Shown here: positions 1 through 64,000 of the stretch, piece after piece
Numbering within the stretch: position 1 is the stretch's first letter
Layout: the number at the start of each line of letters is the position of its first letter
Assembly (NCBI GenBank): GCA_020137815.1
Contig: CM035360.1
Coordinates: forward strand, 6,262,001 to 6,326,000
Direction: 5' to 3'
Length of the DNA stretch: 64,000 nucleotides
DNA from: Hormiphora californensis
Taxonomy: Eukaryota; Animalia; Ctenophora
Notes under the pieces: model-generated
Told to the model about the DNA's origin: nothing
The model's input: only the letters and a program-made list of their open reading frames with translations
Database searches by the model: none
Made by a program: the position numbers and the translations under genes

Positions 1-75
1 CTTTTCTCTCCTCTTTTGATCATGATATCTCGATAGGAGGAAATAATGAAATATTCAACGCTCTGTCCGTTTCAG

Positions 76-1605
76 GTCAATTTGGAATGCCGAAAGTCTC
101 ACTAGGGGGATTTATTGGTATGTTTGCTGGAGTACTTGCAGGAATCATTGAGAGCCTGGGTGATTATTATGCGTGTGCTAAACTTGCTGGTGCCCCACCC
201 CCACCAACGTAGGTGTATATATCATTTGGGTTGGGAGATAACACAGTCACTTAAGTCCAAACTCCAAATCAATAACTCAATTCTCAATAAATATGTGCTC
301 TAGGTATGCGATCAACAGAGGAATTCTCCTGGAGGGAGTTGGGTGTTTTGTTGCTGGGTTGGTAGGACCTGGAGTTGGGGTAACCAGCTACACGGAGAAC
401 GTGGGCGCCATCAGCCTCACTAAGGTACACATTATTTTGATTTGTGTAGCTCACACTGCACTCTATGAGGGTTCGGCAGATTACTAAGCTAAGGTACATC
501 TGACAAGTGCCTCACTATAAAGGCACATCATGATCTGACAATTTTATCTTTTTATCACCAAATCAATTGGTGTACATCTCTTGGTTCAATAATGCAAGTT
601 GTTTTATTACGTTATGTCCTATGCACCAGGTTGGAAGTAGGGCGGTGATTGTGTGTAGTGGGGTGTTCATGATAGTAATAGCGTGTATTGGCAAAGTGGG
701 AGTCCTCTTCTCCTCCCTTCCTGAGCCCATTATCGGTGGAATGTACATTGTTATGTTTGGGATCATTGGTGCTGTCGGAATATCCAACCTTCAGGTACTG
801 GGTAATTATCTATCCTTTCATTTATTTATTTTCCTAGAACATAACCAAGCCACAAGCCAACATTCTAAATCAATAGTCAGTCCATTTTATATGCATACAT
901 TTATCTCCAGGTCTCCGTGGTTCGTACTTTTATACTCAATCTTCATTTTCAGTTTGTGGACCTGACCTCCTCCAGGAATATCTTTATCATCGGTCTATCA
1001 CTCTATCCTTGGGCTAGCAATACCTTCCTGGACCAATGCAGAACTTGTAAAGGCAGATAACGTAAGAATATTCATTTTATATCCCCTATCACAAAGTCGA
1101 TTATATATCCTCTACTAATTATTGAACTGTTCTTTCGTGGACAGTGGGAACAGAATAAATTAGCACTGTCAAGATTGTCAGTAGACTAAAATTACCACAC
1201 TCTACTAATTACTAAAATTACTACTTCAGTCCCTCGACACGGGTAATGATGAGTTTGATGCGCTTGTAGCGGTCATTCTCTCCTCTGGAATGATAGTTGG
1301 GGGATCCATAGCGTGCTTCCTGGACAATACCCTACCCGGAACAGACGAGGAGAGAGGTAATCAAGTGTTTAGAGAAAATGTGCTTATCGTAGGTATTGGG
1401 ATAGGGAGAAAATGAAATTGTGGGAATCTACTGTACCTATACCATTATTATACTTTCTATAGGTTTGACAAGCTACCGACTGGCAACAAAAGCAGTTAGC
1501 AATAAGGAGCTGAGAAAGAAAGTTTACTCTGAACCTCTCATGGAAATGCTAGCTAAACGATTCCCTGTTTTGAGAAAGCTACCATTCGTTTGTAAAGACG
1601 AGTAA
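76..1605 (+). CDS. SLC23/NAT-family nucleobase transporter, 3' part (5' end outside window)
   Basis: Exons 76-208, 304-424, 630-794, 953-1061, 1230-1356 and 1463-1605 with GT-AG introns. They give [27 protein letters not shown], the NAT signature [28 protein letters not shown] and [13 protein letters not shown]. One extra base at ~1007 shifts the frame in exon 4. Confidence 0.93.
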
Positions 1606-2315
1606 TATCTTGTTTGTCGGACGTTCTGGTATTGAATTCGGTTAATTAAGTGTATATAAAAGTTTTACAGTTTATATTTTAATTTTATGTTTTTTGGTGT
1701 TTATAAAAACTCATTTCACACATATAAACATCACAAACCTTCCACGAGCATTCTCAACTTAGCCTATCCAAAGGAGCATACACAAGAGGAAGTAATTTGA
1801 GTAATATGTGATTGATGTTTCTCCGCAGCCCGCCGCCACGACCTGTATAGTATACGTGTTACATAACTCTGCAAAGTCTTGCAGAATAATCACAGAATGA
1901 TACCACCAAGCTCGGTTCATTACCAGCTACTGCATGGCTCCACTTTGGAGGAAGGAACTCGCCCAGCATAAATGAAGAAAATTTTCACTTCATTCGATCC
2001 GGTTGGGGTATATTCATTTCATTACAGTATCATAGTAATATATTACTAAGAATTTGAATTTAAAAGGGAATATGTGAAGTCCCTGAAAATGAAAATGAAA
2101 ATATGATCGTACTGCAAGGTAGAATCTGTTAGTTTGTCACGTCTGTCGTAAACCACGGCTTTTACTATTTGTTTTATATCTTTGTAGGCTGCCAAGTTTT
2201 CCTTTGAATTATGTAACCCGCAATCTGTCGTTGAATTGTAAGCACTTTAAAATAACCTCTATATAACACAGCGTCACACACAGAATTGATTCAATGGTCA
2301 ATGTATGCGCCTTAA

Positions 2316-2893
2316 AGGGCCTAAAAACCCAAATTTTATTTCTTTATTTTGAACACTCCATCGTAACAAGCATGCTATTGCAGTCACAAAAAACATAGGT
2401 ACACGCCACACGGGCCCCAGGTGAGCCCAGAGGGAGCCCCTCAAGTTGGGGCCATTTAGGGTCCCCTTGTAAACGCGCTTGTACTCCTTGAAATGCTAAC
2501 AATATGATCCTCTCTCAAATATAAAATTTAGGATAGAAACTATCCTTGTGTTTTAGTAAATTTCATAATCTTTCTCATCAATCATTATTTAAGGCTATCA
2601 AAACTAGGAGAAAAATTACCAGAATACAGAGACAAGAAAGAGTATGTACTCACCTGAAACACAAGGCTAAGTTTAACCAAAACTTCAAATTTCAGAGAGG
2701 ATCATATTGTTAGCATTTCAAGGAGTACAAGCGCGTTTACAAGGGGACCCCAACTGGCCCCAACTTGAGGGGCTCCCCCTGGGCTCACATTGGGCGGGTG
2801 GGGCGTGTACCTATGTTTTTTGGGACTCCAATAGCATGCTTGTTACGATGTAGTGTTCAAAATAATTAAATGAAAGTTGGGTTTTTAGGCCCT
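2316..2893. mobile_element. Non-autonomous foldback MITE with TTAA target duplication (Kolobok/T2-like)
   Basis: TTAA|AGGGCCTAAAAACCCAA...TTGGGTTTTTAGGCCCT|TTAA, with ~200-bp imperfect terminal inverted repeats. Confidence 0.85.
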
Positions 2894-3334
2894 TTAAATG
2901 CACATTTCAATGTGTTTTATTATTATAGTGGGACATGGAAGTGAGTTTATAGCCATGCGTAGAGTACATGCATCGAGTTGGCCGTGTGGCCGAATTCTTT
3001 ATTGTTATTATTATTATTATGTTAATTGATTCAGCCATATGGCATATTCCATCCTGAGACGTATAATACTTTTTACCAGGAGTTCGTAAATTTAAATTCT
3101 TCTACGGATATAATAGCTGTGCAATTGTACAGGCGAGTCGCCAGGTGAAAACCTGGACGAATGCAGTCTCGAACATTTGCACAGCTATAATTCATCCAGA
3201 TGAATGTAGATTTCCCCACACAAATGTTTGTTAGGTATTCATATACAATTATGTTGTGCTCAGAATAAACCATCACATATATCACGTTCATTGAATTATA
3301 CTAACACCACATCTTTAGTAACAGCTGTGTTACC

Positions 3335-4903
3335 ATGGGACCCACTAGTAAAGGACAGTTCCTACGGCTTACTACAACAGATGCAGAAGGGACAATGGAA
3401 CGTCTTACCATTGACCAGGTTCTCGATCGTTGTGTCCCTGGCTTCCGAAACTGGGGCGTCTACTTTCCCATGTTCCTGCTTTTTATCCCTGCTATCAATG
3501 TTGCGATGCAAGTTTTCATGACAATTTTTGCAGGGTTCATCCCCTACACAGAGTGGGAGTGTGTGTCAGAGACATGCTGGGAGGTCCTGGAACAAGCAAA
3601 CAACACCATTTCCAAGAGTGTGATGTGTGACAACAACCTGATTGCCGGGGAGGACTTCAACTGGACGACTGAGAGGACATCCTATGGGGTCGACTGGGAT
3701 TTGTATTGCGATGACTTCAAGCAGTCCGTTGTCAACAGCTTTTTCTTTATTGGTGCCTTTCTAGGTCTCATTTTCTCAAGCATCTTGTTCGATCAATTTT
3801 GTCGGAAATATACATCTCTTGTTGGAGGAACTGGAGGAGTTCTCTGCACATTTTCAGGGGTATTCTTGGACAGCTTCCCTTTATTACTTGCTGCTCGGGT
3901 GGGTCAAGGATTCTGTCAGTTTATTTTCATGACGGGGTGTGTGTGTTGGCAGTTCGAATTCGCTCCGAGTCATCTCCGGAACCTGTGTAACGTGATCGGA
4001 GGGTCAGTTTGGAATTTCGGCTACATGATTATTATTGCAATAGGATACTATGTAACATCGTGGAGGAGAATTTTCCTGATAACCTCGATCGTGAATGCCG
4101 CGTCTATCATTCCCCTAATATTCCTGCCCATGTCCCCGCGGTACCTCCTGGTTAAGGGTAGGGAGGAAGAAGCAAAGAGGATTTTAACCAACTATTCCCG
4201 GCTAGCTGGCGAGAAAATTGACCTCGAAAAGATAGAGCTTGTCTACCAGAAACGACCGCAAAACTTCTTAAAACAAATTCAAGATTTTGTTAAGTATCCA
4301 AAGTTTGGTATCGAATCCTGTGCTCTATTTTTCGCCTGGCTAGCAATCGCAACTCTGAATTTCGGGTATTCATTTGGTTGGGGCCAAATAACCAGCGACC
4401 GATATCTCAGCCACGCCGTAGTTTCGGTAGGAAGGCTGATTGCGTACTTCTTTAACTACCCCGCCTGTCATTACCTTGGAGCCAGGAGGGCCACACTTGT
4501 CTTCATTACGGTGGGAGTAATAGCTGATCTAGTGGCAATGCCGGACTTACAATTCGGCGATAAGTGGAATCTGGAGTACGTGTCGTGTCTTGTTGGGAGC
4601 ACTTCTGTTAGTTGTGCATTCTCACTGATTTATCTACTGACTGCAGAGCTAGCACCAACCTCCCATCGTGGAATGGTCCTTTCCCTGAGCTCAAGTTCTG
4701 CCAGGATCGGATCTTTTATTGGTCCCTACATGAGTCTCATGTATACCGTGGCAGACAGGAGAGTTCCCTTGGTTGTTTTTGCAGTCCTGACGGCGCTCTG
4801 TGGCCTTGCAGTGTGGTTCCAGCCTGATACGAAGGATCGACCTACTCCAGAGACCCCCCAGGACGTGCAATGTTTTGACAAGAAAGCGGGTAAATGCAAA
4901 TAG
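3335..4903 (+). CDS. SLC22-like organic cation/anion transporter (MFS), intronless
   Basis: 522-aa ORF with ~12 hydrophobic segments, a large Cys-containing first loop (DWDLYC), LPMSPRYLL and TAELAPTSHRG motifs. The true start may be the second ATG (MERLTIDQVL). Confidence 0.9.
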   Translation: MGPTSKGQFLRLTTTDAEGTMERLTIDQVLDRCVPGFRNWGVYFPMFLLFIPAINVAMQVFMTIFAGFIPYTEWECVSETCWEVLEQANNTISKSVMCDNNLIAGEDFNWTTERTSYGVDWDLYCDDFKQSVVNSFFFIGAFLGLIFSSILFDQFCRKYTSLVGGTGGVLCTFSGVFLDSFPLLLAARVGQGFCQFIFMTGCVCWQFEFAPSHLRNLCNVIGGSVWNFGYMIIIAIGYYVTSWRRIFLITSIVNAASIIPLIFLPMSPRYLLVKGREEEAKRILTNYSRLAGEKIDLEKIELVYQKRPQNFLKQIQDFVKYPKFGIESCALFFAWLAIATLNFGYSFGWGQITSDRYLSHAVVSVGRLIAYFFNYPACHYLGARRATLVFITVGVIADLVAMPDLQFGDKWNLEYVSCLVGSTSVSCAFSLIYLLTAELAPTSHRGMVLSLSSSSARIGSFIGPYMSLMYTVADRRVPLVVFAVLTALCGLAVWFQPDTKDRPTPETPQDVQCFDKKAGKCK

Positions 4904-5082
4904 AGACTGGTCTGAGAGGCGTTGATCGAACTATTATTTTGCCAGAAAACTGCTAATTACGATTGTTACATTTTGGGCATACCTACATTTAATGTTTCAT
5001 AATCATACACTATTAATTAATATTGCATGTACAAGTGAAGGCAGGAGTGAAATATAATTAGCTGGTAAATTATCAGCTACAT

Positions 5083-5995
5083 GGGTGTGTCTCACCAAAT
5101 TGACACCTCGAGTTTGGAAATTTTGTACAGGTCCGTAGACCACCTAAACATTGGCCAATTTTGTTAATTTTTGTACCAAACTGTCAGAAAATGTCTGAAC
5201 TACTGAATTACTAAATATCATGATAATTATGCATCACTGAGCTGAATTATGATGCATAATATGTCAAAAAAAGCCTTTTTTTGGCGTTGACGTAACGACC
5301 GTAACGACCGTAACGCATTTTTGAACGATCATAGAATCGGTTGTAGTTATCGTACGAAGTTGAAACTGGTACTCAGCGGTAGCTGTGACTGAGTACTTTC
5401 TCCTGTCTGAATTCTGAAGCCTTAGTCCAAAAAGTATGGCCGTGGCTGCCTGAACATTCTGGAGATGTAACATTTGTAACGACCGTAACAGCAACCGTAA
5501 CGTAACGGTCGTTACAAATGTAACGACCGAAACGTTACGGTCGTTACAAATGTAACGACCGAAACGTTACGGTCGTTACATTTGTAACGACCGTAACGTT
5601 ACGGTCGTTACAAAATATGGTCATTTTAGGTAACGACCGTAACATTACGGTGGTAAAACGTTACGGTCATTACAAATGTAACGACCGTTACGTTACGGTC
5701 ATTACAAATGTAACGACCGTTACGTTACAGTCGTTACATATGTAACGACCGTTACGTTACGGTTGTTACGACCATTTTATGTGTAATTTTAAATAGAATA
5801 CACTGTAACGACCGAAACGTTACGGTCGTTACCAATGTTACGGTCGCTAATTAATTAATAATTAATTAATTGATAATCAATTAAACTGACGCGACATACC
5901 GAAATGATCAGTCCTTTACCCGCTTTCAGATGATATAATTTTTTTTGAAATTCTCCGAGTTTGAAATTTTGGTGTCAATTTGGTGAGACACACCC
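5083..5995. mobile_element. Non-autonomous DNA transposon with ~25-bp TIRs, 4-bp TSD (ACAT) and an internal palindromic repeat array
   Basis: ACAT|GGGTGTGTCTCACCAAATTGACACC...GGTGTCAATTTGGTGAGACACACCC|ACAT. The interior (~5290-5850) is many GTAACGACCGTAAC/GTTACGGTCGTTAC units in both orientations. GRG termini plus a 4-bp TSD are compatible with Sola-type elements (tentative). Confidence 0.85.
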
Positions 5996-6922
5996 ACATA
6001 TTCAAAATATAGATCAGCACATGGCATACAAATCTTATTCTATTTTGATCTGGCGATGAATCTTGAACACGGTATTTTACATTTTTAACCGGCCATTTCT
6101 CTGTCCATATATCATATGTTTAAAGCATTTTAATTGGAACGCAAGATGTCTTTCCTTTTACGCTAACGGACTAATTCACGGACGCATTAAATGACTCACA
6201 TTTCCCACGCAAAGACAGTCTTCCTGTCCAATTAAAGAGAGTATTTTCACATACTAATCCGTATACTAATCTGCATTTTTCAAATACACGTGCCACCTGA
6301 AATGAAACAATTTCCTCAACTTATTATCACTATCAGCTTCTGAGTCACGTATGTGTTTTTTCTTAAATTACATCTGTCTCCTTCTCTACTTGCACACATT
6401 TGATGAAATTAAGATGTGAAGGGGGTGTGTTCGCGGAGTGGAGAGGGCCAGGGATAGGTATATTGCAATACAAAATTGCCAATATTTCCCACGTGGGAGT
6501 TGTAGAACTAGATTGTATTGTCTCCTTGTTCTGAGGACAGCCGCATGTTGTCCAACACGTACTATCATATCCTTCCACCCTACTTCGATCTGAATTAGTG
6601 AATTGTTCAGATATTCAACCTGACTTCTATGGAGTCGTTGAACTGAATTATTGATGCTACATGTCTATTATTCATGAATAATAGACATGCATCAATATTA
6701 TTCAGCTGTAATAAACCGGTAAAGCTTTGTTGTTCTTATAATAATATGAACTTTCCTAGGTAGGAACCGGCAGGGTCAACACGTACAGAAGTAATTCATT
6801 GTTCTTGAATCATGTGCCTGTCTAGAAGTAGTACAACTTCGATAAGATTTTGTGGTTGCAGTTGTATACTGAACCAGTTATTGCGTACATGCCAAGATAG
6901 TAGATACGACAGATCGATAGAT

Positions 6923-6929
6923 AGAGAGA

Positions 6930-6985
<56 letters not shown>

Positions 6986-7038
6986 GAGAGAAAGAGAGAG
7001 AGAGAAAGAGAGAGAGATCAGAGAGAGAGAGGGAGAGA
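6923..7038. repeat. (AG)n microsatellite
   Basis: Direct reading. Similar tracts at ~12640-12769, 18237-18322, 21061-21170, 24861-25028, 49768-49852, 61598-61871 (CT), 61997-62090 and 62662-62770; (GT)n at 17326-17367. Confidence 0.97.
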
Positions 7039-9054
7039 TACAAAGGTAGAGAACGAGAATCAATGTTGCCATATGTATGCTCTTGAGCTCTTCTCTGTAA
7101 ATTCTGGATGCTCGACTACTGAAGCAGTGCAGCAGCAATGTACATGTGATACATAAATGTATTGACATGCTACATAGTACAGTCGGAACCCGACTTACCG
7201 GAAGGATAAACTTCCCCCGGTCAAAATTATTTGACCCCAATTTATCGGGCACCCCTATTTACCGGGCGAATTGCGAAACACTTCCCCCGAACATCCTGGT
7301 TTACCGGGATGTTAGTGCAGTGCACTATCTGTAGCATGTCAATTCTTTATTTTAAATCACTAAACATGCACACACTTGTGATCCTTGTTTCACAATGGCC
7401 ATCTCATACACACAGTCAATGGCCTACTGCCCTGCTGCTGCAGTGGTCAGTTTTTTCCGAGTAGATATAATATCCATATCATATTTAGTCTGCAGGTGAA
7501 ATACCTATCTTTATTTATCCAATTAATTAGTCTAACTCTGGGAGAACTGAAGACGTGTCAACTGTCAAGTGACCTGTATTAGGCTTCTTGCATCTCTGCA
7601 GAAAGTTCTCATATTTCCCCTTCAGCTGCAGCTATAAGCAGTCCTCTAGACCAACTTTCAACAGTGCAACTGTGCCTTTAGTCGCCTGAGTCCAAATACT
7701 TATTATGAAGTACACTGTCTAGTTGGCCTCCTACCAGACTAGCTGGACCAATCTTTACCAATACCTTTGGCCACTTCCCCCCCCCCCCATTTCCTGTATT
7801 GTATACACATACAGTGCCGATTAACGGTTCTAAGAGCTGTCTAATTGCACTCAGCAGCAGCACAATATGTTGAATGTGTTCAAGTACACGTCTTGTCTGC
7901 CGTCTGGTACAGTGAGTTATAATACTGTACTGCTAGCACTTGATCGTGTTCAGCTGCATATATTTGAGGATGACACTTTGATGGAATTGTACATTCCCAG
8001 ATAGAGCTTTACATTATAGAGACATGGCATTGTACAATATATTTAATATTAAATTCTTCTCATTGTGCAATATAATGTGTGTGGGATTGGAATCTGTCGC
8101 GACAGATTGTCAGATTTTAATAATCTCAAGTTTCCTGCTTTATTAAAGGCCACCATTTCCCAGATGTAGAACTAATAATATTAATGACATTTAATGTGAA
8201 TGAATGATCAATGATTCTGAAATGAATCTAAAATCTGAATGATTTCAGTATGATACTTCTGATAGTGGAGATAATCCTGGGTCTGTTTACCTGGAAGTCG
8301 GAGGTCCCGGAGGAGAAGGAAAAACGTTCAAAAGGTAACATCCGATCAGTACCCTTCCACTGCACTTTCAAATGAACAGGAAAAGTGTTGCATAGCTTCC
8401 GTTTTTCCTGAAAGTTTCAAAATTAGAAAATGTATGTAGAGCGGTAATGTACATCTAATTTTATGAAGGAGTAACAACATTGAATACACAATACATGTAT
8501 ACAGAAACAGTCACATTCACATACGTCTCTCTGTGCACTATTTGTAGCTCACTTCATACATCGAAACTTGTAAACTCGTTTAGTAATTTTACTCTAGCAA
8601 CTTGCTTTCACTTTATTTTATGTTTAAAATTTGTTTCCGTCATCACAAGAGTCTGATAGGCGGAACAACCTTCACCCTTGAAGTCTTCATCAGAGGTATG
8701 ATTTATAGAGATGATAATATACTGTTGAACTGCGTTATGACAGCTAGATGATAGTTAATATGGGGCGCTGGGAGTTTCTCGTGAGAGATTCTTAGAAGAA
8801 CATTTGAGAGATGTTGTGAGAAATTTAATCTTGGTACCCCACATAAAATATAGATTTGAGGGTGGCGCCTCGAGCGATGACATGATAATTCTTGCGAAAT
8901 AAAAATATAAAAGTTCTGTTTTTGGTTTAATGAAATATTTTCTAAAACTTCAACAAATTATTTACAGCTAAAATCACAAAATACAATTTTCACAAGCACG
9001 CCGGTACATAATAGTATAGTTTTCCTCTGGTTAAAGTTAAATTACTAGATAGCT

Positions 9055-10050
9055 CTAGCCTCTAAAAAACTTCTCAGTGCTATCCGTCAGTTCATTGCCT
9101 TTGCGAAGGTTGTTCAGATTGGTAGTCATGACCACTTGATCACCTCCACCGGTATGTGAATACATGCTAGAATGTCGGAAAAACACCGGGGATTTGCGGG
9201 CCTTCTTCTTCAGCCTCAGACTTATCAGAACAAAGTCCCTGAAGCTGGAAATTGTGAAGAAGTAGACCAGGGGGTTGCAGGTGCAATTCAGGAAGGGCGT
9301 GTAGATGGCCACTTTTACAAACCACAGCAGGTTCCCCGGGATGACCTTGAGCATGATGAGACCGTAAGGGAGGAAGGAGATCATGAAGATCAGGGAGATT
9401 AGAATCACCATGACAACGCTCTGTTTCTGGAGACCCCGGGCCGTGTGCACAAAGTAGAGCAGCCACACTGTCCCAATATTGATAAGGAGGAAGGGTCCAA
9501 AGACGAGGGAGGCGGAGAGAATGGGTTTCAGCCAGGTGTCCAGGGCTTCCACGGATCCTTTGTTGCACCGCATCATGACCGGCGAGTAGCTGACATCCAC
9601 GCCCACGATAAGGTAGGGAACCACGGTGAAGAGACTCAGTAACCAGATAGAAGCTGCCACGACGTATCCACACTTCCTGGTCCGGGTTAGAGCTCGTAGT
9701 GGACAGAGCAGACTGGTCAGTTTGGCCACGTTTATAGAGCAAAGCAGCCCAATACTGGTTGCGGTGGATATACTCTCGAGGTAGTTGGTAGCAATACACA
9801 GGAACCCTCCATATACCCATCCACCCGCCAGGGAGGTCCCTATAGTGGGTAGAATGGCCGTGATACCAGTTATCAGATCCGCTATGGCCAGGTTCGAGAT
9901 GAGGACCAGGGAGACTTTATCGAGTTTTAGGGCACGGAACACCACCGCAGCAAGGAGGACGGTTAGGTTGCCAGTGACAGAGATAATACCCGTGGTGGTG
10001 CTCCAAAGGAAGACGGAGTATCGCTCCACCCCTGAGATGTTGTAGGACAT
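9055..10050 (-). CDS. Class A (rhodopsin-like) orphan GPCR, intronless
   Basis: 331 aa, 7 TM; GN in TM1, LAIADL in TM2, WVYGGFLC, FLP in TM6, CNPLVY in TM7. DRY is replaced by AKL. Confidence 0.92.
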   Translation of the reverse strand: MSYNISGVERYSVFLWSTTTGIISVTGNLTVLLAAVVFRALKLDKVSLVLISNLAIADLITGITAILPTIGTSLAGGWVYGGFLCIATNYLESISTATSIGLLCSINVAKLTSLLCPLRALTRTRKCGYVVAASIWLLSLFTVVPYLIVGVDVSYSPVMMRCNKGSVEALDTWLKPILSASLVFGPFLLINIGTVWLLYFVHTARGLQKQSVVMVILISLIFMISFLPYGLIMLKVIPGNLLWFVKVAIYTPFLNCTCNPLVYFFTISSFRDFVLISLRLKKKARKSPVFFRHSSMYSHTGGGDQVVMTTNLNNLRKGNELTDSTEKFFRG

Positions 10051-12636
10051 GATTGTATAACTGTTAGAGGAAGAGAGTGGGATTAGTAAAAGAGATGATC
10101 AGTTTACTGCAATACTGTCAAACTAAACCAGCAGAACTAATTAAACTCTTTAGAGCTTATCGAAGGGTGTTTAAAATATATAGTTATACAGTATCTCATC
10201 TTGCATTTACTGCAAATTATTCATATCAAGCGCTAGGAAGTGCCTCAGGAGAGCATTTAATTTGTTCAAAGTAGAACTCATTTACTCGACGGCGTTGATA
10301 TAGTGTATTATATTTTAGAAGGAAAGGCCACAGCATCTCAGTAGCCGCTCCCATGCCTCAGTCTAATATATGTGTCTAATAAAGGGAGTACAACAAAGAT
10401 ATGCCTGGCAATTTCTGTACTGCTATACACTGTCGGAGCTCCAATGAAGGTGGATTGTGGGATGGGAAGGAAATAAAAATGAAACACAATGTAATTGTAT
10501 CACAAAAGTTAAAAGTAACAAGTAGGGCCGAGTAGATTAAAGTAATAAAAGTATATTACAATGCATTGCATAAGCACTCATGTGAGACATTGGTCGTTAG
10601 TGCAAGTAGACAGTTATATATGCTACTACAACCAAAAGGTGGTTGAAGCAAAAAGAGATGAGATTGATATTCTTAAGATGAAATGTCTACTGTGGTGGTA
10701 AGAGTAAAACGCTATATGTCTCAGTACTATACTGATCATACTACGAGCATGTTTCGTTCGCATTATTATAACATTATAACCATCTGCATTCGACAAGGTA
10801 ATTCCCATAAAGGTGACAAATCAAAATATGCAAAATCGACGCAAGTAGACATTACATACAATACAATATATACGAATAAGGAAGATAGAGCGATCGTAAA
10901 AAGCTTGATCATATCGGAATGTTGAGCCTTGATGGATATTTTGAGGCTTTAGAAAACCTAAAAATATAAATTCAAGCAGTATTTTACACAGACTGACATA
11001 TACAGACTACAGTTATGCATAACACGAGACAAATATGTAAACACGAGACTCTAGCTCACTACTGACTATACCCAATTTACACAATTGGATTCCATTGGAA
11101 TATCAAGTTAGTTGAATTGTGTAGTACACTCTCTACGACCTACTGTCAGGCCAATGCTCTGACAGAAGACCTACGTAAATAGATAGGATCACTAAATTAC
11201 TTAACCATATTTTAAATGACGTCAAAACTCAAAACAAAGACTGAACATCATACAAAGTTGAAACACAGCATGTTATACCTATGATTATACCGATGTAGAC
11301 GTTTTTCATGAGGCCGTGCAGAGCGAGAAAGAATTTTGAAAATTATAGTTAGTCAGAAGGTAAGTAAGAAAAGCCAAACATTACAGAATGTATGTTAAAT
11401 TGATTGACTCGTTTGTATCTGTTTGCATCTTTCTTTCATCAAATCAGAGATCGATCCGTTCTAGAACCTGTAAGAAACTAAAATAAGATATAGGTAGCTA
11501 TCAGATATATTCAAATCTCAATATCGTATCGGTTTAGCTTGTGAGGTGCTTTTATCGTCTCCCAATGGGGAGAGTTGTAAAATAACACGCAGCGGGCTCT
11601 CAATATATGTGCATTAACTCATTGAAGGCGTGCGTCTTCCCGTCTCCCAAACTACCCCGCTATATAGAAGTTATACAGGCTGACTCATCTGAACATATAA
11701 CCATGTGTGTTATGTATTATGAAATAATAATGTTGACAATGGTTTATAGTGTGTGATTTAAAACATTGTACGCCGTCCCGGCTAGTTGTGGTTACAAGAA
11801 ACAGCTGTGGTATATGCATTGCCTAATGAAAAGCTTCCTAGACACATGTCTTGTACAAGAGGCCAAGAGAGTGGTATATTTGCAAATCATATACATGTGT
11901 TTATGCAGTTTCATATATAAGTGGTTAGGGAAGGGCACATTGCACAGCTTACTGAGGAAGCTCTTAAATAACCATGATCCACGAAGAGTACCATCCTGCT
12001 ATGATCCATTGAACTTATGAGTTATGCACGTAAAATCGTGGACTAATTTGAAATTTTAGGGAGGGGTGCGGTTTATCGTCCCCAAAGGGTTAAGGCTTGC
12101 ATAATTTATAAACTGGGTATGAGCACATGTTAGAAAATCTAAGACTTGAGGAAAGCCTCTTGGATGGTAAACCACTGTCAGAGCATTGGCCTGAGAACTG
12201 TGGTCAGAGCATAAGATATCAGAAAATGCTTGCTATGAAAACTCAGATAACTAACTTCCATGGAAACCTGACATAAAGTAATAGGCCGAAAGTACAATAT
12301 TCCATGGGGTAGAGTATTAAGGAAGAATGTGTCTCTTTGAGTGACGTGCATCTGACAGTCTGGCATACCTGCTAATGTAGCACAACAGCTGTGAACATGA
12401 AAGGTCCATCCTTACTTTTATATAGTACCGCACTAAGACCTCACCCACATTTGAAAGACACACAAAGAGCACATTTCAAAGAGCGATGACAGAGTTCTGA
12501 TATTTATATCACGTCACTGTATCATTTTACTGAACCACTACCTTACTGTATCGTTATCACGAAACACCTTGCTTCCTCATGCACGTGCCGATTGGGTGCG
12601 GTCAATTAAAATTAGTGAATCGAGATGTTGTAAGTG

Positions 12637-12770
<134 letters not shown>

Positions 12771-12780
12771 CATATCAATA

Positions 12781-15700
12781 CTGCCCCTTTTTTTTAGAAT
12801 GAAGTATTTGCAATTTTGGCGATTTTGAGTTATTTATACCATCTTGATCAGGAGAAAAAGATCTACAAGATGGGCTAAGTCTCGTGTCTCAATCTTCAAA
12901 AAATAGAGTGAAGTGTTTTTTGTGAAGTACTTTTATTTTTGAAAAACTGCAGAAAAGTGAAGCAAATGGCAATTGCTTCGCTAATATAATTCGGAAATAA
13001 ATACTGCTTCGTTAAACTTTTCTACCATAGAAGTAATAACCGCAGAAAAATTTGCTTCAGTTGTTTGCTTCATTTAAAAAATTCTATTGAAATACTTCAA
13101 TCAGCTGCAGATTTTGTTTGAAGTATTGTCCACTCAGAAGATACTTCACTTCATTTACTTCAATTTGAAAATGCTTCATAAATCAGTTGCAGATTTTGTT
13201 TGAAGTATTTTCAAATCAGAAGATACTTCACTTCATTTACTTCAATTTGAAAATGCTTCATAAATCTGTGGAATTCAAATGCTTCTTGTCGCATCCAGAA
13301 AAAATACTTCATAACTTAAGAATACTTCATTTTTTATTATAATATGTGCCATTTATAACACAAGTCCGGCCAAATGAAGTAATTTCCAAGATTTGTTCTT
13401 TGCTGCAGCATCATCATGATGAAGGTCGAACGGAGGCGATCCCTATAATAATTATTCTATTCTGAGTAATTATAATTATCGTTCACATCTCGAATTACTC
13501 ATCCTCACCGTCACAACTACGTCACTCCAATCTCATTCTTCGAACTTAGAACCCCACATTCAAAGGTAGCATTATGTTCCAGTACCGTACTGTCGTAACG
13601 ACACAACACAACCAGTTGTTAGGTAACTCAACAAGTGGAGAAGAGATGTCTGGGGGCCGGGGTGATCATGATTCTGGGATTATCTCTATGTAAGAGTGTC
13701 ACTCTGAGACAAAGAGAGAGAGACACCACAAACAGTGTTGTCAAACACTGACCTCATAAGGTTTTATAAGTTATTGCCCTAGCGTTTGGTTTCAAATTTA
13801 CATCATTCCGAAAGGCTAGGGGGCCAGCTGCAGCTGGTTTGAAAACTCAACCTGTCTGGAGTTCAAATAGTAGCTAACGGACGGAGTTAGGGGTCAGGAT
13901 GACCTGGGGAAGGGGGTGAGTTAGGAGGCAGGATGACCTGGGGAAGGGGGTGAGTTAGGAGGCAGGATGACCTAGGGAAGGGGGGTGAGTTAGGAGGCAG
14001 GATGACCTAGGGAAGGGGGGTGAGTTAGGAGGCAGGATGACCTGGGGAAGGGGGGTGAGTTAGGAGGCAGGATGACCTGGGGAAGGGGGTGAGTTAGGAG
14101 GCAGGATGACCTGGGGAAGGGGGTGAGTTAGGAGGCAGGATAACCTAGGGAAGGGGGTGAGTTAGGAGGCAGGATGACCTAGGGAAGGGGGTGAGTTAGG
14201 AGGCAGGATGACCTGGGGAAGGGGGTGAGTTAGAAGGCAGGATAACCTAGGGAAGGGAGGTGAGTTAGGAGGCAGGATGACCTGGGGAAGGGGGTGAGTT
14301 AGGAGGCAGGATGACCTGGGGAAGGGGGTGAGTTAGGAGGCAGGATGACCTGGGGAAGGGGGTGAGTTAGGAGGCAGGATGACCTGGGGAAGGGGGTGAG
14401 TTAGGAGGCAGGATGACCTGGGGAAGGGGGTGAGTTAGGAGGCAGGATGACCTAGGGAAGGGGGGGGGTGAGTTAGGGGTCAGGATGACCTAGGGAAGGG
14501 GGGTGAGTTAGGAGGCAGGATGACCTGGGGAAGGGGGGTGAGTTAGGAGGCAGGATGACCTGGGGAAGGGGGTGAGTTAGGAGGCAGGATGACCTGGGGA
14601 AGGGGGGTGAGTGAGGGCCTGTCACCTTATATCCCTTTGTCACCCCTGTCACCTTATCTCCAATTGTAACCCCTGTCACTTTGCCTCCCATTGTAACCCC
14701 TGTCACTTTGCCTCCCACTGTCTCCCATGTCACTGAACTATCACACTCACGGGAATTTGAAATGTTTGTAAAAAATTAAAGAATACGGATACAAATCATC
14801 CAAATATTAACAAAATATATTGTCATCTAACTGTTCTGTCCTTACATTCCCACACTCCTAGACAAATACTCCTCTTCGTGAATAACCCGAATGGAGACAA
14901 TCTCACTCCCGTTCCCTCTCATCGATATTATCTCTCTGTCAGACCCTTTCTCTATCTCTCAGCAACCGACCGGACCAAATAAACAACCAATCCGAGCTCA
15001 TTATTCAGGTCACGTGACTGGTTATCAGCCAATCGATTGTTAAAACATGTAATGAACTGGCCTGTGTGTCTGTCTGTGTGTCTGTCTGTGATCTGTTTGT
15101 ATGTCTGTGATCTGTTTGTATGTCTGTCATATTTTATGAACACGGACCTGTGTAGAGGTCGGAAGAAAATTCTTGAATCTCCAATCTCCATGTTTCACTC
15201 TGATATTACAAGCCGAACTCAACCAATTTCAAAGTATGACTCGTACCGGAACAGATTAATCTTCCAGATTTTATCTGCAGGTTCGTCTTAGTTTGAGGGT
15301 TGCCATAGCGTTTTTCTGTTTTCGCTCAATTTATCAGCACCATGATTTTAACATTCCGCCCGAAGGGCGGGCGGCCCATCTCTTTATGCTGCTGCAGGCT
15401 GCTGCAGTTCTAATTTGTGCGTCTGTTTGTCTGTGCGTCTGTTTGTCTGCAGCTGCTGCTCTGGAGTTACTTTCAAGACTAGCAAGAATTCTAACACATT
15501 TTATACTTCACTGCGTGTTAAATGAAAATTAACTTCGTTTGTGATTTTATCCAAAATATTGAAGTAAGATTGCGATTTTGAAGCACATGTACACTTTTGT
15601 TCGATTAAGTTACTTTTAGGCATTTTGAATACAGTTCTGAAGAAGTATTTTTAGGAATGAAGTAATTACTGAAGTATATGCAAGTGAAGTACTTTTTAGG

Positions 15701-16079
15701 TGCTTTTGTTGCTATTATGATGAAGTATTTTTTTGAGTGAAGTAATTACTGAAGTATCTACCACGAAAAATTATGCTTCAGTCGATATCAGTCTAGCAAC
15801 GGAAGTATTTTCAAAACTGTAATATAAGTGAAGTAACCAACAGAGTAAGGCATCAATTTTGATGCCTGACATCAATTTGAGACAAATTTGATGATAGCTG
15901 ATAATTGGAAGTCCTGCAGAATTCCTTCAGGATTCTTGTGGTATAAGTCATAAATCGTTTGACGTACTATTTGGGCTTCTATGACAATTTTAGTTCCGAA
16001 AAACCCTCTAAAAAACTTTAAAGTCGATTTTCTCGAAACTTAAAAAATGCAAATACTTCATTCTAAAAAAAAGGGGCAG
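12781..16079. mobile_element. 3.3-kb non-autonomous DNA transposon with ~32-bp TIRs and 4-bp TSD (AATA)
   Basis: AATA|CTGCCCCTTTTTTTTAGAATGAAGTATTTGCA...TGCAAATACTTCATTCTAAAAAAAAGGGGCAG|AATA. Dense subterminal GAAGTA/TACTTC motifs at both ends; no transposase ORF. Confidence 0.85.
13885..14611 (+). repeat. G-rich 34-35-bp minisatellite, ~21 copies
   Basis: Unit GGAGGCAGGATGACCTGGGGAAGGGGGTGAGTTA, followed by a short ~27-bp repeat (CCCCTGTCACTTTGCCTCCCA...) to ~14733. Confidence 0.97.
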
Positions 16080-17323
16080 AATAGCTCTATATGATAGATA
16101 TTAGCAATTGAGAAAGGAGAGGGATGTCAAATTGACATTGTCAATTACATATAGCACTACTTTATAACATGATATACTTGTGGTTTCATCAACCATGATC
16201 AAGTTAAAAAACTTTAAAATCGAGGGAGATATGACGTTCGACACAAAAGTCAGAGGAACTTTTGATATATTATGATGATGAGAGAGAGCATGATGCTGAC
16301 TTTAATTGTTTTCAAACTAGTAATTAAGGAAGTGATACAAAGGTAGTTAGATACGTGGGTAGAGGGAAACAATTACTGGTCACAGTGTCACGTTAATTTA
16401 TACACGTGAAGCTTAATGGTTCGTGCAAGGTACAGCCTTAGATCCAAGGAATAAGTCACTTGAAGGAAGGATAAATATTGACATAAAGTAGGTGTTAAAG
16501 GTCCCCAATTAACATAGTAGCATTCAGTAACAAGGAGAGGTATAGCAACAAAAAGAAGTCTATGAACTATATAATATTACATAATTCCAAGTACAGGATT
16601 TGTAAATCACGTACTATTTACTAAAACGCCTATCTGGAGATGCTTTTATAATTCGACCCGATGAAACCAAGCACAACATTAGGCAATTATTGATCTTCAT
16701 TATGGCGAGAAAACGATCTTACATCAATGTCAATATAATTGCCTGCTTTCTAGAATGCCGCATCTATAATATACAACTAAGAGCTGTGCACATGTGCACA
16801 TCGTGAGACACTCCCATGGGAAGAAGACGTCACCTAGGCAACTAGTGACAAATGGGAACTCCCCCACCTCAAATTTTGTGAAGCTATCAAGTATCAATTT
16901 CATTGTCACAATGAGTTGTTACAATGACTGGCTTCTAACTACGACATCATATGGGAGTTGTAATTATATATTATCGAGAGAATTATAAGGTGTAGCTAGT
17001 AATCGGAAAAATAGTTAGCAGTAAGATGCAGGAAAGATTCTGAGATCAGCCCGGCGAATTTCGAAAACAATGGTACCGGAACCAAGAAAGGGCTGTAGAA
17101 CAGATCGAATATACACGACGTTGATTACAATGCAGTAGCTAATAGCTATTACATATCTATACTGGGAGAGGCCACTGGCATATCGACATTGATCGAAGAA
17201 GTCATCAACTTTTACAAATTTGATAGAAGATTGCTAGAGAGGTTATAAGGATTCTCTCCCACAAAGGCGCTCTTCGATAAGCGATCAATGATACAATCAC
17301 ATCTAAACTTATAAGATCAGTGT

Positions 17324-17368
<45 letters not shown>

Positions 17369-17563
17369 ACAATCATATATTGGGATATGTTTCCCATCGG
17401 TTGAAATTACTAGACAGCTGGAGCGTACCATAGCATACATGATTCAACAAATTTGCTTCTCAAGTTAATTGTAAACTCGACGGCCGACGCGAGCGTGATG
17501 CCCTGTAAAATATGTAAAGGAAGAGGACGATCACGCACACGTTTACAAACTAGCGAGGCGTGC

Positions 17564-17657
17564 TAAATACTATCAACGTTAAATACTATCAACGTTAAAT
17601 ACTATCAACGTTAAATACTATCAACGTTAAATACTATCAACGTTAAATACTATCAAC
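17564..17657. repeat. 16-bp tandem repeat, ~6 copies
   Basis: Unit TAAATACTATCAACGT. Confidence 0.95.
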
Positions 17658-18233
17658 TGGTCGTGTCGATGTGTCTCGTTATACAATACATAATATATGG
17701 ATGTCAATTTACTGTCAAGACTCCATCAATTTGTCTAAGTGTGAATATAACAGCAAGCAAACTTCCCAACTGACAAGAGAAATTCAAATCGAGGGCTCGC
17801 TGCGCCCCGACAGTTCTACGATTCAAAGTTCAAATAAGGTAAAAATTTAGCCACTCGTATCTTAAAGTTAGACGATACTCTTTTCTAGGAAAGTAGCTGA
17901 CCCACCATCACTCATCAGGTTGATAATTGGGTTGAACTGTAATCACGGACCACCCACGGCTTAACTTTGGGTTTAATCTAACTTCGGTTTTATCAAACTA
18001 AATGATTCTGACTACTTTAAATTAAGGTCAATTATAAAAATGATCATGCCATTCTAAATTTAGTAGGAATTTCAATTAAACCAGTTAACACGGCAAGTAC
18101 CATCCTAGACTTCTCAATCGATACTTTGTTACTAGGGCAACAATTTAAACACCATTGAACTACAACATTACATAATATTTTCTAAGTTCAGCTTTGGATC
18201 CCTCAATTAGTCGCCAGGTGACATTGCACTAAT

Positions 18234-18327
<94 letters not shown>

Positions 18328-19256
18328 TGCACTCTTCATGAAACTCTTAGAAGAATAACATGACTGTCATTAGGTTTTTAACGCATCAGAATATTTTCTT
18401 TTTCATTTCATTATGTTTTTTAAATGATATAACGCAGAAAGAAAAATCAGATTCAGAATGGGCATGCTTCAATGTCGGTTCCCATAGTTCTATCAAAAGC
18501 TCATGCATGGGAAGTTTCTCAACCAATCAACCATCGAGAACTCTTTAATTTAGATAACCAAAAGAGGATTAAATCCAACATAATATGCATCTTTTGACAG
18601 CTTTGCACTATTCCGAATAATTTATTCAAGCAATCAAGCATGATATTGACAGCTATCATGTTATGTAGAGAACATAGTATTATAGGAGGATGCAAGTTAT
18701 CTGAGTTCATTGGCACACCCTAGTTCCTAGTTCCTAGTGACAACCTTCTCAACGGAAACGGATTTTGTTATGTTCTATGAGAGTTAGATGGTTGAGCGAT
18801 GGCAAAGAATTTTCCAACGTAGAGCCAGTTTCCAAATTAGCTAGAAGTAGACCACTTGAACAGCTTCCGGCCCTGAACAGTTTCCCCTGAAAACACAGCG
18901 ACAAAACTCACATTTGAAAACAACTGTTTGACGCATAAAAATTAGTCATGAAATAATTACAGTACGTCTTCACAGCTGAAAACTTCCGTGCTTTTCAAAG
19001 AGTAGCGAAGGGAAAGTAACCTGTTGCTGCACATGTAGAGGAGGGAGTAGAAGAAGATAGAAAGAGATAGAAAGATAGAGAGAAAGATAGAAATATAGAG
19101 AGAAAGATAGATTGTAGTTGTCTAAATCAAGAGGTCTGAAACCCGCTAACTTCTGGGGAAATTCATATCTCCTCAGCTGACTCATTTTCCTGTCATCTGG
19201 AGTCCGCGAGCACTAAGTAGAACTCCCTCTCTCTCTATAACAGCAGTACAGGAATT

Positions 19257-20496
19257 CTACTGCATGGTTGACTTGATGATAGCTGTGATTCGGCCAGTGC
19301 CTCCAAGTTCGTCCAATGTATAGGCCTGACTCCTATCCAAGGTGCCCCTCCTCAGCTGTAACGCTATGTTTGGGGGGATGGCCGTACCACACAACACCAG
19401 TCTAGTCTTATAGTAAGCCTGCTTAATGAACTTGGTGTAACTCGCTATGGAGAGGTAGTAGAGGAAAGCATTTCCCATGCTATTCAGGTTTATGATAAAC
19501 ACGGTGAACCGGTAGTAGTGTTGTAGTGGAGCTGACTTGGAGACATCAAAGACAAGCGACAGGACAAAGAATATACCATGGGGAACGAAGGATAGGAAAA
19601 ACAAGGTGGAGATTAGGAGAAGGGTGAGGACACTTTGTTTCTGGAGTCCTCGTGATTTGTAAAGTAGTCCGAGAAGCCACACAGTGGTTACGGTTACAAC
19701 GACCATTGGAAGGAAGATGAGGGTTGACGCGTAGAGAGGGTCCAACCAGCCATCTACTTCTGGAATCGCCACACTATCACAACGGTAAGGGAGGTGTTTA
19801 AAGGAGGCTGATCGGTGAAGTGCTAGACTGGGCAGGACCACTAGGATAATAGGTGTCATCCAGGCAACTCCCGCTAACCAGTAGCCGGTCCTCTTGCTCC
19901 TGTTTAGGGCTCGAAGGGGGCTCCTCATTCGGAGTAGTTTGCTGACATTTAGCATACAGAGGAGGACGATGGAGGTGACGAGGGTGATCGTCTCAAGAAA
20001 GTTGGTGGTAGTACAGAGGAGGGAGCCGTAGATCCATTGTTCAGTTGCTATAGAACCTGTCGTTGGCAGGATAACTGTACCTGGAAGAAATGGTATTTAG
20101 ATATTGATATTCAGGGTAATCACAAAGATGTATTTGTATTGTTCATGTGCGGGAGAGTATGAAAATGACAAAACAGGTATTTATATGGAATAATATATAC
20201 TTACATGAGAAGACAAGGTCAGCTACTGCAATGTTGAGAATCAGGATAACAGAGACTTTGTCCAATTTTATAGCGTTGAACTTTAGCGATAATACCAGGA
20301 TAAAGGTGTTGCCCAACAACCCAATGACACCTGGAAAACCAATCAGTTCAATAGTATGCTAATGTGATCCAAGCTAAAATCAGTTGGAATTAAAGCAATT
20401 TATATCACGCTATAAAAACTTCATACCTGTAAATAGTGACCAACCAAGAAGAGCAAACTTCTCCGGGCCGTTCTCCAAAGTTATCACATCCGCCAT
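19257..20496 (-). CDS. Class A orphan GPCR, 3 exons, paralog of 9055-10050
   Basis: Exons 20496-20427 (MADVITLENGPEKFALLGWSLFT), ~20330-20204 (GVIGLLGNT...IKLDKVSVILILNIAVADL) and 20080-19257 (WIYGSLLC...LNVSKL...GLQKQSV...NAFLYY). Shares the KLDKVS and RGLQKQSV motifs with the first GPCR. Confidence 0.88.
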
Positions 20497-21055
20497 TGCG
20501 CCTTCTACAACAATCATATCATGAGACACAATTACACCACAATATGTTACATAAAGTTATAGCAAATAGTAGTGGGATGGTGTGAACTTCACGTATATTG
20601 TACTGTTGTGAAGAGTGGACTGATGGGACGAATACTATACATACATATCCAAGCTGATCTACTGAAATGTATCAGCCGATATTTATTACGTCACTAAAAA
20701 GAAAGATCGGAATATTAAAGATTCCATCAGTCAGTAGTCACGATTAAATACATTCCTTAAAAGCTTCTTCGATGTAAATCGAGTTATTCAAATTATACGA
20801 GCAATCTAAGGAGTTTTTGCTGCATCAATCATTCATGATAAATTGAAAAATGTTAGGGTAATTATCTCCGCAGCTTTAGGGCAATATAACACCAGGGCTC
20901 CGGAATTTTATTGAATGAACAAATTACCCTGGTAAAATTGATATGTACCCTATAATAGGGTACATATCAATTTTTTGAAACCAACGCAAAACGTTATCGG
21001 TAACCCTTGCTACTCAACAAGCTCACCGGATTGACACGCATCGATATTACTGACA

Positions 21056-21170
<115 letters not shown>

Positions 21171-22005
21171 ACGAGATAGTGGAATGATTGCTACCCTATA
21201 CTGGTTATATGCTCGTTATAACGGTGCTGTGGATGGGGGGAGACAGAGAGAGAGAGACAGAGAGAGAGACGAGAGGGTGGAGCTCCATTGAAGGAGGGAG
21301 AGGGATAACAAAAATAGATTCATATCGATCGAAGGGAGCAATGAAGTCAGTTAAGTGTCAAATATACAGCTACAAGTTACACCGTTTCTCTACTTTCTAC
21401 TCATTTCCAGGCATCTCCGTCCAATAAACCATACATTTTCAATGGCCACAGTATCATCAAGTGCACTAGATGTCCTTTATCAATGTGTTGAAGCGTGACG
21501 TGTTTGTCTAGACGTTTAGTGCAAGATATACCCCGCCCCAAGAAGAAGGGGAAGATTTGCAAATCCTGCATAATAAACGTTAGCATAATTATATTGTTAA
21601 TTTCCTTATAAGAAATCCTTCCTAATTTCCAGATGGTGTACTGACAAGTCCCCCATCTTCCCCAATAAAATGTATCCATATAAAGCATTTGCCAGTAATT
21701 ACTCTCAAAATTCCCCATCTCAACTTCCTTCACACGCCGGATTTTCATTAGAATACGAGACGCCCACAAAAAGGCTTATCTTATCAGAAGCATGGAAATT
21801 AAGTTAGATAGGCTATGAAATCTAACACTCTTTTTCCGGGTTTTCTTTTAAAACGGGTTTTTGGTTCATTAGATCTTTGTTCAATATCAAGATTTTGGTT
21901 TTTTTGCTAGGGCACATTTCAAGATTTAACACAATCCTTCATTGAATGTTGTTTAATATTTTGACAGCTATAAGTTATAACTATTTTCCCGTTTCCCCTA
22001 TAGGA

Positions 22006-27077
<5,072 letters not shown>

Positions 27078-27385
27078 AACTCAGATCTCTATTTATTTTG
27101 TGTGAAAGAAAAGTAGAGACATCTTTGACCTAGTGACCCTTTTTGTATTAACAAACAGTTCAAAATTGATCTACCAGTAAAATTGTTTTGAACGTCAGTT
27201 GAGAGAATTTATCAACACTATAGTGTTATACTTGCAAAAGATTTCATCATTTCTGATTTCCCATAACAAACAAATAAAAACTCAAATCATTATCATGTGT
27301 TGTTAACTCATATCAAAAGTATCTAACACATGTCTCGCAGCACCTCACGATTCTGGAGGGAGAGTCATCCCCATTTTCATCATCG

Positions 27386-28985
27386 TCAGTCGTCACAGAG
27401 TCCACAGGTCTTTCGGCAATACAGCTCAGCAACGTCAGCCCACCTACAGAAATCCGGAATACAGTTGAAAGCCTCGTCTTCACAGTCAGGACCAGGAGTG
27501 GGAGCAGGAGTGGGAGCAGGAGTGGGGGCAGGAGTGGGAGCAGGAGTGGGACCGGGAGTGGGGCTAGGAGTGGGACCAGGAGTGGGAGCAGGAGTGGGAG
27601 CAGGAGTGGGATCAGGAGTGGGATCAGGAGTGGGGCTAGGAGTGGGAGCAGGAGTGGGGCACATGTGCTCGTGTCGGCAGATTCCATCAGAACACCTCAC
27701 GGTTCCAGAGGGACAGTCACCGCCATCATCGTCACAAAGTCCACAGGTCTTTCGGCAATACTCAGCGGCAACTTTGGGCCAACTACAGAAATCCTTACAG
27801 TTGGTAGCCTTGTCCCGACAATCATGATTGGGATCGGGAGAAGGACCATCGTTCTCAGTAGGTCGGTAGGGGGTTGCAGCGTCGGGGTTGCTGTCACTCT
27901 TTCCAGTTTTGGAGAGGATAGGGTAGCTGGAGTATTCGAAGAGACCACAGTTGCTGTATCCTCGAGTGAACTTGATGAAACCGTTATCTCCCCAGGTGGA
28001 TCCCCAGGAGTTCTTTACCAGAACAAACTTGGAGGTGTAACCCACAGCGGTGACAGCGTGGTTGGGTAGTCCTTGACAAGTGGTGTCCTTGATGATTCCT
28101 CTTCGGTACTGCTGTAAGTAGCTAGTAGCCTGGAATGCAACGTTAAGAGCACCATCAACAAGAGCCTGGATGTTGGAGGACTCACCACTGGGGACATCCC
28201 TGTAGCCGGTGATCTTGGCAGAGACCATGGAGTCGGCCTTGCCGCTTGCCTTGCAAGAGCGTGCATCGGTAGCCTGATAGACATAGTTGGCAGTGGAAGC
28301 CAGTCGGCCACCATTCTTCTTGGAGTATTCGTAACAGTCACTAGGCCATCCACCGTTGCATCCATCTCGGTCACTGGGTAAGTAGGAAGAATATGACACA
28401 CTCATAAATCATAATACACTCATGAGCCAGTCATGAGACAAACGGACACGTTCTTCCTGCTTACCGGTTAATGTAGACACAGTCGAGGTACTCCTGCTCG
28501 GCGAAGTTCCTCAGAACTCCAGAGGCAATCTGGTATCGGGTCTCCAGACCTCCGACGGCTCCGAAGGTCCAACAAGATCCACAAGATCCCTGGTTCTTGA
28601 CCTCGGTAACTCCACCAAGGTTGGTCCAAAGGACTTTCTCGGGGGCGGCGAATCCACTGTTCTTCAGAGCAGGGGCGTTGGGGGCCTTGTTGGTGATGTT
28701 GAGTCCAAGGTACTGCTGCTTCTCAGCCTCAGTCATGGAAGAGAAGAAGTTGATTCCAAAGACGGCGGTGTCACTGTTCTCGTTGTAGTTGACAACCTCC
28801 TCAGCGCTCTTTCGGAACAGCCTGAATCTCATCCTATCCTCAGAGCTGGCATAGTTGAGTCCCTCAGAGGACTTGAAGGCAGTGTAGAGCTGAAGGGTTT
28901 CCTTGCTGCTCTTCAAGATTATCCTGAGAGCATCCTCGGCAGCGAAGACTGCTCCAAACAGACAGAGAACTACAATAACTTTCAT
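27386..28985 (-). CDS. Secreted papain-family (C1A) cysteine protease, paralog A: signal + I29 propeptide + catalytic domain + ShKT + 4-Cys module + PT/PA linker + ShKT
   Basis: Exons 28985-28465 and 28373-27386 total 1509 nt (502 aa). [12 protein letters not shown] and KNSWG catalytic motifs; CRKTCGLC twice. Confidence 0.93.
28377..28465. mobile_element. 89-bp TIR element forming a spliceosomal intron (28374-28464) in protease A
   Basis: 15-bp TIRs GGTAAGTAGGAAGAA / TTCTTCCTGCTTACC (1 mismatch), flanked by 8-bp direct repeats ggtcactg (28369-28376) and ggttaatg (28466-28473). Confidence 0.85.
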
Positions 28986-29395
28986 GTTGAATGATTTGGT
29001 GTTAGAGGATATTCTCACTTACATTTTATACTAGGTTGCCCTTCATAGCTGCCAGATGTTTCTAAGTAAATTTGGCTATTGTTCATTTTGTTAGCAAGTG
29101 ACTATTAAATTTAAATGCTAGCTTGTCACGACTCCCTTTGTTCTTGGCGTCTCTTTCATCTCCCTCCTGTCATTTTACCATTAAGTATGGGATTTTTTGT
29201 ACCCAGCTTGTTTGTGTGATAAACAGTTTATCTACTGGATATTTCCCGGATGATCGTTTTAGCTCGTGTGCTAAAAATATCATATATAATACAGGGTTTA
29301 GAAATATCGGATTTGAAATGGTAACTCGCGTGTGGTCAAAATCGCGTAACAGTTCACGTCAGTGAATGGTAACTGCACCTTCATCTAACCAATTA

Positions 29396-29535
29396 CAGTC
29401 GGATCCCAATTTACTGGGATGCTCGGGAGAAGGGATTTGTCCGGTAAATCTGGGTCCTCGGTATATCGGAGTGAAAAACCCTTAATTTCCTAAGACGGGT
29501 GAAGTTTATCCTCCCGGTAAATCGGGGTCCGACTG
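29396..29535. mobile_element. TA-flanked MITE between the divergent promoters of proteases A and B
   Basis: TA|CAGTCGGATCCCAATTTAC...GTAAATCGGGGTCCGACTG|TA. Confidence 0.85.
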
Positions 29536-29817
29536 TAATTTATGTTTTGGCCCAGATATAACTATAAGCTCAGACCGGCTCAGAGAATTTCATTTTCAAT
29601 ACTAAATAGTATTATTTTTCTCCATGAATGCCCCGTCTAGAAGTTAAACAGATCCAGACGTGAATAACCCGTTTATCACATGAACAAGGGCCTTAAAAAT
29701 CCCACACAATGGTAATTGACAGGAGGGGGATGAAAGAGAAGCCAAGAACAAAGGGAGTTGGGGCAAACTAGCACGTACTTAGATCTAATCTTCACTTGCT
29801 AACAAAATCCACAAAAT

Positions 29818-29916
29818 GAACAATAGCACAATTTACGTAGTAACATCTGGCAGCTATGAAGAACCAACTAGTATAAAAAGTGAGTGAAAATATCCTCCAA
29901 CACCAAATCATTCAAC
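29818..29916 (+). promoter_or_regulatory. Conserved TATA promoter of the protease paralogs
   Basis: GAACAATAG, ACATCTGGCAGCT (E-box) and TATAAAA (29872) lie ~45 bp before the ATG. Near-identical blocks precede A, C, D and the 63.7-kb copy. Confidence 0.7.
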
Positions 29917-31155
29917 ATGAAAGTTATTGCAGTTCTCTGTCTATTTGGAGCAGTCTTCGCTGCCGAGGATGCTCTCAGGATAATCCTGAAGAGCAACAAG
30001 GAAACCCTCCAGCTCTACACTGCCTTCAAGTCCTCCGAGGGACTCAACTATGCCAGCTCTGAGGATAGGATGAGATTCAGGCTGTTCCGAAAGAGCGCTG
30101 AGGAGGTTGTCAACTACAACGAGAACAGTGACACCGCCGTCTTTGGACTCAACTTCTTCTCTTCCATGACTGAGGCTGAGAAGCAGCAGTACCTTGGACT
30201 CAACATCACCAACAAGGCCCCCAACGCCCCTGCCCTAAAGAACAGTGGATTCGCCGCCCCAGAGAAGGTCCTTTGGACCAACTTTGGTGGAGTTACCGAG
30301 GTCAAGAATCAGGGATCTTGTGGATCTTGTTGGACCTTCGGAGCCGTCGGAGGTCTGGAGACCCGATACCAGATTGCCTCTGGAGTTCTGAGAAACTTCG
30401 CCGAGCAGGAGTACCTCGACTGTGTCTACGAAAACCGAGACGGATGTGACGGTGGATGGCCTAGTAACTGTTACGACTACTCCAAGAAGAACGGTGGCCG
30501 ACTGGCTTCCACTGCCAACTATGGCTACCAGGCTACTGATGGCTCCTGCAAGGGAAGCAGCAAGGCTGACTCCATGGTCTCTGCCAAGATAACCGGCCAC
30601 AGGGATGTCCCTTATGGCGAGTCCTCCAACATCCAGGCTCTTGTTGATGGCGCTCTTGCTGTTGCCGTCGAGGTTACCAACTACTTCCAGCAGTACCGAA
30701 GAGGAATCATGAAGGACACATTCTGCACTGGACGAGTTAACCACGCTGTCACCACCGTCGGATACACCTCCAAGTTTGTTCTAGTAAAGAACTCCTGGGG
30801 ATCCAGCTGGGGAGATAACGGTTTCATCAAGTTCACTCGAGGATACAGCAACTGTGGTCTCTTCGAATACTCCAGCTACCCTATCCTCTCCAAAACTGGA
30901 AAGAGTGACAGCAACCCCGATGCTGCCACCCCCTACCGACCTTCTGAGAACGATGATGGTCCTGCTCCCAATCCCAACTGTAAGGACAGGGCTAGCAATT
31001 GTGTTATGGAGTTCTGTCAGTGGCCCGAAATTTCTGTGCCGTGGTGTCAAAAGACCTGTGGACTCTGTGACGATGATGATGATGATGGCGGTGACTGTCC
31101 CTCTGGAACTGTGAGGTGCTCTGATGGAGTCTGCCGACACGAGCACATGTGTTAG
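29917..31155 (+). CDS. Secreted C1A cysteine protease, paralog B: + ShKT + 4-Cys module, intronless
   Basis: ATG at 29917 ([15 protein letters not shown] signal); catalytic C/H/N motifs intact; CQKTCGLC; ends [19 protein letters not shown]. Confidence 0.95.
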   Translation: MKVIAVLCLFGAVFAAEDALRIILKSNKETLQLYTAFKSSEGLNYASSEDRMRFRLFRKSAEEVVNYNENSDTAVFGLNFFSSMTEAEKQQYLGLNITNKAPNAPALKNSGFAAPEKVLWTNFGGVTEVKNQGSCGSCWTFGAVGGLETRYQIASGVLRNFAEQEYLDCVYENRDGCDGGWPSNCYDYSKKNGGRLASTANYGYQATDGSCKGSSKADSMVSAKITGHRDVPYGESSNIQALVDGALAVAVEVTNYFQQYRRGIMKDTFCTGRVNHAVTTVGYTSKFVLVKNSWGSSWGDNGFIKFTRGYSNCGLFEYSSYPILSKTGKSDSNPDAATPYRPSENDDGPAPNPNCKDRASNCVMEFCQWPEISVPWCQKTCGLCDDDDDDGGDCPSGTVRCSDGVCRHEHMC

Positions 31156-31497
31156 ATATTATTGATACTGTACTTGTTAACAACACATGATAATAATTTG
31201 AGTTTTTATTTGTTTTCCCGGTAAACACACGTGGAATAAGGTCCTAGTTACCATTGGTTACATGGTTACATACTATGTAACCATGTAAACAATACATAGT
31301 TACAGTTTTGAAACTGATGCCAGGTTCCAGGTTTCCCATCCAGCTGTTATGTCAAAACAGACCTATCACAGTATGAATATTTCACAAGGACGTCCCTCCC
31401 ACCCATTTAGTCTCCCCACTGTCTATCATCGTGCAGAAACCATAGGGTCTACGTAAGACGGATATATCGTAACTGCATGCTCTTCTTGTAGTACCAC

Positions 31498-31849
31498 TGT
31501 TGTACTATGTGTAACCCTTTGGGTGGATGTCACATGAGCCGGCCTCTCAGACCGATCACGTGACTCTCCCCAATCAGGGCGATGCCTAGCTGAGGTGCTA
31601 TTCGAGATGGTTTACCATGGATTCAATTATCTCCAGGAAACCACCTCGAGTTAGTAACCCAAAGCCGGCTTACTGCAGGTCACGTGTCCATTAGGGACCA
31701 CGTGGTTGGAGAGTATAAAGGGTACAGAGTTTTTGTGTTCGGCACTCTTCTGGAGATATCGATTTATTCAGTTCGTTGCTAATTCATTAAGACCAGAAAA
31801 CCAACGTGTTTATCTTTGTCTAACCCGGTTACAGGATTACTATACCACA
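31498..31849 (+). mobile_element. Possible solo LTR
   Basis: TGTTGTA...TACCACA termini and an internal TATAAAGG at ~31714. No matching TSD or PBS seen. Confidence 0.3.
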
Positions 31850-33180
31850 AGAAACCGTGAGGGTGACCCGGCAATCGGCATACCCCGGGGTAAACCAGTC
31901 GGCTCCAGTGACACACTACCAAATCACCACAATCACTCACGGCCCCCACTAGCGGTGCTGGTATTACTAAGTGATTGATTTGATTTGATTTGATTTGGCC
32001 TTCGTGCGCAGTAGGGTCCCCAACAAGGGTTCACGCTCACGGCAACCAGTTTCCAGCCTTAACAAATTAAATCAAATCAAATCAACCGGGGGTGGGATCA
32101 AAACACCCATATATTCAACAAAAAGGTGCACAAAAAACGAGAAGGGGGGGTTGAAAACTTCAAAAGATCGGGCTTTAAGAGCAGCTATTTACATTTTCAC
32201 CGGACCCCTCGTACACCCACCCACCGTAGCATGGGTGTCACATAGTTAAATCTTGATTCTCCATCCCCCCTCCCCCGAATCAACATCATTTTAATATTGA
32301 TGGACAGAGCTTTGACTTCAAACTTTGCCATGATCATGCTATTGACCCACTTTTCAAGAAGAAAAAACCTATGTTCCGGAGATAATTTTTCAAACATGAC
32401 AAAATTATAATTTCAGACAATTTGGTGGGAATTACCAGAATTTGGTGCCGTTTCATTGGGTAGTTGAGGACTGAGGAGGTATACACTTAATCAAAGCGAT
32501 TCTCTTACCTCTACCAATGTGAATGAGACTAACAGTGCTGCTTGCAGTCAAAATACGGTAACGCAAAATACAGTAAGGAGACGCGCACGGTGCATAACGC
32601 GCGGCAAAAAGTTCATTTGTCAGCACGTACTAGCGCCCTGATTGGTCACGGTTGCGCGTCGTCTTACTGTATCTTCGTTTTCCATTACCGTTTTCCCACT
32701 ACAAGCGACCGTGTTATCGCGATTAACTATTCATACGGTTACCCCCTTTCTCTCTTCGGCAGCTTCTCTTTGGCTGTTGGAAAGTGATGCCAATCGGTGT
32801 TGGGGTTGGTGAATTTTCAGCTCACGTTCTCTTACCTTTAGCTCAGGTCGCTTCACAACCTTTGTGCACATTGTACTGGCAAAGAAGGGATAGCTTCGTA
32901 ACCTCTAACGAGCAGCCTTCTTAGTCAGGGTTTGCTCACACTGACTACGACGTCATTTTAAAATCATTTCGTCACTCAGCTATATTAGCTAGTTCAATTA
33001 GTTCATTTTACAGCCCAGATATTTGGCCATAATAGCACTTAAATTTAATAGACACTTGCTAACAAAATCCAGGAAAGGAACAATAGCACAATTTACTTAG
33101 TAACATCTGGCGGCTATGAAGGGCGGTCGACCTAGTATAAAAAGTGAGCGAGAATATTTTCCAACACCAAATCATTCAAC

Positions 33181-34665
33181 ATGAAAATTATTGCAGTTCT
33201 CTGTCTGTTTGGAGCAGTCTTCGCTGCCGAGGATGCTCTCAGGATAATCTTAAAGAGCAGCAAGCAAACCCTTCAGCTCTACTCCGCCTTCAAGTCCTCC
33301 GAGGGACTCAACTATGCCAGCTCTGAGGATAGGATGAGGTTCAGGCTGTTCCGAAAGAGCGCTGAGGAGGTTGTCAACTATAACGAGAACAGTGACACCG
33401 CCGTCTTTGGACTCAACTTCTTCTCTTCCATGACTGAGGCTGAGAAGAAGCAGTACCTTGGACTTAACATCACCAACAAGGCCCCCAACGCCCCTGCTCT
33501 GAAGCACAGTGGATTCACCGCCCCCGAGAAGGTCCTTTGGACCAACCTTGGTGGAGTTACCGAGGTCAAGAACCAGGGAAACTGTGGATCTTGTTGGACC
33601 TTCGGAGCCGTTGGAGGTCTAGAGACCCGATACCAGATTGCCTCTGGAGTTCTGAGGAACTTCGCCGAGCAAGAGTATCTGGACTGTGTCTACAATGATC
33701 GATGGGGATGCGACGGTGGATGGCCTAGTGACTGTTATAAATACTCCAAAAAGAACGGAGGTCGACTGGCTTCCACTGCCAACTATGTCTACCGCGGTCA
33801 TGATGGCCCCTGTAAGGGAAGCAGCAAGGCCGACTCCATGGTCTCTGCCAAGATCACCGGCTACAGGGATGTCCCCAGTGGCGAGTCCTCCAACATCCAG
33901 GCTCTTGTTGGTGGTGCTCTTAACGTTGCATTCCAGGCTACCAGCTATTTACAGCAGTACCAAAGAGGAATCATCAGGGACACCACTTGCCAGGGACCTC
34001 CCAACCACGCTGTCACCGCCGTCGGATACACCTCCAAGTTTGTTCTAGTAAAGAACTCCTGGGGATCCAGCTGGGGAGATAACGGTTTCGTCAAGTTCAC
34101 TCGAGGATACAGCAACTGTGGTCTCTTTGAATACTCCAGCTACCCTACCCTCTCCAAAACTGGAAAGAGCGACAGCAACCCCGATGCTGCCACCCCCTAC
34201 CGACCTACTGAGAACGATGGTCCTTCTCCCGATCCCAATCCTGATTGTCAGGACAAGGCTACCAACTGTAAGGATTTCTGTAGCTGGCCCACAATTGCCG
34301 AGGAGTATTGCCGAAAGACCTGTGGACTTTGTGACGATGATGGAGATGACTGTCCCTCTGGAACCGTGAGGTGTTCAGATGGAATCTGCCGACACGAGCA
34401 CATGTGCCCCACTCCTGATCCCACTCCTAGCCCCACTCCCGTTCCTACTCCTGATCCCACGCCTGCTCCCACTCCTGCCCCCACTCCTGCTCCCACTCCT
34501 GCTCCCACTCCTGCTCCCACTCCTGCTCCCACTCCTGCTCCCACTCCTGGTCCTGACTGTGAAGACGAGGCTTTCAACTGTATTCCAGATTTCTGTAGAT
34601 GGGCCGACGTTGCTGAGCTGTATTGCCGAAAAACCTGTGGACTCTGTGACGATTATATGAGTTAA
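33181..34665 (+). CDS. Secreted C1A cysteine protease, paralog C: + ShKT + 4-Cys + (PTPA)n + ShKT, intronless
   Basis: 494-aa ORF; [17 protein letters not shown]; two CRKTCGLC motifs. Confidence 0.95.
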
Positions 34666-35126
34666 CAACACATGATAACGATTTGAGTTTTATTTTTTGT
34701 CATGGAAAACCAGACTTGGGGAGTCATAATGAACCCTTTATTATAATTCAGTGTTGACAAATGTTTTTAACTGACATTCAAAACAGTAGGACCCCGATTT
34801 ACTGAGTCTCGATTTATCGGGAGGATAAACTTCCCCCGATATAGGAAATCGACAGTATTTGATCCCGATTATATATACCGGGTACCCCGATTTAACAGGT
34901 AAAACCCTTTCCGCCGAGCATCCCGGTAAATCGGGGTCCGACTGTACACACGAAGGTCGTGAGCCGGCCTGAACTAGGCGTAACTCACTCTAAAAAGTAA
35001 CACCTCCTCAACCACTCAATGAAAATGCACCAAATTCTGGGGTTTCCCACCAAATTGTCTGAAAATTATAATTCTGTTCTCATATTTGAAAAATTATCAC
35101 CGGAACCTTGGTTTTGAGATCAGTTT

Positions 35127-35369
35127 TTGGGTACGGTGTCCCCTCTCTCCCGAATTAAACGTAGCGTGCGAGACAACATGAGACAGAGACAGCATAGGAC
35201 GATAGAAGAAAGAGGGGATAAAGTCCAATTTTTAAGAAAGCGAACTGGGGGCACGCGAATTCAATTTTTGAATTGAAATTGGTAGTGTGCAACGTGTGAT
35301 GTGCGTGAAATGCTCTGATTTGCGTGCAAACGGTTCGCTTAATTAAAAATCGCACTTTATCATACCCAA
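35127..35369. mobile_element. Mutator-like non-autonomous element with 9-bp TSD
   Basis: GATCAGTTT|TTGGGTA...TACCCAA|GATCAGTTT. It is inserted into an older repeat (34990-35420) whose inverted homolog lies at ~32340-32490. Confidence 0.7.
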
Positions 35370-36380
35370 GATCAGTTTTAGGTGTTTATGAAGAAGTTCT
35401 TTTCTTGAAAAGTAGGTCAGGTATTTTCAATATCATATTATTATCTTCAAAGATCTGGCCATGAAAATTATTTAAGAGGTCTTGAACTTTGAAGTCGGAA
35501 GTTTCGTAAAAACATGTTATAGCACAGCTTCTACTGTGCTAGATTGAACCTGGTTTGAAACAATGAACTGCAAATTCATCCCTTCGGAAAAGGATGAACT
35601 TTGAACACGCCAGCTCTGCAATATGGCATATTATTGTGTTTGTATCAGAGGTAAAGGGAAGGTATAGCCTCACTGTGCCGCTCAGGCTGCATATTACGGA
35701 TCCCTGATAGAACTGCTAGGGAGTAGAGCCAGAATCCAGATAATTCAATCTGTGCATTGACAGATTGTGTGCTTTCTTCACATGCATGAGACATCACGTG
35801 CGACGTGATCAGTAGAAAACACCGCCTATTCTCTGAAAAAAACACAATTCATTATGTGCAGATGGAATTATCTGACTCAATTCCCTGTGGTCCGGCTCTT
35901 TCACCGAAATGAGGAAGAAAAGTGAAGACACCTTTGACCCAGTGACCCTTTTTGCTTCAAAAAAAAGTCAAAATTAATCTACCATTGAAACTGTACGTCA
36001 GTTGAGAGAGTGTATCAACATTATAACTTGCATCGTTTTTGTTTACGCTCCAGTTACAATATAAGAAACTGAATCCAGGTTCCAGATGGGAGATTCTTGA
36101 TGAACCACGATGCGAGTGATCTGCGATCACATGACACAAGTTTCCATGTGAAACGTTTAGAGATTAGAGCTGCGTGTAATGTGTGTGTGGCTTGGTAACG
36201 AAATTACCCCTACCTTGCTGGCACGCTAAAAGCTGCTTTACTACCGCGATGTCATAGTTATGAGGGGAAATTTCATTACCAAGTGTGTTGCTCCAATCTC
36301 TAACTGGGCTTACCGAGACCAAACAAATAAAAACTCAAATCAGTATCATGTGTTGTTAACAAGTACAGTATCAATAATAT

Positions 36381-37622
36381 CTAACACATGTGCTCGTGTC
36401 GGCAGACTCCATCAGAGCACCTCACGGTTCCAGAGGGACAGTCACCGCCATCATCATCATCGTCACAGAGTCCACAGGTCTTTTGACAATACTTGTTAGC
36501 AATGTCGGCCCACCTACAGAAATCCTGAGTACAGTTGATAGCCTTGTCCTCACAGTCGGGATCGGGAACGGGAGCGGGACCGTCATCGTTCTCAGAAGGT
36601 CGGTATTTGGTGGCAGCGTCGGGGTTGCTGTCAGCCTTTCCAGTTTTGGAGAGGGTAGGGTAGCTGGAGTATCCAAAGAGACCACAGTTGCTGTATCCTC
36701 GAGTGAATTTGACGAAACCGTTATCTCCCCAGCTGGATCCCCAGGAGTTCTTCACCAGAACAAACTTGGAGGTGTATCCGACGGCGGTGACAGCGTGGTT
36801 GGGTCGTCCACTGCAGGTACTGTCCCTGATGATTCCTCCTCGGTACTGCTGGAAGTAGTTGGTAACCTCGAAGGCAACAGCAAGAGCACCATCAACAAGA
36901 GCCTGGATGTTGTTGGACTCACCACTGGGGACATCGTTGTAGCCGGTGATCTTGGCAGAGACCATGGAGTCGTCCTTGCTGCTTCCCTTGCAGGAGCCAT
37001 CAGTAGCCTGGTAGACATAGTCGGAAGTGGAAGCCAGTCGGCCACCGTTCTTCTTGGAGTAGTCGTAACAGTCACTAGGCCATCCACCTTTGCATCCGTC
37101 TCGCCTATCGTAGACACAGTCCAGGTACTCCTGCTCGGCGAAGTTCCTCAGAACTCCAGAGGCAGCCTGGTATCGGGTCTCCAGACCTCCGACAGCTCCA
37201 AAGGTCCAGCAAGATCCACAAGATCCCTGGTTCTTGACGGGGGTGACAGCTCCAGTGTTGGTCCACAACACCTTGTGAGGGGCGGAGAGGCTAGCTGTGG
37301 GAGGGGCAGGAGCGTTGGGGAGATGATTGGTGATGTTGAGTCCAAGGTACTGCTGCTTCTCAGCCTCAGTCATGGAAGAGAAGAAGTTGAGTCCAAAGAC
37401 GGCGGTGTCACTGTTCTCGTTGTAGTTGACAACCTCCTCAGCACTCTTTCGGAACAGCCTGAACCTCATCCTATCCTCAGAGCTGGCATAGTTGAGTCCC
37501 TCGGAGGACTTGAAGGCAGTGTAGAGCTGGAGGGTTTCCTTGTTGCTCTTCAGGATTCCCCTGAGAGCATCCTCGGCAGCGAAGACTGCTCCAAACAGAC
37601 AGAGAACTGCAATAACTTTCAT
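36381..37622 (-). CDS. Secreted C1A cysteine protease, paralog D: + ShKT + 4-Cys module, intronless
   Basis: ATG at 37622; catalytic motifs intact; NKYCQKTCGLC; terminal CRHEHMC. Confidence 0.95.
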   Translation of the reverse strand: MKVIAVLCLFGAVFAAEDALRGILKSNKETLQLYTAFKSSEGLNYASSEDRMRFRLFRKSAEEVVNYNENSDTAVFGLNFFSSMTEAEKQQYLGLNITNHLPNAPAPPTASLSAPHKVLWTNTGAVTPVKNQGSCGSCWTFGAVGGLETRYQAASGVLRNFAEQEYLDCVYDRRDGCKGGWPSDCYDYSKKNGGRLASTSDYVYQATDGSCKGSSKDDSMVSAKITGYNDVPSGESNNIQALVDGALAVAFEVTNYFQQYRGGIIRDSTCSGRPNHAVTAVGYTSKFVLVKNSWGSSWGDNGFVKFTRGYSNCGLFGYSSYPTLSKTGKADSNPDAATKYRPSENDDGPAPVPDPDCEDKAINCTQDFCRWADIANKYCQKTCGLCDDDDDGGDCPSGTVRCSDGVCRHEHMC

Positions 37623-38504
37623 GTTGAATGATTTGGTGTTGGAGGATATTCTCACCTACTTTTTATACTAGTTCGTCTTTCATAGCTGCCAGATGTTACT
37701 ACGTAAATTGCCCTTTTGTTCATCCCTTTCGTGAATTTTGTTAGCAAGTGAAGATTAGATCTAAGTGCTAGTTTGCCCCAACGCCCTTTGTTCTTGGAGT
37801 CTCTTTTATCTCCCTCCTGTCATTTTACCATTGTGTGGGATTTTTAAGGCCCTTGTTTATGTGATAAACGGGTTATTCAAGTCTAAACTGGATCTTTTTA
37901 TGTCTATACGGGGCAGTTATGTAGAAAAATAATATTTCAAAAACAGTCTCTAAGCATAGTAGCTGCCTTCTGGGCTGAAAAATAAACTAGTTGAACTAGC
38001 TAATATAGCAGCGCGACGAAAAGATTGTCAAATGACGTCAAAGATCAACAATGTGAGCTAAAATCGAACCTCAATTCACCAGGCTGCTCGTTATAATAGT
38101 AAGAGGGTTAGAAGGGTAAAAGTACGTAATATTTGTGAAGAAAATTGGTAACCCCCAGAATCTAGATATCGAGAGAATTTTAACTGTCCGGAACATTGAA
38201 CATATATAGCGTATTTTAATCTTTGTCAAATATTTTCATCCAAGTCTATTTCGCTAGATCCAATTTGTCACACGTCTTCCACAAGTTAGTGTGGCCAATG
38301 CTTCTCAAATGAAGTGCTAACTAGAATACTAATTAAATCGCATAAACCCTCCCAGAACAATACCATCCACTATCCAGTGTGAGATCATAAAATCCCTCCC
38401 TAAATCCCTCATTTAGTCTACCACCTGTTACTAGCTGTAATTCCTGGATCCCCCACTATAAAATATGGGCATCCCAAACACCTCCCTCAACTTATTCCAC
38501 AAAC

Positions 38505-39635
38505 ATGAAGTTTTTCACTATCATCTGTGTTCTTGGAGTTGCCCTCGGTCACGAGGCGCCCCTAAAGGAGATCCTCAAGTCAACCGCAGAGACTCTCAAG
38601 CTTTACAAGAGCTTCAAAGCCGAGGAGGGACTCCGGTTCGGGACTGAGGATAGGATGAGGTTCAGGCTGTTCCGAAAGAGCGCTGAGGCGGTTGTCAACT
38701 ACAACGAGAACAGTGACAACACCGTCTTTGGACTCAACTTCTTCTCTTCCATGACTGAGGCTGAGAAGCAGCAGTACCTTGGACTCAACATCACCAATCA
38801 TCTCCCCAACGCTCCTGCCCCTCCCACAGCTAGCCTCTCCGCCCCTCACAAGGTGTTGTGGACCAACACTGGAGCTGTCACCCCCGTCAAGAACCAGGGA
38901 TCTTGTGGATCTTGCTGGACCTTTGGAGCTGTCGGAGGTCTGGAGACCCGATACCAGGCTGCCTCTGGAGTTCTGAGGAACTTCGCCGAGCAGGAGTACC
39001 TGGACTGTGTCTACGAGGGAAGTAGGAACGGATGCAATGGTGGATGGCCCGATGATGCCTACAAGTATAGTGCGAAAAATGGAGGTCGCCTCGCTGCCAC
39101 CTCAACCTACTACTACAAGGGCCGGGACGGTAATTGTCGAGCTGACAGGAACAAAGATGCCATGATCTCCGCTAAGATTGTGGGAGCTAGAGGCGCTGGT
39201 CGTGGTGAGCAGGCTAACATTGCCGCCATCGCAGAGGGTGCCCTTGCTGTCGCTTTTGAGGTTACCAACTACTTCCAGCAGTATAGCAGGGGAGTTATCA
39301 AGGACACTACCTGTGGGGGACGACCCAACCATGCAGTAACTGCTGTCGGTTACACCCCTCTCTTTGTGCTGGTCAAGAACTCATGGGGTGGAAGATGGGG
39401 AGACTACGGGTTTGTAAAGTATGCCCGAAATCACCACAACTGTGGGCTGTTTGATTACTCAAGTTACCCCCTGCTTACAATGACTGGCAGAAGCGATAGT
39501 AGCCCTGACCAGGCTAGTATGTACAGGCCCAAGGAGGATGATAAGCCCGCTCCTCCGCCCAACCCTGATGGTGAGTGTGCCAGTGGAACCGTGAGATGTC
39601 CTGATGGAGTTTGCAGACACGAACACATGTGTTAA
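38505..39635 (+). CDS. Secreted C1A cysteine protease, paralog E (most divergent): 4-Cys module only, no ShKT
   Basis: 376-aa ORF; signal MKFFTIICVLGVALG; TATAAAA at 38457; ends CASGTVRCPDGVCRHEHMC. Confidence 0.95.
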   Translation: MKFFTIICVLGVALGHEAPLKEILKSTAETLKLYKSFKAEEGLRFGTEDRMRFRLFRKSAEAVVNYNENSDNTVFGLNFFSSMTEAEKQQYLGLNITNHLPNAPAPPTASLSAPHKVLWTNTGAVTPVKNQGSCGSCWTFGAVGGLETRYQAASGVLRNFAEQEYLDCVYEGSRNGCNGGWPDDAYKYSAKNGGRLAATSTYYYKGRDGNCRADRNKDAMISAKIVGARGAGRGEQANIAAIAEGALAVAFEVTNYFQQYSRGVIKDTTCGGRPNHAVTAVGYTPLFVLVKNSWGGRWGDYGFVKYARNHHNCGLFDYSSYPLLTMTGRSDSSPDQASMYRPKEDDKPAPPPNPDGECASGTVRCPDGVCRHEHMC

Positions 39636-39720
39636 AAACTCTCATTGGTTTTTTATTAAACTAAAGTTTACTCAACAATAATAATATGTTTGTTTCCTTC
39701 TGTGTTCCAATTAGAGACAT

Positions 39721-40147
39721 CTAGTCGAAGTCGGGGATGGGAGCAGGTTCACCGGTGGGGATGGGAGCGGGGTCGGGTCCGGGGTTGTCTCCACACAGGA
39801 AGGTCTTGACCAGGTTGATGATCATGTCCATGATGCCCCTCTCCTCAATTCGCTCCTCCTGCATGTTACAGATGAATCCCTTGAGCATCTCAATCACCAT
39901 GGAGATGATGTCTCGCTCCTCAACCTGGATGGAGGGGGTAGAATCGTGTTAGTGTCAAATGTTGTATTGTTCATACAACAGCACAAGTCAAATGGTAGGT
40001 ACTATCGTAATATAGGTTAGGGGAAGTAGAAAACTAAAACTACAATTTGAGAATTGCACCTAATATTTAAGGCACATTTCATACCTGAACGGGAGAGGCA
40101 GCGGCAACGGCGAAAAGGGCCACAAGGGCAAGAACGAAGACCTTCAT
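39721..40147 (-). CDS. 88-aa secreted peptide precursor with two repeated amphipathic helices (not in ORF track)
   Basis: Exon 1 40147-40085: MKVFVLALVALFAVAAASPVQ. Phase-0 GT-AG intron 40084-39925. Exon 2 39924-39721: VEERDIISMVIEMLKGFICNMQEERIEERGIMDMIINLVKTFLCGDNPGPDPAPIPTGEPAPIPDFD*. TATTTAAA at 40218-40211, Inr-like TCATTC 30 nt downstream, AATAAA at 39657-39652, strong C-ending codon bias. Confidence 0.9.
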
Positions 40148-40502
40148 GATGATTGTAGATGTGATGTTGTTGTTGTCTCGATGAGAATGATGTTGGGTGA
40201 TTTGTGGGCGTTTAAATACTACCCAGCCGTAACGCGTTTCCGATATATTACACCTCTAAACACCAGATGTGATTGTTTTGTTGTATAGTGACACAATGGG
40301 ACAATACTTCTGGAAATCAGAAACAATTGAAAATAACACGATAACAATGTGAGGACAATGTGAGAACTGCTAACACCTCTGAAATCGATTGAGTGGTTTC
40401 ATCGAACCAGCTGCTTCCAATCTCGATTAACAAAATACAACACGAGTTTTCACAACTTGGTCATGACTTTTGATCAGGGCATTCCACACGTTCTATTATA
40501 AG

Positions 40503-40706
40503 TTAGGAGGGTACGAGTAGTTCAAGTTCAGCTAATTCCCGTACAATATCGTCCGGTGCGCCCATGGCAACAAGGGCATCCTCCGCAAGTTGTGGGTTGC
40601 TCGGTAACCATGCCCACAGATCCGGCTCAAGAATACCCAACTCGAGGGGTAGCTCGGGAATACCAGCTCTGTTTACATAAGATATCATGGACGCATGGTT
40701 AGAAAC
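40503..40706 (-). CDS. Possible terminal exon or small gene of unknown function
   Basis: Coding-like frame SNHASMISYVNRAGIPELPLELG...EDALVAMGAPDDIVRELAELELLVPS* after a CCAG acceptor. I could not join it in phase to the ANKS6-like gene. Confidence 0.3.
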   Translation of the reverse strand, partial: VSNHASMISYVNRAGIPELPLELGILEPDLWAWLPSNPQLAEDALVAMGAPDDIVRELAELELLVPS

Positions 40707-41032
40707 TGGGAATTTTTGTAAAATTTTCATTCAGATTCACTCACTCAGATACTGGCATGCAAACACGTGGGAACTTTTCATGGACTTTCTATTTTAAGGT
40801 CACTGAATTTTCATTACACCCTCTCAGAACTATCTCTCATATATTCACGCCCACTCACATTTGTATTGTTCAGGCAGCTCAAACTCACAGCAGCTAACAC
40901 AGGGACTATAACGATCCTAAATCATATAATTCTCTCTCACGCCCTCACTCAGAGAAGTATGCTACAAACTTGTCTATGGTTGTTAGGGGTGGGAGACTCA
41001 ACTTAAGTCAATGGAGTTTTGTAAAGACTTAC

Positions 41033-44000
41033 AATTCCAGTCCATCGTAGGGGTGGGGTCCGGTCAGATCAATACTTGCACCCTGTGTCAGTCCACTTCC
41101 AATCCCACTATCGGCTGCCGGCACCGGGTCCTGAAGGTGTTGGAAAGAATTAAACGGGGAATGAAATCTAGATTACCATCTACATTACCATGGATTATTT
41201 TCACTAAAATTGGAGCAGGGAGCTGAGTAACTAGTTTTACTGTGGTTGTTATGGTTGCTATGGAGCATGTTTCCATAGCAACCAACTCACCTCCTCCTCC
41301 TCACTAGGACTCACATCCTCCACCACCACCTCCTCATCGCCCTCACCCTCTTCCTCCACTATGATTGGCTGTACGTTGATCACGTGATGTGGACTGTGAG
41401 GTGGCAGCTCGTCTGGAACGGAGTGGGTGTCATGGTGACGAAGATGCTGCTCCTCAGGAGTCATGGTGTCACCATGGTGACCATCATTGGGATTTGTAGT
41501 GGCATCACCATTCAACAGAGGTTGTGTGCCAATATTATCATCATCACTAGGTAACTGCTCGGTAGGTTCAGTAGTTGGAGCGTTTTCAGTGGGATCGCGT
41601 TGTGATTCATCCACTGGTTTCTGAAATAAGTGAATAAGTGAGGATTATAATTTATATATATGTCAATTAAACCTCGATTTTAGAGATAACCTGGGAGAGC
41701 TCGAACCTGAACACTTTGTGTTTCATCCCCATTTGTAGCAGTTATCCGTTTCCATGACAACTTCATCCTCAACTTTGTCATTTGTGGTAGATTCACTGTT
41801 AGTTTTATCCACTGCTGCACTATCAACGGCCTTGGATTCCTTTTCTTCCCGCTGTTCCTTATTGTGAACTAATGTTAGAAACTTGACACAATTATGACAT
41901 TCAAATTGAGGGAAAACAGTCGTGCCTGAATCTCAGGTCACGGCTATTTACCCCTGAGACCTCAGGGCCGCCGGGCCGGAGTAAATAGCCGTAACCTAAA
42001 CCTGAGGTTCTGTCACGACTGTTTTCCCCAATATTGGCAGTACCCTTCAATCTGTGCTTTAGTAAAACTACAAATAAACTTCCTCTTTTTAAAATGGCCT
42101 TGAAGTGCAGTGCAGCTTTTCATGTAACATATTAGGCACACACACCCACACAATATCTTTATTCTCTCACATTCTGAAAACCCCGTTCAAACCCGACTGC
42201 AGTATATATGCTTGTACACCACTGCAGCTCTCACCTTCAATATCTCATCCAAAAGGAGGATATTACTATCGACATTGAACGTAGCAACGGGCCTTGGTTC
42301 ACCCTGTTCTGTGCTACTGGCCTGCAGCACGCTACTACAACCTCCACTTGTACTGTTCTCACGACTCAGACTTCCTAACTCGGCTAGACGCTTATCCATT
42401 TTCTCCTAGTTGTGACAGACACACATAGACATAATGTTGGGTTGAATGGGCTGCAATCTGTATGACAAACTCACTGCACAACTCTATGCTCACCCACGCT
42501 TGCAGTTCACGGTGCTTCTATCTTTGTATGCTATCTCATACTACATTGACAGGCAAACAGGCTAGTGCTCGGGATCCCTTCAACGATATGATCAAAAAAC
42601 AACTTGAGGACAACGTCCTATAATTTCTTAACCCATTCAGCACTGCCAGCATTAGTCTTGCAAGATTGTTGTGTTTGGTTAATTATGAAAGATGCGATTG
42701 AATCATGCCGTGCTAAAAATAAAATATTGACAAGCATAAAATGAAGGCTGAAGGTGTCAGTTTATAATGTAAATGGAATCAATACGACAGTGCTATAACA
42801 CAATATGTATAACACTACCTCGAGCTAGAACTACTGCAGTAGACAACAAGGGGCAGTTAAGGGTACGCTAACCAAAATTTTTTTTCGAGTGCAGGGCAAT
42901 CTCTCACCGTAGGGTTGTAGGCCATGCCAAGGAGACCTCAAATATGCAATTTGAGCTCTCAAGTCGAATTCATATTTTTGCTACAGCTGCTTGAAAAATG
43001 TCCTGTAAATACGTTTTTGGCATCTCAAAAAAATTTTTTTAAAGATAGGAGCATGAAAATTTAGGGATTTGAAGAGGACATGAAGGTGAATAACCACAAA
43101 AAATTTTTTCGCAATCCGAGCTGATTTCCGGTCCTGAGATGGATTTCTTTTTTTCCACTTTAACGCCCTATTTGGCAAACTTCCGAAAACATGTGAAAGC
43201 TGTAAATTGGTGAAAAGTTGCGTCTAACGATTATCTAAGTGGCCATAAATTTTGGGCGCGTCCTTATTTGAGATAAGCTGTACAGAGTTTTTTTTGTGAA
43301 AGCCGTCAGTTCAGAAATAAATAAATTCTCTGTATCTCAAAAACGACTGATCGTAGAGACCTGAGACTATGCTTAAACGATTCAGAAGGTCCGATTTTGG
43401 GGGGGTCTTCTGAGAGACATTTTGCTCCTACTTCAACCGTTTTTGCTGTAATTGCGAAAAACAAATTCTATGAAAAGGGCAAAAGTTAAACTCCAATATT
43501 CTGTAATTGGGAAATTTTAGCTAAGAAAGGACCGAAACTATGGGAAAATGTGTTGCAAGCTAATTCATTCACTATTTGGTCCATATGGGTCCCTATAATC
43601 ACCAAAAACAAAATCACAAAAAATCCACGATGGCGAAGATGGGTTTTTGTTTTTCGCAATTACAGCAAAAACGGTTGAAGTAGGAGCAAAATGTCTCTCA
43701 GAAGACCCCCCCAAAATCGGACCTTCTGAATCGTTTAAGCATAGTCTCAGGTCTCTACGATCAGTCGTTTTTGAGATACAGAGAATTTATTTATTTCTGA
43801 ACTGACGGCTTTCACAAAAAAAACTCTGTACAGCTTATCTCAAATAAGGACGCGCCCAAAATTTATGGCCACTTAGATAATCGTTAGACGCAACTTTTCA
43901 CCAATTTACAGCTTTCACATGTTTTCGGAAGTTTGCCAAATAGGGCGTTAAAGTGGAAAAAAAGAAATCCATCTCAGGACCGGAAATCAGCTCGGATTGC

Positions 44001-47000
44001 GAAAAAATTTTTTGTGGTTATTCACCTTCATGTCCTCTTCAAATCCCTAAATTTTCATGCTCCTATCTTTAAAAAAATTTTTTTGAGATGCCAAAAACGT
44101 ATTTACAGGACATTTTTCAAGCAGCTGTAGCAAAAATATGAATTCGACTTGAGAGCTCAAATTGCATATTTGAGGTCTCCTTGGCATGGCCTACAACCCT
44201 ACGGTGAGAGATTGCCCTGCACTCGAAAAAAAATTTTGGTTAGCGTACCCTTAACATACCTTTAATTTCCCCTTGAATGCCGTCAAGGCTCGGATGGTAC
44301 TAAACTTTCCAGCCAGCTTACCCCACCACTTCTTTCCTGACTGAAAAGTAATCAGTGTTTTATAAACACCATACACCAAAGCTTTACAAAAGACTAGGCT
44401 ACGGCAATGGATTGTTATATCAATGATAACTCACCGATCCCTTGCCAAGTTTTATCAGCATTTCAGATAGATATTCATCATCAAGCATAGCTGCTATACT
44501 GTGGGCGTTCAAACCTTCCTCATTGCCAATATCAGGGTCAGCTCCTAACAGGGGATCGGACATTATTATTTTGTTTCAGGGTTTTACTACCATAGTAAAA
44601 ATGTAAGTAGGTCAAGTATAATGAACTTTTTGAGCTAGTCAAGGAGATGAAGAGGGAACTATGTACCTGCGAACAGTAGGTACTCCACCACTCTGTAATG
44701 ACCGTGAAACACAGCTTGCATCAGGGCAGTCCACCTGGAAGTATAAGATAAACTAAATTCCTGAACTACTTGATACACTCAGCTGAGCTCAGAACTCTCA
44801 AATCAAAAGCAAATCACCGTTAATTATTTTGCAAAACTTAATTCCTGAACTATTCAATACACTAGGTCGACTCTCTGCTCAGGCAGATATATCTATATTT
44901 TGTAAAACCAGACCCTTAGACTCACTGGTTCTTATCACATCGAGAGTTGATATCAATCCCATCCTCGTCTAGCAGCCACTTGATGATATCCAACTGGCCG
45001 ATCACTGCTGCAAACATTAGTGGTGTACCCCCACCTTTCAGTCGGCTATCCGGGGATTCCAGCTGCCCTACCAGCTCCTGGATCGAGAGTTAGGAATTGT
45101 AATCCTTGTTTTCAGTGAGGGAATATATAATGCGGCTAACAATCAACTACTCCTTATTCTATACTCTTGAACAAGACTAATCATCACTCTCTCGACAGAT
45201 TGAAATTATTTGAATTGTTCATACTTTCTTTTTATTCTAAAAATCACGGACACAGTGTCAGGCGAATCAAGAAATTATAAAGATTGGATGGATCAAATGA
45301 AAGACCTACTTTTACTATGTCGAGATCCCCATCCTTTATTGCCCCTGAGATCGCCTCACTGCTATCAGGCAGTGCTTCCGCTATTAATGTCATTAGTGCA
45401 CCCTTCTGATCTCCCTCTACTGCCCTTAGCACCTACAATGATTTGTTACTCAATAAATAATGATGAACTGCTGATAAAGCATTACAGAGAGAAGCTTAAT
45501 AGTCTAACCGTTAGGATGAATGTTACGCTTAATTTATATGGCTATGAGCGTTATATGTGAAGTGCAATAGAACATCTAATTTGATTAAAAACTAAATTGC
45601 CAGCACCAAAAACCAACAAGACTATTATTTAGATAGATTTTGGATAATTATGATTTAGGGAAATTATCCCAGCTGGACTGACGTGAAGATCGAACTCTCG
45701 TGTACACTCACTACACTCTCGTGAGTAAGAATAATTATAGGGTAAACGGATTTAGGGTAAAAGACTTTTACTAAAAGTCCAGTAGGCGGTTATCCCGAGA
45801 GGGGCGGTGGAGTGCAATCATCGTCGGCAATATTTACATAAAGTTAGTATAATTGCCCTAGTGTCGATGTCCAGATCAACCAAAATATGTGTACAAAACG
45901 GGATTGGAAACTAAACGTAGAAGTGAGGTAAATAATTAGTGTATCTCCATTCAGGAAGTGCAACATGGAATGAACTGAAATCTCATTGAAACAGTTCTAC
46001 TATGCAAGTGTGGTAGGTGGAACTCACCACTTCTAATCAGACATGAAATAGCTAGCTCATTACGTGGGAGTTGAGAAAGTTGAGCTATGTAAATTATCTG
46101 GATACTGTGCGATAAAAAGAGAGTACAAACATAAATATCACACATAACTAGGTCAAGCATTCTACGATATATGTGAATATTACTAGATCTCTGTAAATAG
46201 TGAGTGGTCTAGTCAAGGTGAAGATACACGTAGTAACTAGTAAAATATAAATAGGCGCCAATTATAAAACTTTGGCCGTCTCTTTATCTACATGTTTACC
46301 AAGATTTCATGCATATGGACATGGAAAATTAGAGAAAGAAATGACATTGCACGTGCAAAATTGCTTGTCTGGAACGATAATGGATCGATATGAAAAATCA
46401 AAAAGAGATAATAGGTTCGAAACTTATGACAATCACATAAAATGATTGACAGTGATCCAGACAGGGCAGTTAGGACAGACAGATCTGGAACGATTGGATG
46501 AGTAAGAACCAAAAGAAACAGGGAGAGATACTGAGATAGAAACGATATCTATATAGAAACGAGAGATGAGAGAGAAAGATAGAAAGATGAGAGAGATTGG
46601 CAGAGATATAATAATAATATAGAAAGAAAGATAGATGGAGAGAAAGAAAAAGAAAGAGAGAATGGCATTATCAATAACTAATCTTTAGTTTTAGTTTCGG
46701 CATAATGACCTCCCTCCCTATTCAAGTGAGTCGTAATGGACCAGTGACCTGATCATTGGGAAATTGTGTATGTGTGAGAGAACGGCCATTAGCGATCAAT
46801 GGAGAGAGGAAGAGACAATGAAGAGGAGAGAGGGAACACCAGAGATGAAGGAGAGATGATCATGGTGATGAGGGAGAGGAAAAAATCGGGGGAAAGAAAA
46901 AATATGAATGAATGGGAGAGATAACTATGTGATAAGGTGGTATACTAACAGGAAGTTGGGATAGATTCAAGATCAAACAGTATTATATAATGACTAAGAG

Positions 47001-48721
47001 ACAAGATCTACAGTATCCATGATCCAAGTTACTAACAGCCATTAAAACTAATTAATTCAATTAAAGTGTAACAATAATTATACCTGTAATGCCTGAGCTG
47101 TGTTCTCCAGGGTGGTGTGGGTGAGAATCTCCCTACAAACCCGGACATTCCCACTCAGGATACCATACTCAACAACACCCCATGATCCATCTTTCTCTCG
47201 TTGGTCCTCTTGGGCAATGACATCTGCCTGGAGATGTAATGATTTAGACTGCGTCCCAGTGCCCGACACCATGTTAACACCACCCATTCCGGCTGTAGGT
47301 ACGTCTGAGGTAGAACAACCCCCGGTCAGTCTATCTTTTACATCCCCTTCCCTTCCTTCCCCCCCCCCCCCCCCTCACCCAGGCTCGTTTTTACACCACC
47401 TGCAATCTATCATAGTACAGGATTCGGACGTGGCTGGTATTCCTTTGAAAAAATTTTCAAAATATTTTCAAAAAAATTTCACAAAAAAAATCAAAAAAAA
47501 TTTTGGGGGAAAAAAATCCTGCCACTAAATCGGGGTGCCACTAAATCGGGGGCCACTAAATCGGGGTCCGACTGTACCTTGTTAAAAAGAAGCTGAACTA
47601 CGGGGAGGTGTCCGTGTAGTGCAGCATAACATAATGCCACCCATTTCTCCTCTCTAGTCGCCCTATAGATATTATGGGGGTTAATGAGAGCTGATAGCGA
47701 CTCAGGAGTGGTTCTAGGGGGTCTGGTGTTCAGGTTGAGGCTGGAGAGGGATTGGTAACGAAGTTACCCCTCCCTTGCGAGGGAGGCTCGTGGGGGTTTT
47801 CGGTAGATGTGAATAAAGGTTAACAAATTCTCACTTTTCAGTGGAATTTTTGCCCCCAACAAACCTCTCCAAGAGTAAGATAGTAGTTTCAATGTGTCCA
47901 TTTGATGCAGCCAGAACTACTGGAGACATCTCGTAGTAGTTGTTACCATGGTTACCACCGTTACCATGGTTACTACCGTTAGAAGCTGATGAATTGTAAG
48001 ATAGAATCTTCCGTACAATTTCCGTGTGCCCTCTGGCGGCTGCCTGAAAAACGAATACAGTACATACAGGGATGGAATTTCAGTTTCTTTTTGATGAATA
48101 GTTTGACAATGTAGCCAAATTTATTGCCATCCCATCTAGCACTTTTTCAAACTATTCTAACAGTTTCTAATACCTCACTAAAAAGAGTTTGAACAAAACA
48201 AGTTGAAGCTAGTTTAACAGTTGGGCAAAGATCAGGGAAACTCTTGTATTGTTCCGGGGGCGCGGGGGAGGTGCAACAGCACAAGGAAACTCATGGTAGT
48301 ACCTGCATAACTGGAGTCCATCCCGAGTTATTTTCCTTTTCAGGATCTGCCTTGGCGGTCTCTAACAGTAGAGTTAGGGTGCCAAGTTGTCCTGCAGCGG
48401 CTGCATATGACACTGCTGTATTACCCTCATCGTCACAGGTGTTTTCCTGGAAGAGATGCATGGGAGTTAATAAATTAGACGGGAAATAATTTGTTTTGTT
48501 CACACCCATCTCTGTTTTAAAGAATCTCGGGAAAAGAGCCCCGGAAAAGAGGGTCAAGGCAAGAAATCATAATGTAGTGAAGGGGGGGGTTTGTTTTGAT
48601 TTGGACTTTGGTTTGGTTTCCTCAGATTGGTACAACATACCGTTGTGTAGGGTAGAAGTGTTCGCAATGTCACCTCATTACCACTCCTCGCTGCACTAAG
48701 AAACTGCCTAGTTAGCTCCAT
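41033..48721 (-). CDS. ANKS6: ANKS6-like ankyrin-repeat protein (multi-exon; 3' end uncertain)
   Basis: Exons 48721-48641, 48446-48303, 48043-47835, 47662-47578, 47227-47084, 45432-45310, 45077-44926, 44734-44667, 44544-44435, 44340-44260 and 42405-42235, then acidic linker exons (~41869-41708, ~41620-41291, ~41130-41033). Motif order DEGNTAV..AAAAG, GWTPVMQAA, GTPLMFAAVIGQL, WTALMQAVFHG, KKWWGKLAGKF parallels my recollection of vertebrate ANKS6. No clear SAM domain found. Confidence 0.75.
41908..42029. mobile_element. Small MITE in an ANKS6-like intron
   Basis: TIRs GGGAAAACAGTCGTG...CACGACTGTTTTCCC, with an internal second inverted pair ACGGCTATTTAC/GTAAATAGCCGT. Confidence 0.75.
42861..44250. 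mobile_element. 1.39-kb foldback element with ~605-bp near-perfect TIRs and TTAA TSD (Kolobok-like, non-autonomous)
   Basis: TTAA|GGGTACGCTAACC...GGTTAGCGTACCC|TTAA; arms 42861-43465 and 43646-44250. The identical mirror ORFs 42981-43178(-) and 43933-44130(+) confirm arm identity. Confidence 0.93.
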
Positions 48722-49772
48722 ACCATATTAATAATCACCCCTCCCTTCTCTATCATGCTAGGGCTGTTGTTGATTCTTAGGGTTACGACGGATCCATGGT
48801 CTATGATACAAACAAGTATCAAACATTTCAAACATTACTAAAGAGAGCTGAGAGAAAAACGGACTGTTATACAAGATTTCAGGAGTTATCAAGCACACGT
48901 AACACACAGATACAGACACACAGACGTGCATAAAATACATGCATGATGGCCGATGCCCAATGGGGCACACAATAGTATAAGCAGACTCTGCCATGATGAC
49001 AGATCTAAATAGGACAGTTTCCAGTAGACGCTGGGAGCAGGGTTCCCAAACACTTCCTGGGAAAATATCGGTTCATTTCATTTTCTATCTGCACTGCACC
49101 GTCATCAAAATACTTATCACTCGTCACATTAGTACGTCAAACTAGTAGGAGACACTGGAAGCAATTTTAAAGGATTCCACCGAAATTATCGCAAATCAGT
49201 ATGGTCAAATGATCGATTCGCTCATTTGGCTATTTGATCTATCACCGTCAACAGATCACTCGTCACATCTACATCTAGTATTCTATAAAATACGTCATCA
49301 ATTGTCGTTAATATTTTGAAATCTCACTTATCCAGTAATCCGTTTTGTGGGTATTTTTGACAATGACTTGTTCTTGACAGCACGCTCAACCAAACACAAA
49401 GCATATGCTCCCCGTTATCTCTTAACTTGCTCTTTCTCTCACTCTCTCACTTTCTCTCTCTTTAACGCTCGCTGTCTCTCTCTATTTCTCTTTCTCTCCT
49501 TTCAATATGACCATCGGCTGTCAGAATGTTTTCATGTTTCAAATATCAGCGTAATATTATTTTAAACGTTGCACAGGCCTTGTGGTTCAACCTCGCTTTA
49601 TCGCTCAACATTCCCCAGGTCGTTTTCTAGATGCATCCATTTACTTGCCCTAGAAATTATTATTTCAATTGGTTTACTTAAAACTTAGTGTGATGTTATA
49701 GTTGGAATGACGTCCAATCGCGTCATACAATCACTCGTCTCATGTTTTGACATATTCGAGTGGAATCGAGAG

Positions 49773-49857
<85 letters not shown>

Positions 49858-49976
49858 TAGAAATGGTATATGTCAAAGAGGAGGTGAACCTTTGATAACA
49901 GCATCTGACTTTATCACGAATTCTCTTTTTCTCGTTTTCTCTATGCACATTTGTCACATGTTTGTGTTTAAAACCA

Positions 49977-52900
49977 ATGTCCACCCTTAGCACTGTCATG
50001 ACAAATCGTTACGGTGGTCTCTGTAGCCTTATTTATGGTGCCTATTCCCTGCTTATCGTTATATCAGCACCCAACCCAGAGGCACTACAGACAACCAACC
50101 CAGCAACAACCCCTTATATCACATCTGGTAACTACACTAGCATTACAGAGTGGACTTCACCTAGTCATGAGGAGGGCAATGGTACAACCACCCCGGTCGC
50201 ACCTGAAAATGTGGAAGTGTCCGAATATGTTTCTACACCGATTCCAAGGGAAACAGGTAGTCCAGTCAGCGATTATAACAAGATAGGAACCACAGGTGTC
50301 CCTATTGTGAATCTGAAGACTCCTTCGCAGTCCAATGCAACGACTAATGGTATTTCTAGTGATAGGTTCACAACAGAGCCTTATTTTCCAAACAAGACGC
50401 CGACAGTTGCTCCTTCAGAGAACAAGACGACGCCAGTTGCTCCTTCAGAAAACAAGACGGCGACAGTTGCTCCTTCAGAAAACAAGACGACGCCAGTTGC
50501 TTCTTCAGAAAACAAGACGACGTCAGTTGCTCCTTCAGAAAACAAGACGACGCCAGTTGCTCCTTCAGAAAACGAGACGACACCAGTTGCTCCTTCAGAA
50601 AACAAGACGACGCCAGTTGCTCCTTCAGAAAACAAGACAATGCCAGTAGCTCCTTCAGAAAACATGACTTCTATCGAAAGGGAAGTCACTGTTGTCCCTG
50701 TTTTAAAAAACGTCACTGTTTCAACTGAACCAGAATTGCCAACTTCTGCTGAAAACATCAGTTATTCAGACGATAACGCCACGCTGCCTAAACAGAATGT
50801 GACCCTGCCGCAGAACGTCACGGGAGACTCGCTACACAATCTGACCACATTGAACGCAACACAACAGGCCCAGCCAACCAAGAAGCCTACTGGTCCCCCA
50901 AAATATGTGACGCGATTTCCTCCTTATTATACGTATGTACCAAAAGGGCCGAGCGATTCTCCTAAAAATGGAACTGATCCACCGATGAATGGCACTGATC
51001 CACCGATAAATGGTACAGGTGTTCCAAAACTCCACACAGAATCTCCAAGAAACAGAACAGATTCGGTGAAAAACGTGACAGAAGCTGCCGCTCCGATAAC
51101 GGAATCAGCGGTCACGATACCTTTGACAACACAGGCACACAACAAAACCACTGAGGCGAAGCAGAAGATAACAACACCTAAAAAAGTGGAACCAACTCCG
51201 AAACCGACCACACAACCCCGTGTCACAACAAAGAGGAACCTGCCGACCACTGAAAACGTTCATACTCCAAAGAGGAAGCCTCGTCCACCGCCTCCCCTTC
51301 CTACCAACCCGCCTCCAAACCCAGCATGCCCACCTTGTGTAACTATCTCAACTGCTGATGGAATAGAACTGAGGTTCTGCAACATTACAACTTGTTGGCT
51401 GCCCCGATTTGAACGGCACATTCGGTACCTCATTCTCTTCATCCCGGTCGGTATAACCGCTGCTGTATCTCTTTACGGTCTGTACCTACTTCTACCTGGA
51501 CTGAACAAAGAGTTTTCTAAGGCCATCCCTAAATTCGAGGGTTCTAGATATCCGTGTCGGTGTTTTGGGAAGGCAGTCGCTTACTTCTGTAAGATGACAT
51601 CACTGTTTTTTGGGGTCTACTTTATCACCATCTTCACCACTCTGTTCGATGTGTTCGATGTTTACATGGACTTCTCAATGGGATTCAGGCTTGAGATGGG
51701 CGAGGTGATTGATGCTGGGATCTACCGGAACGAGTGGGTTATCAACCTCATTTATGTGTTTGCACTTCTTGGCCTTGTTAAGGTTGCAATCACACTGCAC
51801 ATTCTGCGGACCAAGAGGGATCATGTGTCCCTGTTTGCGGCTAAGAACCTCTGTTATATTGTCGGGTTCCTCATGGAGGATTGCGGGGAGATGTTCCTGG
51901 AGTACTTTTTTATTGAGAATTATCTGACCCTGAAAGTTGGGACTCCCTGGTCCCTGCTAACACGAAATGCGATCTACTCCTTCCTATCCTCAAGGCTCCT
52001 CTTGTGGCACTTCCTGGAGGTGCTGAGGAAATGCTACTCAAAGGAATCCGACGCTCGAGGTGAATTTACGATACTTTCTCTAGTTGTAATCATGATGAAA
52101 ACCCTGATATATCAGTGTTGTTATTACTGTTTACTGCAGAATACCATGACATAACTGTCTGTTTTAAATTTTGTTTTATGAGACAGGAATCCTAGCGGGT
52201 TGTAAAGCGCAGTACGGTCCGTGACATTACCGCCTGTTCTTCTTTTCAATCGAATAATTGTTGACAATTTGAGTGACGTCAAAGCGTCACATTTCTTGAT
52301 TAACAAACCCTAACTTCCAGGTATCATATTCTTCGGTACGTCAGTCCTTATTGGACTAGTATCACTCATGCGAACGACAAGTGCAATCTGCCAGACCCTC
52401 ACCGGTCACGTCGAGGAGTCCTGTTTTAAGGTAATTAAGCAGAAGTTATACAGTTATAATAAAGGAATTTCAGATTTCAGGTACTAGATACCGATCATAG
52501 TTAAATAGTATCCACAGCTGACATTCCTAATCAAGATTTTCCCTGTGTCTTCTAGGTGGTGAACGGAATGCTTATACAGAATCCCTTTGCAGTTGAATGC
52601 ATGAAGAAAATCAACTACCCCATTTTCATGTTGACCTTCCTTCCCCTTATTCTAATACCAGGTCAGTTTAAGATAGCACTTTTCTAGACGAGTTAGAATT
52701 GTTGTCACTTGTATTTTCTAAATCTGAACTAACGATAACCGTCAATTGAGGAGATATCAAAATCCTATCACACAATGATTCTACAGGTTGTATTATTTAC
52801 TACTACAATTGGAACAACACCGATCCGAAGTGTCCTAAACTCGGTGAAACGCCCTCTCCACCGGACCGCAAGAAGGAGCCAACTATCATGGAAGTCTCAG

Positions 52901-53574
52901 AAGCGTTTTCATCTGTGGGTGGGCGATCCACACTTGCAGGGGCGTCACCTCCTGGTACACCCGGGCAAAACCCCCGGATCAAGTCACCCCCGGGGTCTGT
53001 ACTAGTTATGCAGCCATCCGTGGCGTCTATGACAAGTCAGGCATCCCTCCAAATGCAGCCTGCATACACCATTGCAATGCCCCAGATCATACCCTGCCAG
53101 AACCCGTACCAGTTTATACCGATGATGGCACCCTACCCCTTCCAACAGGCAGGGTACCCCACCCTCCCTCATGGAGATACGACCATGAGGAGAACCAGGA
53201 GAGCCACCACTAACGGTGGTCTTCACCCTTACGAGTACGGCCATCACTCTACCCTGTACCGGGAACAGAACGGAAGGCCGCATATCTACCAGAAACTCGG
53301 CCAAAACGCGTACTCAGAAGAAAATCTTATGGAGGAGGATCGGGAGTCACGGAGGAGCCACATTTACGAAACGATGGGAGGATTGAGAAGGTCAAGTTCA
53401 ACCACAAACATTAGTCAGAAAGACCACCCCCAAGCTGGTAACTCGGCCATGGAGCAACGATCACTTTACCGGTCTAAATCTGAGGCAAGCTTCCTGTCAA
53501 GGGATTCAAACACCCTGCCGAGATCTGTTGCTCACGTTCTATCTGGGAGTGCTTTAGATGAAATTCATGTTTGA
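49977..53574 (+). CDS. Mucin-stalk multi-pass (about 7 TM) membrane protein of unknown family, 4 exons
   Basis: Exons 49977(or 49998)-52059, 52321-52430, 52556-52661 and 52788-53574 join in phase. N-terminal hydrophobic signal, ~440-aa S/T/P-rich region with many NxT sequons, seven hydrophobic segments, long polar tail ending DEIHV. Confidence 0.82.
50391..50662 (+). repeat. Coding 30-bp tandem repeat (NKTTPVAPSE) x ~9
   Basis: Unit AACAAGACGACGCCAGTTGCTCCTTCAGAA. Confidence 0.95.
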
Positions 53575-53740
53575 TGAAATTAAAAACGATTTTTCGTAAT
53601 AATTTGACAGATAATACTAGACGAAAAAAGCTTAGGTTCAGGACTCCCTGATATGTGTATGTCTTATTAAAGACCGATAAAGCATGATGGATTGCAATTG
53701 GACTATGCATTTTTATTGTTTGTGCACATAATACGCATGT

Positions 53741-54533
53741 TAGTAGAGTCGATAACTACATCGACCTCTCCCAATTGTTCCAGTTTTTGTCACATCTGTT
53801 TGGAGCCTCGACACGACCTCTAAACAGGTGTTACTTTTTCACAAACTGTTTTCATCTTGGTGTAATCAGCAGTTGAAATGTTGCTAATCATAACAAAAAC
53901 CTGACTAAATTTTTTCAACTTGGGGTAAAACCATGGGTGTCAAAAGTTAGCTCTAGGTCCCCTGAGTAACCATCCGGAGACTCTAAGAGATATTTCAAGC
54001 CGTTCTCCCGTAATCATTAATCCCGGTGGAGAAAAAAATACAATGCGGACGTACGTGAGCGCTGGCAGGCTGTTTACATGTTATTGTATGTCTCTCACTC
54101 TCTCTGGAAAAACCGCACGTGCGGTTGCGCCGCGCGAGATAACTCTTTCTCAAGGGGGAGAAAAGAGAGAGACGCACATTAACGTTATACATTAAAGTTG
54201 AGGTTGTAGGCAATTGCACGTACGTCCATACTCAAATATGTGCTCTACCGGGATTAATGATTACAGGAGAACGGCTTGAAATATCTCTTAGAGTCTCCGG
54301 ATGGTTACTCAGGGGACTTAGAGCTAACTTTTGACACCCATGGTTTTACCCCAAGTTGAAAAAATTTAGTCAGGTTTTTGTTATGATTAGCAACATTTCA
54401 ACTGCTGATTACACCAAGATGAAAACAGTTTGTGAAAAAGTAACACCTGTTTAGAGGTCGTGTCGAGGCTCCAAACAGATGTGACAAAAACTGGAACAAT
54501 TGGGAGAGGTCGATGTAGTTATCGACTCTACTA
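53741..54533. mobile_element. Foldback MITE with ~287-bp TIRs (TAG...CTA termini, Academ-like)
   Basis: TGT|TAGTAGAGTCGATAACTAC...GTAGTTATCGACTCTACTA|TGT. An alternative reading gives a 5-bp TSD ATGTT. Confidence 0.88.
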
Positions 54534-54792
54534 TGTTGTTTCTTCTTTTGACTAAACAATGACGATTTGTTTACATATTAATATTATTCTCCGCTTTCAA
54601 GACACCATTTCAGATAGCTTGCAGGCATGGCCAATGGGCAAGAAACAAGAAGTGTGTAATTGAAAGAGATTCGCTCCAAAATAATTTGAATTCTGATACT
54701 CATAGTATTACTATCCGAATGTTTAGTGGGTTTAAATGTAAGGGTGTGTTACACTTTCCAGGCGTGTTACACGTTTGGCGTGTTACACGTTT

Positions 54793-54906
54793 GGGATGGG
54801 AATGGTTGTGTGATGTGTGTCGTTGCTGCCAACTTCCACCGCTCACATGACAAGTCCGATCAGTCCACCTCCCCGTGGTCCATCCTGGGTCATGCTAAGA
54901 GACTGA
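54793..54906 (+). ncRNA. HDV-like self-cleaving ribozyme (minimal P4) at the RTE 5' end
   Basis: P1 GGGATGG (54793-99)/CCATCCT (54880-86, G1-U wobble); P2 TCAGTC/GACTGA; P3 ACC/GGT around L3 TCCCCGT; P1.1 CC/GG; J4/2 GCTAA with candidate catalytic C54895. Confidence 0.82.
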
Positions 54907-56531
54907 GGGGCAATGCGGCGTGTCGTGCTAGCAACTCGTCACGCTTTAAAATCTTGCTACGAATCTCTCGGTGTCCTCCTCAAATTTGGCGTCGGTGAAA
55001 GCTGGCAAGCACCTTATTCCGGACAGCGAGGTTAGGGTGACCAGAGGACGGGAGGAGGGTAAAGCTGGGTCAGGTGATTCGGGGCCCTCCGACCTGATGG
55101 GAGTCTCGGATCTGGTGTCATTCAATCGCAGAGTTATTTCTGGCCAACACATCCCTGGTGTGGCCGCTCCGGGTTCTTTTAGTTCCTTTAGTTCTTTTAA
55201 GCCAATTAATGCAGTCCGTAATCATTTTCATCTGGCAACTTGGAATGTTTTATCTCTACAGTCATCATCCTCTAAGTTGTACGAATTATCAAACGCAGTT
55301 TCATCTTTCCAACTTGACGTTTTGCTTCTCACAGAAACGCACTGGCCTGGTACGGAGGTTATGACCCTGGATAACGGGCATCTTACTCTGGCAGCCGCAT
55401 TTCGCCATTATGGTCTTCCAGAGAAGTATGTCCGGATAATTCGAGCATTCTTTGACGGTACTATGAGTGCAGTGAAACATGACGGGGAGCTCTCCAGCTG
55501 GTTCAGTGTCCTCAGTGGTACCGGTCAGGGCGACATTCAGGGTCCACCAGTCTTCAACATCGTGATTAACTGGGCGGCTCAGCTCGCTGAGTCCAACAAG
55601 ACGGTCTCTAGGGGTCTCACTCTTCATGGCGCTGAGAGTGATGGGGGTGGAGAATGGATCTTGGATCTCGATTATGCTGATGACATGGCTGTAATGGATG
55701 ATACTGAGGAAGGGCTCCAGGAGTCAACAAATTTGCTGGTAAAATACGCAGGGTACGCTGGTCTGAAGATTAATGCGAAGAAGACCAAAGTTGTGGCTTT
55801 TTCAAAGGGTCTTAGCCAGCGCCCATTTTCAGAGGCGGATACGGTCAGCATCTCTGTGGAGGGTAATCCGGTTGAGCAGGTTTCCAGTTTTACCTATCTC
55901 GGATCGGCGTTGTCCTCTGACGTTACCATCGACAAGGAGCTTGGTATCAGGATAGGGAAGGCTTACAGTGCATTCAGTATGCTTTGTAGGATCTGGTACA
56001 ACCGTAACATCAGGACCTGTACCAAGATCAGGATATACAGAGCTGCTGTTCTGACAGTTCTTCTCTATGGTTGTGAGGCCTGGACAACTACTCAGGTCCA
56101 AGATCGCCGGGTGGAGGCGTTCCACCAACGGTGCCTGCGTAGAATCCTGAGAATACAGTGGTTTAGGAGAGTATCTAACAGGGAGGTACTGGAGAGGGCG
56201 GGGATAGAACCAATCTCGAAGTTCATTGGCAATGGGAGACTCCGCTGGTTTGGACACCTGATTAGAATGCCTGAGGGTAGGGTGCCCAACAAACTCTACC
56301 ACTGGGTGCCTAGTCATGGGAGACGTTCCAGAGGAAGACCGCGTAAAACCTGGTCCTCCTGTGTGCTGAATGATTATCGAGACGCTACGGGTCAATCCCA
56401 GTCTCTCCGTGCAATTACTAACACTGCAGAGAACAGAAATGAGTGGAGACAGCTCACGTCATTACGAGCGAGGATACTTGGAGCCGGCCACTCGAATGAT
56501 TGAGGAGACCGTACCAAGTACAAGTAAGTAA
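54793..56531 (+). mobile_element. RTE-clade non-LTR retrotransposon, internally deleted
   Basis: ORF 54971-56503 has the APE N-terminus (ATWNV, LLLTETHW) fused to RT (GQGDIQGP, YADD, FTYLGS, LLYGCEAW, LRWFGHLIRM, GRRSRGRPRKTW). (CAAGT/AAGT)n tail. 12-bp TSD GTGTTACACGTT at 54780-54791 and 56532-56543. Confidence 0.92.
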
Positions 56532-57954
56532 GTGTTACACGTTCCAGCCTCGTCCACAGTCCAGCAGTGACCGAGAACAACATGCCAGGGAGCTCAGGAG
56601 CTCTGCTTCTCAAAATTCCCAATCAATCAAGCCTGGAAAGTGTAATTATTTCTCATTTATTTCAAAGAGGAAACGAGAGCCGTGGTCGGTGCATCGGCCT
56701 GACAGCTTCTTTCCGAGCAACGGAATATGGCCAAAAATGTCCAAAAAAGTGTGAATTTTATTTTCCGTGTCTGCCGCAAGAGTTTCAAAATATTTTTTAC
56801 GCTGCATTACCCAAATGCGCGTCGTAATCCAGTGCGCGCGCGTTGCAATTTAAAAACTTGAAACATGACCGCAACGAGGGGACTGGAGGGAATGCCGCGC
56901 GCGCGTTTGGCCTGATCCCGGCCGGGTCGAAGATAACTTTGCGGTCGAAAAAACGGCGGTGCTTATAACTTTGGCTCCTGAAGTCCGTTTGACTTGATTC
57001 TTTCACCAGTTGTTAGATCTGACGATTATCTACCTTGCTGTTTTTGAGAGAAGTTAATTGGACTTAAGGAGGCTGAGCAATAGCCGTTGAAAGATGGGTT
57101 GTTTTCAAAAAGTGACGTCACAGATTCTTGCAGGGACACCTTTTTAAAAATTTCATTCAAATTTTGATTTTACCGCACTCGATTTTGCGGAGTTTGGTTC
57201 ATATCTCCTGTTCCTGATAAGATAGAGACCTGAAACCGGTTGCATTTGAAAGCTGTTATCTTCCTCTTTCCAACGCTACCAAAACGATTTCTGTACCTTA
57301 TCTGGAACCGGAGATATGATTGATTATGTATTCCCCCCTAGCGCGGTATTCCCTCCAGGCCCCTTATATTATATTATAAGGGGCCTGCAACGTATGCCAA
57401 CGAAAAATGGGAACAACCCCCAAAATCGAGCTGTCTGCCGTTTCCTTTCGTTTTCTCGGTTGTTAATGCATAAATTAATAAGCGTGTAGGATACATCATA
57501 AACGAGCTGAAAGTTGTTTTAAGTGATTTTTCACAAGTTTACGAATTACGGTCATTGCCTGAAGGCTGAAAGTTTCACTTAATTAGACTTTAAACAGGAC
57601 AGATCAGCGATGACATCCATACGACGAACTCCATGAGCAAGAATTGTTGTATGTGCTACAGTCCCATCAAATCGTGTCAGAAGGGACTGCAGCAGCGTAT
57701 GCCAACCGGCAACGAGATAAAAAAATAGATCCGATAACCGATTTTTGCTATCGCCTCTGATATCAACGCTGAAAAAGGTGCAAGTTTCGATTCATCTCTT
57801 GCTGCTCTAGTTAATTTTGTTCACAAACAAATTTTCCTCGTCAAATTAAAAACCATGCATTTTCAAAGAATAAAATGATCACGAGAAAGAAAAAGAGAAC
57901 AATATTACATTTAATTTTACACACATCAAGTTTCTAGACAAATAAGAGTGTATG

Positions 57955-59034
57955 CTAGTCCGCTTCAACTATCACAGTTTCTGACATCACCCTCTGTATG
58001 GGCTCTACCTTCCGTGACATTGCCTTCATCGAGTAGTTCATTCTTCTTACCGTCTGGACCGTGCTCATCAGGTCTTCAACCTGAGTTTTACCCATCCATT
58101 TATATACTGTGTTCCATATGAACCTCTTGAATCGTCCATTAGTCAGGGTATAGATAATTGGGTTGCACGCTACGTTGACATAGTACAATTCCACCTGGAG
58201 GATATAAAACCAGCTGGGCATGGGCACAGTTAACACTTGCAACATGGCCCTGAGACAGAGGGGTGTGACTGATATAACAAACACCCATGATACAGCTGAT
58301 ACAGTGATGACTGCGTTCCTACTGATAGCTGCCTTCTTCCCAGCCTTCTTCGCAGTGTATTTGCTGGCTATGTAGAGAATTGTCAGGTTGCTAACTATGA
58401 TTAGAAGGACCGGTAGACCCCCGAATAGGGTGACACATGTTATGGTGTATGCGAGCTGGGACCTGTCTGCTGATAGTCCACTTGTATTGCACGCCAGGAT
58501 ATACGGGTCAAAGAATGTATATTGTCCCATTATAAAGACAGCGTTAACAACAAATAGGATACTCAAACCCCACACTCCCGCCATGATCTTTTTCCCGTGA
58601 CTCTTGCCCAGGTTTTGTGCAGTGAACGGTTTCAACAGCACGAACACCCTGTAACTTGAGATCAACACCAGGGTTATTAGTTCACAGAATGTGGGTATGT
58701 AGCCCACCATACCCTGAATAAAACACATCGCTGTACCCAGAACCCATTTCCGGGTGATCAGAGTGATGAGAATGGTAGTGCCGGAGAGGAAGGCGATAAT
58801 GAAATCAGTGAATGCCAGATGTTCCAGGAAGATGAGAGATACAGAATCCATGCTGATTGCGTTGAATTTGAGGGTTCCATACAGGACGATAGCATTTCCA
58901 AACAGTGCTAGGAGGAGCACTGGTAGGTGGTATACGATTAGCACCACATAGGCCCACTCGTGAAAGTTGAGGTAGTCGTTGATGTCTGTTATCTTGGTTT
59001 GGTTTGCTGTATCCACGAATATCAGGTCAGGCAT
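57955..59034 (-). CDS. Class A orphan GPCR, intronless
   Basis: 359 aa, 7 TM; FGN, LAFTDF, WVLGTAMC, SYRV at the DRY position, CNPIIY. Confidence 0.92.
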   Translation of the reverse strand: MPDLIFVDTANQTKITDINDYLNFHEWAYVVLIVYHLPVLLLALFGNAIVLYGTLKFNAISMDSVSLIFLEHLAFTDFIIAFLSGTTILITLITRKWVLGTAMCFIQGMVGYIPTFCELITLVLISSYRVFVLLKPFTAQNLGKSHGKKIMAGVWGLSILFVVNAVFIMGQYTFFDPYILACNTSGLSADRSQLAYTITCVTLFGGLPVLLIIVSNLTILYIASKYTAKKAGKKAAISRNAVITVSAVSWVFVISVTPLCLRAMLQVLTVPMPSWFYILQVELYYVNVACNPIIYTLTNGRFKRFIWNTVYKWMGKTQVEDLMSTVQTVRRMNYSMKAMSRKVEPIQRVMSETVIVEAD

Positions 59035-59873
59035 GGCTAGGTGCTAGGTGGGAATAGTTGGAGTTAGGGGAGTTGAGGAGAATGGGAATAGTTTGGGGCT
59101 CAAAGGTTTGTTTTGTTTTCAAACTGATCATTACTCTCCCATCTCTTACTCTTACACAAGTTATATGCAGGGGCATGTGCTCAACAACCACGTAGGACAT
59201 GTTCAATTAAACAGCTCCTAGTTCACTGTTTACTAAAGTTTCACTGTTAACTATAGTTCATGGGGCGTGCTCTCTTTCGTTCATCCATCACCCCACTCTC
59301 TTTATGTTATGTAAGGAATCCTGCAACGTTCTTTTCCAGCATAAACACAACGCATAATATTGTTCTCTCCACTCGACACTGCATGTTAAATTATTACTGC
59401 AGTGTACGTGATGTCCAGCGAAGAACAGAGTTTAAGTTTTCTCACCAGGAACTTTGCTCTAAAGATCGTTTTGACTCTTTTTGTTAAATGTTTTGTCTCT
59501 CTCACTCCCTACCTCTATCCATATCTCTCTTTCTCTCCCTGTCTCTCTCTCTCTCTCTCACTCCCTACCTCTCTCCCTCGGTTAAATGCTCTGTCATCAG
59601 TTAATTTTATCATAATTACTCAGTGAAGGAATATGTGTGTTTGACATTTTGACAAGCCTATGTAAAATATGTTGACTGTTGATATAGTGTACCTATTTAA
59701 GCCTGATAATAACGTGCCTATACCCTCCTGAGACTAAAGGAAGACCACCAATCAATAATGTAAATATATTCAACCTTAGTCTCTAACCAAATGTAACCAA
59801 ATGTATCCAACTCTAACCAATTCTTTCCAATTCAAACCAAATGTAACCAGATCTCTCCAAGTTAGCCGGTAGT

Positions 59874-60753
59874 ATGACAAGTGTTACTCAAGTTGCAGCC
59901 ACCGCTCTTTTTGGTCTCTCCGCTTATCTCTTTCCCGGACAAGTGGTCCGAGTTAGATCTGTTATAATTTACACCGTCGCTCACATACTATTTAATTTCG
60001 TTAAGGTAAGATCTCTAGTCGCTCACTAACTACTATTTAATGAGAGATCTCTAATGTAAGGTGCGTGGGTGGGGGTACATGTGTATCTGGTGGAAATTCA
60101 GTAGACCCCCACATCACCTTTTTACCATTACACGCCCCACTCTTGCGGCAATCTGTGCTAAACTGCACCGTCTGTAAAGTGCGGCTAACTATGTGCACTG
60201 GGCAAACAATTCAAGAGATACATATCAGATCTAAATAGCTCTACAACACCCCCCCCCCCACCATAAAACAAGTACCCCCTCTCCAAACAACTCAAGAGTT
60301 ACAGGGATAGGTATAAGAGATTAAATAACTGTTACAGATCGAACTAAGTACCTCCTCCCTTAACAAGCCCCCTGTTATAAATTACTCGTGTGTCACTGTC
60401 AGATGTTGCCCAGGGTGACTTATAATAAAATCTGCAAGATTCCTGGGGCTCCACTGAGGCATGAAACTACCTTGAATTTCTCTCCTACACAAATACTACT
60501 CTCAATTTAATTTCAACTCAGTTAATAAACCTCTCCTCTGACCTCTCTCACCCACCAATATACAACCCACACTCTCCCTACAGACATCAAAACAACCAGA
60601 GTTGCTTGGTAACGGGAGACTCCGTCAAGTTATTGAAGAATGCAGCAAAGTCCTAAATTCTACCTACTACCCAACTCCATGGTGTGTGGGACCACATCTC
60701 CAATCAATCGTCAGGGTCTTCCTACAGAACGTCCCCCGAACTAGACTAGAAAG
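59874..60753 (+). CDS. ABHD1/ABHD3-like alpha/beta hydrolase, first two exons only
   Basis: Exon 59874-60005 (MTSVTQ...ILFNFVK, hydrophobic anchor) splices in phase to 60584-60753 (TSKQPELLG...VLNSTYYPTPWCVGPHLQSIVRVF), resembling the ABHD3 YYPTxWC segment. Later exons were not found in the window. Confidence 0.75.
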
Positions 60754-61594
60754 GTAATTGTGACATCACAACATTTGATATACTGCAGTATAGTAAACGG
60801 TTGGTACTAGATGGTCTGCTTCCCCCTTCTCGCTATACCTCCCTCTCGTTTGGAGCAGACTATCAAAGTCAACAGTAAAGCAGAATACAAAAACTGAGCA
60901 CATGGCAGCTGGGCAAGCACATATAATGAAGCTCTGCGTATAAAATGTGTCTCTAGACAGCTATTATACACGTGTACGTTATAATACCATAAACCTAGAT
61001 GCTAATAAATATACAGAACCACCACGGGTATATAATGCACATAGAATGGTGTTATGTGACGTGTTGTCAAAACTAATTCACATGAGGTAGGAAGCAAAAT
61101 AAAATGAGAGTTTCATGATGAGCCGCTAATGAAATATATTGATGAACTATTTTGATGAATCTATTAGGCCGGGTATAATAGGAGACATGGTGAGATGATC
61201 AAGGCCACGACACGCACACTGGTCTGGCCAAACGCACACTGTGTGATCGGGCCGGTTGTAACTTTTGGCTAAATCATTTAATTCTGTCGCGATAATTGTT
61301 AGCTTGTTCTCAAGCTGCTCTGATTTTACTATCGGATGTCATGGTTATTCTGGATTCCACCTGAATCGATTTGAGAATTGCCTGATGATAATGATTACAA
61401 CTGGTCTGATGATTTTAATAATGTCTCATCTCTCTGCATGGTAAAATAGAAACAGCTGGAATTTAGTTGCTCCACCTGCTGGTGAAATAAAATTTCCCAT
61501 TTTCCCAAGAGTTACTTGGGGTGTTGGTGGTGTCTGTGTGCAAATGCACTATTGGTGTACACACGGTGCTTCCTGCACCAGGCACCGGGCACTA

Positions 61595-61640
<46 letters not shown>

Positions 61641-61682
61641 TCTCTCTCTCTCTCTCTCCTTCTCTTCTCTCTCCTCTCTCTC

Positions 61683-61867
<185 letters not shown>

Positions 61868-62016
61868 TCTCTAACTTCAATTTATATTGCTCGGGTATCC
61901 AATCTAGCACTACACGCATATGAAGCTCTCCAGAGAAACGACGGAAGAGCAGTTTGATCATTTCCTCAAGTTCCAGTTTACACAAGCAACAAAGAAAGAG
62001 AGAGCGAGAGAGAGAG

Positions 62017-62083
<67 letters not shown>

Positions 62084-62701
62084 GATAGGGGAGAAAGAGA
62101 TCAATGATCCCTATGCATCTACACGAACCTGGTTACACACCCGTTCGTGTTTGCTCAATCCGAAAAGGTGAATGTTGGTTTTGCTGACTTGAGACTATCA
62201 CTGTTTTCTTCAAACCATTTTTCTTTTTCAAACAGGGTCGAGCAAGACAAGAATATATCAACTGCATCAGCGCTGAATATATAAATTAGAATGGAGTCAA
62301 CTTGACTGAATCGTTACTATAGCATATAATGTAAATCCATATGCATTAATGAATGCTCGACGCTCGTTATAATTTTGAATCACATAGTCCAATGTAGAAG
62401 CGAGGATACGAATCAAGAAAGCGTGGACAACGTCTATTATAATTTCAGCCCAGTGAGAGTGGATAATACATTATATCCTGGGAAATCCAACATAAGTGTT
62501 ACCGGAAAGCATAACTTTTAGAATTTAAAAAAGTATGAAACAAAAGGCCCAGTAAGATTCGACTGGTTGATATGCAGTAGTGTGTTGGCAAGATAAATTA
62601 ATGGGCACCAGATGTTTCTAGGCGGGGTAGTTGGTGTGAAAATATCCTTTTCAACTTTTTATCTCTATCTCTCTCTCTCTCTCTCTCTCCCTCTATCTTT
62701 C

Positions 62702-62771
<70 letters not shown>

Positions 62772-62773
<2 letters not shown>

Positions 62774-63215
62774 AATCAAGGGGTTTTCAAGGGAATTTCT
62801 GAACTCTTCGAATAGAGGTTCCGTATGGAAATCTCTCTTCAGCTGCTTTATTCGTCCCTTCATCTCCATAACAGCGTTGTAAACACCGTTCACCAGGGCC
62901 GTCTTCTCCTGTACCGCCAATGAGAATCGTCTCATCTCTCCTTGCATGGCCCTGATTAGGAACAAAGTGTCGATTGTTGAATCCCAATTACTTTTCGGTT
63001 TAAATAGATGTAAAACATGGTTAATTATAATGTTTTTGTAACTAATCGGTTTTTTTAGTATTACCTCATGAACTCTGCTAATGGCAGCATTTCCGGTTTC
63101 TTCAGCAGTCCGAGGAGATTTGCTGCCTTTTCTTTCCTGGCGGCCAGGGTCTTGTTCTTCTTCATCTTGCCCTTACTGGTTCTCTTCATAGCAGACATTG
63201 TTGCTATGTTGGTAG
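62772..63215 (-). pseudogene. Spliced coding fragment, possibly hAT-like transposase remnant
   Basis: KAANLLGLLKKPEMLPLAEFM, a GT-AG intron (~63063-62991), then SNWDSTIDTLF...FSLAVQEKTALVNGVYNAVMEMKGRIKQLK, truncated by (AG)n. The family assignment is only a pattern impression. Confidence 0.3.
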
Positions 63216-64000
63216 AAGTACTCAGAACCAGAGGGCCATCTGGTATCGGGTATCCACAGACTACGACCGCTCCGAAGGTCCAAAACAAATCCACAAGATC
63301 CTGATTCTTGACCATGGTAACTCCACAAAGTTGGTCCAAAGGACCTTCTTGGGGCGGCGAATCCACTGTTCTTTAGGGCAGGGGCGTTCGGGGGCCTTGT
63401 TGGTTGATGTTGAGTCCAAAGGTACTGCTTGCTTCTCAGCCCTTCAGTCATAGGAGAGAAGAGTGGAGCCAAAGACGGCGGTGTCACTGTTCTCGTTGCT
63501 GTAGTTGACAAAACATCCTCAGCACTACTCACGCGAACAGCTTGAACATCATCCTGATCTCGAGCTGGATAGTTAAGCTCCCTCAGAGACTGCAAGGCAG
63601 TGTAGCGTATGGAAGGGTTTCCTTTGTTGTTTCCAGGATTCCCCTGAGAGAATCTTCGGCAGCGGAAGAGCTCCAAACAGACAGAGAAAAACTGCAATAA
63701 CTTTCATGTTGAATGATTTGGTGTTGGAAAAATATTTCTCACTTACATTTATACGTACAGGTGCACTCATACCGCCCAGATGTTCTAAGTAAATTGGGCT
63801 ATTGTTCATTTTGTCAGAAGTGAATATAATATTTCAATGCTAGTTTGACCAACTCTCTTTGTCTTGGCGTCTCTTTTATCCACCTCTGTCATTTTTACCA
63901 TTAAATGTGGGATTTTTAGTTACCCAGCCTTGGTTTGTGTGATTAAAACGGGTTATCTACTGGATATTTCCGGAGGATGTTTTAGCTCGTGTGCTAAAAA
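63215..64000 (-). pseudogene. Degraded 5' half of a sixth C1A protease copy with its promoter
   Basis: Recognisable [25 protein letters not shown] and WTFGAV with many small indels. The upstream ~260 bp matches the paralog A upstream region (29020-29277) to the window end. Confidence 0.8.

Follow-up and report, generated by a model that had tools for sequence, protein, structure and literature searches.

Huff et al. (2016) are said to have described introners of the Aureococcus anophagefferens type as elements with terminal inverted repeats (TIRs) that insert with an 8-nt duplication. Most documented cases of intron gain from DNA transposons come from algae, dinoflagellates and fungi, and the available portions of a 2022 survey, which took in Pleurobrachia bachei, two Beroe and Mnemiopsis leidyi, report introners in only two animal groups and score M. 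leidyi at 0 introners (PMC9860276). A 2025 survey adds a sea urchin; under its definition an introner family needs four or more similar introns whose genes belong to different paralogy groups, and its genome list, as available, contains none of five ctenophore genus names (Gozashti et al., PMC12130899). Merlin occurs once in the classification table of that survey, as a terminus match on an element left 'Unknown' (PMC12130899). The passages on introns and repeats in a ctenophore genome paper make no mention of such elements (PMC8527503), and the accessible parts of the literature that we searched for ctenophore, Mnemiopsis or Merlin-class introners yielded none.

How does the ctenophore locus analyzed here compare with these systems? 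It lies in a 64-kb window (the whole stretch of Hormiphora californensis DNA under analysis) and is a cluster of five papain-family protease genes, paralogs A to E, which encode I29 propeptide, Peptidase_C1 and ShK-like domains. One of the five, A, is interrupted by an insert that we consider to be probably a single, established intron derived from a Merlin-like MITE. The coding exons and paralogs are:

28465..28985, minus strand: paralog A coding exon 1, with the signal peptide, the I29 propeptide and the first part of Peptidase_C1 including the catalytic Cys
27386..28373, minus strand: paralog A coding exon 2, with the rest of Peptidase_C1, the ShK-like domains and a Pro-Thr repeat; 988 nt, open frame
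29917..31155, plus strand: paralog B, intronless, empty site
33181..34665, plus strand: paralog C, intronless, empty site, domain layout as in A
36381..37622, minus strand: paralog D, intronless, empty site
38505..39635, plus strand: paralog E, intronless, with a loop one residue longer than in B-D

Paralogs B-E are each a single uninterrupted ORF without the element, and at the site of the insert A is longer than B, C and D by 97 nt, in keeping with the claim of a preliminary description that A alone carries an intron. The cluster as a whole (27386-39635) is intronless except for A and includes inverted gene pairs. Inverted arms at 29116-29175 and 29714-29773 were considered as a MITE and rejected, as they are the common upstream region of the head-to-head paralogs A and B. 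Pairwise divergence varies along the genes, with a dS between A and B of 0.09 upstream and 0.26 downstream, and paralog D is like E in its propeptide and like A-C elsewhere; uneven divergence of this kind suggests gene conversion. A C-terminal Pro-Thr repeat linker and a second ShK-like domain are found in A (27480-27660) and in C, and both are missing from B, D and E. The best named protein relatives come from Bolinopsis microptera and Mnemiopsis leidyi (61-67% identity). The closest match to paralog C that the protein search returned was at 84%, with nothing nearer, so this search gave no record of a spliced A protein.

Read on the minus strand, the interrupted site consists of CATTAACC (28473-28466), GGTAAGCAGGAAGAA (28465-28451), 59 nt, TTCTTCCTACTTACC (28391-28377) and CAGTGACC (28376-28369), an arrangement of repeats and inverted termini that the preliminary description had given and that proved exact when the coordinates were read again. 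The parts are (in G/GTAAGC and CAG/TGACC the slash marks a predicted splice junction):

28466..28473, minus strand: 5' copy of the 8-bp target-site duplication, CATTAACC, exonic
28377..28465, minus strand: 89-bp non-autonomous TIR element (MITE) with Merlin-like termini, its first G kept in the predicted mRNA
28431..28465, minus strand: left arm of about 35 nt, with the donor G/GTAAGC and a CTCATGA motif; highly repeated elsewhere in the genome, as seen from read-contig depth and from loose ends at 28431/28434 and 28465/28467
28377..28391, minus strand: right 15-bp TIR, which is the pyrimidine tract of the predicted intron
28369..28376, minus strand: 3' copy of the duplication, CAG/TGACC, CAGTGACC, with the predicted acceptor inside

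The two TIRs are identical at 14 of 15 positions; when the bases of the 105-nt stretch were shuffled 2000 times, no shuffle scored 14. In a sample of 3000 random 105-nt segments of the 64 kb, eight score at least 14; two of these are the element locus itself and the remainder are other repeats. Lengthening the match beyond 15 bp gives 17/21 when extended and 17/24 ungapped, and GGTAAG is present at both element ends. The excess of 97 nt in A equals 89 + 8, so that length by itself demands an 8-bp duplication. Between the flanks of the element there is identity at six of eight positions, which is the divergence of 2/8 reported earlier, and this is the sole good register among 2-12 (binomial p ~0.005). 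By eye, the right arm can be aligned with the left if a gap of some 15 nt is opened beyond base 15, and the same offset stem appears in the folded RNA. The element RNA folds as a hairpin in which the donor is paired with the pyrimidine tract (-34.4 kcal/mol, z -2.9). The converse history, in which A has kept an old intron that B-E have lost, has nothing beyond formal possibility in its favor and is extremely improbable in light of the TIRs, the 8 nt of excess length, the multi-copy terminus of the element (see below), and the further paralogs outside the window, known from loose ends of read contigs, that run through the position without insert. The TIRs, the 89 + 8 excess and these insert-free paralogs argue for gain rather than loss, as had been claimed.

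Read contigs from X2, X3, X4 and X6 (four of the 22 runs of the organism, representing at most four samples from two studies) were mapped on 27900-29100. All four runs are presumed, at a guess, to be DNA, because contigs specific to A and to its paralogs have similar depth and because a similar repeat spike appears in every run. Summed depth over 28433-28473 is 192, 67, 87 and 108 times that of the locus-specific contig in the four runs, a depth ratio that is not a copy number. The loose ends at 28465/28467 lead into at least three other outer flanks, and those at 28431/28434 lead into other inner sequences with repeated CTCATGA motifs, one of them at least 252 nt long. A repeat family with the left end of the element is seen in 4/4 runs, and the transposon origin and multi-copy family put forward in the preliminary description are supported. 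In contrast to this high-copy left end, the right end has 1.5-2.1 times the locus depth at 90% identity, and the 89-bp form is at most low-copy. We infer that a family with long symmetric arms, the right arm having decayed in this copy, would account for both depth facts. The element is a MITE, or non-autonomous TIR transposon, by its TIRs, by its duplication relative to the empty site and by its dispersed copies, the dispersal being that of the 35-nt end and not of the full 89 bp. No second copy of the element was found in the 64-kb window by blastn and pattern scans, and an exact 22-nt element scan of JGI metagenome contigs gave 0 matches. Likewise, the TIR was found at up to two mismatches in 0 of 34 related loci, only two of which exceed 45% identity over most of the protein, both of them roughly transcript-sized.

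Is the insertion still in progress, in a recently active family, as first suggested? This is not supported. The insert is present in 4/4 runs, X6 included, and no empty A allele was seen among the contigs listed; the right arm is decayed and close to single-copy, and the duplication copies have diverged. The contigs drop rare variants, and the paralog joints listed are exactly those of C, D and B, which is 3 of the 12 expected, so sensitivity to empty alleles is low. Listed contigs of X6 depart from the window sequence at 2 of 155 bases over the border of the insert and at 7 of 114 upstream. On the strength of its presence in all four runs, the difference at two of eight duplication positions and the decayed right arm, we read the insert as an allele that is already established and not as one in progress.

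To which transposon superfamily does the element belong? Merlin elements have 5'-GG termini, duplications of 8-9 bp and TIRs of 24-462 bp, with intact ORFs of this superfamily reported from the ctenophores Pleurobrachia bachei and Beroe ovata (PMC8101967). The element in A has 5'-GG-3' termini, with GGT at its start, and an 8-bp duplication, the latter seen at one locus only; its TIRs match over 15 bp in this copy, and the ~35 nt common to copies suggest a longer family TIR whose right arm has decayed here. An 8-bp duplication would also suit hAT, but the (C/T)AG-type termini of that superfamily are absent. Most hAT termini begin like those of Ac/Ds, with some exceptions. Ac/Ds-type termini begin (C/T)AGGG (PMC3260210). 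Given the GG termini, the 8-bp duplication and the long arm, the element termini point to Merlin rather than to hAT or P, and the hAT/P-like autonomous partner envisaged in the preliminary description is less likely than a Merlin one. As the 91 translated stretches of the 64-kb window contain no transposase, DDE_Tnp_IS1595 included, we treat Merlin as a lead and not as a result.

The window contains other repeats and genes that we note in their own right. Three foldbacks were identified, at 42856-44255 (arms of 610 nt, 100%), 53741-54533 (arms of 317 nt, 96%, with an apparent 5-bp duplication ATGTT) and 2312-2897 (arms of 224 nt, 91%), together with a 915-bp element at 5082-5996 that has 28-nt inverted ends around a palindromic tandem array (5470-5850) and a non-LTR retrotransposon reverse transcriptase ORF at 54950-56503, plus strand (RVT_1, DUF6451). 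The plus strand also encodes a xanthine/uracil/ascorbate permease family gene with short GT-AG introns (76-1600), an MFS transporter ORF (3305-4903), a class III aminotransferase gene of at least seven exons (24275-27077) that ends about 300 nt from the stop codon of A, tail to tail, and an ORF without Pfam match for a Thr/Pro-rich membrane protein of 751 aa (49899-52154). On the minus strand are three long single-frame ORFs for rhodopsin-family 7TM receptors (9055-10098, 19257-20096 and 57955-59043) and ankyrin-repeat exons (47494-48566).

Two outcomes of splicing were considered for the insert in A:

28374..28464, minus strand: predicted 91-nt GT-AG intron, phase 2, by signals and frame; in-frame TAA at 28463-28461 if retained
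28401..28402, minus strand: second in-frame AG, giving a 64-nt intron and 511 aa, with a weaker pyrimidine tract

In-silico removal of 28464-28374 yields a 502-aa ORF that reads CVYINRDRDGC and has the catalytic-site motifs present in the alignment; retention leads to a stop after 174 aa. For comparison we used nine native introns from two neighboring genes of the window, each set of which restores an open frame. The candidate donor agrees with the U1 consensus at 7 of 9 positions (5-8 of 9 in the native introns), the pyrimidine fraction is 0.87 (native 0.47-0.87), and the length is 91 nt (native 95-910). In the spliced form the loop between C and GC would have 8 residues, a length shared by 6 of the 115 homologs, out of 120, that could be scored (range 5-10). 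Judged by these signals and by the reading frame, the insert is likely to leave the RNA as the predicted 91-nt intron. Three earlier claims hold for this predicted form: the donor lies within the TIR, as G/GTAAGC in the left arm; the acceptor lies in the second duplication copy, where the cut restores the frame; and the net gain to the mRNA is 6 nt. To these we add the second in-frame AG at 28401, the longer loop of paralog E, and the hypervariability across the paralogs of the two duplicated codons. Splicing mostly at the inner AG would insert nine more residues beside the active-site loop, and no other in-frame AG comes before it past the donor. However, the resulting intron would be shorter than all nine native introns and have a pyrimidine fraction of 0.60, and a loop of 17 residues would exceed the 5-10 seen in the 115 homologs. 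We regard its predominant use as very improbable.

Alternatively, the insert may be retained, or A silenced, in which case A would be a pseudogene of recent origin, cut short at 174 aa and buffered by four or more paralogs, with the AG in frame by chance. In simulated exonic insertions of the same geometry the first AG was in frame within 12 nt at 958 of 4889 sites (20%), so an in-frame AG is weak evidence when taken alone. Moreover, the hairpin spans both splice signals, and its pairing of donor with pyrimidine tract could hinder splicing. In all four runs a contig is continuous over the border of the element and exon 2, with no 91-nt skip listed. The contigs of X3 and X4 end near 29003, with no cover farther upstream; a variant site lies there, and so does a plausible start site, 27 nt behind a TATA box. 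If X3 or X4 were RNA, which is distinctly unlikely, the insert would be retained at near-exon depth. One-base deletions at 28428/28430 in the read contigs possibly come from other element copies and were not counted as support for an intron.

Against the pseudogene stand the splice signals, on par with those of the best native introns, and the coding sequence that follows them. Exon 2 is open, and changes private to A downstream of the insert comprise 11 synonymous and 6 replacement changes (omega 0.16, p 2e-4), the lowest omega among A-D; the same test gives 0.69 for B, 0.26 for C and 1.55 for D. The value for D reflects 4 synonymous and 22 replacement private changes. Upstream of the insert, A has only 2 synonymous and 2 replacement private changes. 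The coding sequence of A downstream of the insert thereby shows the mark of purifying selection, a signal that cannot be dated to the time after insertion and that gene conversion among paralogs can blur. No exonic indel of A is among the variants listed from the four runs, and the decay of the duplication and of the right arm suggests that there has been time enough for the frame to decay as well. The probability of no disabling change in A is at most 0.02 at the point estimate of its age and 0.11-0.43 at the low end of the age range, where the argument from the missing stop codon is therefore weak. Taking both sides together, we think a truncated or silenced A unlikely.

When did the acceptor arise? 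The acceptor G occurs only in the right duplication copy of paralog A: at this position the base is A in paralogs B, C and D and T in the left copy of paralog A; the AG may accordingly have been present in the target or have arisen later. In the second case the target would have lacked an acceptor at insertion, and a later single substitution in the 3' duplication copy would have rescued the allele by intronisation. Two steps are required whichever order of events is assumed. However, a late acceptor requires an unspliceable allele to persist until its rescue, and the site in C (AATGAT) shares more with the right copy (4/6) than with the left one (3/6), which means that the right copy may be ancestral. 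Provided that the insert is spliced, we hold out a modest, tentative chance for such a late rescue.

For the established, Merlin-like intron that we favor, we propose the following course. A non-autonomous member of a long-TIR family, mobilized probably by a transposase of the Merlin type, would have inserted in A and generated the 8-bp duplication. Its terminus is a strong predicted donor and the reverse complement of that terminus a pyrimidine tract, with the AG next to it in the duplicated target. The predicted cut restores the frame and leaves two extra residues in a loop that tolerates changes in length. Because it could be spliced, the allele would have survived; it would next have spread, with decay of the right arm and of the duplication coming afterwards.

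A more far-reaching proposal is that a Merlin-type MITE family, whose long TIR serves as a complete donor on one strand and as a pyrimidine tract on the other, makes introns genome-wide in this ctenophore, with about one-fifth of exonic insertions spliceable in frame. We consider this doubtful. If true, Ctenophora would gain its first introner family and Merlin its first link to introners, in an animal for which chromosome-scale resources exist, and one more phylum, and probably one more transposon superfamily, would join the animal sources of introns. As a single site, A would be a neat example of a known mechanism, transposon-made introns being known already. In either case filled and empty sites stand side by side in one cluster, and the insertion can be read base by base.

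Finally, the geometry of the insert in A would match that of an introner insertion, and the described systems each share a part of it. Introners of the Aureococcus anophagefferens type and classes 6, 8 and 10 of the Polarella glacialis ILEs have in common with A a TIR element, a duplication of 8 nt from which one splice site is recruited while the element brings the other, and the possibility of either orientation; however, according to the available text, in these Polarella classes the 3' site is brought by the element and the 5' site comes from a GHN6 duplication, whereas the element of A carries the donor, for a net gain of 6 nt (bioRxiv 10.1101/2020.10.14.339549). The Aureococcus-type and Polarella ILE families comprise hundreds of introns each, and the comb-jelly element one known intron, itself predicted (bioRxiv 10.1101/2020.10.14.339549). 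Chrysochromulina introners carry the 5' site and co-opt the acceptor, as in A, but have a 4-bp duplication and no TIRs, and those of Aureococcus sp. gain codons in frame from element plus duplication (+12 nt), as in A, but carry both sites; both cases are families, whereas A is one site in a ctenophore (PMC9860276). Merlin/IS1016 elements resemble that of A in their 5'-GG termini, the 8-bp duplication, the ~35-nt arm common to many copies and the known occurrence of imperfect TIRs, and they differ in that no transposase is tied to the termini of the A element and the matched TIR is only 15 bp (PMC8101967). Similarly, maize Ds (hAT) is, like the A element, non-autonomous, with TIRs, an 8-bp duplication and subterminal repeats, and, as predicted for A, is spliced from exons as an intron at single loci; its termini are C/TAGGGATGAAA (11 bp) and its insertions are mutant alleles held in stocks, whereas the insert in A is present in all the runs examined (PMC3260210).

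Follow-up and report, generated by a model that had tools for sequence, protein, structure and literature searches.

Which role could five papain-like proteases with cysteine-rich tails play that are encoded side by side, adjacent to the gene of a small peptide precursor, in the ctenophore Hormiphora californensis? We addressed this question computationally for a stretch of 64,000 nucleotides, hereafter called the window. A preliminary description of this DNA had proposed a special local cassette for secretory digestion and prey handling, with ShKT modules that might be released as blockers of Kv channels. According to a 2019 review, ctenophore pharyngeal juice has a pH of 5-6.3 and shows cathepsin-like activity, the enzymes behind it and behind extracellular digestion are called unidentified, and lysosome-like enzymes are proposed to have been co-opted for secretion (PMC6733828).

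Gene cluster and encoded proteases

Five papain-family (C1A) protease genes, A to E, form a cluster that was built by tandem and inverted duplication, all at the positions and on the strands described before (Table 1). Hereby, B-E look intact as claimed, whereas gene A, if left unspliced, stops after 174 residues. The earlier gene set also lacked a sixth copy, a 5' half with many indels, which is either a decayed pseudogene or poorly polished sequence. The tails were correctly described as ShKT, 4-Cys motif, Pro-Thr (PT) linker and second ShKT in A and C, ShKT and 4-Cys motif in B and D, and the 4-Cys motif only in E. Gene E is an older, more divergent paralogue, and genes D and E share an identical tract of 293 nt (about 38720-39015). 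As such, the cluster with its tandem duplication and gene conversion is ordinary. The longer tail of A and C may have arisen by internal duplication of the ShKT and 4-Cys unit, with subsequent decay of the outer 4-Cys copy; the decayed motif behind the gene A stop codon argues for this route, and self-alignment of the gene A tail (27341-27509 vs 27693-27845) gives 72%.

Table 1. Positions of genes, modules and further features within the window.
Feature	Position	Strand	Description
Gene A	27386..28985	-	C1A protease; exons 28985-28465 and 28373-27386 would give 502 aa upon splicing; signal, I29, C1, ShKT, 4-Cys/His, PT linker, ShKT (Pfam, motifs)
Gene A, first ShKT	27734..27820	-	Lys-Val at dyad-equivalent place
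Gene A, 4-Cys/His motif	27659..27715	-	internal
Gene A, Pro-Thr minisatellite linker	27485-27658	-	
Gene A, second ShKT	27395-27484	-	
Decayed second 4-Cys/His coding copy	27323..27385	-	immediately past gene A stop codon
Predicted intron of gene A	28374..28464	-	91 nt, GT-AG; from GT-AG ends and alignment to B-E
MITE-like element, putatively making this intron	28377-28465	-	89 nt; 15-nt terminal inverted repeats, 14/15 match
Target-site duplication of the element, 8 bp	28466-28473 and 28369-28376	-	6/8 match
Gene B	29917..31155	+	intronless C1A protease, 412 aa; ShKT 30979-31068; 4-Cys/His 31096-31152
Gene C	33181..34665	+	intronless C1A protease, 494 aa
Gene C tail	34246-34332; 34351-34407; 34558-34647	+	ShKT; 4-Cys/His, followed by PT linker; second ShKT
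Gene D	36381..37622	-	intronless C1A protease, 413 aa; ShKT 36465-36554; 4-Cys/His 36384-36440
Gene E	38505..39635	+	376 aa; without ShKT; 4-Cys/His 39576-39632
Peptide precursor gene	39721..40147	-	88 aa; intron 40084-39925, relatives cross same junction
E-box word ACANNTGG, gene A	29052..29059	-	28-51 nt above TATA box across all six genes; weak lead
E-box word ACANNTGG, elsewhere	B 29843; C 33103; D 37689; E 38421 (reversed); peptide gene 40263		
Sixth copy	63220..63706 (approx.)	-	promoter and 5' half only; 81% identity to B, 44 gap openings

Peptidase_C1 scores above the Pfam cut-off in all five genes (E-values of 1e-52 to 1e-54 for B-E; in two exons for A). The I29 propeptide is likewise found in all five, above cut-off in A-D and at 19.5 bits against a cut-off of 24.4 in E. 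The motifs QGxCGSCW, NHAV and KNSWG provide the complete catalytic Gln/Cys/His/Asn set. A model of the gene D product adopts a papain fold (pLDDT 88), for which Foldseek retrieves pro-papain and procathepsins H and L (E-values 1e-27 to 1e-25, best 2e-27). Domain, catalytic residues and predicted fold thus place A-E in peptidase family C1A as putatively active enzymes, and the I29 propeptide assigns them to the cathepsin L-type subgroup.

The N-termini of A-E are hydrophobic (best 11-residue Kyte-Doolittle mean 2.8-3.2), in line with the signal peptides predicted earlier, and the propeptide contains an N-glycosylation site. The TATA boxes close to the ATG and the strong codon bias noted before are real as well. 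The former lie 45-48 nt upstream of the ATG in A-E, with a TATTTAA variant at 71 nt in the peptide gene; the effective number of codons (Nc) amounts to 35.6-43.8 in A-E and 31.7 in the short peptide gene, whereas six other window ORFs have values of 51.8-58.0. For A-E, the RNA-type run X22 yielded only short pieces continuing as other paralogues, and such contigs cannot rank expression.

A ctenophore-wide protease family

An architecture search across homologues, as had been suggested, found the strict 4-Cys motif in 105, a ShKT-like module in 113 and both in 104 of the best 120 homologues. Named matches come only from the ctenophores Bolinopsis, Mnemiopsis and Pleurobrachia, a statement that covers 17 named proteins, belonging to no more than three or four species, as most family members carry no species name. 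Hereby, the strict motif is present in 12 of these 17 proteins vs 0 of 23 named non-ctenophore C1A proteins. In a 129-row tree of catalytic domains, one branch (SH-like 99) has every one of the 53 motif rows and every named ctenophore row on one side and the 23 named outsiders, without exception, on the other; the tree was built with FastTree on outgroups from one search, and long-branch grouping is possible. Orthology to animal cathepsins L/K/S, which the same branch separates from the family, is not supported within these limits of outgroup choice and method. The best reading of the sequences is that the cluster belongs to a ctenophore-wide modular protease family. The notion of a special local cassette is not upheld, since the architecture occurs across ctenophores and the cluster is the product of recent tandem duplication. 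Two further family loci were retrieved as 1.3-kb contigs without neighbouring genes.

The 4-Cys/His motif

All five genes encode a motif of 19 residues, C-x2-GT-x2-C-x-DG-x-C-RH-x-HMC, which is a real signature of the protease family that had been overlooked before. Across 90 aligned proteins it is the best-conserved region (0.88, as compared with 0.75 in the catalytic domain and 0.41 at the non-Cys positions of ShKT), and among 163 carriers His15 and His17 are each retained in 162 and Met18 in 159. Pfam and structure comparisons gave no match. A scan of 1.84 billion representatives returned the strict motif in 29 of 55 new matches; 24 of these carriers match Peptidase_C1, four are fragments of 46-122 aa and the remaining one resembles the tail of C1A-ricin relatives, the scan hence placing it on no other enzyme family. 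With a conservation above that of the catalytic domain, the motif represents a small uncatalogued domain.

In 126 of the 163 carriers the motif forms the exact C-terminal end, as might be expected if A-E were housekeeping proteases in lysosomes or food vacuoles of phagocytic gut-canal cells and the motif their lysosomal sorting tag. We consider this rather unlikely. Signal peptide, I29 and N-glycosylation site, the usual cathepsin layout, would fit a lysosomal enzyme equally well, and ctenophore canal cells phagocytose food (PMC6733828). However, A and C carry the motif internally, at odds with a signal requiring a free C-terminus, and the family stands apart from the animal cathepsin L/K/S rows in the tree. 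By analogy, repeated duplication and a layout in which long linkers, either acidic or Pro-Thr, bear disulfide-rich modules would rather suit extracellular enzymes, with a precedent in an Aphanomyces cluster found in the host apoplast (PMC10084794). Our inference is that the His-rich disulfide hairpin serves as a handle fixed throughout the clade. Most likely it would bind in a pH- or metal-dependent manner, and it might be used for secretory-granule packing or for anchoring after release.

The ShKT modules

The ShK domain (Pfam PF01549) is above cut-off in A and C and at 20.5 against 20.9 in D, while in B it is not detected by Pfam and the six cysteines align; the modules show the six-Cys frame of ShKT. 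In the family this slot is variable, holding none to three ShKT copies or, in relatives, a ricin-like lectin domain. We judge it very improbable that the modules are clipped off and subdue prey as Kv-channel blockers. Apart from the weak ShK matches, such a role would be compatible with ShKT being the fastest-changing part of A-D (pN 0.16-0.26 in five of six pairs vs 0.05-0.10 for the catalytic domain), with 19 non-synonymous vs 2 synonymous differences between B and D. Further points in its favour are a stand-alone polyprotein with six similar ShKT-like modules (P0143), a Mnemiopsis tentacle cell type marked by ShK (PMC6278862) and the report that the dyad is not strictly required for channel effects (PMC6409789).

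On the other hand, the Lys-aromatic dyad occurs in none of the six window modules and in only 3 of 113 family modules (Lys at the dyad place in 4 of 113), which makes released Kv toxins unlikely; the first module of A indeed has Lys at the equivalent position and Val in place of Tyr, as noted earlier. Moreover, module charge spans -6 to +12, and dibasic sites are absent from the ShKT flanks; ctenophores cleave precursors at acidic sites too (PMC9525235), so that release of the modules may still occur. The module is lost in E, P0106, P0188, P0193 and P0226 and replaced in P0210/P0218, and five of the six A-D pairs have a pN/pS ratio below 1. The nearest fold match, AsK132958 (E 0.92, TM 0.80 on a 29-residue target, rmsd 1.3), is reported to be inactive on Kv channels (PMC5793123). 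The earlier proposal that ShKT peptides are released as Kv blockers is not supported. The module may instead be a non-toxic arm by which the enzyme attaches to prey, mucus or the gut surface.

Proposed function

Taken as a whole, the locus is probably best explained by a ctenophore clade of tailed C1A proteases that are digestive zymogens of gut gland cells and carry a modular tail. Signal peptides, codon bias and the published acid cathepsin-like activity of pharyngeal juice point to digestion. Of the preliminary description, the notion of digestive proteases that are secreted, strongly expressed and equipped with accessory modules survives as the best, conditional reading, in contrast to its toxin release and local cassette. 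Pharyngeal gland cells of the gut likely produce A-E as zymogens, which would break down prey in the gut fluid at its mildly acid pH. Propeptide removal at acid pH is established for the C1A family, and the I29 propeptide of A-E would be removed in this manner. Judged from sequence, the family likely represents the gut acid cysteine proteases of ctenophores that had been left without assigned enzymes. Inhibitor work quoted in PMC6733828 indicates cathepsin B-like and tryptic activity, which does not match the cathepsin L-type propeptide and counts against this assignment.

A non-digestive extracellular role in mucus defence, wound healing or matrix remodelling appears quite improbable: although other ShKT-bearing proteases act in morphogenesis and host tissue migration, besides digestion (PMC6409789), nothing here points to such a role, and codon bias and many paralogues better suit bulk enzymes. 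For extracellular digestion, the family offers specific candidates that are open to experiment, as orthologues occur in Mnemiopsis and Bolinopsis, both of them laboratory species.

The neighbouring peptide gene

The peptide precursor comprises a signal, two 15-residue amphipathic helices, each preceded by xEER and ending in Cys, and an acidic Pro-rich tail. The link between protease and peptide genes is weak, consisting of adjacency and one weakly shared E-box, and co-secretion is possible. It is unlikely that both form a co-regulated cassette in which the same gland cell makes the precursor and xEER-matured helices render prey or microbes permeable as the proteases digest them. Such a cassette would agree with the 86 nt between the stop codons of gene E and the peptide gene, with the strong codon bias of both and with hydrophobic moments of 0.49 and 0.48, values that 13 and 10 of 2000 shuffled sequences attained, respectively. 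The E-box word by the TATA box is shared as well, and four gapped words common to the A-D, E and peptide promoters were reached by 5 of 2000 random pairs, although the word form was picked post hoc and the null is not promoter DNA. Against it, an exact 8-mer shared with the peptide promoter occurs in 281 of 4000 random 120-mers (about 7% chance level), and the gene E motifs are common by descent. In addition, the helices are not cationic (net charge -1 and 0), cleavage after Arg is nonspecific to these enzymes, and the peptide has five close relatives only, whereas the proteases are phylum-wide.

Carried furthest, ctenophore extracellular digestion would run on its own papain-like radiation instead of the trypsin/zymogen set that cnidarians and bilaterians have. 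The undescribed hairpin would unite the clade as a tag for granule sorting or anchoring that is switched by pH or metal, and ShKT or ricin-like lectin modules would be swapped in for targeting. In H. californensis, the enzymes would be secreted along with an amphipathic, disulfide-linked peptide of two helices by which prey cells are opened, the two forming a lyse-and-digest unit. We regard this full picture as doubtful.

A predicted intron in gene A

The intron of gene A appears to be a small DNA-transposon-like insertion that is presumably spliced. Its donor GT is the element end and its acceptor AG the duplication, with a net gain of two residues, and the site is empty in the four paralogues B-E. 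Terminal inverted repeats, target-site duplication, splice sites at the ends and absence from paralogues characterise an introner of the MITE type. Among 7616 windows of 89 nt (both strands) this element alone has inverted ends matching at 12 or more of 15 positions, and two contigs of DNA run X5 depart from the window sequence at 28466/28467, the element end. Indirectly in line with splicing, the reading frame is unbroken on both sides, and the duplication carries two changes. No second copy was found within the window or in metagenome contigs, and no RNA joint across the intron was seen among the short pieces of X22. The MITE-type introners described in 10.1101/2022.06.06.494994 likewise combine inverted repeats, duplication, an element-borne 5' and a duplication-derived 3' splice site and gained codons, including a case with an 8-bp duplication and extra residues; unlike these, the gene A element was seen as an intron in one copy only, and no family became apparent. 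The main text of two introner surveys does not name ctenophores, and gene A would provide a clean single transposon-made intron in this phylum.

Comparison with known systems

Pro-papain, stem bromelain, procathepsins H/L/K and the digestive cathepsins L of Tenebrio and Fasciola share I29, the Gln-Cys-His-Asn set and the papain fold with A-E. Identity to solved structures is only 27-39%, plant and animal enzymes being about equal, and unlike papain- and cathepsin L-type zymogens the ctenophore family has a long modular tail. The residue before the first mature Trp is usually Asp in C1A enzymes, whereas 81 of 90 close family members have Leu. C1A enzymes with C-terminal extensions are known, such as RD21/triticain-alpha (Pro-rich and granulin) and cruzipain. 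As here, a Pro-rich hinge and a Cys-rich domain follow the catalytic domain, the domain itself being different.

A literature search found no paper on C1A-ShKT fusions, PMC10380794 containing no mention of ShK or ctenophor. The ShK/BgK anemone toxins and AsK132958 resemble the window modules in the six-Cys frame, the CxKTCxxC end and a predicted two-helix fold; the window modules differ from ShK/BgK in being protease-embedded, in lacking the Lys-Tyr dyad and in a shorter first loop. In trypsin-ShK and astacin-ShK proteins of cnidarians, ctenophores and molluscs, ShKT is, as here, an appendage that secreted gut or gland proteases readily acquire and lose, and its role is called unknown (10.1101/645952; PMC6409789); A-E differ in that the catalytic domain is a cysteine protease. 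In the oomycete pathogen Aphanomyces euteiches, a tandem cluster of genes for secreted C1A proteases is described, which have PT-repeat linkers and whose C-terminal binding modules vary or are missing. There, the modules are CBM1, CAP or ML, and no common terminal motif is reported (PMC10084794). The resemblance between the Aphanomyces and ctenophore clusters is convergent.

Results

The nearest named relatives of gene C in a protein search are from Bolinopsis microptera and Mnemiopsis leidyi (61-67% identity), which identifies the window as ctenophore DNA. The five C1A genes A-E lie where the preliminary description had placed them and in the same orientations, and Pfam finds Peptidase_C1 and I29 in each (5/5), with ShK above the cut-off in A and C and slightly under it in D. 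Having been described as intact, the genes do carry undamaged catalytic motifs throughout, with the correction that A is whole only after removal of a 91-nt intron. The proposed TATA boxes close to the ATG were likewise recovered, 45-48 nt above it in A-E, as was the strong codon bias (Nc 36-44, versus 52-58 for six ORFs elsewhere in the window). Every one of the cluster's 30 bins is covered by DNA runs, which come from two studies and the best of which is perhaps the window's own source; the cluster is thus not peculiar to one assembly. No single listed run contig spans it completely, and the RNA-type run X22 contributes only 60-nt pieces, all from other paralogues.

Features of the window and their coordinates
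Feature	Position	Strand	Remarks
Protease genes A-E	27386-39635	A(-), B(+), C(+), D(-), E(+)	
Intron of gene A	28464-28374	(-)	91 nt, GT-AG; only in gene A
Insertion in a contig of run X1	28346		7 nt
High-copy interspersed repeats	29394-29537; 32530-32715; 34810-34948		between protease genes
Tract identical in D and E	about 37110-37405 and 38720-39015		293 nt
Peptide precursor	39721-40147	(-)	88 residues, one intron
Sixth protease copy	63220-64000		5' half and promoter; 81% identical to B, 44 gap openings
Inverted repeat	42856-44255		perfect, 610 nt; 180-nt spacer
More decayed palindromes of this kind	2312-2897; 53741-54533		
Other genes	25700-27077; 3305-4903; 9055-10098; 57955-59043; 54950-56503		class-III aminotransferase (ends 300 nt from A), MFS transporter, rhodopsin-type GPCRs, LINE-like reverse transcriptase ORF

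A-D are mutually 82-90% identical, the value for E being 61-67%. In a quick tree, for which the careful tree search was unfinished and from which motif-based trimming had dropped 23 rows, A-D group tightly with one unnamed protein (support 99) and E branches separately, so that the cluster combines a recent local expansion with an older paralogue. The local cluster is an ordinary duplication. Since the silent-site divergence of D and E is about 50% elsewhere in the genes, their identical tract points to gene conversion or an assembly merge; sequencing run X1 carries different letters within it. The 7-nt insertion in an X1 contig falls in coding sequence beside the GGW motif, resembles a transposon footprint and, in whichever copy of the gene carries it, would cause a frameshift. 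The sixth copy is either a pseudogene or unpolished sequence. The high-copy repeats, whose depth is thousands of times background, are possible substrates for inverted duplications of the protease genes. Elsewhere in the window, the perfect inverted repeat is a young foldback/MITE element, and none of the other genes is tied to the cluster.

The preliminary description had proposed the cluster as a candidate secretory cassette; the comparison with homologous proteins does not support one that is special to this locus. Among the best 120 of 171 gene C matches, 105 carry the strict 19-residue 4-Cys/His motif (C-x2-GT-x2-C-x-DG-x-C-RH-x-HMC); a ShKT-like module is present in 113 and both features in 104, and several of the non-carriers are incomplete proteins. 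The named members belong to Bolinopsis, Mnemiopsis and Pleurobrachia, including two Mnemiopsis proteins with neighbouring locus tags (the Mnemiopsis members bear the tags ACHWQZ_G000252, G010795, G010796 and G009041), and a search with the divergent member P0167 led to additional subfamilies and then to ordinary cathepsins. Of the 17 named ctenophore proteins (one of them placed by label style), 12 have the strict motif, versus 0 of 23 named others. In a FastTree analysis of the catalytic domain, with all 129 rows retained, one branch (SH-like 99) separates 72 rows, comprising all 53 motif carriers and every named ctenophore row, from 57 rows that include every one of the 23 named enzymes from animals, plants and protists; as most rows are unnamed, a range restricted to ctenophores is not proven. 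Horizontal transfer from plants or protists was considered and dropped, since PDB matches fall equally on plant and animal enzymes and no nesting is seen in the tree. Metagenome contigs yielded 80 loci with only two family members, each of about 1.3 kb. Two of the other 78, the marine C1A loci L012 and L038, combine a Pro linker with a ShKT-like tail that lacks the 4-Cys/His motif, so the C1A-ShKT fusion probably has more than one origin. Deeper ctenophore-type C1A subfamilies (P0210, P0218, P0196, P0209) keep the terminal His motif, in a five-Cys variant in the P0209 type, and have a ricin-like or other Cys-rich module instead of ShKT; the ricin-type lectin domain of P0210 and P0218 is matched weakly, below the Pfam cut-off.

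The 4-Cys/His motif is the most uniform part of these proteins, with a mean top-residue frequency of 0.88 across 90 aligned proteins, compared to 0.75 for the catalytic domain and 0.41 for non-Cys ShKT positions. Both His residues are present in 162 and the Met in 159 of 163 stored carriers, and the motif forms the exact C-terminal end in 126 of the 163. The module slot ahead of it holds zero to three ShKT modules or the weakly matching ricin-type domain. A tail profile run against 1.84 billion representatives gave 58 matches, 55 of them new; the strict motif is found in 29 of these (24 with Peptidase_C1, four short fragments, and one similar to the C1A-ricin relatives' tail), and the remainder matched mostly via ShK repeats. 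Predicted models show ShKT as two helices and the motif as a short hairpin (tail pLDDT 73). For the motif, no Pfam match was obtained at E up to 5, the PDB sequence search returned a single ShK-like entry, Foldseek gave only hits with E > 0.9 (AsK132958; TIL/IMPI, ENF-peptide and LDL-A hairpins), VIA-align gave 0 of 48,161 chains at Z >= 2, and the ESM Atlas gave one ShK-like cluster at 0.76. Such absence of matches does not prove a new fold. A and C are atypical in that the motif is internal, with a Pro-Thr minisatellite and then a D-like ShKT behind it; this position weakens the idea of a C-terminal retention signal. A decayed second copy of the motif DNA downstream of A's stop indicates that the ShKT + 4Cys unit was duplicated and its outer motif lost.

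A reading of the ShKT modules as Kv-channel blockers was considered, and the dyad count speaks against it. Scored on a ShK alignment from the PDB with the dyad as defined in PMC6409789, Lys plus an aromatic residue occurs in none of the 6 modules of the window and in 3 of the 113 from the family, and Lys alone in 4 of the 113. Moreover, no dibasic sites flank the modules, and the nearest fold match, AsK132958 (weak, E 0.92), is reported to be inactive on Kv channels (PMC5793123). Channel effects are nevertheless known without the dyad (PMC6409789), ctenophores cleave precursors at acidic sites (PMC9525235) and a ShK-marked tentacle cell type has been reported (PMC6278862). In addition, no part of A-D changes faster than ShKT, and the stand-alone polyprotein P0143 comprises six near-identical ShKT modules of the type found on the proteases. 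On the dyad count, a role as Kv-channel toxins is rejected as very unlikely; the window proteins do not appear to be ShK toxins. Positive selection on ShKT was also discarded, pN/pS exceeding 1 only for B/D (19 vs 2 differences) and staying below 1 in 5 of 6 pairs, counts that gene conversion blurs. In cnidarian gut trypsins, ShK modules are easily gained and lost (10.1101/645952).

Read unspliced, gene A meets a stop after residue 174, and we infer that its intron is spliced. Almost the whole intron is a single element of 89 nt, whose inverted ends of 15 nt match at 14/15 and which is flanked by two 8-mers matching at 6 of 8 places. The predicted donor lies within the element end and the acceptor within the duplicated 8-mer, so that splicing would leave six extra bases and a loop of six residues in A, versus four in B, C and D. 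Among 7616 89-mers of the window, only this element, on both strands, has inverted ends of this kind. MITE-type introners have the same anatomy (10.1101/2022.06.06.494994), and by this analogy the intron is possibly an introner in a ctenophore. A second copy was found neither in the window nor in metagenome contigs (0 matches); two contigs of DNA run X5 diverge from the window where the element ends, which hints at further copies elsewhere, and depth is raised in its bin to an extent indistinguishable from paralogue reads. With the terms tried, the main texts of introner surveys name no ctenophore, which their supplementary species tables may do, and a literature search combining introner and ctenophore returned nothing on the subject.

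The peptide gene adjoining E encodes a pair of amphipathic helices of 15 residues, with a single Cys at the end of each and an xEER motif in front. Of 2000 shuffles, 13 and 10 matched their hydrophobic moments, and their net charges are -1 and 0; our guess from these features is a disulfide-linked, membrane-active helix pair. Exon 2 has no Pfam match, the precursor has no usable ESM Atlas match, and the five close relatives found, all unnamed, cross the same exon junction. Its promoter has an E-box word in common with those of A-E; the sharing was equalled by 5/2000 random pairs for a form picked post hoc and by 281/4000 random 120-mers for the exact 8-mer. Promoter sharing with the proteases was set aside, being near chance over 400 nt and weak over 120 nt.

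Discussion

A-E are C1A members that show a new variant of architecture. Literature listings and abstract beginnings, mostly non-subscription, contained no paper on C1A-ShKT fusions or a ctenophore C1A clade, and the text and one supplement of a papain-family survey (PMC10380794) mention neither ShK nor ctenophor. Family proteins are already public, annotated automatically as, for example, procathepsin L-like or digestive cysteine proteinase-like. The interest lies in the 4-Cys/His motif and in a candidate role in ctenophore digestion.

A-E display zymogen anatomy, catalytic residues, a modular tail and a history of duplication. C1A enzymes are activated by acid through removal of the I29 propeptide. 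We consider it rather probable that A-E are secreted by pharyngeal gland cells into gut fluid of pH 5-6.3, where loss of I29 would yield active enzyme, ShKT would serve as a binding arm and the His pair of the motif as a pH- or metal-dependent handle. A lysosomal role of the proteases seems unlikely to us. Pharyngeal fluid has been reported at pH 5-6.3 with cathepsin-like activity whose responsible enzymes were not identified (PMC6733828); the activity named there is cathepsin B-like, a mismatch with the I29 type of A-E. The closest working parallel is the Aphanomyces cluster, whose 12 secreted C1A enzymes have PT linkers and binding modules that can be swapped (PMC10084794).

Follow-up and report, generated by a model that had tools for sequence, protein, structure and literature searches.

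A P4-less HDV-like ribozyme motif at the 5' end of an RTE-like retrotransposon family in a ctenophore

HDV-like ribozymes have been described at the 5' ends of several retroelements, among them R2, L1Tc, Baggins and RTE (PMC6765202, PMC5786205), and the P4 stem that is common in these ribozymes is presented in PMC3774820 as dispensable. According to the same source, five R2 ribozymes of silkmoths cleave without P4, a C-to-U change abolishes cleavage in that of S. cynthia, an abalone ribozyme (Haliotis discus; citing Webb and Luptak 2011) has 5 nt in place of the stem, and the predicted R2 ribozymes of sow bug and horseshoe crab failed in assays. P4-less ribozymes of gut phages appear in PMC10879173 under the names minimal drz and theta. 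In drz-Agam-2-1, a P1.2 hairpin, an extended P2 and short linkers are reported to accelerate cleavage, with a gain that can reach about three orders of magnitude (PMC4908430). As for the host elements, the RTE clade is characterized by a single ORF of about 1000 amino acids with APE and RT (PMC5850137), and PMC5786205 describes internally deleted, non-autonomous RTE elements in which both ends of the parent are kept and the middle is lost. R2 elements are on record from ctenophores (PMC13188248, PMC5035012), and among the literature matches listed none describes a ribozyme from this phylum.

Here we analyze a 64-kb stretch of the genome of Hormiphora californensis, hereafter the window, in which positions 54793-54906 are confirmed, at the level of sequence, as a well-formed HDV-like motif without P4. 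P1, P2, P3 and P1.1 are ordered as a nested double pseudoknot, the U, C, C and G of L3 lie at conserved places, and J4/2 contains the catalytic C and A54897-98 (Table 1). We take L3 to carry the equivalents of U20, C21, C22 and G25 of HDV, and C54895 to occupy the position of C75. All the elements of the double pseudoknot that a sequence-only reading of the window had proposed are present, each where that reading had placed it. Its estimate of about 60 nt for J1/2 is also right, and so is the near-absence of P4, as only 6 nt and no P4 stem separate P1.1 from the C at the catalytic position. It had however called the ribozyme minimal, which is overstated for a molecule of 114-119 nt with a 47-nt hairpin in J1/2; P4-less is the appropriate word.

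Table 1. Predicted parts of the ribozyme and features of the element that carries it (positions in the window)
Feature	Position	Strand	Description
P1	54793-99 / 54880-86	+	GGGATGG / CCATCCT; 7 bp: G1·U (G54793·U54886), then 6 Watson-Crick pairs
G1	G54793	+	predicted cleavage 5' of G54793; 5' end of the family
J1/2	54800-59		60 nt
P1.2-type hairpin within J1/2	54805..54851	+	47 nt; 9-bp basal stem and 4-bp apical stem
P2	54860-65 / 54901-06	+	TCAGTC / GACTGA; 6 Watson-Crick pairs
Possible P2 extension	54854-57 with 54908-11	+	4 bp; putative, from complementarity alone
P3 and L3	54867..54879	+	P3 ACC/GGT; L3 TCCCCGT
P1 3' strand and P1.1 GG	54880..54888	+	
P1.1	C54871, C54872 with G54888, G54887		
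Strand replacing P4	54889..54894	+	6 nt, GTCATG (GTCAT at 54889-93)
J4/2 and P2 3' strand	54895..54906	+	J4/2 with C54895; P2 3' strand at 54901-06; GCTAA at 54894-98
First target-like unit	54746..54761	+	left copy of the alternative 16-bp TSD; 15/16 alike to 56532-56547
31-nt stretch	54762..54792	+	two 12-mer target copies, short linkers, final T
Left TSD candidate	54780..54791	+	12 bp, perfect
Open frame	54950..56503	+	517 codons; first in-frame ATG at 55097; Pfam RVT_1 match
3' UTR	56504..56533	+	short; ends in CAAGT/AAGT tandem repeats
Right TSD copy	56532..56547	+	perfect over 12 bp, or 1 mismatch over 16 bp

With the ribozymes of RTE and Baggins elements, including drz-Agam-2-1, this locus shares an RTE-type element, a site at the 5' end, a structured J1/2 (P1.2) and a probable extended P2; it differs from them in lacking P4, in its ctenophore host and in being known here from sequence alone. 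The five R2 ribozymes of silkmoths (those of B. mori and S. cynthia among them) resemble it in belonging to an animal non-LTR element, in having no P4 and a long J1/2, and in the conserved catalytic C and A of the L4-J4/2 strand. However, as PMC3774820 describes them, those R2 elements reside in 28S rDNA, 28S sequence forms P1, and J1/2 spans 216-498 nt, whereas the window element is RTE-like and dispersed and its J1/2 has 60 nt. The replacement of P4 has the same size as in the abalone ribozyme, which is also found in an animal. The phage minimal drz and theta ribozymes equally have no P4, but their J1/2 is short and they occur in phages, often beside tRNAs, while here a 60-nt J1/2 is found in a retroelement. 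The sequence-only reading's idea of an animal retroelement with a naturally occurring variant almost devoid of P4 is thus true to the sequence but has precedents, and the novelty it implied is overstated: active P4-less HDV-like ribozymes at the 5' ends of animal retrotransposons are already published (PMC3774820). It is likely, on the other hand, that an HDV-like ribozyme is noted here for the first time in a ctenophore.

G54793 is the 5' end of a multicopy RTE-like family. We sampled family copies through public contigs aligned to 54735-54935, and found no cover as far as 54783 and its onset at 54789-54794 in 4/4 runs from two organisms; one of the runs, X1, may stem from the source of the window itself, so that for this site it does not count as independent. 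Among the 14 rows listed with loose upstream letters (the table has 2 further rows), 11 rows, representing 14 contigs, break at 54789-54794, ten of them with foreign flanks and one with a second copy of the start of the element itself; the remaining three break at 54811, 54851 and 54888. The earlier claim that the cleavage site marks the element's 5' end is borne out in this respect, the predicted site being the family boundary across copies.

This break in cover across copies is better support for the 5' end than the target-site duplication (TSD). The 12-bp repeat GTGTTACACGTT is indeed present at 54780-91 and 56532-43, with a single T between the left copy and G1, but it does not provide the clean independent support that had been claimed for it. 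It is ambiguous because an empty allele, seen in one X5 contig with 6 ambiguous letters, links 54755 to 56542, and the 31 nt at 54762..54792 are missing from this allele. Further target-like copies start upstream at 54746 and 54764, and the first GT of the right TSD is shared with the last AAGT repeat. Two histories fit these data: in one, a small tandem repeat predates the insertion and the TSD measures 12 bp; in the other, the TSD measures 16 bp, a single mismatch included, and integration left 31 nt of additional target copies at the 5' junction. Under both alternatives, element-specific sequence begins at G1. Strict target specificity was considered and rejected, since 3' flanks differ.

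Three further observations concern the copies sampled. Among the 11 rows that break at the boundary, 7/11 match T at -1 and 4/11 match TTT, an enrichment with P values of 0.016 and 8e-5 respectively, both post hoc and from alignments that may run over mismatches; the G1 of L007, a relative described below, is likewise preceded by TT. These T's may have been added by the RT without a template, or may reflect a preference in the choice of target. Also, two contigs (X5 records 26 and 31) diverge right after the GG of P1.1, at 54888, where P4 would start, and one of the two, about 89% alike, begins precisely at G1. They may be broken copies or members of a sister family with another P4; if such a sister family shares the genome, the loss of P4 would be captured within one lineage. 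Lastly, runs X10 and X11 contain the family, ribozyme included, in a second organism (54793-56520), with 2 differences in 108 nt over the ribozyme in X10 record 11 (about 98% identity), which may reflect a close species or horizontal transfer.

The fold heads an element of about 1.74 kb, the last part of which, up to 56533, consists of CAAGT/AAGT repeats. Within the element, an open frame of 517 codons fuses the start of APE, with the frame maintained, to the RT's second half; over parent residues 1-138 and 703-1071 it shows 97% identity to P0001, a single-ORF APE-RT protein of 1071 aa (PF03372 and PF00078). The 564 residues in between (139-702) are missing, with a junction at about 55385-55395. 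With the greater part of the endonuclease gone, and half the RT as well, the window copy must therefore be non-autonomous, and could only move with the proteins of an intact parent such as P0001. Like the internally deleted RTE elements already described, it keeps both ends of the parent and loses the middle; unlike them, it still has an open frame with about 1.1 kb of sequence coding for RT, and the deletion is read here in one copy. At the junction, the parent sites share TCTGG, 7 nt more were lost and the frame stays open; the deletion looks microhomology-mediated.

By its sequence, the family fits an RTE-like assignment: the single APE-RT ORF of the parent P0001, the short, repeat-ended 3' UTR without poly(A) and the 12-16 bp TSD match the description given in PMC5850137. 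The same kind of 3' end occurs in the related loci L001-L003, L007, L008 and L011. The best species-named protein relatives come from Mnemiopsis leidyi (52-58%), the PDB matches for RT are L1 and R2 proteins only, and the RNA runs X15-X20 contain only 12-17% of the query words. Separately, a long hairpin at 55046-55102 ends right before the in-frame TGATG start and has counterparts before the start in two relatives (L002 268-325 and L003 820-877). It is a possible translation signal, and a weak Rfam match to SECIS_1 (L003 826-885, E 0.33) falls on it.

We looked for the ribozyme in metagenome loci with a related APE, taking the best 80 of 509 confirmed loci, 66 of them with at least 300 nt upstream. 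Many are distant, judging by contig names, and may be decayed or truncated, and they have little bearing on the clade. Across these 80 of 509 loci a strict HDV descriptor gave no match, and a looser one matched 1/80 versus 0.1 in 20 shuffles. At the 5' end of L007 (38% identity) lies a full HDV fold (71-240), with a 9-bp P2 and a long P4 (31-nt region); L007 shares the P3/L3 core with the window element while its P1 differs. The same core is found in L008, with no clean P1, and no HDV core was detected by the looser descriptor in L001-L003, the closest of the best 80 (53-65%). The P4-less form has so far been seen, among the best 80 of 509 loci, only in the family of the window element.

In the window itself, an HDV descriptor that was drafted after the site had already been seen has a single match over the two strands, whereas 200 dinucleotide shuffles gave 0.015 matches per window. 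Searches with Rfam gave seven matches in 54000-56000, none of them to an HDV-type family; when restricted to 54770-54930 (161 nt), the sole match was drz-agam-1, in the correct register and below threshold (11.9 bits versus a gathering score of 37; E 5.6). The Rfam HDV models are narrow, because they also miss the clear core of L007. The exact core pattern has no match in GTDB genomes, and no relative was found in viral contigs; two viral matches to the core pattern were rejected as not ribozyme-like.

The substitutions listed among copies are compatible with the core of the fold. Ten substitution rows are listed at nine places, eight in J1/2, one in P2 and one in L3, and none falls in P1, P3, P1.1 or J4/2; G1, C54895, the G of L3 and the A's of J4/2 are untouched in this list. 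The substitution in P2 (C54861T, fixed in X11) turns a C-G pair into U·G and so keeps the pairing, the hairpin variants at 54830 and 54850 retain their pairs as wobbles, and the L3 substitution (C54873G) sits at a position that we take to be variable in HDV. The core tolerates all ten (expected share 0.68-0.72; P 0.02-0.04), and nine are tolerated when the J1/2 hairpin is counted with it (P 0.003-0.017), under compatibility rules that we set ourselves and in copies that are young and related. Two-sided compensatory changes number zero among the ten listed, all pair-preserving changes being one-sided wobbles, and for this reason, together with the relatedness of the copies, the pattern makes modest evidence for the fold. 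Nine rows of indels are also listed: a 1-nt deletion in L3 is common in X1 (depth 122/651), the loss of a single G at 54887 (18/531) leaves GG in place, and an insertion at 54846 disrupts the stem of the J1/2 hairpin.

Taken as a model, a P4-less HDV-like fold that self-cleaves before G54793, at the 5' end of an RTE-like element, and so releases the element's RNA from read-through transcripts is in our opinion quite probable. The ribozyme would fold after read-through transcription and cleave 5' of G54793, with C54895 acting as the general acid, as known for the HDV family; cleavage would free the element RNA out of the longer transcripts, and a parent-encoded protein would carry target-primed reverse transcription to G1, so that full-length insertions would start there. 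In this molecule, the J1/2 hairpin and the extended P2 could hold P1 and P2 together, by analogy with the pinch of drz-Agam-2, and we infer that they may offset the missing P4.

Folding predictions give a mixed picture. The two main stems of the J1/2 hairpin have pair probabilities of 0.95-1.0 (0.27-0.37 for the middle pairs), and should P2 be extended, linkers of 5 and 2 nt would remain in J1/2; otherwise 13 nt of J1/2 are left unpaired. In ViennaRNA, P1, P2 and P3 have probabilities of at most 0.01 each, and an alternative fold in which L3 pairs with a downstream G run reaches -40.2 kcal/mol, versus -26.6 kcal/mol for the native fold's nested part, with P2 and P1.1 not yet added. As this program scores nested folds only, without pseudoknots, the competing fold flags a risk of misfolding, and nothing beyond. 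Two related ideas were discarded: common L3 variants do not abolish the competing fold (-40.3 and -39.1 versus -40.2 kcal/mol), and a 9-bp P3'/J4 hairpin of the 114-nt fold drops to a probability of 0.01 once downstream sequence is added.

It could be argued that the fold is kept but slow or inactive, serving to protect the RNA or to promote translation, the 5' end then coming from a transcription start near G1. The competing fold and the missing P4 would be in line with this, as would the unpaired J1/2 nucleotides if P2 is not extended, given that long linkers are reported to slow drz-Agam-2-1 (PMC4908430); HDV folds have moreover been proposed to help translation and RNA stability (PMC6765202), and the close relatives L001-L003 have no detectable core. 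We nonetheless find this explanation rather improbable, in view of the listed substitutions, which spare G1, C54895, the G of L3 and the A's of J4/2, of a boundary that falls within a few nt of G1 in 4/4 runs, and of the activity of P4-less R2 ribozymes documented in PMC3774820. A chance look-alike within a 5' UTR is very hard to believe, for even with a post hoc descriptor, an Rfam E-value of only 5.6 and no compensatory pair changes, far fewer than one such match is expected per window, G1 coincides with the family boundary, and the distant L007 combines, at its own 5' end, this P3/L3 core with another P1.

With self-cleavage before G54793 as the favored reading, it is a more tentative proposal, and one that we hold to be doubtful as a whole, that this is the first HDV-like ribozyme of Ctenophora and at the same time a compact example from nature of how a J1/2 (P1.2) hairpin, together with an extended P2, replaces a lost P4. 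If true, ribozyme-defined 5' ends of retrotransposons would extend to one of the earliest-branching animal phyla, the known processing of such elements remaining unchanged. The 119-nt sequence would also be a natural construct for finding out if a structured J1/2 makes up for the absence of P4, which PMC3774820 leaves open for the far larger silkmoth R2 ribozyme.

The rest of the window holds other features. Inverted arms of 317 nt (96%) at 53741-54533 and of 610 nt (100%) at 42856-44255 are both MITE- or foldback-like, and a single-exon gene for a rhodopsin-family GPCR (PF00001), for which no relative with a species name was found, lies on the minus strand at 57955-59043. A cluster at 27400-39000 is made of duplicated segments, in either orientation, with coding-like repeats of 12 nt, and is probably a tandem gene family.
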